A DNA stretch of 64,000 bases from Gammaproteobacteria bacterium (lineage in GTDB: Bacteria > Pseudomonadota > Gammaproteobacteria > Eutrophobiales > Eutrophobiaceae). The DNA is taken from contig JAJFKM010000048.1 in NCBI GenBank assembly GCA_021773215.1, positions 12,923-76,922 on the forward strand, written 5' to 3'. The translations under genes were made by a program, and so were the position numbers. Below the pieces are notes generated by a model. The model was not told the origin of the DNA. It did not search any database and saw only the letters and a list, made by a program, of their open reading frames with translations. Positions within the stretch are counted from its first letter, which is position 1, and every line of letters begins with the position of its first letter. This document shows, in pieces, positions 1-64,000 of the stretch.

Positions 1-727
1 TAATGCTTTTTATATATTTTTCTGTCGTTATTTGTGCTTTATCGAAACAAGTTATTTTTCCATTTTCTAACAATAATACTTTTTCACACAATGAATTTAT
101 CAATTGAAGATCATGCGACACAAAAATAAGTGTACCTCCATTTTCAACATATTCTTTCATCCAATTTATACATTTTATTTGAAACTCTAAATCGCCAACT
201 GAAAGAGCTTCATCAATAATTAATATGTCAGGTTTTAGTGAAATACATGAAGCAAACGCTACTCTTACCAGCATTCCTGAAGAATAGGATCCTACTGACT
301 GATCAATGTAATCGCCTATTGATGCGAACTCAATCATGTCTTGTAAATTATTTCTTATTTCTTTCTCTTTTAATCCATTCATTATGCCTTTGAGTATTAT
401 ATTTTCCCTTCCTGATAGTTCTGGATTAAAGTCAATGCCCAACTCCAAAATGGATGCTATGCTCCCGTTCACTTCAATATTACCTAACGTAGGTCTTTTA
501 ATTGAACTTATAATTTGTAATAACGTTGATTTTCCTGATCCATTTTTGCCAAGAAGACCTATTACATCACCTTTCTCAATTTCAAAATTAATATCACTGA
601 GTGCCCAATAGTCATCGTGATATTTTTTTCCAAACAGACTTACTGCTTCTTTTAACCTGTCTTTTTTAGAATTGAACAACCTATACTTCTTACTAATGTT
701 AGTAGCTTTTATAATTATATTATTCAT
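1..727 (-). CDS. wzt: ABC transporter ATP-binding protein (Wzt/TagH-like), C-terminus beyond window start
   Basis: I translated the reverse strand from the ATG at 727 by hand: MNNIIIKATNISKKYRLFNSKKDRLKEAVSLFGKKYHDDYWALSDINFEIEKGDVIGLLGKNGSGKSTLLQII... It has a Walker A (GKNGSGKST), an ABC signature (YSSGM) and a Walker B (ILIIDEALSVGD). It is not in the ORF track because it runs off the window. Confidence 0.85.
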   Translation of the reverse strand, partial: MNNIIIKATNISKKYRLFNSKKDRLKEAVSLFGKKYHDDYWALSDINFEIEKGDVIGLLGKNGSGKSTLLQIISSIKRPTLGNIEVNGSIASILELGIDFNPELSGRENIILKGIMNGLKEKEIRNNLQDMIEFASIGDYIDQSVGSYSSGMLVRVAFASCISLKPDILIIDEALSVGDLEFQIKCINWMKEYVENGGTLIFVSHDLQLINSLCEKVLLLENGKITCFDKAQITTEKYIKSI

Positions 728-735
728 CAATTTAA

Positions 736-1548
736 TTATATTGCGTCTGCAAACTCTGACTTTAATTTATTGAATACTATCGCACCGATGATAAATACAA
801 AAACATATACCGTAATATTTAATAAAGCATAATCATTAAAATAATTTACTGCATCTTGATACAGAAATGCATTCCTGTACCCATCCACAATATAAGTCAT
901 AGGGTTGTAGTTAATAATCCAACTATATTGATCCGGTATAATATTTTTATTCCAGACTATAGGTGTTGCCCAAAACCATGTATTTAGTAAGACTGGAACA
1001 AATTGACTAACATCTTTAAACAGGACATTGAGAGAAGAAAAAAACCAACTCAAACCTATCAAAAACAAACACAATATTAAAACATAATACAATATACTTA
1101 TGATTGTGAAATCTATATTAATATTATTAAAATATAAAATAATTAATAATATACACATATAAATCAATTGAGTTATAGCTGCGGTTAAAAGATAAACAAA
1201 TACTAATACTTCACTGGGGTATTGTGTTTTCTTTATCAAATGTAGATTTCCTCTAACACCATTAATGCTTGTGTTTAGTACTTCACTAAACATTAACCAT
1301 GGGATTAGACCTGAAACAAAATATGCAATGTATGGGATATCACCTGGAGTAGTTACTTTTAATCCTTTTGAGAATATCAACCAGTAAATCAATACGGTTA
1401 TAGTCGGGTTAACTATTGCCCATGTAATACCAATATATGTACCCGCATACCTTAATTTAAACTCTGTTTTCGCCATATAAATAATGGCATATTTTTGGCT
1501 ATAGATATTTTTAAAAAAGTTAATTATATTTTTCATTGAAGTTAACAC
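736..1548 (-). CDS. wzm: ABC-2 type polysaccharide exporter permease (Wzm/KpsM/TagG-like)
   Basis: 270-aa polytopic membrane protein with an N-terminal KTEFKLRYAGTYIGITWAIVNP motif typical of Wzm/TagG permeases. It is adjacent to the wzt ATPase, with an 8-bp gap. Confidence 0.85.
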   Translation of the reverse strand: MLTSMKNIINFFKNIYSQKYAIIYMAKTEFKLRYAGTYIGITWAIVNPTITVLIYWLIFSKGLKVTTPGDIPYIAYFVSGLIPWLMFSEVLNTSINGVRGNLHLIKKTQYPSEVLVFVYLLTAAITQLIYMCILLIILYFNNINIDFTIISILYYVLILCLFLIGLSWFFSSLNVLFKDVSQFVPVLLNTWFWATPIVWNKNIIPDQYSWIINYNPMTYIVDGYRNAFLYQDAVNYFNDYALLNITVYVFVFIIGAIVFNKLKSEFADAI

Positions 1549-1623
1549 TCTAAATTATTAAATACATGACATATAAACTTAATGAGTGCCGAGTTCTATT
1601 TTTATCTCATACCTGACATCTAA

Positions 1624-2193
1624 TTAAAGATGTCCAGATTTAATACATGTGAGTAGAGTAGTTGCATCATAAATCAATCCATCATGTATAATTTTTTCTA
1701 TCTGTTCAAATGTAAACCATTCAAATTTCACATGCCCGAGTTCATCTTCATTTTGTAGACGTTGGTCGTTTGCAATATTTGCTATATATAGATTCACCTT
1801 CGCAGAAATAACACCAGGCTCAGGAGCAATTGTGCCTAAAGCTTTTATCATGTCTTTATCACATGTTAATCCCGTTTCTTCCATAAGCTCTCTAATTGCT
1901 GCATCTTTCGCTGTTTCATCTTTATCAATAAAACCCCTCGGAACTTCCCACCCATATTCTCCAATGGGGTGGCGATATATATGAATTAAGCCATATTTAT
2001 CTTTGTATTTTGGCAAAATTGCTACACCAGTAATGCCATCCCTATTTTTTTGTTTTGGTTCAACAACAAGATAATCTTGCACTAAGGATAATTCGCCATC
2101 TTTTAAATGATCAAAATTAATTTTGAATACACTGTTTTCACAAACAGTTTTCCTATTATTTAAAGTAAAGGGAGCTTCACCCATAGATTTCAA
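1624..2193 (-). CDS. Nudix hydrolase (GDP-sugar/NDP-sugar hydrolase-like)
   Basis: Nudix box GFIDKDETAKDAAIRELMEETGL (Gx5Ex7REUxEExGU pattern). It sits inside the sugar biosynthesis cluster. Confidence 0.75.
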   Translation of the reverse strand: MKSMGEAPFTLNNRKTVCENSVFKINFDHLKDGELSLVQDYLVVEPKQKNRDGITGVAILPKYKDKYGLIHIYRHPIGEYGWEVPRGFIDKDETAKDAAIRELMEETGLTCDKDMIKALGTIAPEPGVISAKVNLYIANIANDQRLQNEDELGHVKFEWFTFEQIEKIIHDGLIYDATTLLTCIKSGHL

Positions 2194-2201
2194 CTACCCT
2201 T

Positions 2202-3140
2202 TTACACATTACTGTATCCCGATTGTTTAATCATCTGATAGCCTTTAATAAGCTCCTGAATTCCATCGTCTAACGAAAACGTAGTTTTGAAACCAGTCTT
2301 TTCTATCTTTTCATTCGAAACAATATAATTTCTTTGATCAGGGTCCTTACCTAATTCTTCTTCAAGAAAAATAAATTCTGGTAAATATTTTTGTATTCTT
2401 TCACATAATTCTTTTTTTGATATATTCGTATCAGATAGTCCTACGTTATATATTTCACCCTTCATTGAATCAAAATTTTCAATCCCATGTATAAAAACAC
2501 GGGCCACATCCCTGACATGCAGATAATTTCGTTTAAAATGACTTTCAAATAAAACAACAAATCGGTCATTTACTGCTCGATAGACAAAGTCATTAACCAG
2601 TAAATCTAATCTCATTTTTATTGACATTCCAAACACTGTTGCCAACCTGAAACTAATTGCCTGTCCATGCTCGAGCAATGCCTTTTCTATTTCAACTTTC
2701 TCTATTGCATATTGCGATATTGGATTTAGTTCAGATTCTTCTGTGCAAAAATTATTTTCGTCACCACTACCGTATGCACTGTTTGTTGTGGGCATTAATA
2801 CTCTTTGCTGTTTTGAAAGTAATTTCAGCATTAATTTGATGCCATCCTTATTAACCGTACTGGCACCTACTGGATCTTTTGAACAGATTGGAGCACCTAC
2901 ATAAGCAGCAAGCGGGATAATAAGATCTGACTTTGCCATTAAAGGCTTAATAACTTCTTGCAATCTAATATCACCATTTATCACATTGAAATTCTTGTGA
3001 TTACATTGATGCGCCAGACTATTTTGCTTGTACATAAAATTATCCAACACAGTGATATGGTGGCCCTGTTTTAATAGTTCTGGCACCATGATAGAACCAA
3101 TATAACCTGCTCCTCCTGTGACTAGGATGTTATAACTCAT
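2202..3140 (-). CDS. NAD(P)-dependent sugar epimerase/dehydratase/reductase (extended SDR)
   Basis: N-terminal Rossmann motif ILVTGGAGYIGS and a 312-aa length typical of UDP-/GDP-sugar epimerases or 4-reductases. Confidence 0.8.
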   Translation of the reverse strand: MSYNILVTGGAGYIGSIMVPELLKQGHHITVLDNFMYKQNSLAHQCNHKNFNVINGDIRLQEVIKPLMAKSDLIIPLAAYVGAPICSKDPVGASTVNKDGIKLMLKLLSKQQRVLMPTTNSAYGSGDENNFCTEESELNPISQYAIEKVEIEKALLEHGQAISFRLATVFGMSIKMRLDLLVNDFVYRAVNDRFVVLFESHFKRNYLHVRDVARVFIHGIENFDSMKGEIYNVGLSDTNISKKELCERIQKYLPEFIFLEEELGKDPDQRNYIVSNEKIEKTGFKTTFSLDDGIQELIKGYQMIKQSGYSNV

Positions 3141-3142
3141 GC

Positions 3143-3889
3143 TTATTGTGCTCCTGTACTAATTAGTAAATCATCACTTAAAAACGTTTGTGCTTTATGA
3201 AAATCATCAGGAATACCAATGTCGATAAAGTCTCCATCATCCATAAATCCACAAACATCATGAGTAGAGATGATTGTTGGCAAAATGTCATTCTCAAGAG
3301 ATATACTTTTATTCATGGCATCAGGCCACTCACTAAATAATTCTGAATTTATAATGTATACACCACCATTGATTTCCCCTGGTTCCTCTTTTTCATTTGG
3401 CTGTTCTATTGTGATTAACCTACCAGTCTCATTAACACACATGCGGTGATATCTTCCTGCATTTTCTACCTGTCGTAACGACAAGGACAAGTTAGCCTTT
3501 GAACTAGAATGTAATTTATACATTCGTTCTGGGTCTATCAAAAATAATGTGTCTCCATTAATAAGGAAGAAATCTTTTTCCAGACAGTTTTCATTTAATA
3601 CCTTTAAGAGCGCACCACCTGTACCCAATGGTTTGTCCTCAATGGCATATGTAATTGGTATGCCTTTAAATGTTGAACCAAAATGGTCTATTATTTGTTG
3701 ATGTTTATAACCTACTGATATAATGAAATGACATGCATTATTTTTTATCCAATACGACAATAAATACTCTAGGAAAGGCCTGCTTCGAACAGAAGCCAAA
3801 GGTTTTGGAACGTCATTAACTACTTTCTGTAGTCGTGAGCCTATGCCACCGGCTAGTACGACTACTGTATATCCGGATTTAGTTTCCAT
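3143..3889 (-). CDS. Sugar-1-phosphate nucleotidyltransferase (HddC/GDP-heptose or NDP-hexose pyrophosphorylase-like)
   Basis: N-terminal VVLAGGIGSRLQ...PKPL motif of the NTP_transferase family; 248 aa. Confidence 0.8.
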   Translation of the reverse strand: METKSGYTVVVLAGGIGSRLQKVVNDVPKPLASVRSRPFLEYLLSYWIKNNACHFIISVGYKHQQIIDHFGSTFKGIPITYAIEDKPLGTGGALLKVLNENCLEKDFFLINGDTLFLIDPERMYKLHSSSKANLSLSLRQVENAGRYHRMCVNETGRLITIEQPNEKEEPGEINGGVYIINSELFSEWPDAMNKSISLENDILPTIISTHDVCGFMDDGDFIDIGIPDDFHKAQTFLSDDLLISTGAQ

Positions 3890-3891
3890 CG

Positions 3892-5058
3892 TTACTTAAC
3901 GACACGATCAACTACTGAATGAAAAAACCTTAATTCTTTCTCAATATCTCGTGGATGGTTTCCTACAAAAAATCCTCTGTCATGTGCAATATTGGCGTTA
4001 TCTAGATTGTCTACTATTTCATAATCGAAATACTTAATGACGTCATGCCTAGGGAAACAACCGCCTGTTATTATTCGAAACTGTATATTTTCTTTTCTCA
4101 AGTGTTCAAGGCAATCCCTTCTATCTGTCTTAACTTCAGAACTTAAAATAACAGTGAAAGAAAACCAACTACTCTTCCCATTTTCTTTTTGGATAATAAA
4201 CCTCTGGTCATTATCAAATAATTCAACAAATAGTTCGGCATTTTTACGCCGCGTTTCAATCAAACTATCCAGTTTTTCTAGTTGCTTTAATCCGATTGCG
4301 CCAGACATTTCTAGCGGCCGCGCGTTATAACCTGGAAGAATAAATCTGTAAGCTTCAAAAAAATCATCATCGGATTTATCGTATATCAATGACCCTTCCG
4401 GTACATCACGAGACCATCCATGTGCCCTAATTGATCTCATAAGATGATACAGTTCTTCATTATCTGTAATGATTAAACCACCTTCCATGGTAGAAATGTG
4501 ATGAGAAAAAAAAGTACTGAATGTGCCTATGTCACCAAAAGTACCGGTATATTGGTCATTAATGCTGGCTCCCATAGATTCACAATTATCTTCAAAGAGA
4601 ATTAAGTCGTGTTTGTTACAAAACTTTCTGAGTTTTTCTAGTTCTGCTGGATTCCCAAGAATACTTACCGCCATCACCATTCTTGTTTTTGGTGTTAATG
4701 CTTCCTCTAATTTTGATACATCAATATTCAATGTATTGAGATCGATATCTACAAACTTCAACTTCAGGCCATATTGCTGTAATGGAGTGAAACTTGTTGC
4801 CCACGATATAGCAGGGACAATAACCTCATCTCCACGTTGCAAAGGTTTGTTTGATTTATAAAAAAGTGCCGCAACACTAACAAGGTTCGCCATAGAACCA
4901 GAGCTGACCATTAGACAGTGCTGGCAATTGAATTTTCTAGCGAATGCAGCTTCAAACTCGCTTACCTTTTCACCCATAGTAAAGCGACCACTCTCTACGA
5001 CTTGTTTAATCGCATCAATTTCTTCAGTTCCCCATGAGTCGCTAGCTAATTCGTACAT
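3892..5058 (-). CDS. PLP-dependent sugar aminotransferase/dehydratase (DegT/DnrJ/EryC1/StrS family)
   Basis: 388 aa with N-terminal WGTEEIDAIKQVVESGRFTMGEKVSEFEAAFA, typical of DegT/ArnB/RfbH-type enzymes acting on NDP-4-keto sugars. Confidence 0.8.
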   Translation of the reverse strand: MYELASDSWGTEEIDAIKQVVESGRFTMGEKVSEFEAAFARKFNCQHCLMVSSGSMANLVSVAALFYKSNKPLQRGDEVIVPAISWATSFTPLQQYGLKLKFVDIDLNTLNIDVSKLEEALTPKTRMVMAVSILGNPAELEKLRKFCNKHDLILFEDNCESMGASINDQYTGTFGDIGTFSTFFSHHISTMEGGLIITDNEELYHLMRSIRAHGWSRDVPEGSLIYDKSDDDFFEAYRFILPGYNARPLEMSGAIGLKQLEKLDSLIETRRKNAELFVELFDNDQRFIIQKENGKSSWFSFTVILSSEVKTDRRDCLEHLRKENIQFRIITGGCFPRHDVIKYFDYEIVDNLDNANIAHDRGFFVGNHPRDIEKELRFFHSVVDRVVK

Positions 5059-5076
5059 TTTATTTCCAATAGATTG

Positions 5077-6126
5077 TTATTTATCGTTTGAAATTGTTAA
5101 TTTAATTGCGTCTGCAATTTTTTCACTCGTTGGGTAGTAATATTGCTCTAATGTAAAGCCCGCTGGTGTTGGCGAATCAGGCAGTCCTACTCTACGGACA
5201 GGTGCTTTTAGATATTCAAATGCCTTCTCCGCAACGAGGCATCCCACTTCAGCACATACACCGCCCATAGCCCACCCGGTATCTACGACTAATATTCGTC
5301 CTGTCTTTTTAACTGATTCAATAATAATCTTTTCATCGAGTGGCTTGATAGTTCTAAGATCTATTACATCCGCTGTAACACCCTCCTCAGCTAAACTATC
5401 AAGTGCTATTTGTGCTAATGCAATAGCATGTGATGAACCAACGATTGTCAAGTCTTCGCCTCTAGTACGGTAAATTCCTTCACCTATAGGTATTTTATAG
5501 ATCCCTTCAGGTACATATCCGTTCTGTTTCATTAACCACCGGTGTTCAAAAATTACTACAGGATTGTTATCCGCAATCGCAGACAACATTAAACCTTTTG
5601 CATCATAGGGTGTGCTTGGCATGATAATCTTTAAACCAGGGACGGATAAAAGTAAACCTTGAACCGCTTGTGAGTGTTGCGCACCTGAACCCCAGCCACG
5701 TCCGATCGCAGACCAAATAACCATAGGAACATTCGTATGTCCTTCGTCCATGTAATGCATTTTCGAAGCATGATTCACGAGTTGATTAAATGTTAATAGC
5801 AAAAAATCTGGTCTATTATGCAAATAGACTGGTCGCATACCATTCATCGCAGCACCGGCACACATTCCTGTCATTCCCTCCTCGGATAAAGGAGTATCGA
5901 ATACACGTTCTTCACTAAATTTTTTGTACAAGTCTGTCGTTACCCCAAACATACCAATCGGGTCATTGACGCCTTGACCTAGAATAAAGGCCTTCTTATC
6001 GAGCTCAAGTGCTAAATCAAGTGCTTCATGCAAAGCATCTGTGTATGACAAGTGCCTTTCATTACTATCTGCTAAATTTTCAGAATTATTAGTTTGTGTA
6101 TTTAAAAATGCTTCTGCCCAGGGCAT
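5077..6126 (-). CDS. TPP-dependent 2-oxoacid dehydrogenase E1 component, beta subunit-like (transketolase C-terminal fold)
   Basis: 349 aa; motifs EEGMTGMCAGAAMNGMRP and GLKIIMPSTPYDAKGLM typical of PDH/acetoin dehydrogenase E1 beta. Confidence 0.8.
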   Translation of the reverse strand: MPWAEAFLNTQTNNSENLADSNERHLSYTDALHEALDLALELDKKAFILGQGVNDPIGMFGVTTDLYKKFSEERVFDTPLSEEGMTGMCAGAAMNGMRPVYLHNRPDFLLLTFNQLVNHASKMHYMDEGHTNVPMVIWSAIGRGWGSGAQHSQAVQGLLLSVPGLKIIMPSTPYDAKGLMLSAIADNNPVVIFEHRWLMKQNGYVPEGIYKIPIGEGIYRTRGEDLTIVGSSHAIALAQIALDSLAEEGVTADVIDLRTIKPLDEKIIIESVKKTGRILVVDTGWAMGGVCAEVGCLVAEKAFEYLKAPVRRVGLPDSPTPAGFTLEQYYYPTSEKIADAIKLTISNDK

Positions 6127-6144
6127 GACTATTTTCCTTGGTAA

Positions 6145-7167
6145 TTAATCTGCGTATACGTGTTGCATCAGACTATCTTCTGATGGATTCGGACTACTGA
6201 CAGCGTGATGAAAAGCTTCATCAATCTCAAGCTGCGTCCTATTTTGGAAATCATTAATTGTATTTTCATCAATTAAATTATGATTTTTCATTTCATTTTG
6301 AAGAGTGTGAATCGGGCATATATTCTGCCAACTATCAACCTCATCAAGTCCTCGATATCCTGATTTACTGTCATCGCCCGCACCACCATGCCCACGCAAT
6401 CTATAAGCTACATTTTCAATAAATGTAGGCCCTCCTCCATTTCTAGCTTTTTCAGCGGCTTCCAATACAGTTTCATAGACGAGCAAAAGGTTAGTTGCAT
6501 CTATTTGTTTAGCTTCGATGCCAAAACCTGCCGCTTTGTCAAAGAGCTCAACTGATGCAGGTTGCCGCTTATCAAGAGGTGTACAAACTGAATAAAAATT
6601 ATTTTCACAGAGATATATAATCGGTAATTTTTTTAATATCGCAAAATTAAGTGACTCCCAAAAGGCACCCTCTTCCATTGCGGCATCACCAAAGAACACA
6701 CCTATGACACGGCCTTCATTCTTCATCTTAGAAGCCATCGCTGCACCATTAGCAATCGGCACTATCCCAGAAACTATTGCGGAGGTACTCATCATGCCTA
6801 CACTCTTATCTATCAAGTGCATTGAGCCTCCACGAGAACCACAACAACCATTTGCACGACAAAATAATTCTGACATCATCGCCTTCAGATCACCGCCTTT
6901 TGCCAGATAGTTCCCATGTGTACGATGGCTGCTATAAATATGATCTGTCACTTTAAGAGCAGCACACGCACCAACTGATGTTGCTTCTTGGCCAATCACC
7001 AAATGAATTGGTGATTTCATCTGGTCTTCATGATATTTGGATTCGATCGTTTCCTCTATCATTCTAATTCTTATCATTGAGAATAAGAGATTTAGCAGTA
7101 ATTCTTTAGAATACTTATTGATATCAGTATTCGAATATCCTTGCCCTTTGTATTTGTATTTAACCAT
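6145..7167 (-). CDS. TPP-dependent 2-oxoacid dehydrogenase E1 component, alpha subunit-like
   Basis: 340 aa; motifs SHRTHGNYLAKGGD and GDAAMEEGAFWESLNFA (TPP-binding GDG-like region) as in PDH/AcoA E1 alpha. It is paired with the E1 beta gene. Confidence 0.8.
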   Translation of the reverse strand: MVKYKYKGQGYSNTDINKYSKELLLNLLFSMIRIRMIEETIESKYHEDQMKSPIHLVIGQEATSVGACAALKVTDHIYSSHRTHGNYLAKGGDLKAMMSELFCRANGCCGSRGGSMHLIDKSVGMMSTSAIVSGIVPIANGAAMASKMKNEGRVIGVFFGDAAMEEGAFWESLNFAILKKLPIIYLCENNFYSVCTPLDKRQPASVELFDKAAGFGIEAKQIDATNLLLVYETVLEAAEKARNGGGPTFIENVAYRLRGHGGAGDDSKSGYRGLDEVDSWQNICPIHTLQNEMKNHNLIDENTINDFQNRTQLEIDEAFHHAVSSPNPSEDSLMQHVYAD

Positions 7168-8186
7168 TAGGACACCCCGGAAACTTTTCCGTTAACTTTA
7201 TCGGGTTTATAGTAAACAATTCGTGAACCTTCTCTTTCAAAACTAAAAGGTACATAAATCAATTTGTTGAGTTTTTCTTTAACTATTTTTTGTTTTTCTT
7301 TTGGAACATAAAATAAAATAAATCCACCGCCACCTGCACCAAGTAATTTCCCACCTATAGCACCAGCATTTTTTGCAACTTTGTAAATTTCATCGATATA
7401 CTCAGTGCTGACCCCGTCGGATAAAATTTTCTTAAGTTTCCATGTTTCATCAAGTAGAAGGCCAAAATCATCTAAAAAACCAGAACCTGAATTTAATATT
7501 TTTATTGCATCATCAACATGGCTATAAATTTCTCTTAATTCTTGCACTCGATTATTGATATTTTCAATTTTTTTCTTTTCAATTTCTGAAGCTGTTCTTG
7601 AAATGCCGGTGAAAAACAACATCAAGTTTTCTTGTAAATGATGAATGCGCTCACTTGAAACCACCATTGGTTTTACAGCATGCGTCCCATCAGCATTAAA
7701 AACTATATGGTTAAGTCCTCCGTGTGCTACCGCTAGTTGATCTTGTGACCCTACATTTTCTTTAATTATATTTTGTTCTACGTGTATTGCTTCATCACCC
7801 AACTCTTCAGATGACTTGTATTTACCTTTTAAAGCATAAATTGAATTAAGTAAACCCACTGTAAAAGACGAGCTTGACCCTAAGCCCGATCTAGCAGGCA
7901 AGTCACCATCATGATGAATTTCCAAGCCTTGATCACATTTTAATTCTTCTAATATTGCCTTTACAGAAGGATGTTTAATTTCAGAGTAATGCTGAACATT
8001 CTCAATTAATGAATAAACAATCCTATATTTGTGCTGGAAAAATGGGGGAAGATAACGACAACTAATATAACAATATTTATCTATGGCACTCGATAATACT
8101 TGCCCACCATTCTCCAAATACCAATCGGGCAAGTCGGTGCCGCCACCAAAAAATGACACTCTAAATGGTGTTTTGCTAATAATCAT
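7167..8186 (-). CDS. GHMP-family sugar kinase (HddA/heptose-7-P kinase or galacto/fucokinase-like)
   Basis: N-terminal PFRVSFFGGGTDLPDWY matches GHMP sugar kinases of the HddA type. The GHMP ATP motif is GLGSSSSFTVGLL. Its start overlaps the E1 alpha stop. Confidence 0.75.
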   Translation of the reverse strand: MIISKTPFRVSFFGGGTDLPDWYLENGGQVLSSAIDKYCYISCRYLPPFFQHKYRIVYSLIENVQHYSEIKHPSVKAILEELKCDQGLEIHHDGDLPARSGLGSSSSFTVGLLNSIYALKGKYKSSEELGDEAIHVEQNIIKENVGSQDQLAVAHGGLNHIVFNADGTHAVKPMVVSSERIHHLQENLMLFFTGISRTASEIEKKKIENINNRVQELREIYSHVDDAIKILNSGSGFLDDFGLLLDETWKLKKILSDGVSTEYIDEIYKVAKNAGAIGGKLLGAGGGGFILFYVPKEKQKIVKEKLNKLIYVPFSFEREGSRIVYYKPDKVNGKVSGVS

Positions 8187-9688
8187 TTATATAGCGCCCG
8201 TGCTAATTTAACTTCAACCATGTTTTGAACATGGCTATAAACATCATCGCCAAATTTAGTCTTCACCAGATCTAGATAACGTTTATTTGTGAAATACTTT
8301 GTAAACGCCTCATCTCGAAACTTTAGGACTTCTGCTGCGGATATATGTTCTGTTGGTAATGGCTGAGTTTCATAACTATGCTGCGAATAACCAATCCAGT
8401 TATCAGGCAACTTCCATTCTTGTTTCTTAGCGTACAGATACAATGGAGAACCAGGATATGCCATGGCTGAATAAAAATTGGCAAATTCGCAATTTGCTTC
8501 AATTGCCATGTCCAAAGTCTCTTGCATTGTATTTAAATCATCATCCGGCAATCCAAAAATATAATTGCCAATAACATTAATATTTGCGTCTTTAATCTTT
8601 CCAATAATGTTCAGAATATCACTTGTCCCAAAACGACCTTTTTCCACACCATCACGAACATGTTTACTAGCAGACTCTATTCCTAATGCTAACCATCTGA
8701 TGCCAGCTGCTCGTAGACTCTCCAGATATTCATCTTTAATAGTATCAATTCGAGCATACGCCCAAATATTAAGATCATACCCTCGATCTATTATTCTTTC
8801 GCATATCCCAAGCACATGATTTTTATTCAGCACAAACATTTCATCAACAATTTTTATATTTTTTATACCGTAATCATTAACCAGAATATCAATTTGACCT
8901 ATAATGTTATCGGGCGACCACATTCGATATGATGACTTACCAAATGGGGCATTAATACAGCAGAAGCTACAATGATAGGGACAACCAAGACTCGTATGTA
9001 TTGATGCATAAGGTTGCCTATGGTTGATATCTTCAAAACAGTGCCAATTGTGTGCCCTATACTTTTCCATTGGCAATAGATCAAGTGCAGGTTCTGGCAT
9101 GGCACTATCCAAATCAGAAATCAATTGTCCCGGCTTCGTAAACTTTATTTTATTATTATCGTAATAATAAAGACTAGGAACATCAGAAAAACCAGCATTA
9201 TTATTCAAATTTTCCATTACCTGAAAAATTGTCTCAGGCCCTTCACCACTACAAACAAAATCAACATCTTCTTCTCTCAATGTTTGTTCTGGCAATGCAG
9301 CGGGATGTGTACCTGTCATTAATATCTTAGTATCAGGCAATAATTTTTTAATTGCTGTGCAGGTAACACTTGCAGCAGGCATATTCTGTGTCGAAGCAGA
9401 AGGCTGGTATCCATACACAACCATAACAATCAAGACAGGATTAAAATGCTTTGATATGATTTCAGCAACTTGTTCCGGGGATAAGCCAAATGCAGGAGCA
9501 TCTATAATATCGACAGACGCTTTTTTATTTCTCATATAACTTGCAAACAACGCAATTAAACTAGGTGTTTCAATTGCAGAAAGATTTGATGCTAGATTCT
9601 GATATACAGCATGCAAATTCCCGGGATTAATGAAGACAATATCGATGTCTTCACGGTCTTTTATTGTTAATTCATCTAGTGTCTTCAT
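8183..9688 (-). CDS. Cobalamin-binding radical SAM enzyme (class B radical SAM, probable C-methyltransferase)
   Basis: 501 aa. N-terminal B12-binding-like domain (DIVFINPG...) followed by CxxxCxxC (SLGCPYHCSFCC). Its stop overlaps the GHMP kinase start by 4 bp. Confidence 0.75.
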   Translation of the reverse strand: MKTLDELTIKDREDIDIVFINPGNLHAVYQNLASNLSAIETPSLIALFASYMRNKKASVDIIDAPAFGLSPEQVAEIISKHFNPVLIVMVVYGYQPSASTQNMPAASVTCTAIKKLLPDTKILMTGTHPAALPEQTLREEDVDFVCSGEGPETIFQVMENLNNNAGFSDVPSLYYYDNNKIKFTKPGQLISDLDSAMPEPALDLLPMEKYRAHNWHCFEDINHRQPYASIHTSLGCPYHCSFCCINAPFGKSSYRMWSPDNIIGQIDILVNDYGIKNIKIVDEMFVLNKNHVLGICERIIDRGYDLNIWAYARIDTIKDEYLESLRAAGIRWLALGIESASKHVRDGVEKGRFGTSDILNIIGKIKDANINVIGNYIFGLPDDDLNTMQETLDMAIEANCEFANFYSAMAYPGSPLYLYAKKQEWKLPDNWIGYSQHSYETQPLPTEHISAAEVLKFRDEAFTKYFTNKRYLDLVKTKFGDDVYSHVQNMVEVKLARALYK

Positions 9689-9689
9689 C

Positions 9690-10739
9690 TTAGTAGGCTA
9701 TTGAGTCAATTTTATTTCTTCTAAACATATTATAGGTTTTAGATACAAACATACCGAACGCCGTCTTTATCATAAAAAAGTGTCCTGCGAACCTTACGAA
9801 ATATTTAATTCTTATAATTAATGGGAGCCCTTTATCTCCAAGGAAATTATCGTGAAACCACCTGCAACAATTTAAATAATTCTTATGCCTATCACTTAAT
9901 GTATAAGTATCATTAATTAATGGCACTTCAGTATTTTCAATAATTGATTGCAACCGTGCTGCCTGCAACTCTCTCAAGTCACGTAATGAAATAAACGCAA
10001 AATCATCATGGCAGTCAGTTCGTTGAAAAGATTCGTTATTATCATGGTGTGAATTTAACTTTAGGTGCGTAAATTTAATATCAGCTAAATAGATTATTCT
10101 TTCGTAGGATTTATTTACCAATCTCTTAAACACATCCATTAAATGTGTGTCAATGAACAATCGTTTATATAATGGTGGGTACGGATAGACCAATGCTTCA
10201 CATGTTTTACGCGATAAAATAGGGAAAGTACTTAATTTGTCCTGATTAAACCCATCATTAGGATAAGCAAGGTATATCTCATCATCAATTTTATCTATTT
10301 CTTTTATTAATAATTTATCCCAGTTACTGGTTTCTATAATGACATCATCATTTATCAACATTATAATGTTTCCAGAACAGTATCGATAGCAAACAGAATT
10401 ATATTGCCCCATAGTTAATCTTGGACCGATTATTTTTAATATGCTTACATCCTCGTTCACAAATTCACGAGTTGATGAATCATCGTCATCCACGTAAATT
10501 ACCACTTCAATATATTCTAGATTACACGACTTTCTAATCAGGCTTTGAAACAATCTATCCAGATGTTCTATTCTATTTCTTGTTGGTAACAATAATGAAA
10601 TTTTTATTTTCTTATCTTTTTTATAATTATGTCTTTCGATAAGAAGATCCAAACTGTCATAATCAGATATATCGGCAAGCTTATCTTTCAGATTATTTTT
10701 ATCATGATAATTTGATTTTGAATTCAACATTAATAGCAC
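9690..10739 (-). CDS. Glycosyltransferase (GT-A fold, family 2-like)
   Basis: KISLLLPTRNRIEHLDRLFQSL followed by the acidic cluster YVDDDD; 349 aa. Confidence 0.6.
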   Translation of the reverse strand: MLLMLNSKSNYHDKNNLKDKLADISDYDSLDLLIERHNYKKDKKIKISLLLPTRNRIEHLDRLFQSLIRKSCNLEYIEVVIYVDDDDSSTREFVNEDVSILKIIGPRLTMGQYNSVCYRYCSGNIIMLINDDVIIETSNWDKLLIKEIDKIDDEIYLAYPNDGFNQDKLSTFPILSRKTCEALVYPYPPLYKRLFIDTHLMDVFKRLVNKSYERIIYLADIKFTHLKLNSHHDNNESFQRTDCHDDFAFISLRDLRELQAARLQSIIENTEVPLINDTYTLSDRHKNYLNCCRWFHDNFLGDKGLPLIIRIKYFVRFAGHFFMIKTAFGMFVSKTYNMFRRNKIDSIAY

Positions 10740-10754
10740 CTAAGCATTTTTCTC

Positions 10755-11330
10755 TTATCTCTTTTCCCAAAGGATTAATTGAGTACGTTGTTCTAATTGT
10801 GGCTTGAGATTCTTATATTCTTCTAATGTTAAGCATAGTGTTCGTATCTTTCTTTCAATATATTTTTCAGTTTTATCAACTAAATCTTCAAGGTTAGCAG
10901 TATCAATATCACCAACGAGAACCAAATCAATCAATCCAGTGTCTTTTCCCTGAGCATAGTCATCAATCAAAAATGCTTGCTTTAAATTTCCCAATCGCTC
11001 CAGAATGCTTTCAAGGATCTGGTCCATGCCGAGTGCTTTTTTTACCATGGAATGTAATTCAGGAAATAACGCGTGGTCATTATTTGCCTGATAATAGATA
11101 TTCCTACCTTTTTTATGGCATGAGATCAGATCAGCATCGCAGAGTTGTCGCAGCTCTTCCGACACCTGACTTGATGAAATGTTAAATTCATTTGAGAGTT
11201 CTCTAAGATAAGCTTGCTGCTCATAATTCAAGAATAATCTCATAAGAATTTTGATTCTGGTTTTTGATGTAATTAAACCGGAAAAGATAGACACATATCC
11301 ACCACTAGTTCGTTCTGTATTTAAGAACAA
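10755..11330 (-). CDS. Winged helix-turn-helix transcriptional regulator (ArsR-like N-terminus) with uncharacterized C-terminal domain
   Basis: N-terminal IKILMRL...YLRELSNEFNISSSQVSEELRQLCDADLI resembles an ArsR/HTH_20 DNA-binding domain; 191 aa. It is embedded between GT genes. Confidence 0.5.
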   Translation of the reverse strand: MFLNTERTSGGYVSIFSGLITSKTRIKILMRLFLNYEQQAYLRELSNEFNISSSQVSEELRQLCDADLISCHKKGRNIYYQANNDHALFPELHSMVKKALGMDQILESILERLGNLKQAFLIDDYAQGKDTGLIDLVLVGDIDTANLEDLVDKTEKYIERKIRTLCLTLEEYKNLKPQLEQRTQLILWEKR

Positions 11331-11500
11331 GATAGCATAAAGTCATGATTTATCAACGCTTTAATCGGTAATAGGTCACAGTTTTAATAGATATATACTG
11401 TACAATTGGATGCGAAAACGAATATATAGTAACGAAGAATTAATTTTAATTTGTACGGAGGGTTAGTCTTTAGAAAACTTATCGAGTTTAAATATTTTAT

Positions 11501-12715
11501 TTACTTCTCACTACAAATTTTGTCGATCAACTTAGTGTATCTGCTACTTACCAACTGCCAATCAAATTTTTCTCTCGCTTTTTGCCTTCCTGTAGAAGCT
11601 AGTTTTCTTGAATACGTTTTATCCATCAATAACGTGATGATTTGTTTTGCTAAATCATCTGAGTTCCCAGGAGTAAATAATAAACCTGATATATTATGTT
11701 CTATAACCTCTTTAATAGGTTCTAGCGCAGAAGCGATCACTGCACAACCACAGCCTAATGCCTCGATTGTTACTAATCCAAGACCTTCTCTGTCACCTTG
11801 TGGGTCAATGATGGATGGTATAACTGCTATATTTGCAGATGAATATAGATCTGGTAATTCAGTATTTGAAACACCACCATAGATCTTCACATTATCATCT
11901 AGTAATAATTTTCTTATTTTACTATCAACCTCACCACGCAACGGCCCATCTCCTACGAGGATCAATTCAACCGATGGAACTGAATCTTTAACCAATGATA
12001 TTGCATCGATCAATACATGAATTCCCTTTTTCGCTACAAATCTTCCAACAAAAATAATTTTATTGTCTTGTCTTTCTATATTTACTGAAGGGATAAACAA
12101 ATCTTGTAAATCTACACCCATAGGTGAAACACTGATCTTATTTGTCGTTAATTCCAGGTTTTTGCAATCATTTTTCATTGCCTCACTCACAACACATAAG
12201 TGTGTACAATTTTTAGCCGTCCATTTTTTTAGCCATTGCATGAGTCCGCCATTAAAGGCATAAAGATCCCCCCCGTGTGAAGTACAAAGAACGGGGGGTT
12301 TAGTTTTAGTGAAAAACTTGATTATAAAAACACAAATAAGTGATTGAGGTATTAACCAGTGAGAGTGAAGAAGATCGTATTTTTGATTTTTTAGCCTATT
12401 TATAATCGTGATAGATTGAAATAGTAAAAAGAAAGGCACTAAAAAATAATTTAATTTTTTATTTTTAAGATTCGCATTAATACCTCCATTATACGCCAAT
12501 GTCTGGAAGCTATCTGTAAAGTACTTGTATCGATAAACATTTACTCCTTCCATTGTTTCATGCCGTTTTGCACCATACGCATGTGGTGCTATGACATCAA
12601 CTTTAAAGCCACAACGTACATAATGTTTTGATAATTCATAAACGAAAGGGGGAGTTGCATCGTTTTTCCATCGTGGGAATGTTGAAGTGACGACAAGTAG
12701 AGACTTCCTATCCAC
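11501..12715 (-). CDS. Glycosyltransferase family 4 (GT-B fold)
   Basis: 404 aa; C-terminal EALGCGCAVIASALEPIKEVIEH matches the GT4/RfaG-like E-x7-E region. Confidence 0.75.
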   Translation of the reverse strand: MDRKSLLVVTSTFPRWKNDATPPFVYELSKHYVRCGFKVDVIAPHAYGAKRHETMEGVNVYRYKYFTDSFQTLAYNGGINANLKNKKLNYFLVPFFLLFQSITIINRLKNQKYDLLHSHWLIPQSLICVFIIKFFTKTKPPVLCTSHGGDLYAFNGGLMQWLKKWTAKNCTHLCVVSEAMKNDCKNLELTTNKISVSPMGVDLQDLFIPSVNIERQDNKIIFVGRFVAKKGIHVLIDAISLVKDSVPSVELILVGDGPLRGEVDSKIRKLLLDDNVKIYGGVSNTELPDLYSSANIAVIPSIIDPQGDREGLGLVTIEALGCGCAVIASALEPIKEVIEHNISGLLFTPGNSDDLAKQIITLLMDKTYSRKLASTGRQKAREKFDWQLVSSRYTKLIDKICSEK

Positions 12716-12739
12716 TATTTATATATCGATGTATCGCAA

Positions 12740-13651
12740 TCAATTATCATCTTTCTGATTTTTACTATAAATCAGAAAAGTAATTTGTTCCGATAATAAA
12801 CCTATCAAAAAAACAAGAATTGAAGTCAAGAACAATAAAGCACTCATATTAGTAAATCTTTCAAGGTAATAATATGTGTAGGCATAATAGCTAAGTCCTG
12901 TAATAAAAACGGCAAAACTAGCAGGACCAAATATTTTGAGCGGAGAGTATAATGCAGTGATTCTAAAAATTATCAATAAAAATCTAATCCCATCTTTTAC
13001 TAATTTAATGTGACTAGTACCAGTTCGTTTCTCGCAACTGATTGGAACATATTTAATGCTGTATCCAGATCGAAAAAAAGCCATAGTAATGGTTGTTGGA
13101 TAAGAAAAACCATTCGGCAATAAATATAAAAAGTTTTTAAACATATTTGCTTTCACAGCTCTAAAGCCAGAAGTTAAATCAAGTATTTTATGTCCTGACA
13201 TATAACTGGCTAGCTTATTATAAAACAGATTAGCTATATACCTTGGAAAGCTCGTTTGAGATTTCTTATTCCGAGCGCCAATAACCATATCGTTTCCATT
13301 GTCAATTTCAGCAAGAAATTTTTTAATGTCTTCTGGCGAGTGCTGACCATCTGCATCCATAAAAACCAATATGTCACCAGTTGCCGTGCGCGCACCTGCT
13401 TTTATCGCTGCACCATTTCCTTTTGAATACGGATGGCTAATTACTTTTACAGCATGACTATTACAAATCTCGATTGTGTCATCTTCGGAACCATCATTGA
13501 CAACTAGGATTTCTGCTTCTGGACAACAAGCACGTATTCGAGGCAATAATTTATTTAATGATTCTCCCTCATTTTTTGCTGGCAAGATAATACTGACTGA
13601 TGTTTCCATTTTTATAGAATCATTCATTTTCCTGAATAGGTCTTTGTTCAA
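12740..13651 (-). CDS. Polyprenyl-phosphate sugar transferase (GT2, ArnC/GtrB/DPM1-like)
   Basis: VSIILPAKNEGESL...ILVVNDGSEDDT...VFMDADGQH are hallmark ArnC/DPM1 motifs. It has C-terminal TM helices and overlaps the downstream-upstream GT-C gene by 32 bp. Confidence 0.8.
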   Translation of the reverse strand: MNKDLFRKMNDSIKMETSVSIILPAKNEGESLNKLLPRIRACCPEAEILVVNDGSEDDTIEICNSHAVKVISHPYSKGNGAAIKAGARTATGDILVFMDADGQHSPEDIKKFLAEIDNGNDMVIGARNKKSQTSFPRYIANLFYNKLASYMSGHKILDLTSGFRAVKANMFKNFLYLLPNGFSYPTTITMAFFRSGYSIKYVPISCEKRTGTSHIKLVKDGIRFLLIIFRITALYSPLKIFGPASFAVFITGLSYYAYTYYYLERFTNMSALLFLTSILVFLIGLLSEQITFLIYSKNQKDDN

Positions 13652-15530
13652 TCATTGAAATTTGCTCTATTAATTTATTGTAAACCCAACTATTTCCTTG
13701 CTGCTCAAAACTATACAACAACTCGTTTTTTCTTATTTCAGCCTCACTAGCTTTACCTAAACTAGATAATATCTTTATTTCTCTAATCTTCTTTTCAATA
13801 CTGGGATATAAATTATCTGATAAACGTAAGTATTCTAAGGCTTTTATGAAATTACCGCTAAATATTTCAAGTCCTGATAAATAATCATAAAATTGTGCAT
13901 GGTTAACATTGTCATATTTATGATTATTTATCAGGTGATTTATTAAGTTTTTTAATTTTTCTACATCAATTATCGGGCATTTATTTTTAAGTACTTGCAA
14001 TGTCAGATTATCAAGAACAACGACAACATTAAACCCAGTTGGAATACTCACATCTGCAATATTATAGAATTCATTCCAATCTTCATCAACGCTCCTCAAG
14101 CCCCTTATACAATTATCCAGTTTTATCTGCTCAGCATAGGGGTAGAATGATTTGGGACTAAGTTTTTTTAAATCCTCAATAATCAGTCGGGCTTGTTCAT
14201 GATCTTTATTTATTTTCAGATTATAAAGATCAGTTTTAGCTCTGATAGAATCAGGTTGATTTCTGGCCCATTCATTTATTTGTAATGCAGGTTTCGACCA
14301 AAGATCTACCTCGATCACTGTAATAGCTAATATCAAACCGCAATACATGAAAGCTGTTAAAATAATCCATAGACGATGCTTGACTATTGTGGACAAATAA
14401 ATAAAGCCACAGGAAATGCCTAATATTAGGCTAAAGGAAGGTAGGTAATTCCTATGTTCAAAATAAGGTTCCAGATTCAAATAGGTCGATTCAAGCAAAT
14501 GTCCACCCAGAAACCAAAGTATTGCAAAACTATATATAGGCTGCGACTTTCTTTTTATCAAGGCTGTTGTGAGTAGCGTCAACAATATAATCCCACTTAA
14601 CATAAACCTACTCGAATAAATACTCCTTACGATTTCATAATTATCATGATACAAACTGAATGAAGATGGACTTGGTAATAGAATATTCTTTATGTATTCA
14701 GCCAAAACAACAACTTCAGTAAGTATTTTTTCTATAACTCCATAATCCTTAAAAGCATAACCATATAGATTCGCCTCGAATTTAAATGCAAGATAAATAA
14801 TCAATAGCGTTAATGGCGATATCAAGAAAAACATTGTCCAATGAGACCAGTATTTTGGTCTCTGCAAATGCATCAGGATCGTTATTTCCAAAGATAAAAT
14901 ATAAATCAGTAAAAGGATTCCATTTTCTTTACATAGAATCGCCAACGCTGTAAAAAATAAAATTAATCCGCCAGTGAGACAATCTTTATATAAACTCTGT
15001 CTGTCTGCATGTTTTAACCTCATGAGGAGATAGGTCAAAACACCGAGTAACATAAAAAACGTAGACAATAATGTCATCCGTTGAATCACATACAAGGTCG
15101 TTGTTAACTGAATAGGGTGCAGCAACCACAAGCCTGTGACAATTATTGGGATGTACTTTCGAAATGTGCCCTCTTTAAATAATATAGTTAGATAAGCACT
15201 GATAATGTAGATCAAACATCCATTTAGAAGATGAATGCCCAGATTAACTAACTTAAAATCAAACGGCGCACTAGGCCAACTTTCATGTTGTAAGGCGAAC
15301 GTTACTAAAGATAATGGCCTACCAGAAGGTCCTGCAATATCGGTAGCAAATATAAAATAAGGAAACCCATAAGTCTTTATGGTGTCCAAATCACGCAAAT
15401 TAGAAAAATCATCTAGTAAAAAACGACTATCCAATCCTGGCCAATAGATCAATGTTGTTAGCATCAATAAGCAAAGCAACATCATAAACTGCCAACGATT
15501 AATAGTTGGTTTTTCTTTAATCATTATCAT
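13620..15530 (-). CDS. GT-C fold membrane glycosyltransferase with C-terminal TPR-like domain (PMT/ArnT/TfpW-like)
   Basis: 636 aa with about 11 predicted TM segments. There is an acidic LLDDFSN motif in the first extracytoplasmic loop and a C-terminal soluble region of about 200 aa with TPR-like repeats. It lies immediately downstream of pilA. Confidence 0.65.
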   Translation of the reverse strand: MIMIKEKPTINRWQFMMLLCLLMLTTLIYWPGLDSRFLLDDFSNLRDLDTIKTYGFPYFIFATDIAGPSGRPLSLVTFALQHESWPSAPFDFKLVNLGIHLLNGCLIYIISAYLTILFKEGTFRKYIPIIVTGLWLLHPIQLTTTLYVIQRMTLLSTFFMLLGVLTYLLMRLKHADRQSLYKDCLTGGLILFFTALAILCKENGILLLIYILSLEITILMHLQRPKYWSHWTMFFLISPLTLLIIYLAFKFEANLYGYAFKDYGVIEKILTEVVVLAEYIKNILLPSPSSFSLYHDNYEIVRSIYSSRFMLSGIILLTLLTTALIKRKSQPIYSFAILWFLGGHLLESTYLNLEPYFEHRNYLPSFSLILGISCGFIYLSTIVKHRLWIILTAFMYCGLILAITVIEVDLWSKPALQINEWARNQPDSIRAKTDLYNLKINKDHEQARLIIEDLKKLSPKSFYPYAEQIKLDNCIRGLRSVDEDWNEFYNIADVSIPTGFNVVVVLDNLTLQVLKNKCPIIDVEKLKNLINHLINNHKYDNVNHAQFYDYLSGLEIFSGNFIKALEYLRLSDNLYPSIEKKIREIKILSSLGKASEAEIRKNELLYSFEQQGNSWVYNKLIEQISMIEQRPIQENE

Positions 15531-15584
15531 GTATCAAGGATAACAGCAGAATCTTTCCAAGGTTGATAACTTAATAACAGACAT

Positions 15585-15609
15585 AAAAAAAGGGCTGCGA
15601 TAGCAGCCC
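15585..15609 (-). terminator. Rho-independent terminator downstream of pilA
   Basis: The minus strand reads GGGCTGC-TATC-GCAGCCC followed by TTTTTTT, about 40 nt after the pilA stop. Confidence 0.7.
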
Positions 15610-15646
15610 TTTCTTTCACACAGTTATCGGTGATAACTATATGGTC

Positions 15647-16075
15647 TTACTTACAAGCGCCTGGTAACAATGAACCGGGAATATTACCCGCATTACAAAC
15701 CCATTGTTTTCCGTCAGTACTTGACATTATGAATGTGCTACTCACAATCTTTGAGTTAACACCAGTAGCTTTCATAGTAGCCGTCATTGTGACTGCTGGA
15801 GCGGTACCGGTTAGAACGATAGTATTAACGTACTTACCTTGATCAGTACCACCGACTGCTGTCACGGTAGCAGGAACAGAACCAACGTCCGAGATATATT
15901 CAACCAAAGGCGTTTTCAGACCAGAAGTCAGTGACATGGCTTCAGAAACTTGCGCACGCGCCGTATAATCAGAGTACGCGGGTATGGCAACTGCCGCTAA
16001 AATACCGATAATCGCGATAACGATCATCAATTCAATAAGAGTAAAACCTTTTTGTAACTTATGCATTGGAAACAT
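15647..16075 (-). CDS. pilA: Type IV major pilin (T4a, PilA/PilE-like)
   Basis: MKLQKGFTLIELMIVIAIIGILAAVAIPAY is a class III leader with the G/F cleavage site and Glu+5. It is 142 aa with a C-terminal disulfide loop C...C-K. An AAGGAGA Shine-Dalgarno lies 6 nt upstream. Confidence 0.95.
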   Translation of the reverse strand: MFPMHKLQKGFTLIELMIVIAIIGILAAVAIPAYSDYTARAQVSEAMSLTSGLKTPLVEYISDVGSVPATVTAVGGTDQGKYVNTIVLTGTAPAVTMTATMKATGVNSKIVSSTFIMSSTDGKQWVCNAGNIPGSLLPGACK

Positions 16076-16130
16076 CTCCTTAATTAGTTATTTATAAAAC
16101 ATCATCAATATTGATTAACAAGTATAACCT

Positions 16131-16147
16131 AGCAGAGTTCATGCCAG
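16131..16147 (-). promoter_or_regulatory. Sigma-54 (-24/-12) promoter of pilA
   Basis: The minus strand reads CTGGCATGAACTCTGCT against the consensus YTGGCACG-N4-TTGCW, with correct GG-N10-GC spacing. It lies about 55 nt upstream of the pilA ATG. The PilR sigma-54 activator is encoded nearby. Confidence 0.65.
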
Positions 16148-16411
16148 CAAATGAACGCTGTTAAGACACTGATTTTAATGACATTATATATTTTAACACA
16201 TTACATTTTGTCTGAAAGTGACCATTATCGTCATCTTTTGACGTCAGCATAGGTTCTAATCATACTCTTAATTCTCACTTTCCCGTTCCTGACAATAGAC
16301 TAGTCGGGATACCCGTCGAGACAATATAATAATCTCAGGATTACCCACTCACCGCTATTTGCATAGCAAAATGCTATACACGATCTTTATATTCACATCA
16401 CATAATGCCAT

Positions 16412-26064: not shown

Positions 26065-26936
26065 TGGCAATTTTGATCGACAAAAATACTAAAGTAATTG
26101 TTCAAGGTTTTACCGGTCGTCAAGGTACATTCCATGCTGAACAAGCCATTGAATACGGAACCCAATTAGTAGGCGGTGTTACTCCTGGTAAAGGCGGAGA
26201 AAAACATCTCAACAAACCTGTGTTCGATACAGTTGCAGACGCAGTAAACGAAACGGGTGCTAATGCAAGCATGATAATGGTTCCTCCTCCATTTGCAGCA
26301 GAAGCAATAACAGAAGCTGCGGAAGCAGGTATCAATATCATCGTATGCATCACTGAGGGCATTCCTGTTATAGATATGGTAAAAGCCAGAGCCTATGTTG
26401 ATCAGTTTCCAGATATAAGACTTGTTGGACCAAACTGTCCCGGCGTCATTACTCCTGGCGAGTGCAAAATAGGAATAATGCCCGGTAGTATTCATAAAGT
26501 AGGCTGTATCGGTGTGGTTTCACGTTCTGGCACACTTACTTATGAAGCAGTTCACCAAACCACTATGAACGGGCTTGGACAAAGCACTTGCGTCGGCATT
26601 GGCGGCGATCCTATCAATGGCACAAACTTCATTGATTGCTTAGAGTTGTTTCAAGAAGACCCTGAAACGAAAGGGATCATAATGGTAGGTGAAATTGGAG
26701 GTACAGCAGAAGAAGAAGCGGCACAGTTTATTAAGGATAATGTTACTAAACCTGTCGTTGGTTACATCGCGGGCGTCACAGCACCACCCGGAAAAAGAAT
26801 GGGTCATGCTGGCGCTATTATTTCAGGTGGAAAAGGAACTGCCGATGATAAATTTGCCGCACTTGATGAAGCTAATGTTAAGACTGTTAGATCGCCAAGT
26901 GAACTGGGAACTGCCATAGCTTCGATAATGCCATAG
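26064..26936 (+). CDS. sucD: Succinate--CoA ligase alpha subunit
   Basis: [24 protein letters not shown] is the conserved SucD N-terminus. Its ATG overlaps the sucC stop. Confidence 0.97.
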
Positions 26937-26981
26937 TTTTTTATCAGCAATTAACATATTTAATATTAATTTGAACACGTC

Positions 26982-27016
26982 TTTTGTCTGCTTGTTAATA
27001 AACAAGCAGACAAAAT
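26982..27016 (+). terminator. Perfect 15-bp inverted repeat hairpin downstream of sucD (probable terminator)
   Basis: TTTTGTCTGCTTGTT-aataa-AACAAGCAGACAAAA. Confidence 0.5.
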
Positions 27017-27034
27017 CAGTTTATAGTCAATACA

Positions 27035-28684
27035 GTGTCACATGAAAACATGTCTGCAAATCAACTGCGTATTACACTAGCTCAATTAAACCTCACCGTT
27101 GGCGATTTTGAGAACAATACAAAAATAATAATCGAGTCAATAAAAACTGCTTGCTCAACTTTTAAAGCTGACGTAATCCTTTTCCCAGAACTCACCATCA
27201 GTTCTTACCCGCCAGAAGATTTGCTATTTAGGCCTGCTTTTTTAAACTCTACGAAAAAAGCGCTAGATGAAATTGTAAATGCTACAAATAATATTCATGT
27301 ACTGATAGGTTATCCCTGCTTACATGAAGGCGAGTTATACAATGCTTGCAGTCTTATTAACAGCAGAAAAATATTACAAACCTATTTTAAACAGCATTTG
27401 CCGAACTACGGTGTTTTTGATGAAAAACGATATTTCAAGGAAGGGACGGAACATTGCTTGTTTGATATTAATGGCATTACTGCAGCCATAAGTATCTGTG
27501 AAGACGTCTGGATACCAACATTCACACAAGATGCTGCAGCGGCAGGAGCACAAATCATATTTAATATGAATGCATCGCCCTACCACAAAAACAAGTTATC
27601 TCAACGGGAGGAGATTATATCAAAACAAGCTTCAGACTCAGGTTTGTATATTGTCTATACCAACTTAGTAGGTGGTCAGGATGAGCTCGTCTTTGATGGA
27701 AACTCAATGGTAATGGATGATCATGGAAAACGTATTTTCCATGCTCCACAATTTGAGGAAAATTTATACAGTGTCACGTTAGATCTAAAGTCACCCAACA
27801 ATAATAAACTGAATAATGTGTCTATTCCGTCATCAACCGAGGAAGAGAATATATATAACGCGCTTGTCCTTGGCGTAAAAGATTATGTAGGAAAGAATAA
27901 TTTTAAAGGCGCGATTATTGGTCTTTCTGGTGGTATAGATTCGGCACTTACTCTGAGCATTGCTGTAGATGCATTAGGTGCCGAAAATGTTGAAGTATTG
28001 ATAATGCCTTCGCGCTATACCGCAGACATGAGTAATGAAGACGCCTGCCTACAAGCAAAAATGCTTGGTGTCGATTATGAAATAATTTCTATTGAACAAC
28101 CTTTTGATACTTTGCTAAAGGCACTAGAACCTCGTTTTAAAGATTTCCCTGTCGACACTACAGAAGAAAATATTCAGGCCCGTTGCAGAGGTATTTTACT
28201 CATGGCGATATCCAATAAAAGCGGAAAGATAGTTTTAACTACCGGAAACAAAAGTGAAATGGCTGTTGGTTATGCCACGCTCTACGGTGACATGGCAGGA
28301 GGTTATGCGCCACTTAAAGACGTATGGAAGACTCTTGTATACCGTCTCGCAAAGTGGCGCAACACAAAAAAACCTTCAATACCAAAAAGAGTCATAGACA
28401 GAGCTCCTACAGCCGAGCTACGTCATGATCAACTAGATCAAGATTTGCTACCTGACTATGAAATTCTTGATCCGATTCTTGAGCAATATATAGAGCTCGA
28501 TAGGCATCCTGAACAGATTATTGCCGCAGGCTATGATGCAGATACTGTCTACAAAGTTATCACTCTCGTAGACAGAAGTGAATACAAACGAAGACAAGCA
28601 GCACCGGGAGTCAGAGTAACGAAAAGGGCTTTTGGCAGAGATCGACGCTATCCAATTAGCTCGAATTATACAGAAAATAAATGA
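27035..28684 (+). CDS. nadE: Glutamine-dependent NAD+ synthetase
   Basis: 549 aa. An N-terminal CN-hydrolase domain is followed by the NAD synthase domain with PP-loop GLSGGIDSAL. Confidence 0.93.
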   Translation: MSHENMSANQLRITLAQLNLTVGDFENNTKIIIESIKTACSTFKADVILFPELTISSYPPEDLLFRPAFLNSTKKALDEIVNATNNIHVLIGYPCLHEGELYNACSLINSRKILQTYFKQHLPNYGVFDEKRYFKEGTEHCLFDINGITAAISICEDVWIPTFTQDAAAAGAQIIFNMNASPYHKNKLSQREEIISKQASDSGLYIVYTNLVGGQDELVFDGNSMVMDDHGKRIFHAPQFEENLYSVTLDLKSPNNNKLNNVSIPSSTEEENIYNALVLGVKDYVGKNNFKGAIIGLSGGIDSALTLSIAVDALGAENVEVLIMPSRYTADMSNEDACLQAKMLGVDYEIISIEQPFDTLLKALEPRFKDFPVDTTEENIQARCRGILLMAISNKSGKIVLTTGNKSEMAVGYATLYGDMAGGYAPLKDVWKTLVYRLAKWRNTKKPSIPKRVIDRAPTAELRHDQLDQDLLPDYEILDPILEQYIELDRHPEQIIAAGYDADTVYKVITLVDRSEYKRRQAAPGVRVTKRAFGRDRRYPISSNYTENK

Positions 28685-29458
28685 TTATTTAACTACTTCT
28701 ACTTCCTTCACTTCATAAAGTCCAGGATGGTTCGGGTAATTGAACTCTAGCACGCGCAGCGCATCATTTGAGAGATCATCCATTTCAAGCACGCGATAAG
28801 CTTTGGCCATAACAACTAATGCATCAGGAACAGCAGGTGTCTTTGGGTAATTTTCTATTACGTACCTAGCCCTGTTAGCAGCTGCAATAAACGCTCCTCG
28901 TCGCATATAATAATTTGCAACATGAACCTCATTTTTTGCCAGTATATTTCGTAAATAACGCATTCGTTTTGCTGAGTCTTCTACATACTGACTTTCAGGA
29001 AACCTTTTAACGAGCTCAGAGAAATCCTGAAAAGCACTAAAAGCGGCACCCGGATCACGTTGAGATTCATCAGTAGGCATATAACGCTGTAAGAACCCCT
29101 TGCCTTTATTAAAGTGTGTCAAACCTTTTAGATAATAGGCATAATCGACATGTGCATTTTGAGGATATAATTTAATAAAACGATTGCATGCTGCAATTGC
29201 CGCATCCGGGTCCTCATCCTTATAGTGTGCATAAGCTAAATCCAATAATGCTTGTTGTGCATGCACTCCAAAAGGGAATCGTGTCTCCAGTTTTTGATAA
29301 AACTCAACTGCTTTACTGTATGAGCCAGAATCAAGCTCCCCTCTTGCCTCAGTATATAGACGATCAGCGTCCCAACCTTCAGTATCATCACCCTTGTCTT
29401 TGAAATGAGAACAAGCAGAGAGTATAAAAATAAGTAAAAATATTATTGAATGTCGCAT
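28685..29458 (-). CDS. bamD: Outer membrane protein assembly factor BamD (TPR lipoprotein)
   Basis: Lipoprotein signal ending LSAC, TPR repeats, and a conserved position next to rluD. Confidence 0.9.
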   Translation of the reverse strand: MRHSIIFLLIFILSACSHFKDKGDDTEGWDADRLYTEARGELDSGSYSKAVEFYQKLETRFPFGVHAQQALLDLAYAHYKDEDPDAAIAACNRFIKLYPQNAHVDYAYYLKGLTHFNKGKGFLQRYMPTDESQRDPGAAFSAFQDFSELVKRFPESQYVEDSAKRMRYLRNILAKNEVHVANYYMRRGAFIAAANRARYVIENYPKTPAVPDALVVMAKAYRVLEMDDLSNDALRVLEFNYPNHPGLYEVKEVEVVK

Positions 29459-29506
29459 AAACTGTAGATTAGCTCAAACCCATCATGAGGGCAAAGCTTC
29501 ATACAC

Positions 29507-30451
29507 ATGCCTAAACTCCAATTACAAATAGTCATTCCAGAAAAACTCTCGGGCAAACGCCTCGATCAAGCGCTTTCACAATTGGTTCCGGAATATTCAC
29601 GTTCACGAATTCAATCATGGATTAAGGCGGGAGATGTAAGCGTTAATAAATCAACTTCTAAACAACGAACTGAAGTACACGTCGGTGACATTATTGAAAT
29701 AGATACTGAAATCAACAAAATTGAAAAACATCAAGCTGAAGCAATTAATCTAAACATTCTGCATGAAGACGAGGCGTTAATTGTGATAAACAAACCTGCT
29801 GGTTTAATCGTTCATCCTGGCGCAGGCAATCCAAATCACACTTTGATTAATGCCTTGTTAAATTTTGACGAAGACCTAGATGCTATTCCACGAGCAGGCA
29901 TCATTCATCGTCTTGATAAAGACACAACGGGTGTCTTGGTTGTTGCACGTACACTTGAGTCACACACCTACCTAGTCGATCAACTTCAAAAACGATACAT
30001 TAAACGTGAGTACCAGGCGATAGTCTGTGGTCAACTTACCTCCGGTGGCTCTATTGAAAACAAGATGGGGCGACATCCGAAACAACGGATCAAAATGGCC
30101 GTGACTAATAACGGTAAAACAGCAACGACGCACTATAGAATAATAAAGAAATATGAACACTATACGCACCTGCATGTACAACTTGAAACAGGACGGACAC
30201 ATCAGATACGCGTTCATATGTCCCATATTAAACATCCTATTGTGGGCGACCCGGTGTATGGAAATAATAAATCTATCCGAAAAGGTGTGGATTCTTCACT
30301 TCGTGATTTCATCCTTAATTTTAACCGCCAAGCCTTGCATGCATTCTCACTTGAACTGACGCATCCCGTGAGTAATCAAAAAATGAATTTTATTGCAGAA
30401 CTCCCTGATGATATTAAGACATTAATCGATACTTTAAATAGCTATGACTAA
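29507..30451 (+). CDS. rluD: 23S rRNA pseudouridine synthase D
   Basis: S4 domain plus RluA-family catalytic motif HRLDKDTTGVLVVA. Confidence 0.93.
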   Translation: MPKLQLQIVIPEKLSGKRLDQALSQLVPEYSRSRIQSWIKAGDVSVNKSTSKQRTEVHVGDIIEIDTEINKIEKHQAEAINLNILHEDEALIVINKPAGLIVHPGAGNPNHTLINALLNFDEDLDAIPRAGIIHRLDKDTTGVLVVARTLESHTYLVDQLQKRYIKREYQAIVCGQLTSGGSIENKMGRHPKQRIKMAVTNNGKTATTHYRIIKKYEHYTHLHVQLETGRTHQIRVHMSHIKHPIVGDPVYGNNKSIRKGVDSSLRDFILNFNRQALHAFSLELTHPVSNQKMNFIAELPDDIKTLIDTLNSYD

Positions 30452-31187
30452 TCAGTCAGATAATCTTTGGCTATGGGCAGATTGGCCTGCGCCAAAGCAT
30501 GTACGTGCCGGCACATCACTCAGAACTGGGGGGGTTAGCCTTCCTCCTTTTAACGAACTAAATCTAGGTCTGCATGTAGGAGACGATGCGAAAGACGTTG
30601 TAAGCAACCGGAATATATTATCTCAACACCTAAGTTTACTTTCTGAACCAGTTTGGTTAGACCAAATACACAGCACTAATATTATTTCATTAGATGGTCA
30701 CAGCCTAGATACATCTGCCGATGGCAGTTATACAACAAAAAAGAATAATGCATGCACTATCATGACAGCAGACTGTGTGCCGATTTTACTTTGCAATGCG
30801 GCAGGTACGAAAGTCGCCGCCATACATGCTGGCTGGAAAGGGATCTGTAATGGAATCATAGAAAATGCCGTTAATTTATTCTCAAAGCCTGACACACTAT
30901 ATATATGGATAGGACCATGCATCAGCAATGATTATTATGAAGTAGGTAGAGATGTATATGAACAATGCCTAGACCACGAAACTAGTCTCAAAAGTGCTTT
31001 CACACAAAAGAGCGAAGAACATTGGTATTGTGATCTAGTAAAAATAGTGAAAATAATCCTTAATATTTCAGGAGTTGGCCTGATTTATGAATGTGGATTA
31101 TGTACCTATAAAATGGACAGGCTATTCTATTCATATCGTCGTGATGGGGTTTCTGGACGTGCAGCATCAATGATCTGGATGGAATAG
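30444..31187 (+). CDS. pgeF: Purine nucleoside phosphorylase/laccase-domain protein PgeF (YfiH)
   Basis: 247 aa with DUF152 motifs (TADCVPILL, HAGWKG). It holds the conserved position between rluD and clpB. Confidence 0.88.
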   Translation: MTNQSDNLWLWADWPAPKHVRAGTSLRTGGVSLPPFNELNLGLHVGDDAKDVVSNRNILSQHLSLLSEPVWLDQIHSTNIISLDGHSLDTSADGSYTTKKNNACTIMTADCVPILLCNAAGTKVAAIHAGWKGICNGIIENAVNLFSKPDTLYIWIGPCISNDYYEVGRDVYEQCLDHETSLKSAFTQKSEEHWYCDLVKIVKIILNISGVGLIYECGLCTYKMDRLFYSYRRDGVSGRAASMIWME

Positions 31188-31251
31188 TAGGAATATTAGA
31201 CTAAGCTTTATTTTATAATTAAGAACCGAAACAATCATCAGGGGAAGAGAA

Positions 31252-32682
31252 ATGGGGCAAAAAAAGAAGAATAATAAGTCACTAAGTTTCAGTGAGAGTG
31301 TCAACTTCATGGTTGATCGCGCAATAACCGTTCTTGATATTGATTCTGGTATTGCAGCCGCTCTCAAAGCCTGTAATTCAACTATAAAAGTCAATTTCCC
31401 TGTAGAAATCAACGGCAAAATAGAAGTGTTTACCGGTTGGCGATCTGTCCATAGTGATCATAGATTGCCATCTAAGGGCGGTATTCGTTTCGCCCCTATT
31501 GTTAATGAAGATGAGGTCGAGGCCTTAGCATCATTAATGACATACAAATGTGCCATCGTCGATGTGCCATTTGGTGGTTCGAAAGGTGGGTTATTAATCG
31601 ACCCTTCCAAGTACAAACGAGATGACTTACAAAAGATCACACGAAGATTTGCACGAGAGCTTGTTAGAAAAGGCTTTCTCAGCCCAGCTAAAAATGTTCC
31701 AGCACCGGATATGGGCACGGGCGAAAGGGAAATGGCCTGGATAGCCGATACATATAAACATCTTCATCCCGAAGATATTAATTACACAGCATGTGTCACC
31801 GGTAAACCCGTTGCCCACGGCGGTATCGTCGGTAGAACCGAAGCAACTGGCCGCGGAGTGGTTTATGCGATACGTGAATTTTTTCGCAATGCCGATGATG
31901 TCCAGGCAGCAGGACTCAAGCCTGGCCTCGGGGGTAAACGCATCGTAGTACAAGGGCTTGGCAATGTAGGTTACTACGCTGCGAAACTCTTGGATGAGGA
32001 AGATGAAAGTAAAATTATTGCAATAGTTGAACGTGATGGCGTACTAATAAATGAGAATGGCCTGTGTGTCGAAGATGTGAGGATGCATATAAATGAGCAT
32101 AAAACCATTAAAGGATTTCCCGATGCCACTTTCTCAGAAGACGGTGCATCAGGTTTAGAGATTGAATGTGACATCTTGATTCCCGCAGCGATGGAAGCCC
32201 AGATCACTCAAAAGAATGCTGAAAATATTAAAGCCAAACTAATCGTTGAAGCAGCAAATGGGCCCGTGACTTTTGAAGCCGATGATATCCTACGTCAAAG
32301 TGGCGTTACTATATTACCCGATGCCTATGTCAATGCAGGCGGCGTAACAGTTTCATATTTTGAATGGGTTCGAAACCTTGCTCATATTCGCTTTGGTAGA
32401 ATGGAAAGGCGACACGATGAAATGCGTGGAGCTAAGTTATTGCAAGCACTGGAAACGATGGCAGGAAAACCAACCGAAGACTGGATGCAAAAAGAATTAG
32501 TTTATGGTGCCAACGAACTCGACCTGGTTAGATCTGGGCTTGATGATACGATGCGTAATAGTTATCAACAACTAAAGGAAGCCTATAACTCAAATGAAAA
32601 TGTTAATGATTTTAGGACCGCATCATATGTTGTCGCGATTCAGAAATTAGTACGCTCATATATTGATATCGGTGTATTTTAA
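31252..32682 (+). CDS. gdhA: Glutamate dehydrogenase (Glu/Leu/Phe/Val dehydrogenase family)
   Basis: KGGIRF and GGSKGG catalytic motifs plus a Rossmann motif GLGNVG. Confidence 0.88.
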   Translation: MGQKKKNNKSLSFSESVNFMVDRAITVLDIDSGIAAALKACNSTIKVNFPVEINGKIEVFTGWRSVHSDHRLPSKGGIRFAPIVNEDEVEALASLMTYKCAIVDVPFGGSKGGLLIDPSKYKRDDLQKITRRFARELVRKGFLSPAKNVPAPDMGTGEREMAWIADTYKHLHPEDINYTACVTGKPVAHGGIVGRTEATGRGVVYAIREFFRNADDVQAAGLKPGLGGKRIVVQGLGNVGYYAAKLLDEEDESKIIAIVERDGVLINENGLCVEDVRMHINEHKTIKGFPDATFSEDGASGLEIECDILIPAAMEAQITQKNAENIKAKLIVEAANGPVTFEADDILRQSGVTILPDAYVNAGGVTVSYFEWVRNLAHIRFGRMERRHDEMRGAKLLQALETMAGKPTEDWMQKELVYGANELDLVRSGLDDTMRNSYQQLKEAYNSNENVNDFRTASYVVAIQKLVRSYIDIGVF

Positions 32683-32737
32683 TAAAAAATAATAATCACA
32701 TTTATGCAGATGTTAATTTATGAATCGTCTTGAAAAC

Positions 32738-32768
32738 ACTTGAATCCGTGCTGAATGGCCTTATTTAT
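32738..32768 (+). promoter_or_regulatory. Candidate sigma-32 heat-shock promoter of clpB
   Basis: CTTGAAT-N14-CCTTATTTA compared with the sigma-32 consensus CTTGAAA-N13-15-CCCCATNTA. It lies about 30 nt upstream of the clpB ATG. Confidence 0.35.
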
Positions 32769-32799
32769 TAAGTAGTACTTAAAATGCAAGGCTAAAATA

Positions 32800-35391
32800 A
32801 TGCGACCCGATAAATTAACAACGAAATTACAAATGGCACTGGCTGAAGCGCAAAGCATCGCCATTGGACGTGAACATCAATATATAGAACCTGCACATTT
32901 GGCGCATAGCCTGTTAAACCAAGATGGCGGGACACTTTCGCACATACTCTCCTCTTCAGCTGTCAATCTAAACAAGCTAGGAGCTGAACTCAGTAAATTG
33001 CTCGACACTATGCCTACGGTAAGTGGATCGTCAGGTGATGTCCATATCAGCAGAGATCTTGAACGATTATTAAACGTTATGGATAAAACTGCTCAGGACA
33101 GGAAAGATGACTATGTTGCAAGTGAACTCTTCGCCATAGCCGCACTAGAGGATAAAGGCAGACTAGGTGATATTTTCCGGGAATGTGGTGCAGAAAAAAA
33201 TAAACTAAATGACGCCATAGATAAATTACGTGGTGGTGAAAAGGTCAATGATTCAAATGCCGAAGACAACCGGCAAGCACTGGAAAAATATACCACTGAC
33301 CTAACTGCACTTGCCGAAAAAGGAAAACTTGATCCCGTTATTGGACGTGATGAAGAGATTCGTCGGACTATCCAAGTATTACAACGGCGCACTAAAAATA
33401 ATCCTATTCTGATTGGTGAGCCTGGTGTTGGTAAAACTGCAATTGTTGAAGGTCTGGCACAACGTATTCTCAATGGTGAAGTTCCCGAGTCATTAAAACA
33501 TAAAAGATTATTATCCCTTGATATGGGCGCACTAATCGCTGGCGCCAAATTTCGTGGCGAATTTGAAGAGCGCTTAAAGGCCGTTTTAAATGATCTGTCT
33601 AAACAAGAAGGCCAAATCATCTTATTCATCGATGAAGTACATACCATGGTTGGCGCTGGAAAAGCAGAAGGGGCTATGGACGCAGGTAATATGCTGAAAC
33701 CGGCTCTGGCAAGAGGTGAACTACACTGTATTGGCGCGACAACCCTGAATGAATATCGTGAAAATATTGAAAAGGATGCTGCTTTGGAACGGCGTTTCCA
33801 AAAAGTGCTCGTCAATGAACCTACGGTTGAGGATACCATCGCAATTCTACGTGGTTTAAAAGAACGCTACGAAGTACACCATAATGTGCAAATAACCGAT
33901 CCAGCTATCGTCGCTGCGGCAACCTTATCTAATCGCTACATAACTGATCGGCAATTACCAGATAAAGCCATTGATTTAATTGATGAATCTGCGAGCCGGA
34001 TCAGTATTGAGATTGATTCAAAACCAGAGTCTATGGATCGACTTGAACGTCGTGTCATCCAGATGAAAATTGAGCGCGAAGCACTAAAGAAAGAAACCGA
34101 TGCTGCCTCAATTAAACGGCTCGAACTACTCGAAGAGGAAATTAAAAAGGTTGAACGTGAGTTCACCGATCTTGAAGAAATATGGATATCCGAAAAAGCG
34201 GCCTTACAAGGTACGCATAACATTAAAGAAAAACTGGAACAGGCAAGACTCAACTTTGAAGCAGCCAAACGAGGTGGTGATTTAAGCCGTATGTCGGAAC
34301 TTCAATACGGCGTTATTCCAGGTCTTGAAAAACAATTGGATATGGCAAGTCAGGCAGACATGCAAGACATGACGTTACTTAGGAACAAAGTAACAGAGAA
34401 TGAAATTGCAGAAGTTGTTGCCAACTGGACCGGCATACCCGTGAGTAAAATGTTGGAAGGTGAGCGTGAAAAGCTATTATCCATGGAAGGCATATTACAT
34501 AACCGTGTTATCGGCCAAGAACAAGCCATTACCGCAGTATCCAATGCCATTCGTCGCTCACGTGCGGGGCTTTCAGACCCAGATAAACCCAATGGCAGTT
34601 TTCTGTTCCTTGGACCGACAGGTGTCGGAAAAACCGAGCTCTGTAAAAGTCTTACGGAATTTTTATTCGATAGTGAAGATGCAATGATCCGCATCGATAT
34701 GTCCGAATATATGGAAAAACATGCTGTAGCAAGATTAATCGGTGCGCCACCGGGTTATGTTGGCTATGAGCAAGGCGGCTATTTGACTGAAGCCGTCCGC
34801 CGTCGCCCATATAGTCTGATATTGCTGGATGAGATAGAAAAAGCGCATGCCGATGTTTTTAATATTCTGCTGCAAGTATTAGATGATGGACGATTAACAG
34901 ACGGGCATGGACGTACCGTTGATTTTCGTAATACCGTTATCGTTATGACCTCTAACCTCGGCTCTAACCTGATTCAAGAAATGTCCGCTGATTCTGAATA
35001 CACCAATATGAAAGAGGTGGTGCTAAATGAAGTCAGCAACTATTTCAGACCTGAGTTTCTCAATCGCATCGATGAAGTTGTCGTTTTCCACGCCTTAATA
35101 CAGAAACAAATCATGGCAATTGCAGAAATTCAGGTCGATCGTTTACGTAGTCGATTACTTGACCAGGATATATCTCTGGAATTAAGCCCAGAAGCTATAA
35201 GTAATCTAGGCTTGGCAGGGTTCGACCCAGTATACGGTGCGCGTCCGCTAAAACGTGTCATTCAAGACAAACTTGAGACGCCAATAGCAGAAAGAATACT
35301 ATCAGGCCAATATGGTGCTGGATCTTTGATAAAAATAGATGTGATCAATGAAAAATTAGATTTCTCTGGACTAGATACTGATGCAGCCTGA
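32800..35391 (+). CDS. clpB: ATP-dependent chaperone ClpB
   Basis: 863 aa with two AAA+ modules (GEPGVGKT and GPTGVGKT) and a middle coiled-coil; the N-terminus is [19 protein letters not shown]. Confidence 0.97.
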
Positions 35392-35543
35392 CTGAAATTC
35401 TGACTAATTATTAGTAAATAGTCCGGTTTTATATATTTTGCGGTGATTAGACCCTATTTATGAGCTAAAACAGTTGGTTATTTACGTCATATAATCTAAT
35501 ATTTAACTTAAATACTTGATAACAATAGGTCAAGAATACGGTA

Positions 35544-37259
35544 ATGGCTGCTCCAACAAAAAAAATAAATCTCAGTGGGTTAGCGCGCAAACTCGTGCTC
35601 GATGGCTTACTTGATGAAGAAAAGGCTCAAAGTGCATTCGAAGAGTCTCTGAAAAAGAAAAAACCCTTTGTTAGTCTTATAGTTGAAAACAAGCTTGTCC
35701 CCAGTAGCAGTATTGCTCTAGCCGCCGCACAAGAGTTTGGCGCACCATTAGTCGATATTGATCTGTTGGAAATAGATCCTGATATTATCAAGCTAGTCAA
35801 AGAAGAGCTCATTAAAAAACATCATGCATTACCTATTTTCAAACGAGGTAAGCGCTTAGCAGTTGCTGTTTCTGACCCGACAAATATTCAAGCTCTGGAT
35901 GAAATCAAATTCGCAACTGGTTTAACAACGGATGCAGTCATTGTTGAGGAAGATAAACTAACCAAAAATATTGAGAAAGCACTCGAAGCGGCTGATGGCG
36001 GTTTAGGTGATATGGATGATGAAGAATTTGATGACCTAGATGATTTAGAAGTTGCTGAAGATGGTCCTCAGGATGATGATGATAACGATATTGATGATGC
36101 CCCGGTAGTACGTTTTGTTAATAAGTGCTTACTTGATGCCATCAAAAAAGGGGCTTCTGACCTTCATTTCGAACCCTATGAAAAGACATACCGTGTTCGA
36201 TATCGTATAGATGGTGTTTTGATGGAAGTAGCAAAACCACCGATGAGTCTTTCCAGCAAGATCGCAGCACGTATTAAAGTTATGTCCAGACTCGACGTAT
36301 CAGAGCGTCGTGTACCGCAAGATGGACGTATTAAATTAAAACTTTCAAAATCAAAATCAATTGATTTTCGTGTCAGTACGTGTCCGACACTGTTCGGCGA
36401 AAAGACTTGTATGCGTATATTGGATTCAGATGCTGCTGCATTGCAGATAGACCAACTTGGATATGAAGACCACCAAAAAGAAATGTTTCTCACTAACCTG
36501 CATAAACCTTATGGCATGTTCCTGGTCACAGGACCGACAGGTAGTGGTAAAACCGTATCACTCTATACGGGCATAAATATACTGAACCAGGTTGATATTA
36601 ATATTTCTACAGCAGAAGACCCAGTTGAAATAAACCTCCCTGGTGTTAATCAGGTACAGGTAGACGAACGAACAGGGATGACTTTCGAAAAAGCGCTAAA
36701 AGCTTTCTTACGTCAGGATCCCGATATTATCTTGGTTGGAGAGGTTCGTGACCTTGGCACAGCTTCCATTGCTGTTAAAGCTGCACAAACGGGCCATATG
36801 GTCATGTCTACATTGCACACCAATGACGGTCCACAGACTTTAACACGATTACAAGACATGGGCATCCAAGCGTTTGCTGTTGCAACTGCTATCAACCTAA
36901 TTACCGCGCAAAGACTGCTACGCCGCTTAAACCCTAACAATCGAGTCCCATTTGAGATGCCTGATGAGGCGTTAAGAGACGAAGGCTTTCCTGATGACAT
37001 GATCGAAAAAGGCATTAGCTTATTTGAGCCAGGTGAGATAACTGATGATAACCCTGGTTACAAGGGTCGTGCTGGAATATATCAAGTCATGCCCATTTCG
37101 GACGAGATGAAACGTCTGATTATCGAAGGCTCTAATGCAATAGAGTTGGCAGATCAATCTGCATCTGAAGGTATCTGGGATATTCGAAAATCGGGTTTGA
37201 TGAAGGCTGCGTCTGGAGTAACCAGTCTAACTGAAGTTAACCGAGTAACCGTAGAGTAA
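35544..37259 (+). CDS. pilB: Type IV pilus assembly ATPase PilB
   Basis: GspE-family ATPase with Walker A GPTGSGKT and tetracysteine-less T4P PilB architecture; 571 aa. Confidence 0.93.
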   Translation: MAAPTKKINLSGLARKLVLDGLLDEEKAQSAFEESLKKKKPFVSLIVENKLVPSSSIALAAAQEFGAPLVDIDLLEIDPDIIKLVKEELIKKHHALPIFKRGKRLAVAVSDPTNIQALDEIKFATGLTTDAVIVEEDKLTKNIEKALEAADGGLGDMDDEEFDDLDDLEVAEDGPQDDDDNDIDDAPVVRFVNKCLLDAIKKGASDLHFEPYEKTYRVRYRIDGVLMEVAKPPMSLSSKIAARIKVMSRLDVSERRVPQDGRIKLKLSKSKSIDFRVSTCPTLFGEKTCMRILDSDAAALQIDQLGYEDHQKEMFLTNLHKPYGMFLVTGPTGSGKTVSLYTGINILNQVDINISTAEDPVEINLPGVNQVQVDERTGMTFEKALKAFLRQDPDIILVGEVRDLGTASIAVKAAQTGHMVMSTLHTNDGPQTLTRLQDMGIQAFAVATAINLITAQRLLRRLNPNNRVPFEMPDEALRDEGFPDDMIEKGISLFEPGEITDDNPGYKGRAGIYQVMPISDEMKRLIIEGSNAIELADQSASEGIWDIRKSGLMKAASGVTSLTEVNRVTVE

Positions 37260-37264
37260 TCATT

Positions 37265-38485
37265 ATGGCTGAAGCAAAAAAAGCAGATATGTATGCCTGG
37301 GAAGGCACCGATAAAACAGGCAAACGCGTTAAAGGTGAATCAAGTGGTCAAAGTGAAGCACTAGTAAAAGCTGTGCTCCGGCGGCAAGGCATAAACCCTT
37401 TAAAAGTAAAAAAGAAAGCAAAACCTTTATTAGGTGGTGGGGGTAAAACCAAAATCACGCCTAAAGACATAACAGTTTTTAGTCGTCAATTAGCAACCAT
37501 GATGTCGTCTGGCGTACCTCTGGTACAGGCTTTCGAGATTGTAGGTCGTGGGCATGAAAATGCGGGCATGCAGGAATTGATTTTGGGCGTTAAAGCTAAT
37601 GTCGAAGCAGGTAACAACCTGACAGAATCATTAAAAAAATACCCTCTACAGTTCAACGAACTTTATTGTAACCTCGTACAAGCAGGTGAACAGGCAGGTA
37701 TCCTTGAGGCTATCTTGCATAAGCTTGCTACATACATGGAAAAAACAGAAGCATTAAAATCGAAGATTAAAGCGGCTTTGTTTTATCCAGCCGCAGTAAT
37801 CCTAGCGGCCATCATTGTTGTTTCGATATTGATGATCTTTGTTATTCCACAGTTTACTGAATTATTCGAGGGTTTTGGTGCTGATTTACCTGCTTTAACT
37901 CAATTTTTAGTTGATAGTTCAGATTTCTTCGTTAACTACTGGTACATTATTTTTGGTGTAGGTGGTGGCATAGTTTTTGGTTTATTAGAATTTAAAAAAC
38001 GTTCATTAGCCTGTCAACAATTTTTAGATCGCCTTATTTTAAAAATGCCTATTCTTGGAGAAATCATGACAAAGGCTGCTATTGCTCGCTTTTCACGTAC
38101 ATTGGAAACCATGTTCGCAGCAGGCACCCCTTTAGTTGAAGCGATGACATCTGTAGCCGGTGCCTGTGGCAATGTTGTTTTTTATGATGCGACAATTAAA
38201 ATGAGGGATGAAATATCAACAGGTACACAACTTCAAGCATCAATGAGGGAGAGTGGCTTATTCCCGAACATGGTTGTGCAGATGGTTGCTATTGGTGAAG
38301 AATCAGGTGCCATTGATACTATGCTAGGCAAAGTTGCCGACTGGTACGAACAAGAAGTAGATGATGCTGTTGAAGCCTTAACTAGTCTACTTGAACCCGC
38401 AATTATGGGTTTTTTAGGCGTTGTTATTGGTGGTATCGTTATTGGCATGTACTTGCCAATATTTAAAATGGGTGCTGTTGTTTAA
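37265..38485 (+). CDS. pilC: Type IV pilus platform protein PilC
   Basis: GspF-family protein with two repeats; 406 aa. Confidence 0.93.
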   Translation: MAEAKKADMYAWEGTDKTGKRVKGESSGQSEALVKAVLRRQGINPLKVKKKAKPLLGGGGKTKITPKDITVFSRQLATMMSSGVPLVQAFEIVGRGHENAGMQELILGVKANVEAGNNLTESLKKYPLQFNELYCNLVQAGEQAGILEAILHKLATYMEKTEALKSKIKAALFYPAAVILAAIIVVSILMIFVIPQFTELFEGFGADLPALTQFLVDSSDFFVNYWYIIFGVGGGIVFGLLEFKKRSLACQQFLDRLILKMPILGEIMTKAAIARFSRTLETMFAAGTPLVEAMTSVAGACGNVVFYDATIKMRDEISTGTQLQASMRESGLFPNMVVQMVAIGEESGAIDTMLGKVADWYEQEVDDAVEALTSLLEPAIMGFLGVVIGGIVIGMYLPIFKMGAVV

Positions 38486-38564
38486 TAGCAAGCTAAAGAT
38501 TACTAGACTCTTTTAACTTTTCTGTTGATATTTTTAGTGGATCACCTATTTATAGAGACTATTC

Positions 38565-39443
38565 GTGCCACCTATTATTGAATTATTTATAATTTATCCA
38601 GTTCTATTCCTATCTACTATCTTTGTCATGGGACTGATGATTGGCAGTTTCCTGAATGTTGTCATACTAAGATTACCTGTAATGATGGAAAGAGATTGGA
38701 AAGAACAATGTTGTGAATTACTTGAGCTTGATGACTCTAATGTTAAAAAAGATAATTCAGATATTAATTTAGTTACCCCACGTTCGCATTGTCCAAAATG
38801 CAAGCATCAAATTAGCGCATTTGAGAATATTCCGGTTATTAGCTACCTTTTTCTGAAGGGAAAATGTAGCAAATGCGAAAATAAGATATCTGTTCGCTAT
38901 CCACTAATAGAAGTTGTGAGTGGTGTATCTGTAGTCATCGTTGCTTACTATTTCGGGGTTTCCTCTCAGACTTTGTTCGCTCTATTTTTAACGTGGTCAC
39001 TCATCGCATTAAGCATGATTGATTTTGATCATCAGCTATTACCTGATGACATTACATTGCCACTGCTTTGGCTTGGAATCATTATTAATCTTTTTGGAGT
39101 ATTCACTGACATAGAATCTAGTGTTCTTGGGGCCGTATTTGGATACGGTACTCTTTGGTCCGTATACATCATGTTCAAATTAGTTACCGGCAAGGAAGGC
39201 ATGGGCCATGGTGATTTCAAATTACTGGCCGTACTAGGTGCATGGTTTGGCTGGCAATTACTTCCTTTAATAATAATTTTATCGTCTTTAGTTGGTGCTG
39301 TTATTGGTATTTCATTAATGGTTTTTAAATCGCATGATAGAAACACAACAATACCATTCGGTCCATACTTGGCAATTGCTGGTTGGGTTTCTATGCTGTG
39401 GGGTCCATACATAATGTCAGCTTATCTAAATGCCGTGATTTAA
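38565..39443 (+). CDS. pilD: Prepilin peptidase/N-methyltransferase PilD
   Basis: A24 peptidase with tetracysteine motif CPKC...CSKC and catalytic Asp-containing TM domain. Confidence 0.93.
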   Translation: MPPIIELFIIYPVLFLSTIFVMGLMIGSFLNVVILRLPVMMERDWKEQCCELLELDDSNVKKDNSDINLVTPRSHCPKCKHQISAFENIPVISYLFLKGKCSKCENKISVRYPLIEVVSGVSVVIVAYYFGVSSQTLFALFLTWSLIALSMIDFDHQLLPDDITLPLLWLGIIINLFGVFTDIESSVLGAVFGYGTLWSVYIMFKLVTGKEGMGHGDFKLLAVLGAWFGWQLLPLIIILSSLVGAVIGISLMVFKSHDRNTTIPFGPYLAIAGWVSMLWGPYIMSAYLNAVI

Positions 39444-39444
39444 C

Positions 39445-40062
39445 ATGACGAAAACCATGCGCGTTGCCTTAACTGGCGGTATAGGTAGTGGCAAATCGAC
39501 TGTTGCATTTATATTTCAAAAGCTAGGCACACCGGTCATCGATTCTGATGTTATATCAAGGACTATAGTAAAGCCTGGAAAACCTTGTTTAAAAGCCATT
39601 ACTGAAGCGTTTAGCAAAGACCTATTAAATGATATAGGTGAACTTGATCGCCATAAACTGCGTAATATTATATTCGATGATTTAGAGGCCAAAAGAAAGT
39701 TAGAAGAAATACTACATCCTGTAATTTATAGGGAAATTGAGAAAGAGGTTTCTAAGGTAGACTATCCATATTGCCTTGTTGCAATTCCTTTACTTATTGA
39801 GGCTCAAGCAACAGACAAATTTGATCGCATTTTACTGGTTGATATTCCAGAGGAAACACAGCTAATACGTGCTTCTAAGAGAGACAACGCATCAATGAAA
39901 TTAATATCTAAAATTATTAAAAATCAGGCTACTAGAGAACAACGTTTAAAATATGCAGACGATATTATTGACAACAGCGTTAAAATTGAAGACCTTAGTA
40001 ACGCTGTAAATAATTTACATAGTAAGTATCTAAAATTATCTGAAAAACATAAAACATTATGA
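39445..40062 (+). CDS. coaE: Dephospho-CoA kinase
   Basis: VALTGGIGSGKST P-loop; 205 aa. Confidence 0.93.
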   Translation: MTKTMRVALTGGIGSGKSTVAFIFQKLGTPVIDSDVISRTIVKPGKPCLKAITEAFSKDLLNDIGELDRHKLRNIIFDDLEAKRKLEEILHPVIYREIEKEVSKVDYPYCLVAIPLLIEAQATDKFDRILLVDIPEETQLIRASKRDNASMKLISKIIKNQATREQRLKYADDIIDNSVKIEDLSNAVNNLHSKYLKLSEKHKTL

Positions 40063-40103
40063 TTAATAATTACCAGTGTAAAAGATGATTTGTATAACTA
40101 ATT

Positions 40104-40874
40104 ATGCAAAATAAAATAATATATGAACAACCACTAAACGAAAGGATTAGAAACTTTCTACGTTTAGAACATCTTTTTAATCTCATAGAATATCGCTCAC
40201 AAGACACAATAGAATGGGATTGCAGAAATACCCTTGAATCACTCCTTGAAATAAATGATTTATTAAGCCGCTCAGATCTAAAAGCGGAACTGATAAAGGA
40301 ACTGGAACGCCATTCTTTAATGCTCACATCATTAAAGAATAATCCTGCTGTAGATGAAAATAGATTAAATACTATTAATAACGAAATATGCGACTTATTA
40401 ATAAAACTGCGTGACAATGCATATCAGCCAGGAAATATTTTAAGAAATGATGAATTAGTAACTAGCATAAAACAGCGCATAAGTATTCCAGGAGGGACTT
40501 GTAGTTTTGACCTTCCCCGGTTTCATTACTGGCTTAATCAACCCGTTATTACTCGAAAACAAGATTTGGCTAAATGGGCAACCGACTTAGAACCCATAAA
40601 AAAGTCTACCTATATAGCTCTAGACATGGTTAGAAACAGCACTCACCCGATTAAAGAAAAGGCGGCGACTGGTTTTTATCAAAAACCTATAGAATCAACT
40701 CTATCCTGCCAATTAATTCGAGTATTTTTACCTTCTGCTAGCCGCTATTATCCTGAGATTAGTGGAGGGAAACACCGGTTTACAATACGCTTTATGGAAG
40801 AATCAACAAGCGACGCCAGACCAATTCAAACTAAAAATGATGTTGATTTTGAACTTCACTGTTGCATATTATGA
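40104..40874 (+). CDS. zapD: Cell division protein ZapD (YacF)
   Basis: YEQPLNERIRNFLRLEHLF is the conserved ZapD N-terminus. Confidence 0.88.
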   Translation: MQNKIIYEQPLNERIRNFLRLEHLFNLIEYRSQDTIEWDCRNTLESLLEINDLLSRSDLKAELIKELERHSLMLTSLKNNPAVDENRLNTINNEICDLLIKLRDNAYQPGNILRNDELVTSIKQRISIPGGTCSFDLPRFHYWLNQPVITRKQDLAKWATDLEPIKKSTYIALDMVRNSTHPIKEKAATGFYQKPIESTLSCQLIRVFLPSASRYYPEISGGKHRFTIRFMEESTSDARPIQTKNDVDFELHCCIL

Positions 40875-41056
40875 ATAAGATTATTTATTGTCCTATTTGC
40901 AAAAATACTACCAGATTAGATAGTTCCAACCAACATCGACCTTTTTGCTCTGATCGTTGTCGGTTAATAGACTTGGGCAAATGGGTTGATGAAAAATACG
41001 GTATTGCTGATGCATCCACAGTTGATGACGAACAAACCCATCCTGAAATACATTAA
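40862..41056 (+). CDS. yacG: DNA gyrase inhibitor YacG (zinc finger)
   Basis: CPICKNT...CSDRCRLIDLGKW, 64 aa. Confidence 0.85.
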   Translation: MHIMNKIIYCPICKNTTRLDSSNQHRPFCSDRCRLIDLGKWVDEKYGIADASTVDDEQTHPEIH

Positions 41057-42036
41057 TCTATACGAAAATTTATACTTTTTACTAGTGAATCTTCATTCCA
41101 AACCCCTCCAAGCATAGCAATACCATAGGCGCCATAGTTTTTTGCAGTCTTAAGATCGGTAGGCATCATCCCACCTAGTGCATATATCGGAAAATTTACT
41201 TCCTTAATGAGACTTCTAAATCTTTCCCAACCAATCGCAATAACATCAGGATGACTAGCCGTATGTTGAACAGGAGATAAAAATGCATAGTTAACTTTTA
41301 TCTCAGCCGCTTTAATCAATTCTTCTTCATTATGGCAAGAGGCGCCTAATATATATTCTTCACTTATAGGTCTATTGTCATGCCTCATTAACTCATTAGC
41401 ATTAAAGTGGACACCATCAATTGGATATTTATCTATGTCTGTTGCCAAACCATTTAGAATTATTTTTGAATTATATTTATCCGCTACTTCACTTAGTTTT
41501 TTTACAATTTTCTGAATCGACTTATTCTTATCTATTTTCAATCTTAGTTGAAAAATCTTTAATCCCGCAATAAAACACTCTTCCGTAACCAAATATAAAT
41601 GTGAATAGTTTTCGTATGATTCTTTACTAATGACGTACATCGGGGACAATGATATCGATTGGATGATATATTTATTCGCATCAGGAAACTTATACTTATT
41701 AAGTTCATGTATACTTACCCAACAAAACTCCTGATTTTCTCTACTTTCAGGTATACCAGACCAATCCGTTACCTTCCATACATCAAGTAAAACTTTTTTA
41801 TTCGGATAGTCATGACTTACCGATGTAAATGTCTCTGCCTTACTTACAACTATTCCTAATTCTTCAAATAGCTCACGCTTTAAAGCAGTCTCAACATCTT
41901 CATTAGATTCAACCTTGCCGCCAGGAAATTCCCAGTAACCAGCTAGATGTTGATTTCTTAAACGTTTTGAAATTAACACTTTATCTTTTGTTGTGTTATA
42001 TATAACACCAACTGCGACATGTGTTCGTTGAGTCAT
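41053..42036 (-). CDS. mutT: Bifunctional MutT-like Nudix hydrolase / thiamine-phosphate synthase (ThiE/TenI)-like protein
   Basis: N-terminal Nudix box GGKVESNEDVETALKRELFEELG. The C-terminal ~200 aa have a TMP-TENI-like fold ending ALGGM. Confidence 0.8.
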   Translation of the reverse strand: MTQRTHVAVGVIYNTTKDKVLISKRLRNQHLAGYWEFPGGKVESNEDVETALKRELFEELGIVVSKAETFTSVSHDYPNKKVLLDVWKVTDWSGIPESRENQEFCWVSIHELNKYKFPDANKYIIQSISLSPMYVISKESYENYSHLYLVTEECFIAGLKIFQLRLKIDKNKSIQKIVKKLSEVADKYNSKIILNGLATDIDKYPIDGVHFNANELMRHDNRPISEEYILGASCHNEEELIKAAEIKVNYAFLSPVQHTASHPDVIAIGWERFRSLIKEVNFPIYALGGMMPTDLKTAKNYGAYGIAMLGGVWNEDSLVKSINFRID

Positions 42037-42074
42037 TATATCTTTATACTTATTGCTGCTACTAACATTGAAAC

Positions 42075-43295
42075 TTATGTTCGATATTCAGCATTAATTT
42101 TAATGTACTCATGTGATAGGTCGGTTGTCCATATTTCTTCCTGATATGCACCCCTATTAAGATTCACTAATAATGTTATTTCATCTTGAAGCATAACATT
42201 TTTTCCTTTCTCTTCTGTATAACCAGATGCACGCTGACCATTTTCAATTATGCATACGTTGTCTAGAAAAACTTCAATATTGTTTATATTTAGGTCGTTA
42301 ATCCCTGAGTTACCAATTGCCGATAATATCCGACCCCAATTTGGATCTGAGGCAGTGAAAGCTGTTTTTACTAATGGAGATTCAGCAATTTTAAAAGCGA
42401 CATTTGTACATTCTGTTTCTTCCTTACCCCCAGTTACTTTTATAGTTATAAATTTTGTTGCACCTTCACCATCTCTAATGATCGCTTGAGACAACTCGCA
42501 AAAGACATCTATCAAAGAGTTTTTTAGTAGCTCATATTCATTACTATTGAGAGTATCAATATATTTATTACCTGCCTTACATGTTGCAATTAACATACAG
42601 GCATCATTTGTAGATGTATCACCATCAACAGTAATTCGATTAAAACTTTTGTTAACTGCATGAAGTAATATTTTTTCAAGCAAGTCTTTTGCTATATTTG
42701 CATCTGTTGCTATAAATGCCAACATAGTTGCCATATCAGGACGTATCATTCCAGACCCTTTCACGATGCCTGTTATACTAATGGTAGAATCACCTAATGA
42801 TATTTTTTTCGATATCGCTTTAGGAATAGTATCTGTGGTCATGATGGCTTCAGCTGCTTCAATCCAATTATCAGTAGATAATTTACCTATTAATTCAGGC
42901 AGCGCATCATTGATTTTATCTACTGGTAATTTTTCTCCGATCACACCTGTCGAAAAAGGCAGAATCTCATTTTCTTTACACCCGGCTAAATTTGCTAATG
43001 TCTTACAAGTATAATTTGTATCCAATAAACCTTGATCACCAGTTCCAGCATTAGCATTACCTGCATTTATCAAGCAGTAACGTGGATTAAACTCAGCTAA
43101 ATGTTTTTTTGCTACTTGTACAGGTGCGGCACAAAATAAATTCCTGGTGAATACTCCAGCGACTTTGCTATCTTCAGAGAGCTCGATTAAAGTTACATCT
43201 GGCCGTTTTTTTTGATATATATTTGCGCAACAGGCCGATAAGCGAATCCCATTTATAGGCAAAATGGATGAGGGGAATTTTAATCCAACAGACAT
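42075..43295 (-). CDS. argJ: Bifunctional glutamate N-acetyltransferase/amino-acid acetyltransferase ArgJ
   Basis: ATMLAFIATDA autoproteolysis/active-site motif; 406 aa. Confidence 0.93.
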   Translation of the reverse strand: MSVGLKFPSSILPINGIRLSACCANIYQKKRPDVTLIELSEDSKVAGVFTRNLFCAAPVQVAKKHLAEFNPRYCLINAGNANAGTGDQGLLDTNYTCKTLANLAGCKENEILPFSTGVIGEKLPVDKINDALPELIGKLSTDNWIEAAEAIMTTDTIPKAISKKISLGDSTISITGIVKGSGMIRPDMATMLAFIATDANIAKDLLEKILLHAVNKSFNRITVDGDTSTNDACMLIATCKAGNKYIDTLNSNEYELLKNSLIDVFCELSQAIIRDGEGATKFITIKVTGGKEETECTNVAFKIAESPLVKTAFTASDPNWGRILSAIGNSGINDLNINNIEVFLDNVCIIENGQRASGYTEEKGKNVMLQDEITLLVNLNRGAYQEEIWTTDLSHEYIKINAEYRT

Positions 43296-43343
43296 GATTT
43301 TCAGTCTATATATGACGAGTATAATTTAATAGAATTCTTGTTA

Positions 43344-46043
43344 TTAAGACAATCTTCCGTGACATTGCTTATACTTTTTACCCGACCCACAGGGACAAGG
43401 TTCATTTCGCCCTACTTTAGGCGTGTTTCTGACAAAAGGTTTTTCTATGGGCCCTTCATTTACCTGTGATTCATCATTTAAGCTATTAGGTGCGGAGGCA
43501 TGATTAAAACTCATATCCTGTTTTTTCTCTTTTTGTTCCGCTGCCTCTATATCTTCTTCAGTTCTAATATTAACTTTATATAGAAAAACAACGACATCAT
43601 GTTTAATATTTTCAAGCATTTGTAAAAACAAATCAAAAGCTTCACGTTTATATTCTTGCTTTGGATTTTTAGCGGCAAAGCTTCTTAGATGTATGCCCTG
43701 TCTAAGATGATCCATATTAACAAGATGCTCTTTCCAATGCCTGTCCAACACGTCGAGCATGATTTGTTTTTCTATACGCCTCATTAAATCAGGCGTTATA
43801 ACTTTCTCCTTTTCCTCAACTACCTTTCCTAAGGTTTCATGTAATTTTTTTCGTAATGTTTCTTCATATAATGATTTATCTTGGTCTAACCATAATTTAA
43901 TATCTACTGTTACATCAAACTCATGTTGAAGAGCACCCTCTAATCCACTTACATCCCACATTTCATCCATACTGCCACGGGGAATATATTCATCGATCAC
44001 ATTTTCAATGACTTCATAGCGCATGTCATTGACTTCTTCAGCGACGGTCTCACCTTCAAGAAGGTCATTACGTTGTTGATAAATAACTTTTCTTTGATCA
44101 TTGGCAACATCATCAAAATCAAGTAAGTTTTTGCGTATATCAAAATTATGTGCTTCTACTTTACGTTGAGCATTTTCTATTGCTCGAGACACCAGCTTTG
44201 ATTCAATGGCTTCTCCCTCTTCCATGCCTAACTTTTGCATGATTGCAGAAACTCGCTCTGATGCAAATATACGCATCAAATTATCTTCAAGTGAAAGATA
44301 AAAACGGCTGGATCCTGCATCACCTTGACGGCCTGAACGTCCACGCAACTGATTATCTATACGTCTGGATTCATGCCGTTCAGTACCAATTATGTGTAAA
44401 CCGCCATTGTCTAGAACTTCTTGATGACGTTGTTCCCACTCTTCTTTTAATTTGTTTATCTCTTGTGCATCTGGCTCGCTTAATTGTTTTACCTCTACTT
44501 CATAATTCCCACCCAACACGATATCGGTACCTCGTCCGGCCATATTTGTTGCAATCGTAACAATACCGGGGCGACCTGCTTGCGCAATAATTTCTGCTTC
44601 TTTCTGATGAAATTTTGCGTTTAGAACCTGATGTTTAATATTTTCTTTATCTAATAATTTAGATAAATATTCAGAAACTTCTATAGATGCCGTACCAACA
44701 AGTACAGGTTGACCATTAGCTTGGCATATCTTTACATCTTCAATTATAGAATCATATTTTTCTTTAGCTGTAAGGAAAATGACATCACTTTGATCATCTC
44801 TAACCATAGGCATATGTGTTGGTATAATAATAACTTCAAGCCCATATATCGTCTGAAATTCATAAGCTTCGGTATCTGCAGTACCTGTCATACCAGATAG
44901 TTTTGAATATAAACGAAAATAATTTTGATACGTAATTGATGCTAGTGTCTGGTTTTCATTTTGAATCGTCACCCCTTCTTTTGCTTCTATTGCCTGATGC
45001 AATCCCTCAGACCATCTCCGACCTTGCATTGTACGGCCGGTAAATTCATCAACAATTACAACCTCATCATCTTTGACTATGTAATCGATATCATTTTGGA
45101 ATAAATGATGTGCTCTTAGTGCAGCGTTCAGATGGTGCAGAATACCGATATTTACTGGATCATATAAGCCTTGTCCCTCAGCAATAATCCCTTTCTCTCT
45201 TAACAAGCGTTCGAAATGGTCATGGCCATCTTCAGTAAGGTATGCCTGTTTAGTCTTTTCATCTAGCGTAAAATCACCGGGACCATCTTCAATTTTTTGA
45301 GCAACTAATTTGGGAATTAATTTATTTATGGTGATATATAAATCCGATTTATCATCGACCATACCGGATATAATTAATGGTGTTCTGGCTTCGTCGATTA
45401 GAATTGAATCGACCTCATCAACAATAGCAAAATTCAGATTTTTTTGAACACGTCCTTCTTTGCTAAAGGACATGTTATCGCGTAGATAATCAAAACCAAA
45501 TTCATTATTTGTACCATAGGTAATATCACATGCATATGCGGCCTTTCTTTCTTCCATAGACAAACCAGACACGATGACACCTGTGCTTAAACCAAGAAAA
45601 CTGTATATCTGCCCCATCCACTCAGCATCACGTTTTGCTAAATAATCATTAACGGTAATGACGTGCACGCCTAAACCAGACAACGCATTCAAACTAGCTG
45701 CCAATGTAGCTACTAGCGTTTTACCTTCACCAGTTCGCATTTCTGCAATATTGCCATTGTGCAATACCATGCCACCGATCATTTGCACATCAAAATGACG
45801 CATATCCAATACACGTCGACCAGCCTCTCTTACTAGTGCAAATGCTTCAGGCAAGACGTCGTCTAAACTTTCGCCTTGCTTAACTCTATCTTTTAATTGA
45901 TTGGTCTTATCTGGAAAGTCAGCGTCACTCAACAACTTCAATTCATCTTCGAGGATATTGATTAGCTTAATTTTCTTATTAAGTTTTTTGATTACCCGAT
46001 CATTTCGCGTACCAAATATTTTTTTTGCCAAATCTTTAATCAT
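43344..46043 (-). CDS. secA: Preprotein translocase ATPase SecA
   Basis: 899 aa with a C-terminal zinc-binding [14 protein letters not shown]. Confidence 0.97.
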
Positions 46044-46134
46044 TGTATTTAGTCTAAATTTAAAATCGCGTGTATATCACGAGTCGGGGAAAGAATATTT
46101 ATAATCGGATGTTAACGGTAACTTAGAGGGAAGC

Positions 46135-47067
46135 TTAGTTCAGTAAAATATACTTTTTAGGATTTACAGCTTTACCATTATTGACCACTTCAAAATGAAC
46201 ATGTGTACCGGTGGATCTACCGGAAGAACCCATAAGACCTACCACCTGTCCTTTATCAACCTTTTGGCCCACAACAACTAGATTTTTCTTATTGTGCGCA
46301 TAACGTGTTTGATAGCCATTGCCGTGATTGATCTCTACCATATTGCCATAGCCATAACGAACACCTGACCAAGTTACAATTCCAGAAGCAACCGCAAGTA
46401 TTGGTGAACCTGACTTGCCTGCATAATCTATCCCGTCATGAAACTCCATTTTTCCGGTCATTGGATCCGTTCGCTTACCGAACAGTGATGATACCCAGCC
46501 ATCCATTGTAGGACTTCCTGTTGGCAATGTTTGACTCTGCAAGGTTCTATCAATCAACATTGATTCCATTGCTGACAATTTTTCTGAACGATCCTGAACT
46601 TTAGAGTTTAACTCTTCCATGGCACTGATAAAATCACTGACTTCCATCGATCTAGGTTTTTGGCTCGGTTGAGGTCCGCCTAAGCCAGGAGTAGATGTAA
46701 TATCAAAATTTATCTCATTAAGATCTGCCATACTAGCTAAACGTGAGCCAAGAGCATCCAAGCGCATAACATGAGCTTGCAATTTACTTAACCTTGTCGC
46801 CAGGGCATCAAGATTTTTTGATGCATTATCTTGCACTTGATTGAGCATTTTCTGTTGAACTTCTAGTTCTTGATTCCAGATAGGTGCTGTTTGTGTATAT
46901 AAGTTTTCTATCGAGTCACGCGTCAAATTCAATGCATATTGGCTCCCAGCATGGAATACCAATAAACCACAGATGAAACTTAATACAAGGCAGACGCACA
47001 GATATACTGGCCCTAGTGTAAGGGACAGACTTTTCTTTCTCGTTTTTGATATTAAAAATAATTGCAT
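46135..47067 (-). CDS. M23 family metallopeptidase (coiled-coil + LytM domain)
   Basis: HDGIDYAG and THVHFEV zinc-ligand motifs, with an N-terminal TM/coiled coil. Confidence 0.85.
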   Translation of the reverse strand: MQLFLISKTRKKSLSLTLGPVYLCVCLVLSFICGLLVFHAGSQYALNLTRDSIENLYTQTAPIWNQELEVQQKMLNQVQDNASKNLDALATRLSKLQAHVMRLDALGSRLASMADLNEINFDITSTPGLGGPQPSQKPRSMEVSDFISAMEELNSKVQDRSEKLSAMESMLIDRTLQSQTLPTGSPTMDGWVSSLFGKRTDPMTGKMEFHDGIDYAGKSGSPILAVASGIVTWSGVRYGYGNMVEINHGNGYQTRYAHNKKNLVVVGQKVDKGQVVGLMGSSGRSTGTHVHFEVVNNGKAVNPKKYILLN

Positions 47068-47106
47068 ATATTTGCGTCAAATTTAAATCTATAATCGTAC
47101 ATAATC

Positions 47107-47565
47107 ATGAAAACTGATAATAAAAACAAAACTCTACCAATCAGTAGTTTTTTAAATGACGGCCAGTCTTCTTTTGCTGCTTTGTATAAAAAAGCAAACT
47201 CTTTCCAGGAAATTGATCGCAATTTAAAAAAACTACTTGATCCAACCCTAAAAGATAAATTTGAACTAGCTAATATAAACGCAGATACTGCGATTTTACT
47301 AACAAGTTCTTCAGCCTGGGCAACCCGGCTTCGTTATAATATTCCAGCTATCCTTAATATTTTTAATAAACAACTAAATTTCACTTCTATTACAACTATC
47401 AGAATTAAAATTAAAAAATCAGTTTCTGATAATTCTGTTTTAATTAAAAAACCTATTTATTTGTCGAATAATTCAGCGCAATTTCTTAATGATGTTGCTA
47501 ATAATTTCAACGACCCTGAATTACGCAAATGTATTCTAAATATTTCTAAAAACCGTCTTAAATAA
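47107..47565 (+). CDS. DUF721 domain protein (DciA-like)
   Basis: 152 aa with an SSAWATRLRY motif characteristic of DUF721. Confidence 0.6.
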   Translation: MKTDNKNKTLPISSFLNDGQSSFAALYKKANSFQEIDRNLKKLLDPTLKDKFELANINADTAILLTSSSAWATRLRYNIPAILNIFNKQLNFTSITTIRIKIKKSVSDNSVLIKKPIYLSNNSAQFLNDVANNFNDPELRKCILNISKNRLK

Positions 47566-47567
47566 AA

Positions 47568-48479
47568 TTAATTTACAGGCATTGCCTGCATAAAAGAAAT
47601 CGGCGCCTTATGCTCATCTTCAAAGGTTACCAGTTCCCATGATTCTTCATTTGCCATTAATTCACGTAATAATGCATTGTTAAGTGCATGTCCTGATTTA
47701 AACCCCGTAAAAGATCCAATCAGACTATGTCCTAATAAATACAAATCACCAATAGCGTCTAGTATCTTATGTTTTACACATTCGTCTTCATACCTTAGAC
47801 CATCCTCATTAAGGATTCTATAATCATCAACAACAACGGCATTATCAAGACTGCCACCTAATACCAAATTATTCTCACGTAATAATTCAACATCACGCAT
47901 AAAACCAAAGGTACGGGCACGACTAACTTCCTTAACAAAAGAAGTTGTAGAGAAATCAATTTCTGCCTGACAATTTTTATCATTGAAGGCGGGATGGTCG
48001 AACTCGATTGTAAAGCCTACTTTGAATCCATCGAAAGGTTCGAACATAGCCCATTTTCCTTCATGCTCGACACGCACCTTTTGCTTTATTTTTAAGAATT
48101 TTTTTGCCGTATTCTGTTCTTCGACACCAGCGGACTGTATTAAAAACACAAATGGACCAGCACTGCCATCCATTATAGGAACTTCATCAGCACTGAGATC
48201 GATATAGGCATTATCAATTCCAAAGCCTGCCAAGGCAGATAGCAAATGTTCAACTGTTGAAATTCGCACATTATCTTTGACTAATGTGGTTGAAAGACTA
48301 GTGTCTCCGACGAATTCGGGGTTAGCAGGGATTTCAATAGCTGGATCCAGATCAACACGACGGAAGTTAATACCTGAGTTTACTGGTGCAGGCCGCAAGG
48401 TTAAAAATACCTTTTTACCCGTGTGGAGACCTACCCCGGTAGCCCGAATTACGTTTTTTAATGTCCGTTGCCTTATCAT
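47568..48479 (-). CDS. lpxC: UDP-3-O-acyl-N-acetylglucosamine deacetylase
   Basis: [24 protein letters not shown] is the conserved LpxC N-terminus. Confidence 0.97.
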
Positions 48480-48617
48480 CTTAGCTATTTCAAACTTACT
48501 CTCTATTGGAGCTATTATTCTTATGTTCTTGTTTTATGGGCAATTTTTGTGCCAGACAGGAGATCTGACCCGGAATTCCCCAATTCCGGGACCTACTATA
48601 CCACGTACAAACTAAAT

Positions 48618-49754
48618 TTAGTCTGCTTGCCTCCTCAAAAATGCAGGGATATCAAGGTAATCCGTATCTCCTGATACCGCCTCTTCTTCTGCCTCAGGTA
48701 CTTGGTTTCTCATCACCGTTGGACGTTCAAAATCCTTGTAATCAACACTTATTGCCTCATTTTGGACCAATTTTATCCGTGATGCATCATCTTTGACTAT
48801 ATTTCCAAGTCCAGTAGCGACTATAGTGACTCGAATATCACCAGACATCTCAGGATCAATAACAGTTCCAACAACGACTGTTGCATTATCAGAAGCAAAT
48901 TCCTTGACCGTTCTACCCACTTCATCAAACTCACCAATAGATAGATCCATGCCTGCAGTAATATTAACCAGAATACCTCTCGCACCAGATAGGTTTACAT
49001 CCTCTAATAATGGGCTAGATATTGCCGCCTCTGCCGCGACTTTTGCACGTTCTTCACCTTGTGCCTTTCCAGAACCCATCATAGCCATACCCATCTCAGA
49101 CATTACTGTTCTAACATCCGCGAAATCAACATTGATCAGACCAGGACACGTTATTAATTCTGCTATGCCCTGCACAGCACCTAACAACACATCATTCGCC
49201 GCACCAAAAGCATTAAGCAAACTGACATCTCTGCCAAGAACGCTCAGTAATTTTTCATTCGGTATTGTGATCAATGAATCAACAAACTGACTTAATTCAA
49301 TAATGCCTTCTTCTGCAATTGCAGCACGTTTTTTACCTTCAAATGCAAACGGCCGCGTGACAACAGCAACGGTCAAGATACCCATCTCTTTTGCAACCTG
49401 AGCAACTATTGGTGCCGCACCAGTACCAGTGCCACCACCCATGCCGGCTGTAATAAACACCATATCCGAACCTTCGAGAACATCCATTAAACGATCACGA
49501 TCTTCTAATGCTGCTTGCCTTCCAACTTCTGGATCAGCACCCGCGCCCAATCCTTTGGTCATATTTGTACCCAATTGCAAAACAGTTTTTGCGTTTGAAT
49601 TTCTAAGTGCTTGTGAATCAGTATTCGCACAAATAAATTCTACACCTTCTATATTAGCACCCAGCATATGCTGTAACGCATTGCCACCTCCACCACCGAC
49701 ACCTATTACTTTTATAATAGCCGCCTGATTAGTTGCATCGACTAATTCAAACAT
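48618..49754 (-). CDS. ftsZ: Cell division GTPase FtsZ
   Basis: GGGTGTG tubulin signature and the C-terminal DIPAFLRRQ peptide. Confidence 0.98.
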
Positions 49755-49787
49755 CTTGTAACCTCCTACATTGCATATAGTTATTAA

Positions 49788-51023
49788 TTAAAAATTACCC
49801 TGAAACCAACTTTTCATTCTTTCCAAAATACCTTTAACACCATCATTGATATGAATCTGTGTATTACCCTCTTGACTCTGTCGCTTTCCAAAAATAAGTA
49901 AGCCAACACCCGTTGCATAAATTGGACTTTTAACAACGTCGGACAAACCTGAAACATACTGTGGAATGCCAATACGAACTGGCATATGAAATATTTCTTC
50001 AGCCAATTCAATAGCACCTTCCATTTTTGAACTGCCTCCAGTCAAAACAATTCCGGCTGCGATTAAACTTTCATAGCCGCTACGTCTTAACTCTGCCTGT
50101 ACTAAGGTAAATAATTCTTCATAACGAGGTTGTACAACCTCAGCTAAAGTTTGCCTCGCCAAACGACGCGATGGACGATCACCGACACTCGGGACTTCGA
50201 TACTTTCATCATGATTAGCCAATTGTGTGAGCGCGCAAGCGTATTGAACCTTTATATCTTCCGCATGTTGTGTAGGTGTGCGTAATGCAACAGCAATATC
50301 ATTAGTAACCTGATCACCAGCTATTGGAATAACAGCAGTATGGTGAATGGCACCATCAGTAAACACTGCAATATCAGTCGTGCCACCACCAATATCGATC
50401 ATGCAAACCCCAAGATCTTTTTCATCTTCGGTCAAGACTGAATAACTTGAAGCTAATTGCTCTAAAATAATGTCATCTACTTCCAGGCCACAACGTCGCA
50501 CACACTTCACTATATTCTGTGCAGCGCTAACAGCGCCCGTCACCATGTGCACTTTTGCTTCAAGCCGTACTCCAGACATTCCAATCGGCTCTTTAACGCC
50601 TTCCTGATTATCGATAATAAATTCCTGCGGTAATATGTGCAGAATCTTTTGGTCGGCAGGTATTGCCACAGCCTTAGCTGCATCGATAACCCTATCAACA
50701 TCACCATAGGTAACTTCATTATCCCGAATTGCAACAATGCCATGCGAATTCAAACTGCGTATATGACTACCAGCAATCCCTGTAAAAACAGAATGAATTT
50801 CACACCCGGCCATTAACTCGGCTTCTTCAATCGCTCTTTGTATTGAATGGACTGTTGATTCAATATTGACGACCACACCTTTCTTAAGACCACGTGATTG
50901 GTTTGATCCAATCCCGATTATTTCAATCTCATCATCTATTGATATCTCACCAACGATGGCAACCACCTTGGATGTACCGATATCTAACCCAACGATTAGA
51001 TTTTTATCCGCTTTTTTAACCAT
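49788..51023 (-). CDS. ftsA: Cell division protein FtsA
   Basis: Actin-like ATPase; the N-terminus is LIVGLDIGTSKV. Confidence 0.97.
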   Translation of the reverse strand: MVKKADKNLIVGLDIGTSKVVAIVGEISIDDEIEIIGIGSNQSRGLKKGVVVNIESTVHSIQRAIEEAELMAGCEIHSVFTGIAGSHIRSLNSHGIVAIRDNEVTYGDVDRVIDAAKAVAIPADQKILHILPQEFIIDNQEGVKEPIGMSGVRLEAKVHMVTGAVSAAQNIVKCVRRCGLEVDDIILEQLASSYSVLTEDEKDLGVCMIDIGGGTTDIAVFTDGAIHHTAVIPIAGDQVTNDIAVALRTPTQHAEDIKVQYACALTQLANHDESIEVPSVGDRPSRRLARQTLAEVVQPRYEELFTLVQAELRRSGYESLIAAGIVLTGGSSKMEGAIELAEEIFHMPVRIGIPQYVSGLSDVVKSPIYATGVGLLIFGKRQSQEGNTQIHINDGVKGILERMKSWFQGNF

Positions 51024-51062
51024 ATTTAATCCGCCTGATATTATCTTGCAGAGTGATTGATA

Positions 51063-51815
51063 TTATTTTTTCCATAGAATTGAAAACCCATTTGTATATC
51101 GCATATCTATTGATTCAATTTGATCAATACGACCTGATGTTGTTGTTGGAATTAAAGTTAAAACTCTATTAAACCTTTCATTGAAATCACGCCGTCCTAG
51201 AGTTACCTTTATGCCGTTTGTAAAATGAAATGACCATGCGCGTCTATCGTCTAGGAATAGTGATGCCATATTAAATCCAATAAGCTGAATTTGTTCCTGC
51301 ATAGAATTAAATCTATTTAACAAGTTCTGTTCTGAGCCAACAGGCCCTGATAACAATGGAAGTTCATTAGGAATAGTTTCAGCCTCAGGTGAAAAATATT
51401 CACCTGCTGGATTTAACAAACCTGAATCCCCCCATCGAACCACAGGAATCTGTTCGATCACGATAACGCGTAATGCATCTGGCCAAATACGCTTCACAAT
51501 AACTTCACTAACCCAGGGTTCATCCAGTAGAGCAAGCCGAACTGCATCTACATCAAGATTGAAAAAACCACCTCGCACTTTATCAGTAACCAATAACTGC
51601 AGGTCTACTGGAGACAAACGTGTAAAGTCTCCTTCAATTCTTACCTGTTTAATTGGCAGAGTATCTGGATTTGATAAGATCATCACACCCCATACCATCA
51701 TCGAAATAAAGACCAAAACAAGCATACTTCCAAACAATCTTGATCCACGAAGTTGACCCCGGGCTGGAGTTTCAAAATGTAACTTATCTGGATCAATAAC
51801 CATATCGATAGCCAT
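51063..51815 (-). CDS. ftsQ: Cell division protein FtsQ
   Basis: Single TM plus POTRA domain; 250 aa, sitting between ddl and ftsA. Confidence 0.9.
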   Translation of the reverse strand: MAIDMVIDPDKLHFETPARGQLRGSRLFGSMLVLVFISMMVWGVMILSNPDTLPIKQVRIEGDFTRLSPVDLQLLVTDKVRGGFFNLDVDAVRLALLDEPWVSEVIVKRIWPDALRVIVIEQIPVVRWGDSGLLNPAGEYFSPEAETIPNELPLLSGPVGSEQNLLNRFNSMQEQIQLIGFNMASLFLDDRRAWSFHFTNGIKVTLGRRDFNERFNRVLTLIPTTTSGRIDQIESIDMRYTNGFSILWKK

Positions 51816-52771
51816 TAGTTCTGTAACTCCATCTCAACGGGAATAACTAAACTTGTTGCCAATATTTGAATTACTAATTGTTCGAATGAAATATTTGCTT
51901 GTTTAGCTCCCATCGGAACCAAACTATGGCTTGTCATACCTGGGACAGTATTAACTTCAATTAGCCAAGCTTGATTCGCATCATCAACCATTATGTCAAC
52001 ACGAGCCCATCCGCTAACACCTAAACGTTGGCATGCTTTTAAAGATAATTCGCCTAATTTTTTTTCAAGCGTCTCATCAAGACCACAAGGGCAAATATAT
52101 TTTGTATCGTTATCTTCATACTTTGCTTTGTAATCATAAAAATCACGCGAGGTCTCAAGTTTAATTACAGGTAATACAACACCGTTTAATATGGGGACGG
52201 TATATTCATCACCTTCAATCCAACTTTCTGCCATTACTCGGCCATCAAATTGATTTGCCTGCGACCACGCGGCTGATAAATCTTGAATATCAGTTACTTT
52301 GCTTGCGCCTATACTAGAACCTTCTCTGACAGGTTTTACCATGATGGGTAAACCAATCTGTTCCGCTATTTGGCGCCACTGACTTGTTGCAGATAATTCA
52401 ACGGCAGCAGGCGTAGACAAACCAACATCCCGCCAAAGTGATTTACTTCTGATTTTGTCCATTGCTAATGCAGAACCTAAGACGCCACTTCCCGTATAAG
52501 GCAGGCCAATGGTTTCCAAAGCACCCTGTATTGTTCCATCTTCACCACCGCGCCCATGCAATGCGATAAATACACGTTCAAAATCATCATTAATTAATCG
52601 AATAAATGTCTCTTTATCAAAATCAATGTCATGCGCATCTACTCCTGCATTACATAGGGCTGTGGTTACAGCTTTCCCACTTTCCAAAGAAATAGCTCGC
52701 TCAGCAGATTGCCCACCCATCAAGACAGCAACCTTGCCAAAATCTTGTGGTTCATAATCAGGTAGACGCAT
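51815..52771 (-). CDS. ddl: D-alanine--D-alanine ligase
   Basis: ATP-grasp fold; the N-terminus is KVAVLMGGQSAEREISL-like. Confidence 0.95.
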   Translation of the reverse strand: MRLPDYEPQDFGKVAVLMGGQSAERAISLESGKAVTTALCNAGVDAHDIDFDKETFIRLINDDFERVFIALHGRGGEDGTIQGALETIGLPYTGSGVLGSALAMDKIRSKSLWRDVGLSTPAAVELSATSQWRQIAEQIGLPIMVKPVREGSSIGASKVTDIQDLSAAWSQANQFDGRVMAESWIEGDEYTVPILNGVVLPVIKLETSRDFYDYKAKYEDNDTKYICPCGLDETLEKKLGELSLKACQRLGVSGWARVDIMVDDANQAWLIEVNTVPGMTSHSLVPMGAKQANISFEQLVIQILATSLVIPVEMELQN

Positions 52772-53679
52772 TATTGATATCTCCCTGAGTCACCAATAAC
52801 CCTTACTTCAGGAATTAATTTGACAGCATGTTTTTCGTATACTGTTGCTTGAATTAATTCGATCAACTGCTCTATATCAGATGAAGTCGCATCGCCCATA
52901 TTAATTATAAAATTGGCATGCTTCTCTGATACGCAAGCACCTCCAATATTTCTTCCCTTAAGCCCGCAAGACTCTATTAATCTTGCCGCATGATCCTTTG
53001 GTGGATTTCTAAAAACCGAACCACAGCTTAATTGACCTAGAGGTTGCGCTTCTGCCCGTTCGCTTAACATCGTTTTAATACTTTTCTCGACTACACTCTT
53101 GTCGGAGATTTCCAAATCAATCTTACAAGCAGTAAACCATTCCTCTTCAGGAATTGAGACACTACGGTAGCCAATCTTAAAATGGTCTTTAGCATAGATC
53201 TTACGTTCGCCTCTTCGGTTTATTGTTTCGACCTGATTTATATTTCGCCAAATCTCTCCACCATAAGCGCCGGCATTCATTGCTAAAGCACCACCGATTG
53301 ACCCGGGAATGCCTGCCAAAAACTCAATTCCACCAAGTCCTTGTTTTGCAGCAAAACGTGCTGCCTTAACACACGGCACACCCGCACCAATAGAAATTTC
53401 ATTTCCATTGGTAAACTCAAGATTATCAAGCACACCCACTACAGAAAGAACTACTCCAGATAAACCACCATCGCGCACTAATAAGTTACTACCAAAACCT
53501 ACCCAGATAATGGGCATTTCAATAGGCACCGCAGAAATAAAAACAGATAAGTCATCAATATCAACTGGCGAATAGAAATAATCAGCAGCACCACCAGTTT
53601 TCCAGGAAGTATGACGAGACATTGATTCTTGCTCTCGTAACTCACCTCTTAATCTCGATGTATCAATAGTTTTTCGCAT
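52771..53679 (-). CDS. murB: UDP-N-acetylenolpyruvoylglucosamine reductase MurB
   Basis: FAD-binding motifs TSWKTGGAADYF and NLLVRDGG. The longest ORF extends to 53766, but the conserved N-terminal motif suggests an internal start near 53679. Confidence 0.9.
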   Translation of the reverse strand: MRKTIDTSRLRGELREQESMSRHTSWKTGGAADYFYSPVDIDDLSVFISAVPIEMPIIWVGFGSNLLVRDGGLSGVVLSVVGVLDNLEFTNGNEISIGAGVPCVKAARFAAKQGLGGIEFLAGIPGSIGGALAMNAGAYGGEIWRNINQVETINRRGERKIYAKDHFKIGYRSVSIPEEEWFTACKIDLEISDKSVVEKSIKTMLSERAEAQPLGQLSCGSVFRNPPKDHAARLIESCGLKGRNIGGACVSEKHANFIINMGDATSSDIEQLIELIQATVYEKHAVKLIPEVRVIGDSGRYQ

Positions 53680-53744
53680 TCTGTTATTTAAACCTGACTG
53701 CCTATATTGCATTTCATTTTTAACACTTAACAAAGTTATATCCT

Positions 53745-55166
53745 TTAATGCAGTGATCCAGAACATTCTTGATAAAGCTGTTTTGAAACTGAACCAATAT
53801 CACCAGCACCTAATGTCAAAAGCAGATCATTTTCGTTAACTACGCTCGTCAATATATCGAGCACCTTATCTTTATCCTCGATAAAAATAGGCTCTACTTG
53901 ACCTCTTAGCCGTATTGCTCGACATAATGAACGACTATCTGCTCCAGCTATGGGTTCTTCACCCGCGTCATAAACATCCAGTATTAATAGGCTATCTGCT
54001 TGTGAGAGCACCCGACTAAAATCTTCGAACAAATCGCGCATACGTGTGTATCGATGCGGTTGGTATAACACTACTAGTCGACGAGTAGACCAACCCGCTC
54101 TAATGGCTGAGAACGTAGCTTCAATTTCTGTAGGGTGATGAGCATAGTCATCTATGAAGGTAATATTGAGATCATTAATTTTGATCTCTCCATGCACATG
54201 GCATCGACGAGATATACCCTGAAAATGACATAGCGCATTAATAATATCTTGATCACTAACACCTAATTCATGTGCAACTGCAATTGATGCAAGTGCATTT
54301 AATAAATTGTGTTTGCCTGGTAATTTGAGTTCTACTTCTAACCAGTCTTTTTTATCTTTACGTGAGACCTTGAACCAGGTTCTTTCATTTTCCTGACGTA
54401 ATAATTCAGCGTTATAATCAGCTTCAAAATCAATCCCATAAGTTACAACTGGCTTGGTAACTTCAGGCAATATTTTTCTAACACCTTCATCATCAATACA
54501 TAGCACGGCTAAACCGTAAAAAGGTAACTGGTGTAAAAACTCAACAAAATTATGCCGCAAATTTGCAAAATCACCTGCATAAGTATCCAGGTGATCAGCA
54601 TCAATATTTGTAATCACTGCAATAATGGGATAAAGATGTAAAAATGAGGCATCGCTTTCATCTGCTTCAGCAACAATATACTTACCACTACCAAGACGTG
54701 CATGCGAACCTGAACTGTTTAGTAAGCCACCAATGACATAGGTAGGGTCAAGTCCACCCTCCGCAAGCACACTGGCAACCAGACTTGTCGTAGTTGTTTT
54801 TCCATGAGTCCCGGCAATAGCGATACCAGGACTAAAGCGCATGAGCTCCGCTAACATTTCTGCACGACGTACAATGGGGATTCTGTTTTTACGTGCTGCA
54901 CAGATCTCTTCGTTACTCTCATCAATAGCACTCGTTATAACGACGACATCCGTTTCTTTAATATTTTCCGCTGAATGTCCTATTGATATTTGTATTCCCA
55001 GTGACTCAAGTCTTTGCGTAATAGCACTCTCTTTAATATCGGACCCACTAATTTCATAACCAATATTTTTAAGCACCTCAGCTATACCACCCATGCCAGC
55101 ACCACCGATGCCAATAAAGTGGATATGTTTCACTCGTCCCATTGCATGTGATTGCATATCAGCCAT
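53745..55166 (-). CDS. murC: UDP-N-acetylmuramate--L-alanine ligase MurC
   Basis: [19 protein letters not shown]-terminal motif. The ORF track extends to 55265, but the conserved start is probably the Met at 55166. Confidence 0.93.
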
Positions 55167-56244
55167 GAGCAGCCTCCATGCATAAATTCGCAACAAGTAT
55201 AGTCGCTTCTGGTTTAGCGAGTGACCGCGCTTTAATTGCCATCTGCAATAAGTGTTCAGGCGCATTTATAAGTTGTGATAACACCTCTTTTAATTTCTCG
55301 ACTGAGAACTGGGTTTCTTGGATCAGGATTGCAGCACCCTCTGCCGACAGATAACTTGCATTCGCAGTCTGGTGATCATCGACGGCGTATGGAAATGGAA
55401 TGAGTATTGAAGCTACACCGCACGCAGCTAATTCGGCGACGGTCAATGCGCCTGCCCTACACACAACAATATCGGCCCAGGCATAAGCAGCTGCCATATC
55501 CTTAATAAAGGCTGTTACTTCAGACTTAATGCTGCTGCCATTATAGACAGTACTCGTTACTGCATAATGTTTCTCTCCGCATTGATGCTTAACCTCAATT
55601 TCATAATCACTACTGAGGGCCAATAATGATTTCGGCATTACTTCATTTAATGCTTTTGCACCGAGGCTACCACCAAGCACTAATACCTTTATTAACTTGG
55701 CATCATTATTCATATGACGCTTTTCAGGTTCTGGTAAATTTGCAATTTCGTTGCGTACAGGATTACCCGTTATGGTCATTTTTGAAGACTCTTTAAATGC
55801 CCCAGGGAAAGCAGCCATTACAGAAACAGCGAATGGAGCTAACAATTTATTCGTTAATCCAGCGATCGCATTTTGTTCGTGAATCAATAATGGTATTCGC
55901 ATCAACCACGCAGCAATTCCTCCTGGCCCACTTGCAAAACCACCCATTCCTAACACAGCAACAGGGCGTACTTTTATCATTATCGAGAGTGCTTGAACCA
56001 ATGCGATTAAAAGCATAACGGGAGTAAACAATAAACGGACTAAACCTTTACCTCTTACACCAGCAACATTAATTTTTAGTAATGGATAACCATGATTAGG
56101 AACTACATTCGTTTCGAGCCCCTTATCTGTCCCTAGCCAAAATAAATTAAATCCATTTTCTTTAAGATGATCAGCGACAGCCAGTGCTGGATAGATATGT
56201 CCACCCGTTCCACCTGCCATGATAAGAATATTTTTATCACGCAT
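55159..56244 (-). CDS. murG: Undecaprenyldiphospho-muramoylpentapeptide beta-N-acetylglucosaminyltransferase MurG
   Basis: [20 protein letters not shown]-terminal motif; the probable start is at 56244 inside the longer ORF. Confidence 0.93.
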
Positions 56245-57442
56245 AGGCTGGCACCACATTAGTTATTATGTTGCGGGTGTCTTGGCGGTTTTCATATTCA
56301 ATACGCAAAAGAATGCCTAGCAACATACAAAAGACAATCAAACTATTTCCACCATAACTCATCATCGGTAGTGTCAAGCCCTTGGTAGGTAAAACACCCA
56401 TGTTCACACCAATATTTATATATGCCTGTATGCCAATAATTAATCCAATACCGTAAGCAAAGTAAGCAGCAAAATATTTCTCCACCCGTTCGGCTATATG
56501 TCCAATAACAAATGCACGCCAAACAATGAAAGAATATAAAAGGATCATCGTCATACTACCGAACAACCCCAGCTCTTCTGCCAAAACAGAAAAAACAAAA
56601 TCAGTATGTGCTTCCGGCAAATAAAAGAGTTTCTGCACGCTACTTCCAAGCCCTACTCCAAACCAATCGCCCCGGCCAAATGCGATCAAGGCTTGTGTCA
56701 ACTGAAACCCACTGTCATAAGGATCCTTCCACGGATCAACAAAACTCATAAGTCGTTGCATACGATAAGGCGATAGGACGGCCAAGGTAATTAATGCACT
56801 AACTGCGACAGATACCCATGCAAAAAAGCGCGTTAACGGCACGCCACCCATGAACAACATACCTAATGCGGTTGCAAACAAAACTACACTCGCACCAAAA
56901 TCAGGTTCAAGTAATAATAATCCAGAGATAAAGGTTAATACACCAATCGGCCTGATAAACCCTGCGAAGTCAGTTTGTACAGTCTCGCCATGCCGCACCA
57001 TATATCCGGCAAGATAGGCAATGACACACAGCTTAACTGGTTCAGAGGCTTGTAACGCAAATGGGCCCAGTTGAACCCAACGCATACTGCCATTAACTTC
57101 TTTACCAACCCCCGGGATTAGAATCAAAACCAACAAAAATATTGCCGTCATTAACAAAGGGACACTGGCTACTTCCCAGAGGCGCATCGGTATCTTTAAA
57201 ATTATCAGCGCAAGGAACAAACCAATTATTGCAGCTATGCCCTGCCGCCAAAAATAATGCAGCGGATCATTAAATTCCTTTGCCGATATAGAAATAGAGG
57301 CAGACGCAACCATGACCAAACCCATACACAGTATTAATAAAGAGATACCCATCAACCAGAGGTCGTAACCTGCTATTAATTTATTCTTCACATGGTAGTG
57401 TGAAGATAATGTTGCCTGTTGTTTATACCGCGCAGACATCAA
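56237..57442 (-). CDS. ftsW: Peptidoglycan glycosyltransferase FtsW
   Basis: SEDS-family polytopic protein in the canonical dcw position. Confidence 0.93.
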   Translation of the reverse strand: MMSARYKQQATLSSHYHVKNKLIAGYDLWLMGISLLILCMGLVMVASASISISAKEFNDPLHYFWRQGIAAIIGLFLALIILKIPMRLWEVASVPLLMTAIFLLVLILIPGVGKEVNGSMRWVQLGPFALQASEPVKLCVIAYLAGYMVRHGETVQTDFAGFIRPIGVLTFISGLLLLEPDFGASVVLFATALGMLFMGGVPLTRFFAWVSVAVSALITLAVLSPYRMQRLMSFVDPWKDPYDSGFQLTQALIAFGRGDWFGVGLGSSVQKLFYLPEAHTDFVFSVLAEELGLFGSMTMILLYSFIVWRAFVIGHIAERVEKYFAAYFAYGIGLIIGIQAYINIGVNMGVLPTKGLTLPMMSYGGNSLIVFCMLLGILLRIEYENRQDTRNIITNVVPAYA

Positions 57443-58788
57443 CTCGCCTCCAAAGTATTAACTGCAGCAACAAATGAATCACCACGCTGTTGATAATTTT
57501 CATACATATCCAGACTTGCACATGCCGGAGCAAGCAGAACCAGATCACCTGCCTCTGCTACGTTACTTGCAATGTTTACCGCTTCATTCATATCACTCAC
57601 AAAATCATGCATGACTTCAGAACCAATAGCATTTGCCAATTTTTTTGCATCAACACCCAATAACAAAACATGTTTCACATATTTTTTTATAATCGGACCC
57701 AAGCTAGATAAATCTGCACCTTTACTATCACCACCGGCAATAAGAACAATCTTACCAAGATCACAAAGCCCTTTAATTGACGCAACACAAGCACCCACAT
57801 TTGTCGCCTTCGAATCGTTAAACCAGCTAACCTTGTTAATTGTTGCGATTCGCTGACATCTATGTTCGAGGCCAGAAAACCTTTTTAAAGTTTCTACCAT
57901 AGCTTCAACAGGCACATTAATGGAAGTTGCTAATGCCATTGCAGCTAGGGCATTGGCTACATTATGTTCACCTTTTATTCCAAGCTCGTCTTGCTTTATT
58001 ATTTTGTTACCAGCCTGACATAACCAGTCTTCACCATTGTCTTTAATGATGCCGAAGTTGTTCTCCTCAGGTTCACCGAGAGTAAAAGAAATCGATTGCC
58101 TTGAATTGTCATTCATTGCTTTTACTACATCATCGTCCTTATTGATGACCATCAATCCATTACCTGAATAGATCTTTTTCTTTGCATTAGCGTATTCATC
58201 TGAATTCGCATAACGATCCATATGATCAGGTGAGATATTTAATATCACGCTTGCATGTGCACTTAAGGAAAAAGTTGTTTCCAGTTGGAAACTGGATAAC
58301 TCAAGTACATATATATCGGGAATACCTTCATTTAATAATTCAAGTGCTGGCGTGCCAAGGTTTCCACCGACACATGTTTTTAAACCAGCCTGTCGAGTCA
58401 TTTCCGCAACTAGCGTTGTTACGGTACTCTTTCCATTAGATCCAGATACCGCAATGATTGGTGCTTTAGCTTGTTGGCAAAATAATTCAATGTCCCCAAA
58501 AACAGGAATGCCATTTGCAATCGCTTGTTTAACCGCCTCGTTATTCAACGAGACTCCTGGGCTTAAAATTATTTGATCTGATGACAACAGAATTGCTGCG
58601 CTGATTTCCCCAAGAAATGCCGTGACTGATGGGCACTCAGTCTTTAACGTCGAGAGGCCAGGCGGATTCATACGACTGTCGGTAACAGCAATAGCCATAC
58701 CTTTACTCAGAAGATAACGAACGCACGAGAGCCCGGTCTTACCAAGACCAACAATAACTACATCGTAATGTTTTTTAGTGTCATTCAT
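57439..58788 (-). CDS. murD: UDP-N-acetylmuramoylalanine--D-glutamate ligase MurD
   Basis: VVIVGLGKTGLSCVRYL N-terminal Rossmann motif; Mur ligase family. Confidence 0.93.
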   Translation of the reverse strand: MNDTKKHYDVVIVGLGKTGLSCVRYLLSKGMAIAVTDSRMNPPGLSTLKTECPSVTAFLGEISAAILLSSDQIILSPGVSLNNEAVKQAIANGIPVFGDIELFCQQAKAPIIAVSGSNGKSTVTTLVAEMTRQAGLKTCVGGNLGTPALELLNEGIPDIYVLELSSFQLETTFSLSAHASVILNISPDHMDRYANSDEYANAKKKIYSGNGLMVINKDDDVVKAMNDNSRQSISFTLGEPEENNFGIIKDNGEDWLCQAGNKIIKQDELGIKGEHNVANALAAMALATSINVPVEAMVETLKRFSGLEHRCQRIATINKVSWFNDSKATNVGACVASIKGLCDLGKIVLIAGGDSKGADLSSLGPIIKKYVKHVLLLGVDAKKLANAIGSEVMHDFVSDMNEAVNIASNVAEAGDLVLLAPACASLDMYENYQQRGDSFVAAVNTLEAS

Positions 58789-58828
58789 CGTTATCTTTTT
58801 TTCTGTAGTACAAAGCAAGTGGCATTCC

Positions 58829-59911
58829 TCATCGTATCTTCAGGCTAGCAAGGCCAATCAAAACCAGGATGACGGTAATAATCCAGAACCGAACAATCAC
58901 TCTGGGTTCTGGCCAACCTTTTAGCTCATAGTGATGATGCAAGGGAGCCATTCTAAATATTCTCTTACCGGTTAACTTATAAGAACCAACTTGTAAAATG
59001 ACCGATACCGTTTCCATAACAAAGACACCGCCCATTATGAATAGCGCTAATTCTTGTCGTGTAACTACGGCAACCACACCTAACGCTGCGCCTAATGCCA
59101 AGGCACCTATGTCTCCCATAAAGACCTGTGCGGGATAAGTGTTAAACCAAAGAAAACCTAGTCCCGAACCAACTATGGCTGCACAAAATACTGCGACCTC
59201 ACCTACGCCAGGAATAAATGGAATACCGAGGTATTTAGAAAAGCCTGCATGTCCAGTGGCATATGCAAAGATAGCCAATGCACCAGCGACCATAACGGTA
59301 GGTAGAATGGCTAAACCATCTAAACCATCTGTGAGATTAACAGCATTACTTGAACCGACGATGACAAAGTAGGCAAGCACGACATATAACCAACCCAGAT
59401 CAAAAACAAAGGCCTTTACAAACGGCACAATTAATTGCGTTTCAACGGGGAGAACCGCCGTTTGAAAAAGATAAACCGCTGCGCAAATACCAACTACAGA
59501 TTGTGCGGTGTATTTATATTTTGCTCGCAACCCTTTTGGATTGTTATAAATAACTTTTTTATAGTCATCAATTAAACCAATAACACCAAACAACAAGGTA
59601 ACTATTAAGACAACCAATACATAACGGTTAGTTAAATCCGCCCAGCATAAAGTACTAAAGGTAATTGAAATTAGAATTAATAAACCACCCATAGTAGGTG
59701 TACCAGACTTTTCAAGATGAGATTCAGGACCATCATCTCTGATACTTTGACCAAACTGTTTATTAGTTAAATGACGTATTAAATAAGGACCAAATATAAA
59801 GGATACAAATAATGACGTTAGCACACCTAAAATAGTTCTTAATGTTAAATAACGAAATACGTTAAACCCGCTATCAAACTGTGCCAGATATTCTGTTAAC
59901 CAGAGCAACAT
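58829..59911 (-). CDS. mraY: Phospho-N-acetylmuramoyl-pentapeptide transferase MraY
   Basis: Polytopic PNPT-family protein of 360 aa with conserved N-terminus MLLWLTEYL. Confidence 0.96.
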
Positions 59912-61269
59912 TAGAACTGTCCCTCCGTCAAAGTACTTACAATACGTTCCATCTGCATAGATCGAGAACCTTTAATCAGGATCGTTGTATCTTTGCTTAA
60001 CAACTCTAATAGCGCCTTATTTAGAGCTTCATAAGACTCAAAATGTAATGCGCTATCACCATAAGCCTGCATTGCATTTATACTCAAATCACCAATAGTG
60101 AATAGACGGTCTATTCCTGCTAGTTTTGCCGCTACACCAGCATCTTGGTGAAACTCAATTGCCTTATCGCCTAACTCACCCATATCGCCCAACACCAAAT
60201 AACGCGTTCCTTCATAACTGCTCAGAACTTTTAATGCCGCCTCTAATGAAGTTGGATTAGCGTTATACGTGTCATCAATAACGCGTGCGCCTTGCATGCC
60301 TAGTTTGATCTGTAAACGTCCTTTAACCGGCGACATTTTTTCTAGTCCAGCTTTAATTGTCTGCAACGACACATCCAAACACAAACAACATGCAGCAGCA
60401 GCTAATGCATTCATAACATTATGCGTACCAGCAAGGGGTAGTCTTATTTTGATTGCACCAGTTGAACAAATTAATTCAAAATCAGTAGACGCCGATTGTT
60501 TAACAAGCTGAATATTATTTGCTCGAACATCTGCGTTTGTAGATTCTATTCCAAAACTAAGTTGATTTAGCAATTTACATTGCTTACTCCAAAACTCGGC
60601 ATAGTCATCATCGGCATTAATAATTGCCGTGCCGGTGGGTTGCAAACCAGAGTAGATTTCTGCTTTTGCTTTTGCGACACCATCAATATCACCAAACCCC
60701 TCTAGATGTGCTGGTGCGCATTGTGTGATCACCGCTACATTTGGTCGAGCTATGGCACTTAGCCACTCAATTTCTCCTGGATGATTCGCACCCATTTCTA
60801 TCACTGCATATTGATGTTTCTTATCAATTCCAAATAACGTCAAAGGCACGCCAATATCATTGTTCAGGTTACCGGATGTTGCATGCACATCCGATAATTC
60901 AGACAAGATGCTGCTGACCATCTCTTTTACTGTTGTCTTGCCATTACTGCCGGTTATTGCAACGATAGGAATAGTCATTTCTTCACGCCAGGCTCTTGCT
61001 AACAAACCCATCGCCTTTCTCGTATCCCTCACTTTCAGCAAAGGCTTCTCATGATTTACTTCACGTTCAAGCAATAAAGCATTGGCACCATTCTCTTCAG
61101 CCAAAGACACATAGTCATGACCATCAAAATTTTCACCGTTTATGGCGATAAATAAATTTCCTTTCTCAATAGTTCGACTATCAATGCTACAGCCGGAAAA
61201 TATAATGTCTTCACCATCATATTTTAATTCAATAACTGAAGCTGCTTTGGAAAGTGACATGCTAATCAT
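59911..61269 (-). CDS. murF: UDP-N-acetylmuramoyl-tripeptide--D-alanyl-D-alanine ligase MurF
   Basis: Mur ligase with TGSNGKTT motif. Confidence 0.93.
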
Positions 61270-62774
61270 GAATCTATTTCCGTCAAACGCCGAGCTAACT
61301 CACGATCACTGAAAGGCAATAATGACTCGCCAATCTGTTGTGTCGTTTCGTGACCTTTGCCTGCAATCAAAATCACATCATTTTTATTTGCATTTAAAAA
61401 CGTATTAGTAATCGCATCTGATCGATCATATTTAATAATAACGCTGGACTTGTCTTTTATACCTTCAAGAATATTCTCGACAATCTGTTCTGGTGCCTCT
61501 GTCCTTGGGTTATCATTGGTAAGGACGATCTGATCCGATAGCCGTTCAGAAATGGCCCCCATTTGTGAGCGTTTTCCTGCATCACGATCGCCGCCACAAC
61601 CGAAGACACAATATAATTTTCCTGAACAATATGATCTCAGTGCTATTAACGCCTTTTCAAGTGCGTCTGGTGTATGCGCGTAATCAATAACAAGTAATGA
61701 TTTTCCCTCAGCAGCAAAGTATTCCATTCGACCAGGAATGCCGGTAAACCCTGACAATGTCTCAGCGATTTTATCTAGATCAAAACCAGACACACAGAGT
61801 GTTGCAAAAGCAGCAAGAATATTATCTACATTAAACTCACCTAATAAACTTGTCTGTACAATCGCTTGGCCCCAAGAACTGTCTATTGATATCGTTAAAC
61901 TCAGATTATTAGATTCGATGTTTTTGCAATAGACATATGAAACATTTTTGTTGTTAAACTCAGAGAGGTTTTGTTTCGCCGAATAAACAACGGTGCTCAA
62001 TGTTGAAGGCAATGATTCGATGAGTTGGACACCATAATTATCATCAATATTAACGATGGCATGCTTTAGTCCTGGTGATTCAAACAATTGAAATTTTGCT
62101 TCGGCGTAATCTTCAATTGTCTTATGATAATCAAGATGATCACGTGTCAAATTCGTAAACACGGCGATATCAAACTCTGCACCTGCAACTCTTCCCTGAT
62201 CTAGCGCATGCGATGATACTTCCATCGCAACAAATTCAATATCATCTCTCCAACTAGAGAATAAAGAGTGTAACTTAACAGGATCTGGGGTCGTCGATGT
62301 ACTGGCTTCTAACTGACGAAACTGGCCATAACCCAAGGTTCCTATGACAGCACTTTGCTTACCGATCACGTATAGGGCATAGGCAACCATGTAAGAGACC
62401 GTGGTCTTTCCATTAGTACCAGTAACACCGATTAATTGAATCGTCTTTGATGGCTCATCATAAAAGCGACTAATAATAATACCCGCCTGTTTACGTAAGC
62501 CTGGCACTTTAATTACCTTTATAGAACTTGGCTTAATATTAATTGCTTCATCTTCGTCAACTGCAACTGCAATTGCACCTGATTGAATCGCATCTTCAAT
62601 ATAATCGATACCGTTAGCTTGCGAACCTTTGTAAGCCAGGAACAAATCACCGGGTTTAACTTGTCTGCTATCTATAGCAACACCGGTAACAAAAAGATCT
62701 ACATCAGCTAGTGTGGGATCACACAAAAGCTCATCTAGTGATTTTGAATAATTCAAATTTTCAACCGTCATCAT
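61266..62774 (-). CDS. murE: UDP-N-acetylmuramoyl-L-alanyl-D-glutamate--2,6-diaminopimelate ligase MurE
   Basis: Mur ligase with GVTGTNGKTT and a DNPR-containing C-terminal region. Confidence 0.93.
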   Translation of the reverse strand: MMTVENLNYSKSLDELLCDPTLADVDLFVTGVAIDSRQVKPGDLFLAYKGSQANGIDYIEDAIQSGAIAVAVDEDEAINIKPSSIKVIKVPGLRKQAGIIISRFYDEPSKTIQLIGVTGTNGKTTVSYMVAYALYVIGKQSAVIGTLGYGQFRQLEASTSTTPDPVKLHSLFSSWRDDIEFVAMEVSSHALDQGRVAGAEFDIAVFTNLTRDHLDYHKTIEDYAEAKFQLFESPGLKHAIVNIDDNYGVQLIESLPSTLSTVVYSAKQNLSEFNNKNVSYVYCKNIESNNLSLTISIDSSWGQAIVQTSLLGEFNVDNILAAFATLCVSGFDLDKIAETLSGFTGIPGRMEYFAAEGKSLLVIDYAHTPDALEKALIALRSYCSGKLYCVFGCGGDRDAGKRSQMGAISERLSDQIVLTNDNPRTEAPEQIVENILEGIKDKSSVIIKYDRSDAITNTFLNANKNDVILIAGKGHETTQQIGESLLPFSDRELARRLTEIDS

Positions 62775-64000
62775 TAGTCAAACCCTTGTAACTGTTCTGG
62801 TTTCTGGCGATGCGCCATGATGGGACTGGTAAATGCGGGTAGGTCATCTGGTGGAATATTGAGTATTCGAAATGTTCCTTCCATAACTCTTGAAAAAACT
62901 GGTGCAGCAACAACACCACCATAATGATGGTCTCCACCCGGCTCATCGATCAAAACAACCATGGCGAAACGTGGTTCACTTGCAGGTGCAATTCCAGCAA
63001 ACACCGAAAGATAACGATCATCAGAATAACCACCACGTATAGACTTATGCACCGTGCCAGTCTTTCCAATAACACGATAGCCCTTGATCGCAGCACGCTT
63101 ACCGGTACCGTTCGCAGAGACAACTGTCTCCAACATCTTCCTCACCTGTCGTGTAATATTTTCTGGCATCACACGCTTGCCTGAAACAGAACCTTTAACC
63201 TTTATAAATGAAACTGGCAACATGACGCCACCCGTTGCCAAAACAGAGTAGGCATGGGCAAGTTGTAAGGGTGTTACCGAAAGACCATAACCAAATGACA
63301 ATGTTGCCATTTCAATTTCTGACCATGTATTAAATGGATTTAAAGTACCTGATGACTCTCCTGGGAAACCACTGCCAGTAGACTGACCAAAACCAAACCG
63401 ACTTAAAGCATCCCAATATTGTTCTGGCTCCAAAGATAAAGCGATCTTGCTAGCGCCAACATTACTCGATTTCGTAATAACAGTAGAGACATCAATTTTT
63501 CCATAATTACGCATATCCCGAACCGTGTATTCACCGACTTTATAATATCCTGGAGAAGTATTTATGAATGAATGAGGTTTGTAATTTCCGGATTCTAATC
63601 CAGCAGCAATTGTAAACGGTTTCATTGTAGAACCCGGCTCAAAGACATCCGTCACAGCACGATTCCGAAAATACTGGCTCTTTAAACCCTTCCGATTATT
63701 CGGGTTATAAGATGGCTGTCCAACCATCGCCATGATTTCACCAGTTCTAATATCCAACATCACTAGTGATCCGCCTTTTGCTCGATGATATTTAACTGCT
63801 GCTGCCAATTCTCGATAGGCAAGATATTGAACTCGTCGATCAATACTTAATTCGAGTTGTTTACCCGGCTCGGAAGGCTCAATACTTTCTATGTTTTGAA
63901 CGACTCTATTTAAGCGATCTTTCAATACGCGCTTCTTGCCCAGTTTACCCGTCAGCCAACTATCATAGGCCAACTCCAGGCCCTCCTGCCCTTTATCATC
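62774..64000 (-). CDS. ftsI: Peptidoglycan D,D-transpeptidase FtsI (PBP3), N-terminus beyond window end
   Basis: Transpeptidase motifs (STMKPF, SSN, KTGT). The ORF continues past position 64000. Confidence 0.9.
   Translation of the reverse strand, partial: DDKGQEGLELAYDSWLTGKLGKKRVLKDRLNRVVQNIESIEPSEPGKQLELSIDRRVQYLAYRELAAAVKYHRAKGGSLVMLDIRTGEIMAMVGQPSYNPNNRKGLKSQYFRNRAVTDVFEPGSTMKPFTIAAGLESGNYKPHSFINTSPGYYKVGEYTVRDMRNYGKIDVSTVITKSSNVGASKIALSLEPEQYWDALSRFGFGQSTGSGFPGESSGTLNPFNTWSEIEMATLSFGYGLSVTPLQLAHAYSVLATGGVMLPVSFIKVKGSVSGKRVMPENITRQVRKMLETVVSANGTGKRAAIKGYRVIGKTGTVHKSIRGGYSDDRYLSVFAGIAPASEPRFAMVVLIDEPGGDHHYGGVVAAPVFSRVMEGTFRILNIPPDDLPAFTSPIMAHRQKPEQLQGFD

Follow-up and report, generated by a model that had tools for sequence, protein, structure and literature searches.

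Gene Content and Organization of the Locus

Eight open reading frames on the minus strand fill positions 1624–9688 of the window, the 64-kb stretch of DNA analyzed here, and the limits of this block are exactly those given in the first-pass annotation (Table 1). The radical SAM gene comes first in the order of transcription, and the successive junctions measure -4, -1, 18, 18, 2, 2, and 8 nt. No strong terminator-like site was found inside the block. The domains of all eight gene products were confirmed by a Pfam search, and the catalytic motifs (the radical SAM Cys motif, the ThDP motif, the Nudix box, and the GGAGYIG and Y144xxxK motifs) are intact. The genes are co-directional and either overlap or are separated by at most 18 nt, and the operon-like nucleotide-sugar pathway previously described is supported.

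The transcription unit probably extends beyond these limits. The GT2-family glycosyltransferase gene is probably carried by the same transcript as the radical SAM gene, and in loci L005, L006, L021, L022, and L033, GT2 homologs are likewise located upstream of the radical SAM gene. The ArsR-type HTH gene lies 15 nt further upstream, and a 63% identical homolog of its product occupies the same position in locus L021. On the other side, wzm is located 75 nt downstream of the block and is followed by the gene of the Wzt-type ATPase, which is truncated by the edge of the window; the wzm/wzt and pilin neighborhood matches its earlier description.

Table 1. Features of the cassette and of the adjoining genes (positions in the window).
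Feature	Position	Strand	Length (aa)	Evidence
Wzt-type ABC ATPase (context)	1..730	-		Walker A GKNGSGKST, minus strand ~520-548
Wzm-type ABC-2 permease, wzm (context: glycan export)	736..1548	-		Pfam ABC2_membrane
Nudix hydrolase, NDP-sugar/ADP-ribose pyrophosphatase type (accessory)	1624..2193	-	189	Pfam NUDIX; Nudix box intact
Cj1427-like NAD-dependent GDP-heptose C4-dehydrogenase	2202..3140	-	312	Pfam Epimerase; GGAGYIG, Y144xxxK
Sugar-1-phosphate nucleotidyltransferase, HddC-like	3143..3889	-	248	Pfam NTP_transferase; GGIGSRL motif
ColD-type PMP-dependent GDP-4-keto-sugar 3-dehydratase	3892..5058	-	388	Pfam DegT_DnrJ_EryC1
ThDP-dependent E1 beta subunit	5077..6126	-	349	Pfam Transket_pyr and Transketolase_C
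ThDP-dependent E1 alpha subunit, αKADH2 type	6145..7167	-	340	Pfam E1_dh, 219.9 bits; GDA-x26-NN motif
GHMP anomeric sugar kinase, HddA-like	7167..8186	-	339	Pfam GHMP_kinases_N and GHMP_kinases_C
Cobalamin-type (class B) radical SAM enzyme	8183..9688	-	501	Pfam B12-binding, 44.8 bits; Radical_SAM, 57.9 bits
GT2-family glycosyltransferase	9690..10739	-		Pfam Glycos_transf_2; stop 1 nt before radical SAM start
ArsR-type HTH protein (context, inside the glycan gene block)	10755..11330	-		Pfam HTH_5

Distribution and Assignment of the Cassette Enzymes

The same gene set is present in hundreds of bacterial species belonging to many phyla. Since it was found again, frequently in the same order, in dozens of unrelated genomes, the gene arrangement is not due to chance. 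Co-occurrence was counted in 37 full loci from many phyla, each containing the radical SAM gene and no less than 8 kb to either side of it. The most frequent partner was a ThDP enzyme (34 loci), followed by a Cj1427-like SDR (33), the kinase (32), a lysine-less ColD-type dehydratase (31), and the nucleotidyltransferase (29), and all five partners occurred together in 27 loci. In most loci, the kinase gene comes directly after that of the radical SAM enzyme. No published characterization of the eight-gene set was found in the literature.

The kinase and the nucleotidyltransferase had been described as HddA/HddC-like, and these two families are indeed their top NCBIfam matches, with scores far below the equivalog cutoffs (134 bits for HddA, where the cutoff is 600, and 162 bits for HddC, where it is 300). 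The PDB matches of the kinase are the heptose kinases 3k85 and 4n3o and WcbL (4usk), with E-values of about 1e-30 to 1e-33, and those of the nucleotidyltransferase, which is probably GTP-dependent, are 5xhw and 6jq8 (E 2e-31). The similarity of this pair to HddA/HddC therefore points to a GDP-heptose route. The salvage-like supply of the sugar proposed in the first-pass annotation has to be abandoned, since a GmhB gene (193 bits, above the cutoff of 178) and a GmhA-like gene are present in related loci, which indicates de novo synthesis from sedoheptulose-7-phosphate. Neither GmhA nor GmhB is encoded within the 64-kb window.

The SDR, previously regarded as a generic tailoring enzyme, is more specifically a Cj1427-like C4-dehydrogenase: residues 1-311 of both proteins align in the match with PDB 6vo6 (373 bits, E 8.5e-111), a structure with a generic title which we take to be that of the GDP-heptose C4-dehydrogenase Cj1427. 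In 10 of the 37 full loci, the SDR homolog adjoins a gene encoding an L-2-hydroxyglutarate oxidase (LhgO; 349 bits, above the cutoff of 299), which would recycle the by-product of Cj1427-type enzymes. Cj1427 oxidizes GDP-heptose at C4 with α-ketoglutarate, forming L-2-hydroxyglutarate, and yields GDP-3-deoxy-4-keto-heptose in vitro when combined with a C3-dehydratase (PMC10680097).

The DegT-fold protein had been taken to be a PLP aminotransferase contributing the amine of a highly modified amino sugar, produced by a salvage-type route and also bearing a two-carbon branch, a C-methyl group, or both. Its DegT/DnrJ/EryC1 Pfam match and the layout of the kinase and nucleotidyltransferase genes fit that reading, but the protein matches the ColD/WbdK structures 2gms and 3gr9, with 439 bits and an E-value of 1.5e-130 to E. 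coli ColD, and it carries S185-H-H at the site of the Schiff-base (PLP) lysine, which is thus replaced by His. All the cassette-linked DegT-fold homologs examined lack the lysine, having His, Gln, or Met there, whereas unrelated flanking DegT genes have kept it. The enzyme is therefore a ColD-type 3-dehydratase and a 3-deoxy sugar is predicted rather than an amino sugar; the lysine replacement contradicts the amino-sugar reading at the sequence level and, with the de novo supply indicated by GmhA and GmhB, makes it very improbable. Since the lysine is missing throughout, 3-deoxygenation appears to be universal in these cassettes, as in yersiniose synthesis, where it precedes the YerE step.

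As regards the ThDP-dependent pair, the E1 alpha subunit matches human pyruvate dehydrogenase (PDH) E1α with 153 bits, and the E1 beta subunit is 60-72% identical to its cassette homologs. The top NCBIfam matches of the pair are PDH E1α and E1β (290 and 288 bits), as might be expected if the pair were simply the E1 of a pyruvate or acetoin dehydrogenase that lay by chance inside a glycan cluster. However, both scores are under the curated cutoffs, and no E2 or E3 gene was found in the block, nearby, or among the recurrent neighbors of related loci. In addition, the pair accompanies the cassette through many phyla, and the form of the ThDP enzyme varies from one locus to another (E1αβ, fused E1, split transketolase, or mini E1-like PP/PYR pair). 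A catabolic E1 is hardly credible in view of these substitutions, and the sugar-branching function previously suggested is upheld. Branching of keto-sugars at C3 or C4 has been shown for E1αβ enzymes of the αKADH2 type and proposed for split transketolases (PMC12247030).

The NUDIX domain of the last gene product was confirmed, but its place in the pathway is that of an accessory part: the protein shows weak matches to ADP-sugar pyrophosphatases, and homologs of the window type are present in only 5 of the 37 full loci, a second Nudix type occurring in a few others. This enzyme would probably hydrolyze stray GDP-sugar intermediates. Its start codon may be the ATG at 2184 instead of the TTG at 2193.

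Proposed Pathway and Role of the Radical SAM Enzyme

We consider it fairly likely that the block is a cassette for a GDP-activated heptose-derived sugar which is 3-deoxygenated, branched with a two-carbon unit, and then modified by the B12-type radical SAM enzyme. [quoted passage not shown] C4 would then be oxidized by the Cj1427-like SDR, the bound NADH being reoxidized by α-ketoglutarate (step 2), and the ColD-like enzyme would remove the 3-OH with glutamate, releasing α-ketoglutarate, to give GDP-3-deoxy-4-keto-heptose (step 3). These three steps are predicted on the basis of close homology and gene context. Analogy and context suggest that in step 4 the E1αβ pair would decarboxylate pyruvate and transfer the C2 unit onto the C4 ketone, yielding a 4-C-acetyl tertiary alcohol by chemistry like that of YerE and the αKADH2 enzymes; C4 is the putative addition site by analogy only. 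Lastly, we infer that the branched intermediate is transformed by the radical SAM enzyme (step 5). The glycan would be built by the neighboring GT2 and GT4 enzymes and exported by Wzm/Wzt. The genome of Azospirillum lipoferum 4B, in which the radical SAM, kinase, and Nudix genes are present but no ThDP enzyme is encoded nearby, counts against this pathway.

The radical SAM enzyme carries the motif C236xxxC240xxC243 and has homologs of 54-86% identity across many phyla. Its top NCBIfam matches are HpnJ (157 bits, cutoff 578) and BchE (146 bits, cutoff 481), the models of which align across its B12-binding plus radical SAM architecture; since neither score comes near its family cutoff, the enzyme belongs to a separate, uncurated family. 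AprD4 is the top PDB sequence match (55 bits), with a family score of 74 bits, and the fold resembles those of TsrM, AprD4, OxsB, MgmA, and TokK, the fold search not discriminating between reactions. Our preferred guess is that this enzyme would abstract H from C7 and close the C7–C8 bond onto the acetyl carbonyl, giving a caryose-type nonose with a fused cyclopentane. This ring closure is put forward tentatively, as a possibility rather than a likelihood. The cyclase idea is supported by HpnJ being the top match, and the formation of cyclopentanes from sugars has been linked to HpnJ and Cds, both of them radical SAM enzymes (PMC9092360). There is no spare ketoreductase in the window, and the cyclization would need none.

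We rate C-methylation as about equally likely. The same 4-C-acetyl route would be followed, and a C-methyltransferase like GenK or Fom3 would act at C7, C6, or the acetyl branch, giving a ten-carbon, C-methylated, acetyl-branched 3-deoxyheptose. Most of the characterized B12-type (class B) radical SAM enzymes are methyltransferases, as the first-pass annotation assumed in the present case, and the B12-binding domain, the class B fold, and the presence of the methylases TsrM, MgmA, and TokK among the nearest solved structures make this reading plausible, although we hold it at less than even. The top curated-family matches, however, are the non-methylases HpnJ and BchE; a ketone would remain, yet the window contains no reductase; and methylation of the side chain would not require the near-obligate linkage with a ThDP enzyme and a 3-dehydratase, which methylation of the branch would fit. 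To our knowledge, no natural sugar shows this pattern, which also counts against methylation.

Alternatively, the radical SAM enzyme might come first in the pathway and dehydrate the C6–C7 diol of the heptose in the manner of AprD4, and the ThDP enzyme might lengthen the resulting side-chain aldehyde or ketone by two carbons to a linear nonose; the 4-keto group would then serve for 3-deoxygenation only. AprD4 is both the top PDB sequence match and a leading fold match, and aldehydes are readily taken by ThDP enzymes (PMC12247030). We regard this order of events as improbable, since the AprD4 family score is less than half that of HpnJ, the 4-keto group would be left unreduced with no C4 reductase in the window, and the succession of a ColD-type step and a ThDP step is that of the yersiniose route, in which the ketone serves as acceptor.

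Comparison with Known Systems

The closest parallels to the early steps are the capsular GDP-heptose pathways of Campylobacter jejuni, which share with the cassette an HddA-like kinase and HddC-like nucleotidyltransferase, a close Cj1427 homolog (in our case at 373 bits), and a 3-dehydratase, that of the cassette being of the ColD type and that of C. jejuni the HS:5 C3-dehydratase. Those pathways end with epimerases and C4-reductases, both of which are absent from the cassette; the fact that they are replaced by a ThDP enzyme together with a B12-radical SAM enzyme suggests that the 4-keto intermediate is used here for C–C bond formation. In the yersiniose A route, E1/E3 3-deoxygenation is followed by ThDP branching by YerE and reduction by YerF (PMC9306805). 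The resemblance lies in the 4-keto sugar, its 3-deoxygenation by a lysine-less PMP enzyme, and the subsequent ThDP-dependent transfer of a C2 unit from pyruvate onto the ketone at C4 (PMC9306805), whereas yersiniose A synthesis uses a CDP-hexose, an acetolactate-synthase-like enzyme of the YerE type, and a reductase, and the cassette uses a GDP-heptose and E1αβ, has no reductase in the window, and includes an extra radical SAM step.

Branching enzymes of the same classes, for which the same keto-sugar reaction is proposed, occur in actinomycete antibiotic pathways: αKADH2 (E1αβ) in those of aldgamycin, avilamycin, and kibdelomycin (KbDH-α/β), and transketolases in those of miharamycin and amipurimycin. 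The likeness is one of enzyme class, and the E1αβ and split-transketolase classes interchange across the cassette variants. According to a 2025 review, αKADH2 and transketolase branching enzymes are known from secondary-metabolite clusters, the transketolase examples all coming from Streptomycetes (PMC12247030). In the cassettes, by contrast, such enzymes are encoded in surface-glycan loci, both in Proteobacteria and in many other phyla.

Caryose is a 4,8-cyclo-3,9-dideoxy-nonose, the biosynthesis of which is stated to be unknown (PMC9092360). Its carbon skeleton corresponds to a heptose plus a C2 unit, and it is 3-deoxygenated; C4 bears a tertiary alcohol and is bridged to C7 by a methyl carbinol. 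This is the outcome expected of steps 1-4 followed by C7–C8 closure; the likeness is in chemistry only. Judging from its name, caryose would need inversion of C5 relative to D-manno-heptose, and no epimerase gene for this purpose is present in the window. No Trinickia caryophylli proteins occur among the best 120 matches of two homolog searches, which is weak negative evidence. Homopolymers, of which caryan is one, are the typical cargo of ABC-transporter routes, and wzm/wzt are located beside the cassette. As for the radical SAM enzyme, HpnJ and BchE resemble it in combining B12-binding and radical SAM domains, and these two enzymes and calditol synthase (Cds) are linked to carbocycles, their substrates being lipids or tetrapyrroles and not nucleotide sugars.

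Organization of the eight-gene block and its surroundings

The eight co-directional genes read as a single block in the first-pass annotation (window 1624–9688) were all recovered, along with every Pfam domain named there, and the catalytic motifs of their products are intact. The junctions measure -4, -1, 18, 18, 2, 2, and 8 nt in transcription order, and a terminator scan detected no strong terminator-like site within the block, the sole convincing one in the scan being located after the pilin gene. A GT2 gene ends 1 nt ahead of the radical SAM start and is itself preceded by genes for an ArsR-type HTH protein, a GT4 enzyme, and a second GT2 enzyme; the transcription unit probably starts further upstream than the eight genes and runs on past them into the export genes. 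The genes for Wzm and a Wzt-type ATPase lie downstream, in line with the Wzm/Wzt export of an unusual sugar that had been proposed, and the rest of the window is ordinary Gram-negative chromosome (pilSR, sucC, nadE, clpB, pilB, secA, and the dcw cluster).

Features of the window discussed in the text
Feature	Position in the window	Strand	Order of transcription in the block
Radical SAM gene	8183-9688	minus	first
GHMP kinase gene	7167-8186	minus	second
E1alpha gene	6145-7167	minus	third
E1beta gene	5077-6126	minus	fourth
DegT-fold protein gene	3892-5058	minus	fifth
Nucleotidyltransferase gene	3143-3889	minus	sixth
SDR gene	2202-3140	minus	seventh
Nudix gene	1624-2193	minus	eighth
ArsR-type HTH gene	10755-11330	minus	
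636-aa ORF	13620-15530	minus	
Terminator-like site	15616-15585		
Three genes between pilA and pilR	16412-21629	minus	

The ArsR-type HTH protein, which is encoded within the glycosyltransferase/sugar gene block, has a 63% identical homologue at the same position (~8435) in L021, a related locus of an unrelated gammaproteobacterial genome, and may be a dedicated regulator. The 636-aa ORF, which immediately follows the pilin gene and its terminator, combines an N-terminal part of about nine transmembrane segments with a C-terminal half that is soluble, and has no match in Pfam or NCBIfam; from its position and shape, we presume, as a guess, that it encodes a pilin glycosyltransferase of the GT-C type, comparable to TfpW. 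Three further genes, located between pilA and pilR, appear to make up another protein-glycosylation module, distinct from the first: they encode a TMEM260-like protein of the O-mannosyltransferase type (665 aa), a protein with a spermine-synthase-like domain (664 aa), and a GT2-GtrA polyprenyl-phosphate glycosyltransferase.

Enzymes conserved in the related loci

ORFs were called in 84 loci around radical SAM homologues in other genomes, clustered, and mapped back by tblastn, and co-occurrence was counted in the 37 loci extending at least 8 kb on each side of the radical SAM gene (the full loci). The ThDP enzyme (the E1αβ pair or its stand-in) was found in 34 of these, the Cj1427-like SDR in 33, the HddA-like kinase in 32, the ColD-type protein in 31, and the nucleotidyltransferase in 29, all five occurring together in 27. 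A UXS-like SDR, which is absent from the window, is present in 25/37 loci, and a Nudix gene of the window's type in 5/37. On plasmid p6 of Azospirillum lipoferum 4B (L085, 12681-17373), the set comprises no more than a GDP-fucose-synthase-like gene, a Nudix gene, and the genes for the radical SAM enzyme and the kinase.

The heptose-type activation previously proposed appears to hold in outline. HddA is the best curated family for the kinase (134 bits vs. a cutoff of 600) and HddC for the nucleotidyltransferase (162 bits vs. 300), and in the PDB the top matches are likewise heptose kinases and HddC, respectively. The salvage-like route, on the other hand, is not supported: GmhB and GmhA homologs occur in 14 and 9 of the 37 full loci, and the fact that GmhB scores above its cutoff and that GmhA is the best match of its family supports a de novo origin of the heptose. 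Neither the GmhA isomerase nor the GmhB phosphatase was found within the 64-kb window; both are presumably encoded elsewhere in the source genome. The Nudix protein carries the box GX5EX7REUXEEXGU (GFIDKDETAKDAAIRELMEETGL at residue 87), and its closest structures, with weak scores, are ADP-sugar and ADP-ribose pyrophosphatases.

A different origin of the sugar, from 5-deoxyribose or 5'-deoxyadenosine, had been suggested by two Gemmatimonadaceae contigs (L003, 201-7169; L004, 90-6821), in which genes for a phosphorylase of the purine/MTA type, a phosphoribosyltransferase, an MtnA-like isomerase, and a fusion of a class II aldolase with an SDR come after the radical SAM homologue, the upstream side being cut by the contig end. 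The arrangement resembles a shunt for 5'-deoxyadenosine/MTA salvage located next to an enzyme with a high demand for SAM. The idea was dropped because the homology to GmhA, GmhB, HddA, HddC, and Cj1427 points to a heptose; more likely, the salvage genes just recycle the by-product of the radical SAM enzyme.

The DegT-fold protein aligns essentially end to end (residues 2-382) with residues 6-388 of the solved PMP-dependent GDP-4-keto-6-deoxymannose-3-dehydratase ColD/WbdK (439 bits, E 1.5e-130). In this alignment, the catalytic lysine which forms the internal aldimine in DegT/DnrJ/EryC1 aminotransferases is absent from the window protein and replaced by His: S185-H-H is aligned with the SHH of 2gms, in which His188 of ColD occupies the position of the Schiff-base lysine. 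By these residues, the protein is predicted to be a ColD-type 3-dehydratase and not an aminotransferase, and the amino sugar that had been expected from a DegT aminotransferase has been abandoned. None of the cassette-linked DegT-fold genes encodes the lysine (the motifs are SHH or AHH, GHQ, and AHM, with His, Gln, or Met); unrelated DegT genes in the flanks of the related loci have kept it. The fact that the lysine is missing throughout suggests that 3-deoxygenation is constant to the system and that transamination plays no part in it.

The SDR, in which the Rossmann motif GGAGYIG and Y144xxxK are present, aligns over residues 1-311 of each protein with PDB 6vo6 (373 bits), which we take to be Cj1427 of Campylobacter jejuni. 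A gene for LhgO adjoins the Cj1427-like SDR homologue in 10 of the 37 full loci, and its score (349 bits vs. a cutoff of 299) is that of a bona fide L-2-hydroxyglutarate oxidase. In Cj1427, the tightly bound NADH is reoxidized by α-ketoglutarate with release of L-2-hydroxyglutarate (PMC10680097); an oxidase of this kind would serve to recycle the unusual by-product that a Cj1427-type dehydrogenase releases, and its position lends indirect support to α-ketoglutarate-dependent ping-pong turnover of the SDR.

The E1 pair contains the E1_dh, Transket_pyr, and Transketolase_C domains and the GDA-x26-NN ThDP motif, and resembles PDH E1alpha-beta with a score below the curated cutoff. E2 and E3 partners were sought; neither the block nor the set of recurrent neighbors in the related loci includes a gene for either, which agrees with the non-catabolic role assigned to the pair earlier. 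Heteromeric E1α/E1β enzymes acting without E2/E3 in a keto-sugar pathway make up the αKADH2 group (AviB1/B2, AlmDI/DII, and KbDH-α/β), which the window pair matches in its domains and its context, being flanked by enzymes predicted to form a 4-keto sugar. The type of ThDP enzyme varies with the locus: in place of E1αβ there may be a fused E1, a split transketolase, or a two-protein mini form (about 200 + 180 aa) with E1-like PP and PYR domains. A 2025 review named αKADH2 (E1αβ), split transketolases, and YerE-like enzymes as the classes with a demonstrated or proposed role in the acyl branching of keto-sugars, the first two having been known solely from the secondary metabolism of actinomycetes (PMC12247030). 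The recurrence of the ThDP enzyme and the interchange between E1αβ and transketolase support, in outline, the two-carbon branching by the E1 pair put forward in the first-pass annotation.

Several variants of this enzyme were observed. The mini two-gene forms of L020 (12606-13758) and L030 (13648-14793), with about 200 and 180-190 aa, consist of just an E1α-like PP and an E1β-like PYR domain in place of E1αβ or transketolase, and may be a minimal carboligase. On plasmid p5 of Azospirillum argentinense Az39 (L086, 9153-18038), split transketolase genes occur beside the radical SAM gene with genes for a second cobalamin-dependent protein and a methyltransferase, and IS elements lie around them. 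The transketolase variant of the cassette in marine Alphaproteobacteria (L049, L051, L052, L056, L063, L065, L070, and L074) is flanked by genes for an IlvD/Edd-type dehydratase, a 3-hydroxyisobutyrate-dehydrogenase-like protein, and a D-2-hydroxyacid dehydrogenase, the products of which may supply the ThDP enzyme with a hydroxylated keto acid as its donor.

The radical SAM family and the proposed pathway

The radical SAM protein consists of an N-terminal B12-binding domain (PF02310) and a radical SAM core (PF04055), with a CxxxCxxC motif at 236-243 that is invariant in 16 homologues. Its best curated matches are HpnJ (157 bits vs. a cutoff of 578) and BchE (146 vs. 481), scores which place it outside both families as far as sequence can tell, and no curated model for its own family was found in NCBIfam release 20 (June 2026). 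The closest solved relative is AprD4 (55 bits). The fold matches TsrM, OxsB, and TokK; the predicted structure (pLDDT 71), compared with the PDB using Foldseek, gave the generic class B fold alone, with no pointer to function, and neither sequence nor fold separates a methylase from a cyclase or a dehydratase.

The family is widespread. The best 120 database matches are 65-100% identical to the protein and nearly all generically named, and a genome scan confirmed relatives in at least 583 species-representative genomes. The best 80 of these (54-83% identical) belong to the Gamma-, Beta-, Alpha-, and Zetaproteobacteria, Legionellales, a Coxiella-like endosymbiont, Simkania, Bdellovibrionales, Omnitrophota, Patescibacteria, Saccharibacteria, Cyanobacteria, Poribacteria, Planctomycetota, Elusimicrobiota, and Verrucomicrobiales; among the matches listed, identity amounts to 54-86% across groups including Proteobacteria, Legionellales, Chlamydiae, Cyanobacteria, Planctomycetota, Omnitrophota, and Patescibacteria. 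Among the cultured carriers of the cassette are Herbaspirillum lusitanum, Herbaspirillum sp. DW155, Niveibacterium sp. 24ML, Azospirillum spp., and Simkania negevensis. In the 0.99-Mb genome of the Coxiella-like endosymbiont strain 580 (L036, 9020-13431), the SDR and radical SAM genes are intact, and what follows consists of short gene pieces, giving the impression that the remaining cassette is decaying. The O-antigen region of Coxiella burnetii was considered because of this locus, and the accessible parts of the literature found on it mention no radical SAM or E1 gene.

With the enzymes of C. jejuni, the C4 oxidation and C3 deoxygenation of GDP-heptose have been performed in vitro, the 3-deoxy-4-keto product being reported at m/z 616.08 in negative mode (PMC10680097). 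These steps would balance, since the dehydratase frees one α-ketoglutarate per turnover (from glutamate) and the dehydrogenase uses one. In the fourth step, by analogy, E1αβ would decarboxylate pyruvate and transfer the resulting two-carbon unit to the ketone at C4, as YerE does after 3-deoxygenation by E1/E3 in the synthesis of yersiniose (PMC9306805) and αKADH2 enzymes do in the acyl branching of antibiotic sugars (PMC12247030). In the fifth step, the radical SAM enzyme would work on the branched intermediate, as is suggested by the near-obligate association of its gene with those of the ThDP enzyme and the dehydratase.

In the favored form of this step, hydrogen would be abstracted from C7 and the C7-C8 bond closed, giving a cyclopentane fused to the pyranose. 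The cassette would then make a caryose-type carbocyclic higher sugar by closing this ring after C4 acetylation of GDP-3-deoxy-4-keto-heptose, a proposal which we regard as tentative and rather doubtful. The skeleton of caryose, the biosynthesis of which was called unknown in a 2022 review (PMC9092360), corresponds exactly to a heptose plus C2 that is deoxygenated at C3, carries a tertiary alcohol at C4, and is bridged from C4 to C7 by a methyl carbinol, and joining C7-H to the acetyl carbonyl requires activating an unactivated C-H bond. Ring closure requires no branch ketoreductase, and none is present in the window; the closest curated families, those of HpnJ and BchE, are associated with ring formation and not with methylation. 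Several points argue against cyclization: caryose, according to our reading of its name, needs an inversion at C5, and, as a weak negative, no Trinickia-named protein (Trinickia caryophylli being the producer of caryose) occurs among the best 120 matches of protein searches seeded with Burkholderiales sequences. In addition, the fold search does not discriminate, and most known class B enzymes are methylases. The C-methylation of the first-pass annotation is a quite possible reading of this step, although short of an even chance. Other chemistry, neither cyclization nor methylation, accounts for the remaining probability. Erwiniose and caryophyllose were rejected as products because YerE-like enzymes, which use long keto acids as donors and a CDP-3,6-dideoxy-4-keto-hexose as substrate, account for both sugars (PMC9306805).

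Implications and comparison with known pathways

If cyclization does occur, the chemistry would be categorically new, with a new type of radical SAM reaction on nucleotide sugars; the biosynthesis of caryose would be identified, with a template for that of bradyrhizose, and carbocyclic sugars, obtained so far from one or two cultured species, would be made by hundreds of mostly uncultured species belonging to more than 10 phyla. If the general reading of the cassette is true, E1- and transketolase-type sugar branching would extend from actinomycete antibiotics to the surface glycans of many bacteria, a concrete and testable route to carbocyclic or higher-carbon sugars would be available, and hundreds of mis-annotated genes, currently labeled "pyruvate dehydrogenase E1", "aminotransferase", or "Mg-protoporphyrin cyclase", would be given names. 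Judging from their scores and motifs, the cassette proteins do not appear to be members of the HpnJ, BchE, PDH-E1, or aminotransferase families.

No description of the cassette was found in the literature, nor any curated model. Each enzyme type is known; it is the combination of GDP-heptose, C4 oxidation, C3 deoxygenation, ThDP branching, and a B12-radical SAM step of which no description was found. The front end of the cassette resembles the GDP-heptose pathways of C. jejuni and its middle part the yersiniose and αKADH2 branching pathways, and the terminal radical SAM step has no known precedent for nucleotide sugars.

Follow-up and report, generated by a model that had tools for sequence, protein, structure and literature searches.

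A candidate E1-type ThDP carboligase in a conserved cassette predicted to tailor GDP-heptose

The E1 pair and its operon

What is the role of a ThDP-dependent E1 alpha/beta pair that is encoded within a sugar operon, in a 64-kb stretch of gammaproteobacterial DNA (the window) carrying neither an E2 nor an E3 gene? A preliminary description of the window had reported the two genes as lying back to back, with a GDAAMEEG motif, and Pfam analysis confirmed this. E1 alpha (6145..7167, minus strand, 340 aa) matches the full PF00676 E1_dh profile (E=4.9e-65, 220 bits) and E1 beta (5077..6126, minus strand, 349 aa) matches Transket_pyr (PF02779, E=1.4e-31) and Transketolase_C (PF02780, E=2e-32). This E1_dh/transketolase-like architecture is not the TPP_enzyme_N/M/C set of the YerE type. 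It is the two-subunit architecture of E1-type (alphaKADH2) branching enzymes, with the ThDP/Mg motif and the catalytic residues intact. The motif in E1 alpha, G160-D161-A-A-M-E-E-G ... E188-N189-N190, aligns with GDGAANQG...ENN of human PDHA1, and H260 is the aligned counterpart of human His263. E82 and H151 of E1 beta align with beta-Glu59 and beta-His128 of Geobacillus stearothermophilus. The three catalytic residues do not vary across 75-83 orthologues, and the motif is conserved as well.

A gap of 18 nt separates the two genes in a compact minus-strand operon, in which the stop of the GHMP kinase gene overlaps the E1 alpha start and the stop of the radical SAM gene overlaps the kinase start. 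Upstream of the pair are a HddA-like GHMP kinase, that is, a putative heptose-7-phosphate anomeric kinase (7167..8186), a B12-binding radical SAM enzyme of 501 aa (8183..9688; PF02310 and PF04055) and a GT2-like glycosyltransferase (9690..10739; weak PF00535), a companion that adjoins the cassette in 13 of 50 long related loci. Downstream are a ColD-type PLP/PMP sugar 3-dehydratase (3892..5058), a HddC-like sugar-1-phosphate nucleotidyltransferase predicted to form GDP-heptose (3143..3889), a Cj1427-like SDR (2202..3140) and an accessory NUDIX hydrolase (1624..2193; PF00293; present in 13/50 related loci). These are followed by a Wzm-like ABC-2 permease (736..1548; PF01061) and the start of a Wzt-like ATPase that leaves the window (~730-1; Walker A motif GKNGSGKST in the translation of 1-735), all on the minus strand. 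The same strand block continues upstream with an ArsR-like regulator (10755-11330), a GT4 (11501-12715), an AglJ/ArnC-like polyprenyl-phosphate GT2 (12740-13651) and a polytopic membrane protein of 636 aa without a family match (13620-15530), and the gene order of this block (10755..15530) is repeated in the closest related locus. Among the larger ORFs of the window, Pfam identified pil genes, SecA, ArgJ, ClpB, GDH, NadE and SucCD. The window cassette contains no 4-ketoreductase, and neither GmhA nor GmhB is encoded in the 64 kb.

Separation from E2/E3-linked E1 enzymes

The absence of E2 and E3 genes from the window, likewise reported before, held up in a BLASTP search of all ORFs of >=80 aa with four E2 and three E3 queries (E<=1e-5) and in the Pfam annotation of the larger ORFs. 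A set of 85 related loci, 1.32 Mb in sum, likewise showed no E2 or E3 gene within ~10 kb of the cassette. In contrast, E1 alpha homologues of 34-41% identity on plasmids of Priestia, Acinetobacter, Agrobacterium and Phaeobacter have E2 and E3 directly adjacent.

A phylogeny had been proposed as a check on the pair, and it separated the two kinds of enzyme. In a neighbour-joining tree built without AviB1/B2, AlmDI/DII and KbDH sequences, the cassette E1 alpha proteins form their own clade (bootstrap 100/100) apart from the E2/E3-linked E1s of pyruvate and acetoin dehydrogenases (PDH/acetoin E1s). They group with other E2-less E1s, namely those of a S. magneticus cassette and of a Streptomyces plasmid PKS/NRPS locus, while the aco-type E1 alpha proteins of Thermus and Acinetobacter fall outside the clade. 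The cluster is also discrete against 1.84 billion representatives, with 417 bits versus <=320 for the next family (a gap of ~100 bits), and all five informative contexts of the next-nearest E1 alpha subfamilies are glycan loci. Of the plasmid-borne E1 homologues found, just one belongs to the family, in a diverged cassette carried by S. magneticus pDMC1; the others are <=43% identical and mostly E2/E3-linked.

The top PDB and NCBIfam matches of both subunits are PDH E1 subunits, and both fall short of the equivalog scores: E1 alpha reaches 290 bits against TIGR03182 (PDH_E1_alph_y, cut-off 394) and E1 beta 288 bits against NF006667 (cut-off 321). E1 beta is also distantly similar to DXS (71 bits) and transketolase (57 bits), and carries the family-specific residues W138, M199, G52 and H119 in place of the Arg, Tyr, Asp and Gln of E2-linked E1 beta proteins.

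Neighbouring sugar enzymes

The pair had been placed between a GHMP kinase and a DegT aminotransferase. The kinase and the DegT family assignment stand, and the aminotransferase does not. The DegT protein matches E. coli O55 ColD (2GMS) with 439 bits (E=1.5e-130), and its motif FFSHHISTMEGG aligns to ColD FYSHHIATMEGG, where the first His of HH is the residue altered in the PDB variants 3B8X and 2R0T. His-His is conserved in all cassette dehydratase orthologues and Lys is found in none. Judged by these residues, gene 3892..5058 encodes a DegT-family ColD-type 3-dehydratase with His in place of the Schiff-base Lys, and for the same reason we rejected it as an aminotransferase acting on an acetyl branch.

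The SDR matches PDB entry 6VO6 with 373 bits (E=8.5e-111). The sequence of that entry is a 313-aa C. jejuni SDR from the hddC-gmhA2-hddA capsule locus, which we take to be Cj1427. By sequence comparison, the window SDR is the orthologue of this GDP-heptose C4-dehydrogenase (function as given in PMC10680097). The Asp/Glu pair typical of 4,6-dehydratases is absent (the sequence has TTNSAYG), and the candidacy of the SDR as a missing 4,6-dehydratase was dismissed on both grounds. The kinase and the nucleotidyltransferase appear to be a HddA/HddC-like pair, both below the family cut-offs. HddA is the top NCBIfam match of the kinase (134 bits, cut-off 600) and the heptose kinases 3K85, 4N3O and 4USK are its top PDB matches, at only ~119 bits; HddC is the top NCBIfam match of the nucleotidyltransferase (162 bits, cut-off 300) and the HddC entries 5XHW and 6JQ8 its top PDB matches. 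The heptose assignment therefore depends chiefly on the SDR being a Cj1427 orthologue and on the synteny seen in other genomes.

According to our analysis, these four enzymes together should make GDP-3-deoxy-4-keto-D-glycero-heptose, a compound that Cj1427 and a C. jejuni C3-dehydratase have been shown to form in vitro (PMC10680097). The cluster thus encodes enzymes that generate an NDP-ketosugar (the Cj1427 and ColD orthologues), as in the settings of the alphaKADH2 enzymes. The predicted acceptor substrate is a GDP-heptose and not a hexose, which corrects the preliminary description, and the corrected identities of the neighbours strengthen the idea of sugar branching that was put forward there.

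In NCBIfam, the radical SAM enzyme is closest to HpnJ (157 bits) and BchE (146 bits), both non-methylating. Its scores against methylases of the TsrM, CysS, TokK, GenK and Fom3 class are 21-29 bits in PDB and 47-99 bits in NCBIfam.

Conservation of the cassette

The set of genes for the radical SAM enzyme, GHMP kinase, E1 alpha, E1 beta, dehydratase, nucleotidyltransferase and SDR occurs at 50-80% identity in >=80 species from many phyla, with carriers including Nitrospinota, Leptospirillum, Gamma- and Betaproteobacteria, Acidobacteriota, Verrucomicrobiota, Chlamydiota and Bdellovibrionota. Among the carriers available in culture are Leptospirillum ferriphilum, Nitrospina gracilis and Solidesulfovibrio magneticus. 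Synteny was counted in 50 related loci of >=15 kb, using greedy non-overlapping ORFs and BLAST with named queries. E1 alpha, E1 beta and the Cj1427-like SDR are present in 50/50 of these loci each, the GHMP kinase in 49/50 and the radical SAM enzyme in 47/50, and a His-type 3-dehydratase was found in ~50/50 (41 ColD-like, the others RfbH-like). The order of the cassette genes differs from lineage to lineage, and many related cassettes contain a GDP-fucose-synthase/ColC-like gene. Accessory genes include GmhA (9/50) and L-2-hydroxyglutarate oxidase (LhgO; 10/50, 533 bits versus a cut-off of 299). Both adjoin the SDR gene in related loci, LhgO in most cases, and lhgO is annotated on plasmid pDMC1 as well. 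These two accessory functions fit heptose and 2-oxoglutarate chemistry. A full-text literature search returned no published account of this combination of genes.

Proposed pathway

We consider it probable that the E1 pair is the C-C bond-forming ThDP carboligase of a GDP-heptose tailoring cassette, adding an acetyl branch at C4, and that the B12-radical-SAM enzyme acts next. In this best explanation the pair would not be part of a 2-oxoacid dehydrogenase complex. Transfer of a two-carbon unit from pyruvate to an NDP-ketosugar independently of E2 and E3 had been suggested before. The cassette, the separate clade, the identities of the neighbours and the absence of a ketoreductase all favour it, and the reaction itself is what we infer from them.

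GmhA and GmhB would be provided from elsewhere in the genome. The Cj1427-like SDR would oxidise C4, with its bound NADH re-oxidised with 2-oxoglutarate, and the ColD-like enzyme would remove the 3-hydroxyl to give GDP-3-deoxy-4-keto-D-glycero-heptose. E1 alpha/beta might then decarboxylate pyruvate on ThDP and add the acetyl-anion equivalent to the C4 carbonyl, giving a 4-C-acetyl tertiary alcohol, that is, a branched nonose; the donor 2-oxoacid and the position of attack are assumed. The product may be modified by the B12-radical-SAM enzyme through methylation or ring closure, on the assumption that E1 alpha/beta precedes it, and may finally pass to glycosyltransferases and the Wzm/Wzt exporter or to a polyprenyl-phosphate/GT-C route. 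The steps up to 3-deoxygenation are based on orthology to characterised enzymes, the carboligation on context and on analogy to YerE and the actinomycete E1-type branching enzymes, and the later steps on inference. The addition of a pyruvate-derived C2 unit to a 3-deoxy-4-keto NDP-sugar by ThDP chemistry is established for YerE (PMC9306805), and E1-type (alphaKADH2) enzymes carry out an analogous step in aldgamycin, as KbDH-alpha/beta does in vitro (PMC12247030). GDP-3-deoxy-4-keto-heptose belongs to the type of ketosugar accepted by ThDP branching enzymes, which backs the assignment of the pair as a carboligase. No ketoreductase is encoded in the window cassette, so that carboligation is also the one apparent route by which the C4 ketone could be consumed.

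In a speculative extension, which we regard as rather improbable, the product would be a carbocyclic nonose in GDP-activated form, of the same type as caryose (4,8-cyclo-3,9-dideoxy-nonose), a sugar produced by Trinickia (Burkholderia) caryophylli. The carbon bookkeeping would fit exactly: C1-C7 would come from the heptose, the 3-deoxy position from the ColD-like enzyme, and C8 and C9 from the acetyl group placed by E1 alpha/beta on the C4 tertiary alcohol. The HpnJ/BchE-like B12-radical-SAM enzyme might then close the cyclopentane through a C7-C8 bond, by redox-neutral radical addition of C7-H across the C8 carbonyl, and such a closure would explain the missing ketoreductase. Caryose biosynthesis was stated to be unknown in 2022 (PMC9092360). 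Three further links were considered and set aside. Erwiniose, as a product of heptose, radical SAM methylation and a C2 branch, was rejected: ErwE, which is YerE-like, forms this sugar from a CDP-3,6-dideoxyhexose and a C5 2-oxoacid (PMC9306805). For bradyrhizose, the literature found gave no matching gene functions. As to the O-antigen of Coxiella burnetii, E1 genes go unmentioned in the Coxiella LPS literature found, and CBU_0678 is HldE-like and not HddA/HddC-like.

Alternative explanations

The carboligase assignment has to be weighed against the possibility that the pair works as a conventional E1 in a dehydrogenase complex for pyruvate, acetoin or branched-chain 2-oxoacids, with E2 and E3 encoded elsewhere and an incidental position in a sugar operon. 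The PDH E1 subunits among the top matches would agree with this, as would the retention of both active-site histidines of reductive acylation, and a lipoylated E2 could be encoded outside the 64 kb. We nevertheless judge it extremely unlikely: both PDH cut-offs are missed, the clade is distinct from the E2/E3-linked homologues, synteny with sugar enzymes extends over 80+ species of many phyla with no E2 or E3 nearby, and invariant residues of E2-linked E1 beta are replaced (Arg by Trp138, Tyr by Met199). Only slightly more credence is due to a cleaving enzyme resembling acetoin:DCPIP oxidoreductase, which would remove a C2 unit from an alpha-hydroxyketone sugar made, for example, by the radical SAM enzyme. 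Acyloin chemistry on ThDP can run in both directions, and some sources annotate homologues under that name. Yet the GDP-sugar would lose its closed pyranose ring if cut beside C4, no lipoyl-E2 that could accept the freed C2 unit is encoded nearby, and the position of the aco-type E1 alpha proteins outside the cassette clade speaks against this function too.

It is also conceivable, if unlikely, that the pair assembles or reshapes the carbon skeleton by a different route. It might work in the manner of DXP synthase or transketolase, on a sugar that is free or phosphorylated and still awaits nucleotide activation; it might take another donor, such as hydroxypyruvate or 2-oxobutyrate; or it might attack GDP-4-keto-heptose that keeps its 3-hydroxyl, or another position. 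The distant similarity of E1 beta to DXS and transketolase is in keeping with this, the low score of the kinase against known heptose kinases means that its substrate might be a new sugar, and the lineage-variable gene order gives no clue to the order of reactions. However, a 1-deoxy-2-ketose of the DXS kind would offer a HddA-type kinase no aldose anomeric hydroxyl. GDP-sugars are the substrates of the Cj1427-like and ColD-like enzymes, whose product carries a ketone in need of a consumer, and E1-type enzymes appear to be limited to C2 donors (PMC12247030).

Implications

In the literature found, ThDP-dependent sugar branching is assigned to YerE-like enzymes for LPS-type glycans and to E1-type enzymes for actinomycete antibiotics only. 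The earlier remark that an E1-type enzyme would be unusual in a Gram-negative glycan accordingly stands for that literature; on the genomic level the arrangement is widespread. The locus puts an E1-type enzyme inside a putative surface-glycan pathway that is conserved at 50-80% identity across phyla, and automatic annotation misleads in hundreds of genomes, with names such as 'pyruvate dehydrogenase E1', 'acetoin oxidoreductase' and 'DegT aminotransferase'. The sugar predicted by the carboligase assignment has nine or ten carbons and a branch, may be carbocyclic and is unreported from these organisms. The assignment is directly testable because the predicted substrate has already been made enzymatically. 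If true, it would describe a new enzyme combination for carbohydrate biosynthesis (Cj1427-type oxidase, ColD, E1 carboligase and B12-radical-SAM enzyme) and a possible source of new biocatalysts for tertiary alcohols. Should the caryose-type product also prove correct, caryose biosynthesis would be solved and carbocyclic sugars would be widespread in uncultured bacteria.

Comparison with known systems

The E1 heterotetramers of pyruvate and acetoin dehydrogenases share the fold, the ThDP motif and the catalytic Glu and His with the window pair, and differ from it in the scores, the E2/E3 linkage, the clade and the invariant residues described above. With the colitose pathway (ColD, ColC) the window cassette shares a ColD-like dehydratase with the catalytic His. 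Unlike that pathway, it has neither a GDP-mannose 4,6-dehydratase nor a ColC-like reductase, and its 4-ketone is predicted to arise by Cj1427-type oxidation with the C6 hydroxyl retained. The capsular heptose pathway of C. jejuni (Cj1423-Cj1430, and the C3-dehydratase of HS:5) has HddA, HddC, GmhA, Cj1427 and a ColD-like C3-dehydratase in common with the cassette family. There, however, the ketone is resolved by epimerases and C4-reductases, and both the E1 pair and the B12-radical-SAM enzyme are missing. 3-Deoxy-D-glycero-heptoses were described as non-natural products in the C. jejuni work (PMC10680097).

YerE and ErwE, which act in the formation of yersiniose, erwiniose and caryophyllose in LPS and lipooligosaccharides, also use a 3-deoxy-4-keto NDP-sugar supplied by a PMP/PLP 3-dehydratase, and their chemical logic, in which ThDP serves to add an acyl group to C4 of a surface-glycan sugar, would be shared (PMC9306805). 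They are, in contrast, single-chain acetolactate-synthase-like proteins of the decarboxylase superfamily that act on CDP-3,6-dideoxyhexoses, whereas the window encodes a two-subunit E1 with a predicted GDP-heptose substrate. As judged by its domains, the window pair is not a YerE member, and the relation is one of analogy and not of homology. The actinomycete alphaKADH2 enzymes (aldgamycin/aldgarose, AviB1/B2 of avilamycin, kosinostatin, and KbDH-alpha/beta of kibdelomycin) are, like the window pair, E1 pairs without E2/E3 in an NDP-ketosugar cluster. For these, transfer of a pyruvate-derived C2 unit to a ketone to give a tertiary alcohol has been proposed, and shown in vitro for KbDH (PMC12247030). 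The window pair, which may belong with them, differs in its setting, a putative cell-surface glycan cassette found in Gram-negative as well as further environmental bacteria, in its predicted GDP-heptose substrate as opposed to their TDP-6-deoxyhexoses, and in its partnership with a B12-radical-SAM enzyme.

An E1 pair probably apart from dehydrogenase complexes

The genes at 6145-7167 (-) and 5077-6126 (-) encode an E1 alpha of 340 aa, whose match to Pfam E1_dh spans the full profile (E=4.9e-65), and an E1 beta of 349 aa with Transket_pyr and Transketolase_C domains. The ThDP/Mg motif of E1 alpha is intact (G160-D161...N189-N190), which agrees with the preliminary description of a TPP-dependent E1 pair. 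The closest solved structures are human PDH E1 alpha (153 bits) and G. stearothermophilus PDH E1 beta (219 bits). H260 of E1 alpha aligns with human His263, E1 beta keeps the beta Glu (E82) and beta His (H151), and these residues and the ThDP/Mg motif are invariant across 75-83 orthologues. Both subunits fall below the NCBIfam PDH cut-offs (E1 alpha 290 vs 394, E1 beta 288 vs 321). The subfamily is marked by Trp138, Met199, Gly52 and His119 of E1 beta, replacing Arg, Tyr, Asp and Gln that are invariant in E2-linked E1 beta, and by Cys103 and Ser111 of E1 alpha, both Gly in all outgroups. In every E1 beta outgroup position 138 is Arg and 199 is Tyr. An E1 alpha loop, R-G-H-G-G-A-G-D-D (256-266), stands where PDHA1 has its phosphorylation loop. 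This loop, Cys103 and Ser111 of E1 alpha and Trp138 and Met199 of E1 beta are invariant in the subfamily and lie near conserved active-site motifs.

Four E2 and three E3 proteins used as BLASTP queries found no homologue in the 64-kb window, in line with the preliminary description, nor in any of the 85 cassette loci (1.32 Mb). The remaining large ORFs of the window are pilSR, pilA, pilBC, SecA, ArgJ, ClpB, GDH, NadE, SucCD and the mur/fts cluster. The DNA comes from an uncultured marine gammaproteobacterium, whose SecA shares 93% identity with that of 'marine bacterium B5-7'. E2 and lpdA directly adjoin plasmid E1 alpha homologues of 34-41% identity (Priestia, Acinetobacter, Agrobacterium, Phaeobacter). 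The preliminary description had left the placement of both subunits to a phylogeny; for E1 alpha only, a simple neighbor-joining tree of sequences other than the reference branching enzymes united the cassette proteins in one clade (100/100 bootstrap), with E2/E3-linked proteins and human PDHA1 on the opposite side. Nearest to this clade were the E1 alpha of the Solidesulfovibrio magneticus cassette and an E2-less E1 alpha from a PKS/NRPS locus on a Streptomyces plasmid. When searched against 1.84 billion representatives clustered at 50% identity, the E1 alpha family came down to a single full-length sequence (417 bits), with the families after it at 320 bits or below.

Neighboring enzymes and proposed reaction

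The operon is tightly packed, with overlapping stop and start codons of neighboring genes. The gene at 3892-5058, formerly read as a DegT aminotransferase, encodes instead a ColD-like 3-dehydratase: it matches E. coli O55 ColD (GDP-4-keto-6-deoxymannose 3-dehydratase) with 439 bits (E=1.5e-130), and His-His replaces the aminotransferase Schiff-base Lys, the first His being the residue altered in PDB variants 3B8X and 2R0T. The SDR (2202-3140) scores 373 bits to PDB 6VO6, which we take to be the GDP-heptose C4-dehydrogenase Cj1427 and whose sequence is, by locus match, the 313-aa C. jejuni SDR between capsule epimerase/reductase genes and hddA-gmhA2-hddC. Inspection of its sequence revealed no Asp/Glu pair of 4,6-dehydratases; the 4-ketone would therefore be made by oxidation, with the C6 hydroxyl kept. 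Top NCBIfam and PDB matches of the GHMP kinase (7167-8186, -) and nucleotidyltransferase (3143-3889, -) are the heptose enzymes HddA and HddC. The window encodes neither GmhA nor GmhB.

Judged by orthology, kinase, nucleotidyltransferase, C4-dehydrogenase and 3-dehydratase should lead to GDP-D-glycero-3-deoxy-4-keto-heptose, which Raushel et al. made in vitro with the C. jejuni orthologues and deemed non-natural there (PMC10680097). ColD-type turnover of glutamate to 2-oxoglutarate may supply the co-substrate of the Cj1427-type enzyme. In yersiniose synthesis the acceptor of YerE, a single-chain branching enzyme, is a 3-deoxy-4-keto NDP-sugar (PMC9306805), and an analogous pyruvate-dependent C2 addition is made by the E1-type alphaKADH2 in aldgamycin and, in vitro, by KbDH-alpha/beta (PMC12247030). 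With no ketoreductase in the window cassette, no gene product other than the ThDP enzyme is an evident candidate to consume the ketone. Because of these precedents and this gene content, we posit from context and analogy that the E1 pair probably adds an acetyl group at C4 of the 3-deoxy-4-keto-heptose.

A B12-dependent radical SAM protein (8183-9688, -) nearly always accompanies the E1 pair. Among protein families it matches HpnJ and BchE best, two enzymes associated with five-membered carbocycle formation, and cobalamin methylases of known function match far more weakly. A 3-deoxygenated heptose plus acetyl, with C7 joined to the acetyl carbonyl, would have the carbon count of caryose (4,8-cyclo-3,9-dideoxy-nonose), a sugar whose origin a 2022 paper described as unknown (PMC9092360). 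We regard such a product as speculative and rather improbable; methylation by the radical SAM protein is the obvious alternative.

Conservation and carriers of the cassette

Hundreds of close E1 alpha relatives (at least 54% identical) occur in metagenomes, and scanning a single genome for each species yielded 309 species with a relative, of which the best 80 were examined. Synteny was counted in the 50 related loci that span 15 kb or more, many related loci being from MAGs, incomplete at the ends and with crudely called ORFs. E1 alpha, E1 beta and the Cj1427-like SDR were present in all 50, the GHMP kinase in 49, the B12-rSAM in 47, the ColD-like dehydratase in 41 and the HddC-like NTP transferase in 34. 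Loci without the ColD-like enzyme mostly have an RfbH-like dehydratase, likewise His-His. Nitrospinota-type loci (L001, L009, L010, L013, L015, L028, L036, L048) show the order rSAM-E1a-E1b-SDR-GHMP-NTP-dehydratase-Fcl-like; their RfbH-like dehydratase is only ~29% identical to the window ColD-like enzyme, and another DegT-family lineage therefore fills the dehydration step.

Recurrent accessory genes fit the proposed chemistry. They encode a GDP-fucose-synthase-like SDR (24/50), GmhA (9/50), L-2-hydroxyglutarate oxidase (10/50; 533 bits vs a cut-off of 299), NUDIX proteins, GT2 glycosyltransferases, polyprenyl-phosphate GT2 and polytopic membrane proteins. The oxidase gene mostly adjoins the SDR, which implies recycling of the L-2-hydroxyglutarate that the ping-pong dehydrogenase produces; the window lacks this oxidase gene. 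Loci that have it are, for example, L052 (1401-2621) and loci L035, L039, L045, L051 and L068; on plasmid pDMC1 (L086) it lies farther downstream in the cassette (20371-20957).

The cassette is carried by, among others, Nitrospina gracilis, Leptospirillum ferriphilum, Nitrospinota, Methylococcales, Burkholderiales, Vicinamibacterales, Verrucomicrobiota, Simkania, Bdellovibrionales, Elusimicrobia and Dehalococcoidia. Plasmid pDMC1 of Solidesulfovibrio magneticus RS-1 (record 21954-38996) bears a diverged yet complete cassette (E1 alpha 42% identical), flanked by genes that PGAP names 'GDP-L-fucose synthase', 'phospholipid carrier-dependent glycosyltransferase' and 'lhgO'. This cassette holds DedA/VTT, two GT2 genes, a PMT-type GT-C and lhgO, with IS66 transposases on its flanks; plasmid location and IS66 flanks point to horizontal mobility of the system.

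For the next E1 alpha families, all five informative contexts inspected were glycan loci: SDR-NTP-GHMP-E1a, HldE-like-SDR-E1a-E1b, GT4-Bac_transf-E1a-E1b, Bac_transf-aldo/keto reductase-E1a-E1b-GTs-Wzx and GHMP-E1a-E1b-GTs-C-methyltransferases. Hence E2-less E1 pairs of polysaccharide loci are a broad clade, little described in the literature found. More distant E2-less pairs (41-46% identical) occur in other glycan loci, namely L095 (an ENA metagenome contig), L097 and L098. In one of them an SDR and an HldE-like bifunctional kinase/adenylyltransferase are the neighbors, and this may be an ADP-heptose version. Another belongs to a Wzx-type locus, where a pyruvyl transferase and an aldo/keto reductase adjoin it, and the third adjoins sugar C-methyltransferases.

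Surroundings and fate of the sugar

Wzm and the beginning of Wzt are encoded downstream of the cassette. Upstream follow a cassette-associated GT2-like gene, an ArsR-like regulator, a GT4, an AglJ/ArnC-like polyprenyl-phosphate GT2 (12740-13651, -) and a 636-aa membrane protein (13620-15530, -), with pilA immediately past it; L005, the closest related locus, has the identical upstream gene order. The sugar could be destined for a polysaccharide that leaves the cell through the ABC transporter or for a periplasmic acceptor such as pilin.

A polyprenyl-phosphate GT2 and a large polytopic membrane protein stand on each side of pilA (15647-16075, -; region 15647-24656, -). Besides the downstream pair, a TMEM260-like, protein O-mannosyltransferase-type protein (16412-18409, -), a 664-aa membrane spermine-synthase-like protein (18474-20468, -) and a GT2+GtrA_TM protein (20529-21629, -) are encoded upstream, with pilR and pilS just past these genes. 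This neighborhood suggests O-glycosylation of pilin or another protein. The ArsR/SmtB-type HTH protein (10755-11330, -), amid the glycan operon, has a C-terminal extension of ~100 aa and is 73% identical to its counterpart at the same position in L005. A fusion of N-terminal NUDIX (MutT-like) and C-terminal thiamine-phosphate-synthase-like (TMP-TENI) domains at 41053-42036 (-) is unrelated to the cassette, a thiamine-associated fold within the same window.

Comparison with known systems

Branched sugars of the LPS type have been assigned to YerE-like enzymes and those of secondary metabolites to E1-type enzymes (PMC12247030, which cites ~120 BGCs with alphaKADH2 from Krug et al., 2024). A full-text literature search found no description of the heptose cassette. 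Unlike the alphaKADH2 enzymes of secondary metabolism (PMC12247030), the window E1 pair belongs to a predicted heptose glycan cassette. With the YerE system this cassette shares the predicted acceptor type, a 3-deoxy-4-keto NDP-sugar, and with the C. jejuni capsule pathway the SDR (373 bits to 6VO6) and the HddA/HddC-like kinase and nucleotidyltransferase. The dehydratase resembles the colitose enzyme ColD in score (439 bits) and His-His, but its 4-ketone is predicted to come from C4 oxidation, with the C6 hydroxyl kept.

Follow-up and report, generated by a model that had tools for sequence, protein, structure and literature searches.

The gene at positions 8183..9688 (minus strand) of the window, the whole stretch of 64,000 nucleotides analyzed here, is assigned from its sequence and modeled fold to a radical SAM enzyme of class B, a putative cobalamin binder. 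It belongs to a large, highly conserved and uncharacterized family whose orthologues, found in many phyla at 55–92% identity, share one gene cassette. From the content of this cassette one would expect a 3-deoxy sugar of nine carbons, branched or carbocyclic, and not simply a methylated hexose, and the enzyme very probably performs the radical step in a pathway toward such a GDP-heptose-derived C9 sugar. Our best full explanation, a conserved nucleotide-heptose pathway in which this enzyme catalyzes the one radical step, is proposed more tentatively. Class-B radical SAM enzymes, which carry a B12-binding domain, form a very large and mostly uncharacterized group, with very few members known to act on sugars and, to our knowledge, none in nucleotide-heptose or surface-glycan pathways. 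What is new here is the cassette context of the orthologues, which predicts a GDP-3-deoxy-4-keto-heptose bearing a C2 branch at C4.

Architecture and relatives of the radical SAM enzyme

The open reading frame starts with ATG and its translation of 501 residues, which contains SLGCPYHCSFCCINAPFG, has thousands of homologues with E values of about 0, which excludes chance. The gene is thus real, as called in an initial annotation of this DNA, which had also claimed a B12-binding-like N-terminus and a CxxxCxxC radical SAM core. Both domains were recovered with Pfam: B12-binding at residues 45–154 (44.8 bits, E 1.4e-11, gathering cut-off 32.1) and Radical_SAM at residues 232–394 (57.9 bits, E 1.9e-15, gathering cut-off 29.5). 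The three cysteines of the motif (Cys236, Cys240 and Cys243, in CPYHCSFC) are invariant in 33 homologues, as are G126-T127-H128-P129 and E149-G150-P151 in the N-terminal domain. The AlphaFold2 model (pLDDT 83.7, pTM 0.87) resembles the two-domain class-B structures AprD4, TsrM, OxsB, CysS, MgmA and TokK (Foldseek E 1e-19 to 1e-14), with TM values against solved class-B enzymes of about 0.6–0.7. The N-terminal domain passes the B12-binding threshold, and the protein groups with class-B enzymes and not with the sulfatase maturases that the initial annotation had named as the contrary outcome. A search of the 64-kb window with Rfam gave no match at all, cobalamin riboswitches included, which is not decisive on a B12 requirement.

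Among curated NCBIfam models, HpnJ (TIGR03471, 157 bits) and BchE (TIGR02026, 146.1 bits) rank first, followed by ApyD, and methylase models reach 47–99 bits (PhpK 99, RiPP C-methyltransferase 94, MJ0865 87, HpnR 70). Since all these scores are far under the respective family cut-offs, the likeness to HpnJ and BchE is to be read as a lean only. The HpnJ match aligns residues 60–471 with model positions 48–439 of 472 and both proteins have the same two-domain architecture, but the equivalog cut-off of 577.6 sets the enzyme apart from HpnJ itself; unlike the HpnJ setting, neither the window nor the orthologous loci contain hopanoid genes, the context here being a GDP-heptose cassette. HpnJ is a hopanoid-associated B12-binding radical SAM protein for which the proposed reaction, starting from a glucosamine head group, yields a five-membered cyclitol; the substrate is thus a sugar and the product a carbocycle. 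The BchE match is full length (residues 17–475) and many orthologues are named BchE in the JGI annotation, but its score lies below the equivalog cut-off of 481.35 and its substrate class is entirely different, and there are no bch genes nearby and no photosynthesis context. As the anaerobic Mg-protoporphyrin IX monomethyl ester oxidative cyclase, BchE is of the B12 type among radical SAM enzymes and closes a five-membered carbocycle beside a carbonyl. Both top models would represent carbocycle-forming B12-radical SAM enzymes and not methyltransferases.

The nearest solved structure, by sequence (55.3 bits) as well as by fold (Foldseek E 1.6e-19, TM 0.68–0.74), is AprD4 (PDB 6FD2), with an identity of only 17–18% in the structural alignment; the AprD4 family model NF033070 gives 73.7 bits and its cut-off of 500 is not reached. 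AprD4 is a radical SAM 1,2-diol dehydratase of apramycin biosynthesis which acts on a hydroxyl-bearing carbon of an aminosugar. It has the class-B fold yet is not known to use cobalamin, in contrast to the N-terminal domain described here, which exceeds the Pfam B12-binding threshold. GenK, GenD1 and Fom3 share enzyme class and domain order with the enzyme, and act on unactivated sp3 carbons of sugars or small hydroxylated substrates. The methylase models that were scored, which are related to these enzymes, fall below HpnJ and BchE.

The operon and its conserved cassette

All genes described below lie on the minus strand. The stop codon of the radical SAM gene overlaps the start codon of a GHMP sugar kinase gene (7167..8186) as ATGA (...CTATATAAATGATTATT...), in agreement with the translational coupling to a sugar kinase noted in the initial annotation. 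The kinase (Pfam GHMP_kinases_N/C) is distantly HddA-like, i.e., related to the heptose-7-phosphate 1-kinase family, scoring 134 bits against the NCBIfam HddA model (cut-off 600), and its nearest PDB matches are the heptose kinases 3K85, 4N3O and 4USK. It is followed by the two subunits of a ThDP-dependent enzyme. The E1 alpha subunit is PDH-E1-like (6145..7167; Pfam E1_dh, 219.9 bits), scores 289.9 bits with PDH_E1_alph_y, below the cut-off of 393.85, and has human PDH E1 alpha as its top PDB match (153 bits). The E1 beta subunit (5077..6126; Pfam Transket_pyr and Transketolase_C) reaches 288 bits with the PDH E1 beta model, under the cut-off of 321. As no lipoyl E2 gene is found in the operon, the E1 pair stands without an E2/E3 partner, and E1 alpha may be a subunit of a C2 (acetyl) carboligase.

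Further along the operon, the product of 3892..5058 matches E. coli ColD/WbdK (PDB 2GMS) over its full length with 438.8 bits, and a histidine takes the place of the active-site lysine (FSHHISTMEGG against ColD FYSHHIATMEGG). Both features expected of a ColD-type enzyme are present, and the protein is predicted to be a PMP-dependent GDP-4-keto-sugar 3-dehydrase. A sugar-1-phosphate nucleotidyltransferase (3143..3889; Pfam NTP_transferase) has HddC, the GDP-heptose-forming type, as its top NCBIfam model, at 162 bits for a cut-off of 300. The adjacent SDR protein (2202..3140) matches PDB 6VO6/6VO8 over residues 1–311 with 373 bits; these entries are C. jejuni Cj1427 by their titles in a Foldseek search, for which the single-sequence query model was poor (pLDDT 34.5). 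The operon continues with a NUDIX hydrolase putatively acting on nucleotide-sugars or nucleoside-diphosphates (1624..2193; Pfam NUDIX, 53.8 bits), and a Wzm-type ABC-2 permease (736..1548; Pfam ABC2_membrane, 78.4 bits) lies at its distal end.

Immediately upstream of the radical SAM gene, a divergent GT2-like glycosyltransferase gene (9690..10739; Pfam Glycos_transf_2, 26.2 bits) has a stop codon ending one base before the ATG. Beyond it are genes for a GT4 (11501–12715) and a GtrB/ArnC-like GT2 (12740–13651), both assigned with Pfam, and for a polytopic membrane protein of 636 residues with no Pfam match (13620–15530). These three genes (11501..15530), which are syntenic in two other loci (L001 and L026), likely encode transfer machinery. 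The glycan operon is located immediately downstream of pilA, encoding a type IV pilin (15647..16075; Pfam Pilin 62.7 bits, N_methyl 41.6 bits). Sugar-nucleotide enzymes, glycosyltransferases and the permease thus surround the gene, as expected from the glycan-operon setting claimed in the initial annotation; given this setting, the class-B architecture and the kinase coupling, its proposal of a radical-modified sugar was a sensible one. The heptose/ThDP cassette and the pilin neighborhood are context absent from that annotation.

At least 507 matches to the radical SAM enzyme were obtained among species-representative genomes. The cassette is carried by hundreds of species, among them members of the Legionellales, Chlamydiae, Patescibacteria, Omnitrophota, Rhodospirillales and Burkholderiales. 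Identity between phyla is 55–68% and the nearest syntenic locus, in a Pseudomonadota MAG, is at 80%; the family has no sharp boundary, identities sliding smoothly from 61% to 36% in the representative search. Among the 35 orthologous loci flanked by 8 kb or more on each side, the GHMP kinase and a two-subunit ThDP enzyme are each present in 32, the ColD-like and Cj1427-like genes each in 31, and the HddC-like nucleotidyltransferase in 27. GmhA (10/35), GmhB (9/35) and the NUDIX hydrolase (9/35) are less frequent, and an orthologue of the GT2-like gene adjoins the cassette at seven of the 35 loci. An L-2-hydroxyglutarate oxidase is encoded at 11 loci (349.7 bits, above the cut-off of 299). This enzyme matches the Cj1427 function, including its cycle from alpha-ketoglutarate to L-2-hydroxyglutarate (PMC10680097), and therefore lends independent support to Cj1427-type chemistry. 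From the similarity to Cj1427 and from the oxidase, which points to coupling with alpha-ketoglutarate/L-2-hydroxyglutarate, the SDR protein is predicted to be a GDP-heptose C4-dehydrogenase.

At other loci a split transketolase stands in for PDH-E1 alpha/beta, and cassettes of the two types interleave in the tree of the radical SAM enzyme, which indicates that the radical step does not rely on the last carbon of this unit of two carbons and counts in favor of the cyclase reading given below. One locus (L031), and in part another (L028), retains a core of radical SAM enzyme, kinase, E1 alpha and E1 beta, with the ColD-like, Cj1427-like and transferase genes missing within 10 kb, so that the radical SAM enzyme could act before nucleotide activation. 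In two Legionellales loci (L017 and L029), the radical SAM gene is followed by genes for an MTAP-like phosphorylase, a class II aldolase, a PRTase and an MtnA-like isomerase, with MetK in addition in L029. Such 5'-deoxyadenosine salvage genes placed directly after the radical SAM gene imply stoichiometric use of SAM; they fit an active SAM-consuming enzyme, and fit a methylase as well as a reductive cyclase.

Proposed pathway and nature of the radical step

The enzymes of the pathway are assigned by homology and their order is the one we infer. The Cj1427-like SDR would oxidize C4 with alpha-ketoglutarate, leaving the 6-OH in place, and the ColD-like enzyme would then remove the 3-OH. The stand-alone ThDP enzyme, PDH-E1 alpha/beta here and a split transketolase elsewhere, would attach a C2 acyl anion at the C4 ketone, yielding GDP-3-deoxy-4-C-acetyl(glycolyl)-heptose. 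This C9 scaffold is the predicted substrate of the radical SAM enzyme, and the finished sugar would end up at the cell surface, on an ABC-transporter glycan or on the pilin as acceptor.

For the radical step itself, the reading that we favor, speculative as it is, makes the enzyme a cyclase forming a C7–C8 bond and hence a caryose-type carbocyclic sugar. The 5'-deoxyadenosyl radical would abstract a hydrogen atom from C7, and the C7 radical would attack C8, the carbonyl carbon of the branch. The oxygen radical thus formed would be reduced, possibly via the corrinoid, the closure of the five-membered carbocycle giving a 4,8-cyclo-3,9-dideoxy-nonose of the caryose type. The two top models, HpnJ and BchE, set against methylase models of at most 99 bits, lean toward such a cyclase. 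A cyclization using up the branch ketone would also need no ketoreductase, and neither a ketoreductase nor a C4 reductase is found in the minimal cassette of the window. Counting against a cyclase, radical addition onto a ketone carbon is energetically demanding; against the heptose pathway as a whole, the kinase is only distantly HddA-like and neither GmhA nor GmhB is encoded in the 64-kb window.

C-methylation comes close to cyclization in likelihood, though doubtful when taken by itself. The enzyme would then be a cobalamin-dependent radical SAM C-methyltransferase whose target in the heptose-derived sugar is an unactivated sp3 carbon, for example converting the C7 CH2OH into CH(OH)CH3 as in GenK and Fom3, or a secondary into a tertiary carbinol as in GenD1, and it would yield a sugar of ten carbons that is C-methylated, bears the C2 branch and retains the branch ketone. 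Characterized class-B enzymes are mostly methyltransferases (see the list in PMC12931638), among the fold matches are TsrM, CysS, MgmA and TokK, the B12-binding domain is over the Pfam threshold and the matches to the four methylase models named above are significant. The salvage genes and MetK of the Legionellales loci fit heavy SAM consumption, and a backbone carbon as the methylation site would agree with the way E1 and transketolase cassettes interleave. Nevertheless, the top curated models are non-methylases, which leaves the GenK/GenD1/Fom3-like methyltransferase call of the initial annotation unsupported; no gene handling SAH (AhcY or Pfs, hydrolase or nucleosidase) was seen in the cassettes; and we know of no natural sugar matching a 3-deoxy-4-C-acetyl-C-methyl-heptose. 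That AprD4, itself acting on a sugar, tops both the PDB sequence search and Foldseek raises the prospect of an AprD4-like, cobalamin-independent 1,2-diol dehydratase/oxidase working on the C6–C7 diol of the heptose. Its aldehyde or ketone product would be extended by the ThDP enzyme into a linear higher-carbon deoxy sugar, transketolase- and DXS-type enzymes having aldehydes as their canonical acceptors, and the four-gene core loci suggest that the radical SAM and ThDP enzymes act as a pair. This is improbable: the AprD4 family model scores below HpnJ and BchE, and the 4-keto group left by the Cj1427-like and ColD-like enzymes would stay unreduced in a minimal cassette devoid of a C4 reductase.

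Slighter still are the chances of another sugar reaction, such as an epimerization (e.g., D-glycero to L-glycero at C6), a ring contraction or a rearrangement, or of the enzyme being a neighbor with a non-sugar function. HpnJ, as proposed, would exemplify ring contraction by a B12 enzyme. Epimerases are known among radical SAM enzymes, and OxsB is a B12 enzyme that contracts a ring (PMC12931638). Nothing specifically favors epimerization, and the epimerase suggested by the initial annotation finds no support. A few loci (L036 and L061) carry the radical SAM gene with no cassette within 10 kb, as an unrelated neighbor might; against this, co-occurrence with the cassette at about 90% of the well-flanked loci, across many phyla, together with overlapping stop and start codons, is a strong argument for a shared pathway.

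Caryose as a possible type of product and the significance of the radical step

Caryose has nine carbons, is 3-deoxy, keeps its 6-OH, bears tertiary hydroxyls at C4 and C8 and ends in a methyl group; on five counts it matches a heptose plus a C2 unit. We know of no established route for its biosynthesis. That the family is a previously unrecognized sugar carbocyclase, building the cyclopentane from C7 and the C4-branch carbonyl and supplying the missing route to caryose-type monosaccharides, is an unlikely proposition. The caryose producer, Trinickia/Burkholderia caryophylli, is absent among the best 120 matches of a Burkholderiaceae query, in which only Herbaspirillum species are named, and this result is uninformative. 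The LPS region of Coxiella burnetii may hold a PDH-E1, radical SAM and kinase set; its O-antigen genes were dropped as evidence, since radical SAM, PDH-E1 and B12 go unmentioned in two papers on C. burnetii LPS. No relevant literature was found on radical SAM with GHMP kinase and PDH-E1 in O-antigen, on caryose or on the LPS of Herbaspirillum lusitanum, one of the cassette carriers. Two other products were considered and set aside. Bradyrhizose (7+2+1 carbons) is not known to be 3-deoxy, which conflicts with the ColD-like 3-dehydrase. The genes for bradyrhizose are still undefined (PMC4743980). Erwiniose (heptose, C2 and methyl) is not needed, as its origin is accounted for by ErwE, which joins a C4 keto-acid and a CDP-hexose (PMC9306805).

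Since the Cj1427-like and ColD-like partners have characterized, purifiable homologues with known substrates, the radical step can be tested in vitro with GDP-heptose. The answer would reveal either how bacteria make sugars with higher carbon numbers, carbocyclic or branched, of which caryose is one, or a new sugar C-methylase. Were the enzyme a carbocyclase, the spread of the cassette over hundreds of species of many phyla would make carbocyclic C9 sugars a common decoration of cell surfaces and not the curiosity of one plant pathogen, and the type IV pilin of the source organism may bear them. In Legionellales, Coxiella-like symbionts and Chlamydiae-related bacteria, the sugar made by this pathway probably modifies the surface or the pilin and is antigenic there.

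Relation to known heptose and branched-sugar pathways

The cassette follows the logic of C. jejuni capsular heptose and of yersiniose/erwiniose biosynthesis, namely 4-keto formation, 3-deoxygenation and acyl branching at C4. Known heptose pathways finish with epimerases and reductases and, unlike the cassette, include no enzyme of the ThDP or radical SAM type. YerE and ErwE are single-chain, acetolactate-synthase-like proteins and not E1 alpha/beta pairs or split transketolases. For the first steps, Cj1427 and a C3-dehydratase yield GDP-D-glycero-3-deoxy-4-keto-heptose in vitro (PMC10680097). For the branching step, YerE and ErwE provide a precedent for ThDP enzymes placing acyl branches on NDP-4-keto-3-deoxy sugars (PMC9306805), their substrates being CDP-hexoses whereas a GDP-heptose is predicted for the cassette.

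The radical SAM enzyme and its relatives

The radical SAM gene is intact (8183-9688, minus strand, ATG start) and encodes a protein of 501 residues whose translation contains SLGCPYHCSFCC. Pfam detects a B12-binding domain at residues 45-154 (44.8 bits, threshold 32.1) and a Radical_SAM core at residues 232-394 (57.9 bits, threshold 29.5), bearing out the B12-binding-like domain and the CxxxCxxC core proposed in the initial annotation. In an alignment of 33 homologues, neither the three cluster cysteines (C236, C240 and C243) nor the GTHP (126-129) and EGP (149-151) motifs of the N-terminal domain vary. The expected translational coupling to a sugar kinase was also found, the stop codon of the gene and the start codon of the downstream GHMP kinase overlapping as ATGA, and the GT2-like gene on the upstream side stops one base ahead of the ATG. 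The AlphaFold2 model (pLDDT 83.7, pTM 0.87) matched the solved two-domain class-B radical SAM structures of AprD4, TsrM, OxsB, CysS, MgmA and TokK (Foldseek E 1e-19 to 1e-14, TM ~0.6-0.7). Cobalamin binding is predicted from the domain match, AprD4, which is not known to use cobalamin, being a precedent for the fold.

In a search of NCBIfam models, the enzyme reached no curated cut-off. The highest scores were obtained with HpnJ (157 bits, cut-off 577.6) and BchE (146 bits, cut-off 481), followed by ApyD (118 bits), TIGR04295 (104), PhpK (99), Ladderane (96), RiPP C-methylase (94), BzaD (88), MJ0865 (87), AprD4 (74) and HpnR (70), and the best PDB sequence matches were AprD4 (55 bits) and MgmA (9CCB, 54 bits). 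On sequence grounds, it is thus placed in an uncharacterised class-B subfamily which leans toward the non-methylating HpnJ/BchE group, every similarity being remote. HpnJ and BchE are the two carbocycle-forming B12 enzymes. The subfamily is widespread: every one of the 8000 candidates that were scored proved significant, identities being 65-69% across Gammaproteobacteria, Betaproteobacteria and Gemmatimonadota, and species-representative genomes encode a relative at 507 or more places. At E ≤ 1e-30, 2,488 cluster representatives (50% identity) were retrieved, the edge of the family not being sharp. Many relatives (37-54% identity) are 650-1170 residues long and match in two stretches (P0249, P0254, P0257, P0258, P0265, P0282, P0297 and others), implying that some members of the family carry large insertions or are fused to other domains.

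Gene content of the cassette and its partner enzymes

The neighbors of the gene in the window were mapped onto 80 orthologous loci and all ORFs within 10 kb were clustered; the census was rerun with several queries per family and counted over the 35 loci that have 8 kb or more of flanking sequence on each side. The GHMP kinase and the two-subunit ThDP enzyme are each present in 32 of the 35 loci, the DegT-type (ColD-like) gene and a 312-residue Cj1427-like SDR in 31, and the nucleotidyltransferase in 27, followed by an Fcl-like SDR (16), an FAD oxidase (11), GmhA (10), GmhB (9) and a NUDIX protein (9). Among the carriers are Legionella maceachernii and further Legionellales, a Coxiella-like endosymbiont, Simkania, Herbaspirillum lusitanum, Omnitrophota, Patescibacteria, Bdellovibrionales, Rhodospirillales, one cyanobacterium and Poribacteria. 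The window holds a minimal version (kinase, transferase, Cj1427-like SDR, ColD-like protein, E1 alpha/beta, radical SAM enzyme and NUDIX); this cassette has no ketoreductase, and GmhA, GmhB, the Fcl-like SDR and the L-2-hydroxyglutarate oxidase were found nowhere in the 64 kb. In locus L031, and in part in L028, the radical SAM enzyme, kinase and E1 alpha/beta occur without the remaining cassette genes within 10 kb, so that the radical step might take place ahead of nucleotide activation. In the strongly reduced 997-kb genome of the Coxiella-like endosymbiont (L052), the Cj1427-like SDR adjoins the radical SAM gene and the next genes are a GHMP kinase that appears truncated to its N-terminal domain (170 residues) and a short Fcl-like piece; in this organism the pathway is perhaps being lost.

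The best PDB matches of the HddA-like kinase are heptose kinases, and both this protein and the HddC-like transferase score below their NCBIfam equivalog cut-offs; together with GmhA and GmhB, they would supply GDP-heptose. In PDB sequence comparison, the DegT protein matches Escherichia coli ColD (2GMS) over its full length with 438.8 bits and has the diagnostic replacement of the active-site Lys by His (FSHHISTMEGG), and we regard it as an orthologue-level match. Similarly, the 312-residue SDR matches over its whole length (373 bits) 6VO6 and 6VO8, entitled in the PDB as Campylobacter jejuni Cj1427. The latter enzyme recycles its bound NADH with alpha-ketoglutarate, yielding L-2-hydroxyglutarate, and with a C3-dehydratase produces GDP-D-glycero-3-deoxy-4-keto-heptose in vitro (PMC10680097). 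This chemistry is independently backed by the cassette FAD oxidase, which, with 349.7 bits against a cut-off of 299, is a genuine L-2-hydroxyglutarate oxidase and whose carriers include loci L017, L013, L019, L023, L033, L034, L040, L050, L056 and L065. The L-2-hydroxyglutarate released by the Cj1427-like dehydrogenase is presumably returned by this oxidase to alpha-ketoglutarate, a by-product recycling module which, to our knowledge, has no prior description in heptose pathways.

As ThDP enzyme, the cassettes encode a PDH-E1 alpha/beta pair without E2, or its fused form, and in other lineages a split transketolase. The two-carbon branches of avilamycin are installed by such a PDH-E1-like pair, AviB1/AviB2. 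In yersiniose and erwiniose, ThDP enzymes put acyl branches on NDP-3-deoxy-4-keto sugars (PMC9306805). Three further genes are conserved in the transketolase-type cassettes of Rhodospirillales (L069-L075 and L079). One encodes a dehydratase of the IlvD family, scoring 781 bits against the dihydroxy-acid dehydratase subfamily; another product resembles D-2-hydroxyacid/glycerate dehydrogenases, and the third (cluster c24, ~300 residues) was judged from its sequence alone to be a dehydrogenase. The three may be the source of a hydroxypyruvate-type C2 donor for transketolase.

The pilin neighborhood

The cassette belongs to a minus-strand series which contains, in order, pilS and pilR (21697-24656), a GT2-GtrA fusion (20529-21629) and a 664-residue protein (18474-20468) with a spermidine-synthase-like methyltransferase-fold domain (residues 274-402), apparently a membrane protein, judging by its size and by the glycosylation genes on either side of it. 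The type IV pilin gene pilA (15647-16075) is flanked by a TMEM260-like, protein O-mannosyltransferase-type GT-C (16412-18409) and, on the other side, by a 636-residue polytopic membrane protein without Pfam hit (13620-15530) and a GtrB-like GT2 (12740-13651). Directly downstream of pilA comes the glycan operon, the series continuing with a GT4, an ArsR regulator, the GT2-like gene, the cassette and Wzm. With pilB and pilC (35544-38485, plus strand), the segment 12740-24656 looks like a pilin glycosylation island, resembling Pseudomonas aeruginosa TfpW/TfpO. In other loci, the cassette is accompanied by a small GT2, a DedA-like protein and GT-C-like proteins, which suggests transfer to an acceptor in the periplasm, possibly the pilin in the window organism, by way of a polyprenyl-phosphate sugar. 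The G+C content is 0.30-0.39 in the glycan/pilin region (1-14000) versus 0.38-0.42 in the housekeeping region (24000-38000; sucCD, nadE, bamD, rluD and clpB), which would fit a glycan island exchanged horizontally.

The radical step

It is probable that the radical step belongs to a pathway leading to a C9 sugar derived from GDP-heptose. In the order that we infer, GDP-heptose would be converted to its 4-keto and then its 3-deoxy-4-keto form, and a C2 acyl branch would be placed at C4, giving a C9 scaffold for the radical SAM enzyme. This heptose-modification cassette is undescribed and is directly testable, since its upstream enzymes have characterised homologues.

In Legionella maceachernii (L029, 8058-12418) and a Legionellales UBA2469 MAG (L017), four genes directly follow the radical SAM gene, encoding an MTAP-like phosphorylase, a class II aldolase, a phosphoribosyltransferase and an IF-2B/MtnA-like isomerase, with MetK (SAM synthetase) additionally in L029; in the betaproteobacterial loci L013, L019 and L023, an MTAP-like gene and a phosphoribosyltransferase gene lie just upstream. 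We take this set to be the 'DHAP shunt' for 5'-deoxyadenosine salvage, in L029 and L017 apparently dedicated to the radical SAM enzyme. It implies stoichiometric SAM consumption, ruling out a purely catalytic use of SAM, and is as compatible with a methylase as with a reductive cyclase. Three reactions would fit. C-methylation, suggested in the initial annotation, is a priori the most probable reaction of a class-B enzyme and is here nearly as likely as the carbocycle formation set out below. The initial interpretation is partly supported: a class-B enzyme does sit in a sugar cassette, and its remote lean is toward the non-methylating HpnJ/BchE group. An AprD4-like diol dehydration preparing an aldehyde for ThDP chain extension is unlikely; with the minimal cassette, the 4-keto group would then stay unreduced.

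Our tentative proposal is carbocycle formation, in which a C7 radical, formed by H-atom abstraction, would add to the carbonyl of the branch. Such a cyclization would require no reductase in the cassette and agrees with the closest curated families being the two carbocycle-forming B12 enzymes. In a neighbor-joining tree of 79 orthologues, E1-type and transketolase-type cassettes interleave, the window enzyme being sister to two transketolase loci, so the radical chemistry does not hinge on the terminal group of the C2 unit (CH3 or CH2OH). The product of this cyclization would be a 4,8-cyclo-3,9-dideoxy-nonose, the skeleton of caryose, the carbocyclic sugar of Burkholderia caryophylli. The best 120 matches of a Burkholderiaceae query named no caryose producer, which is uninformative on this link. 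The resemblance to caryose extends to its nine carbons, 3-deoxy position, retained 6-OH, two tertiary alcohols and terminal methyl group.
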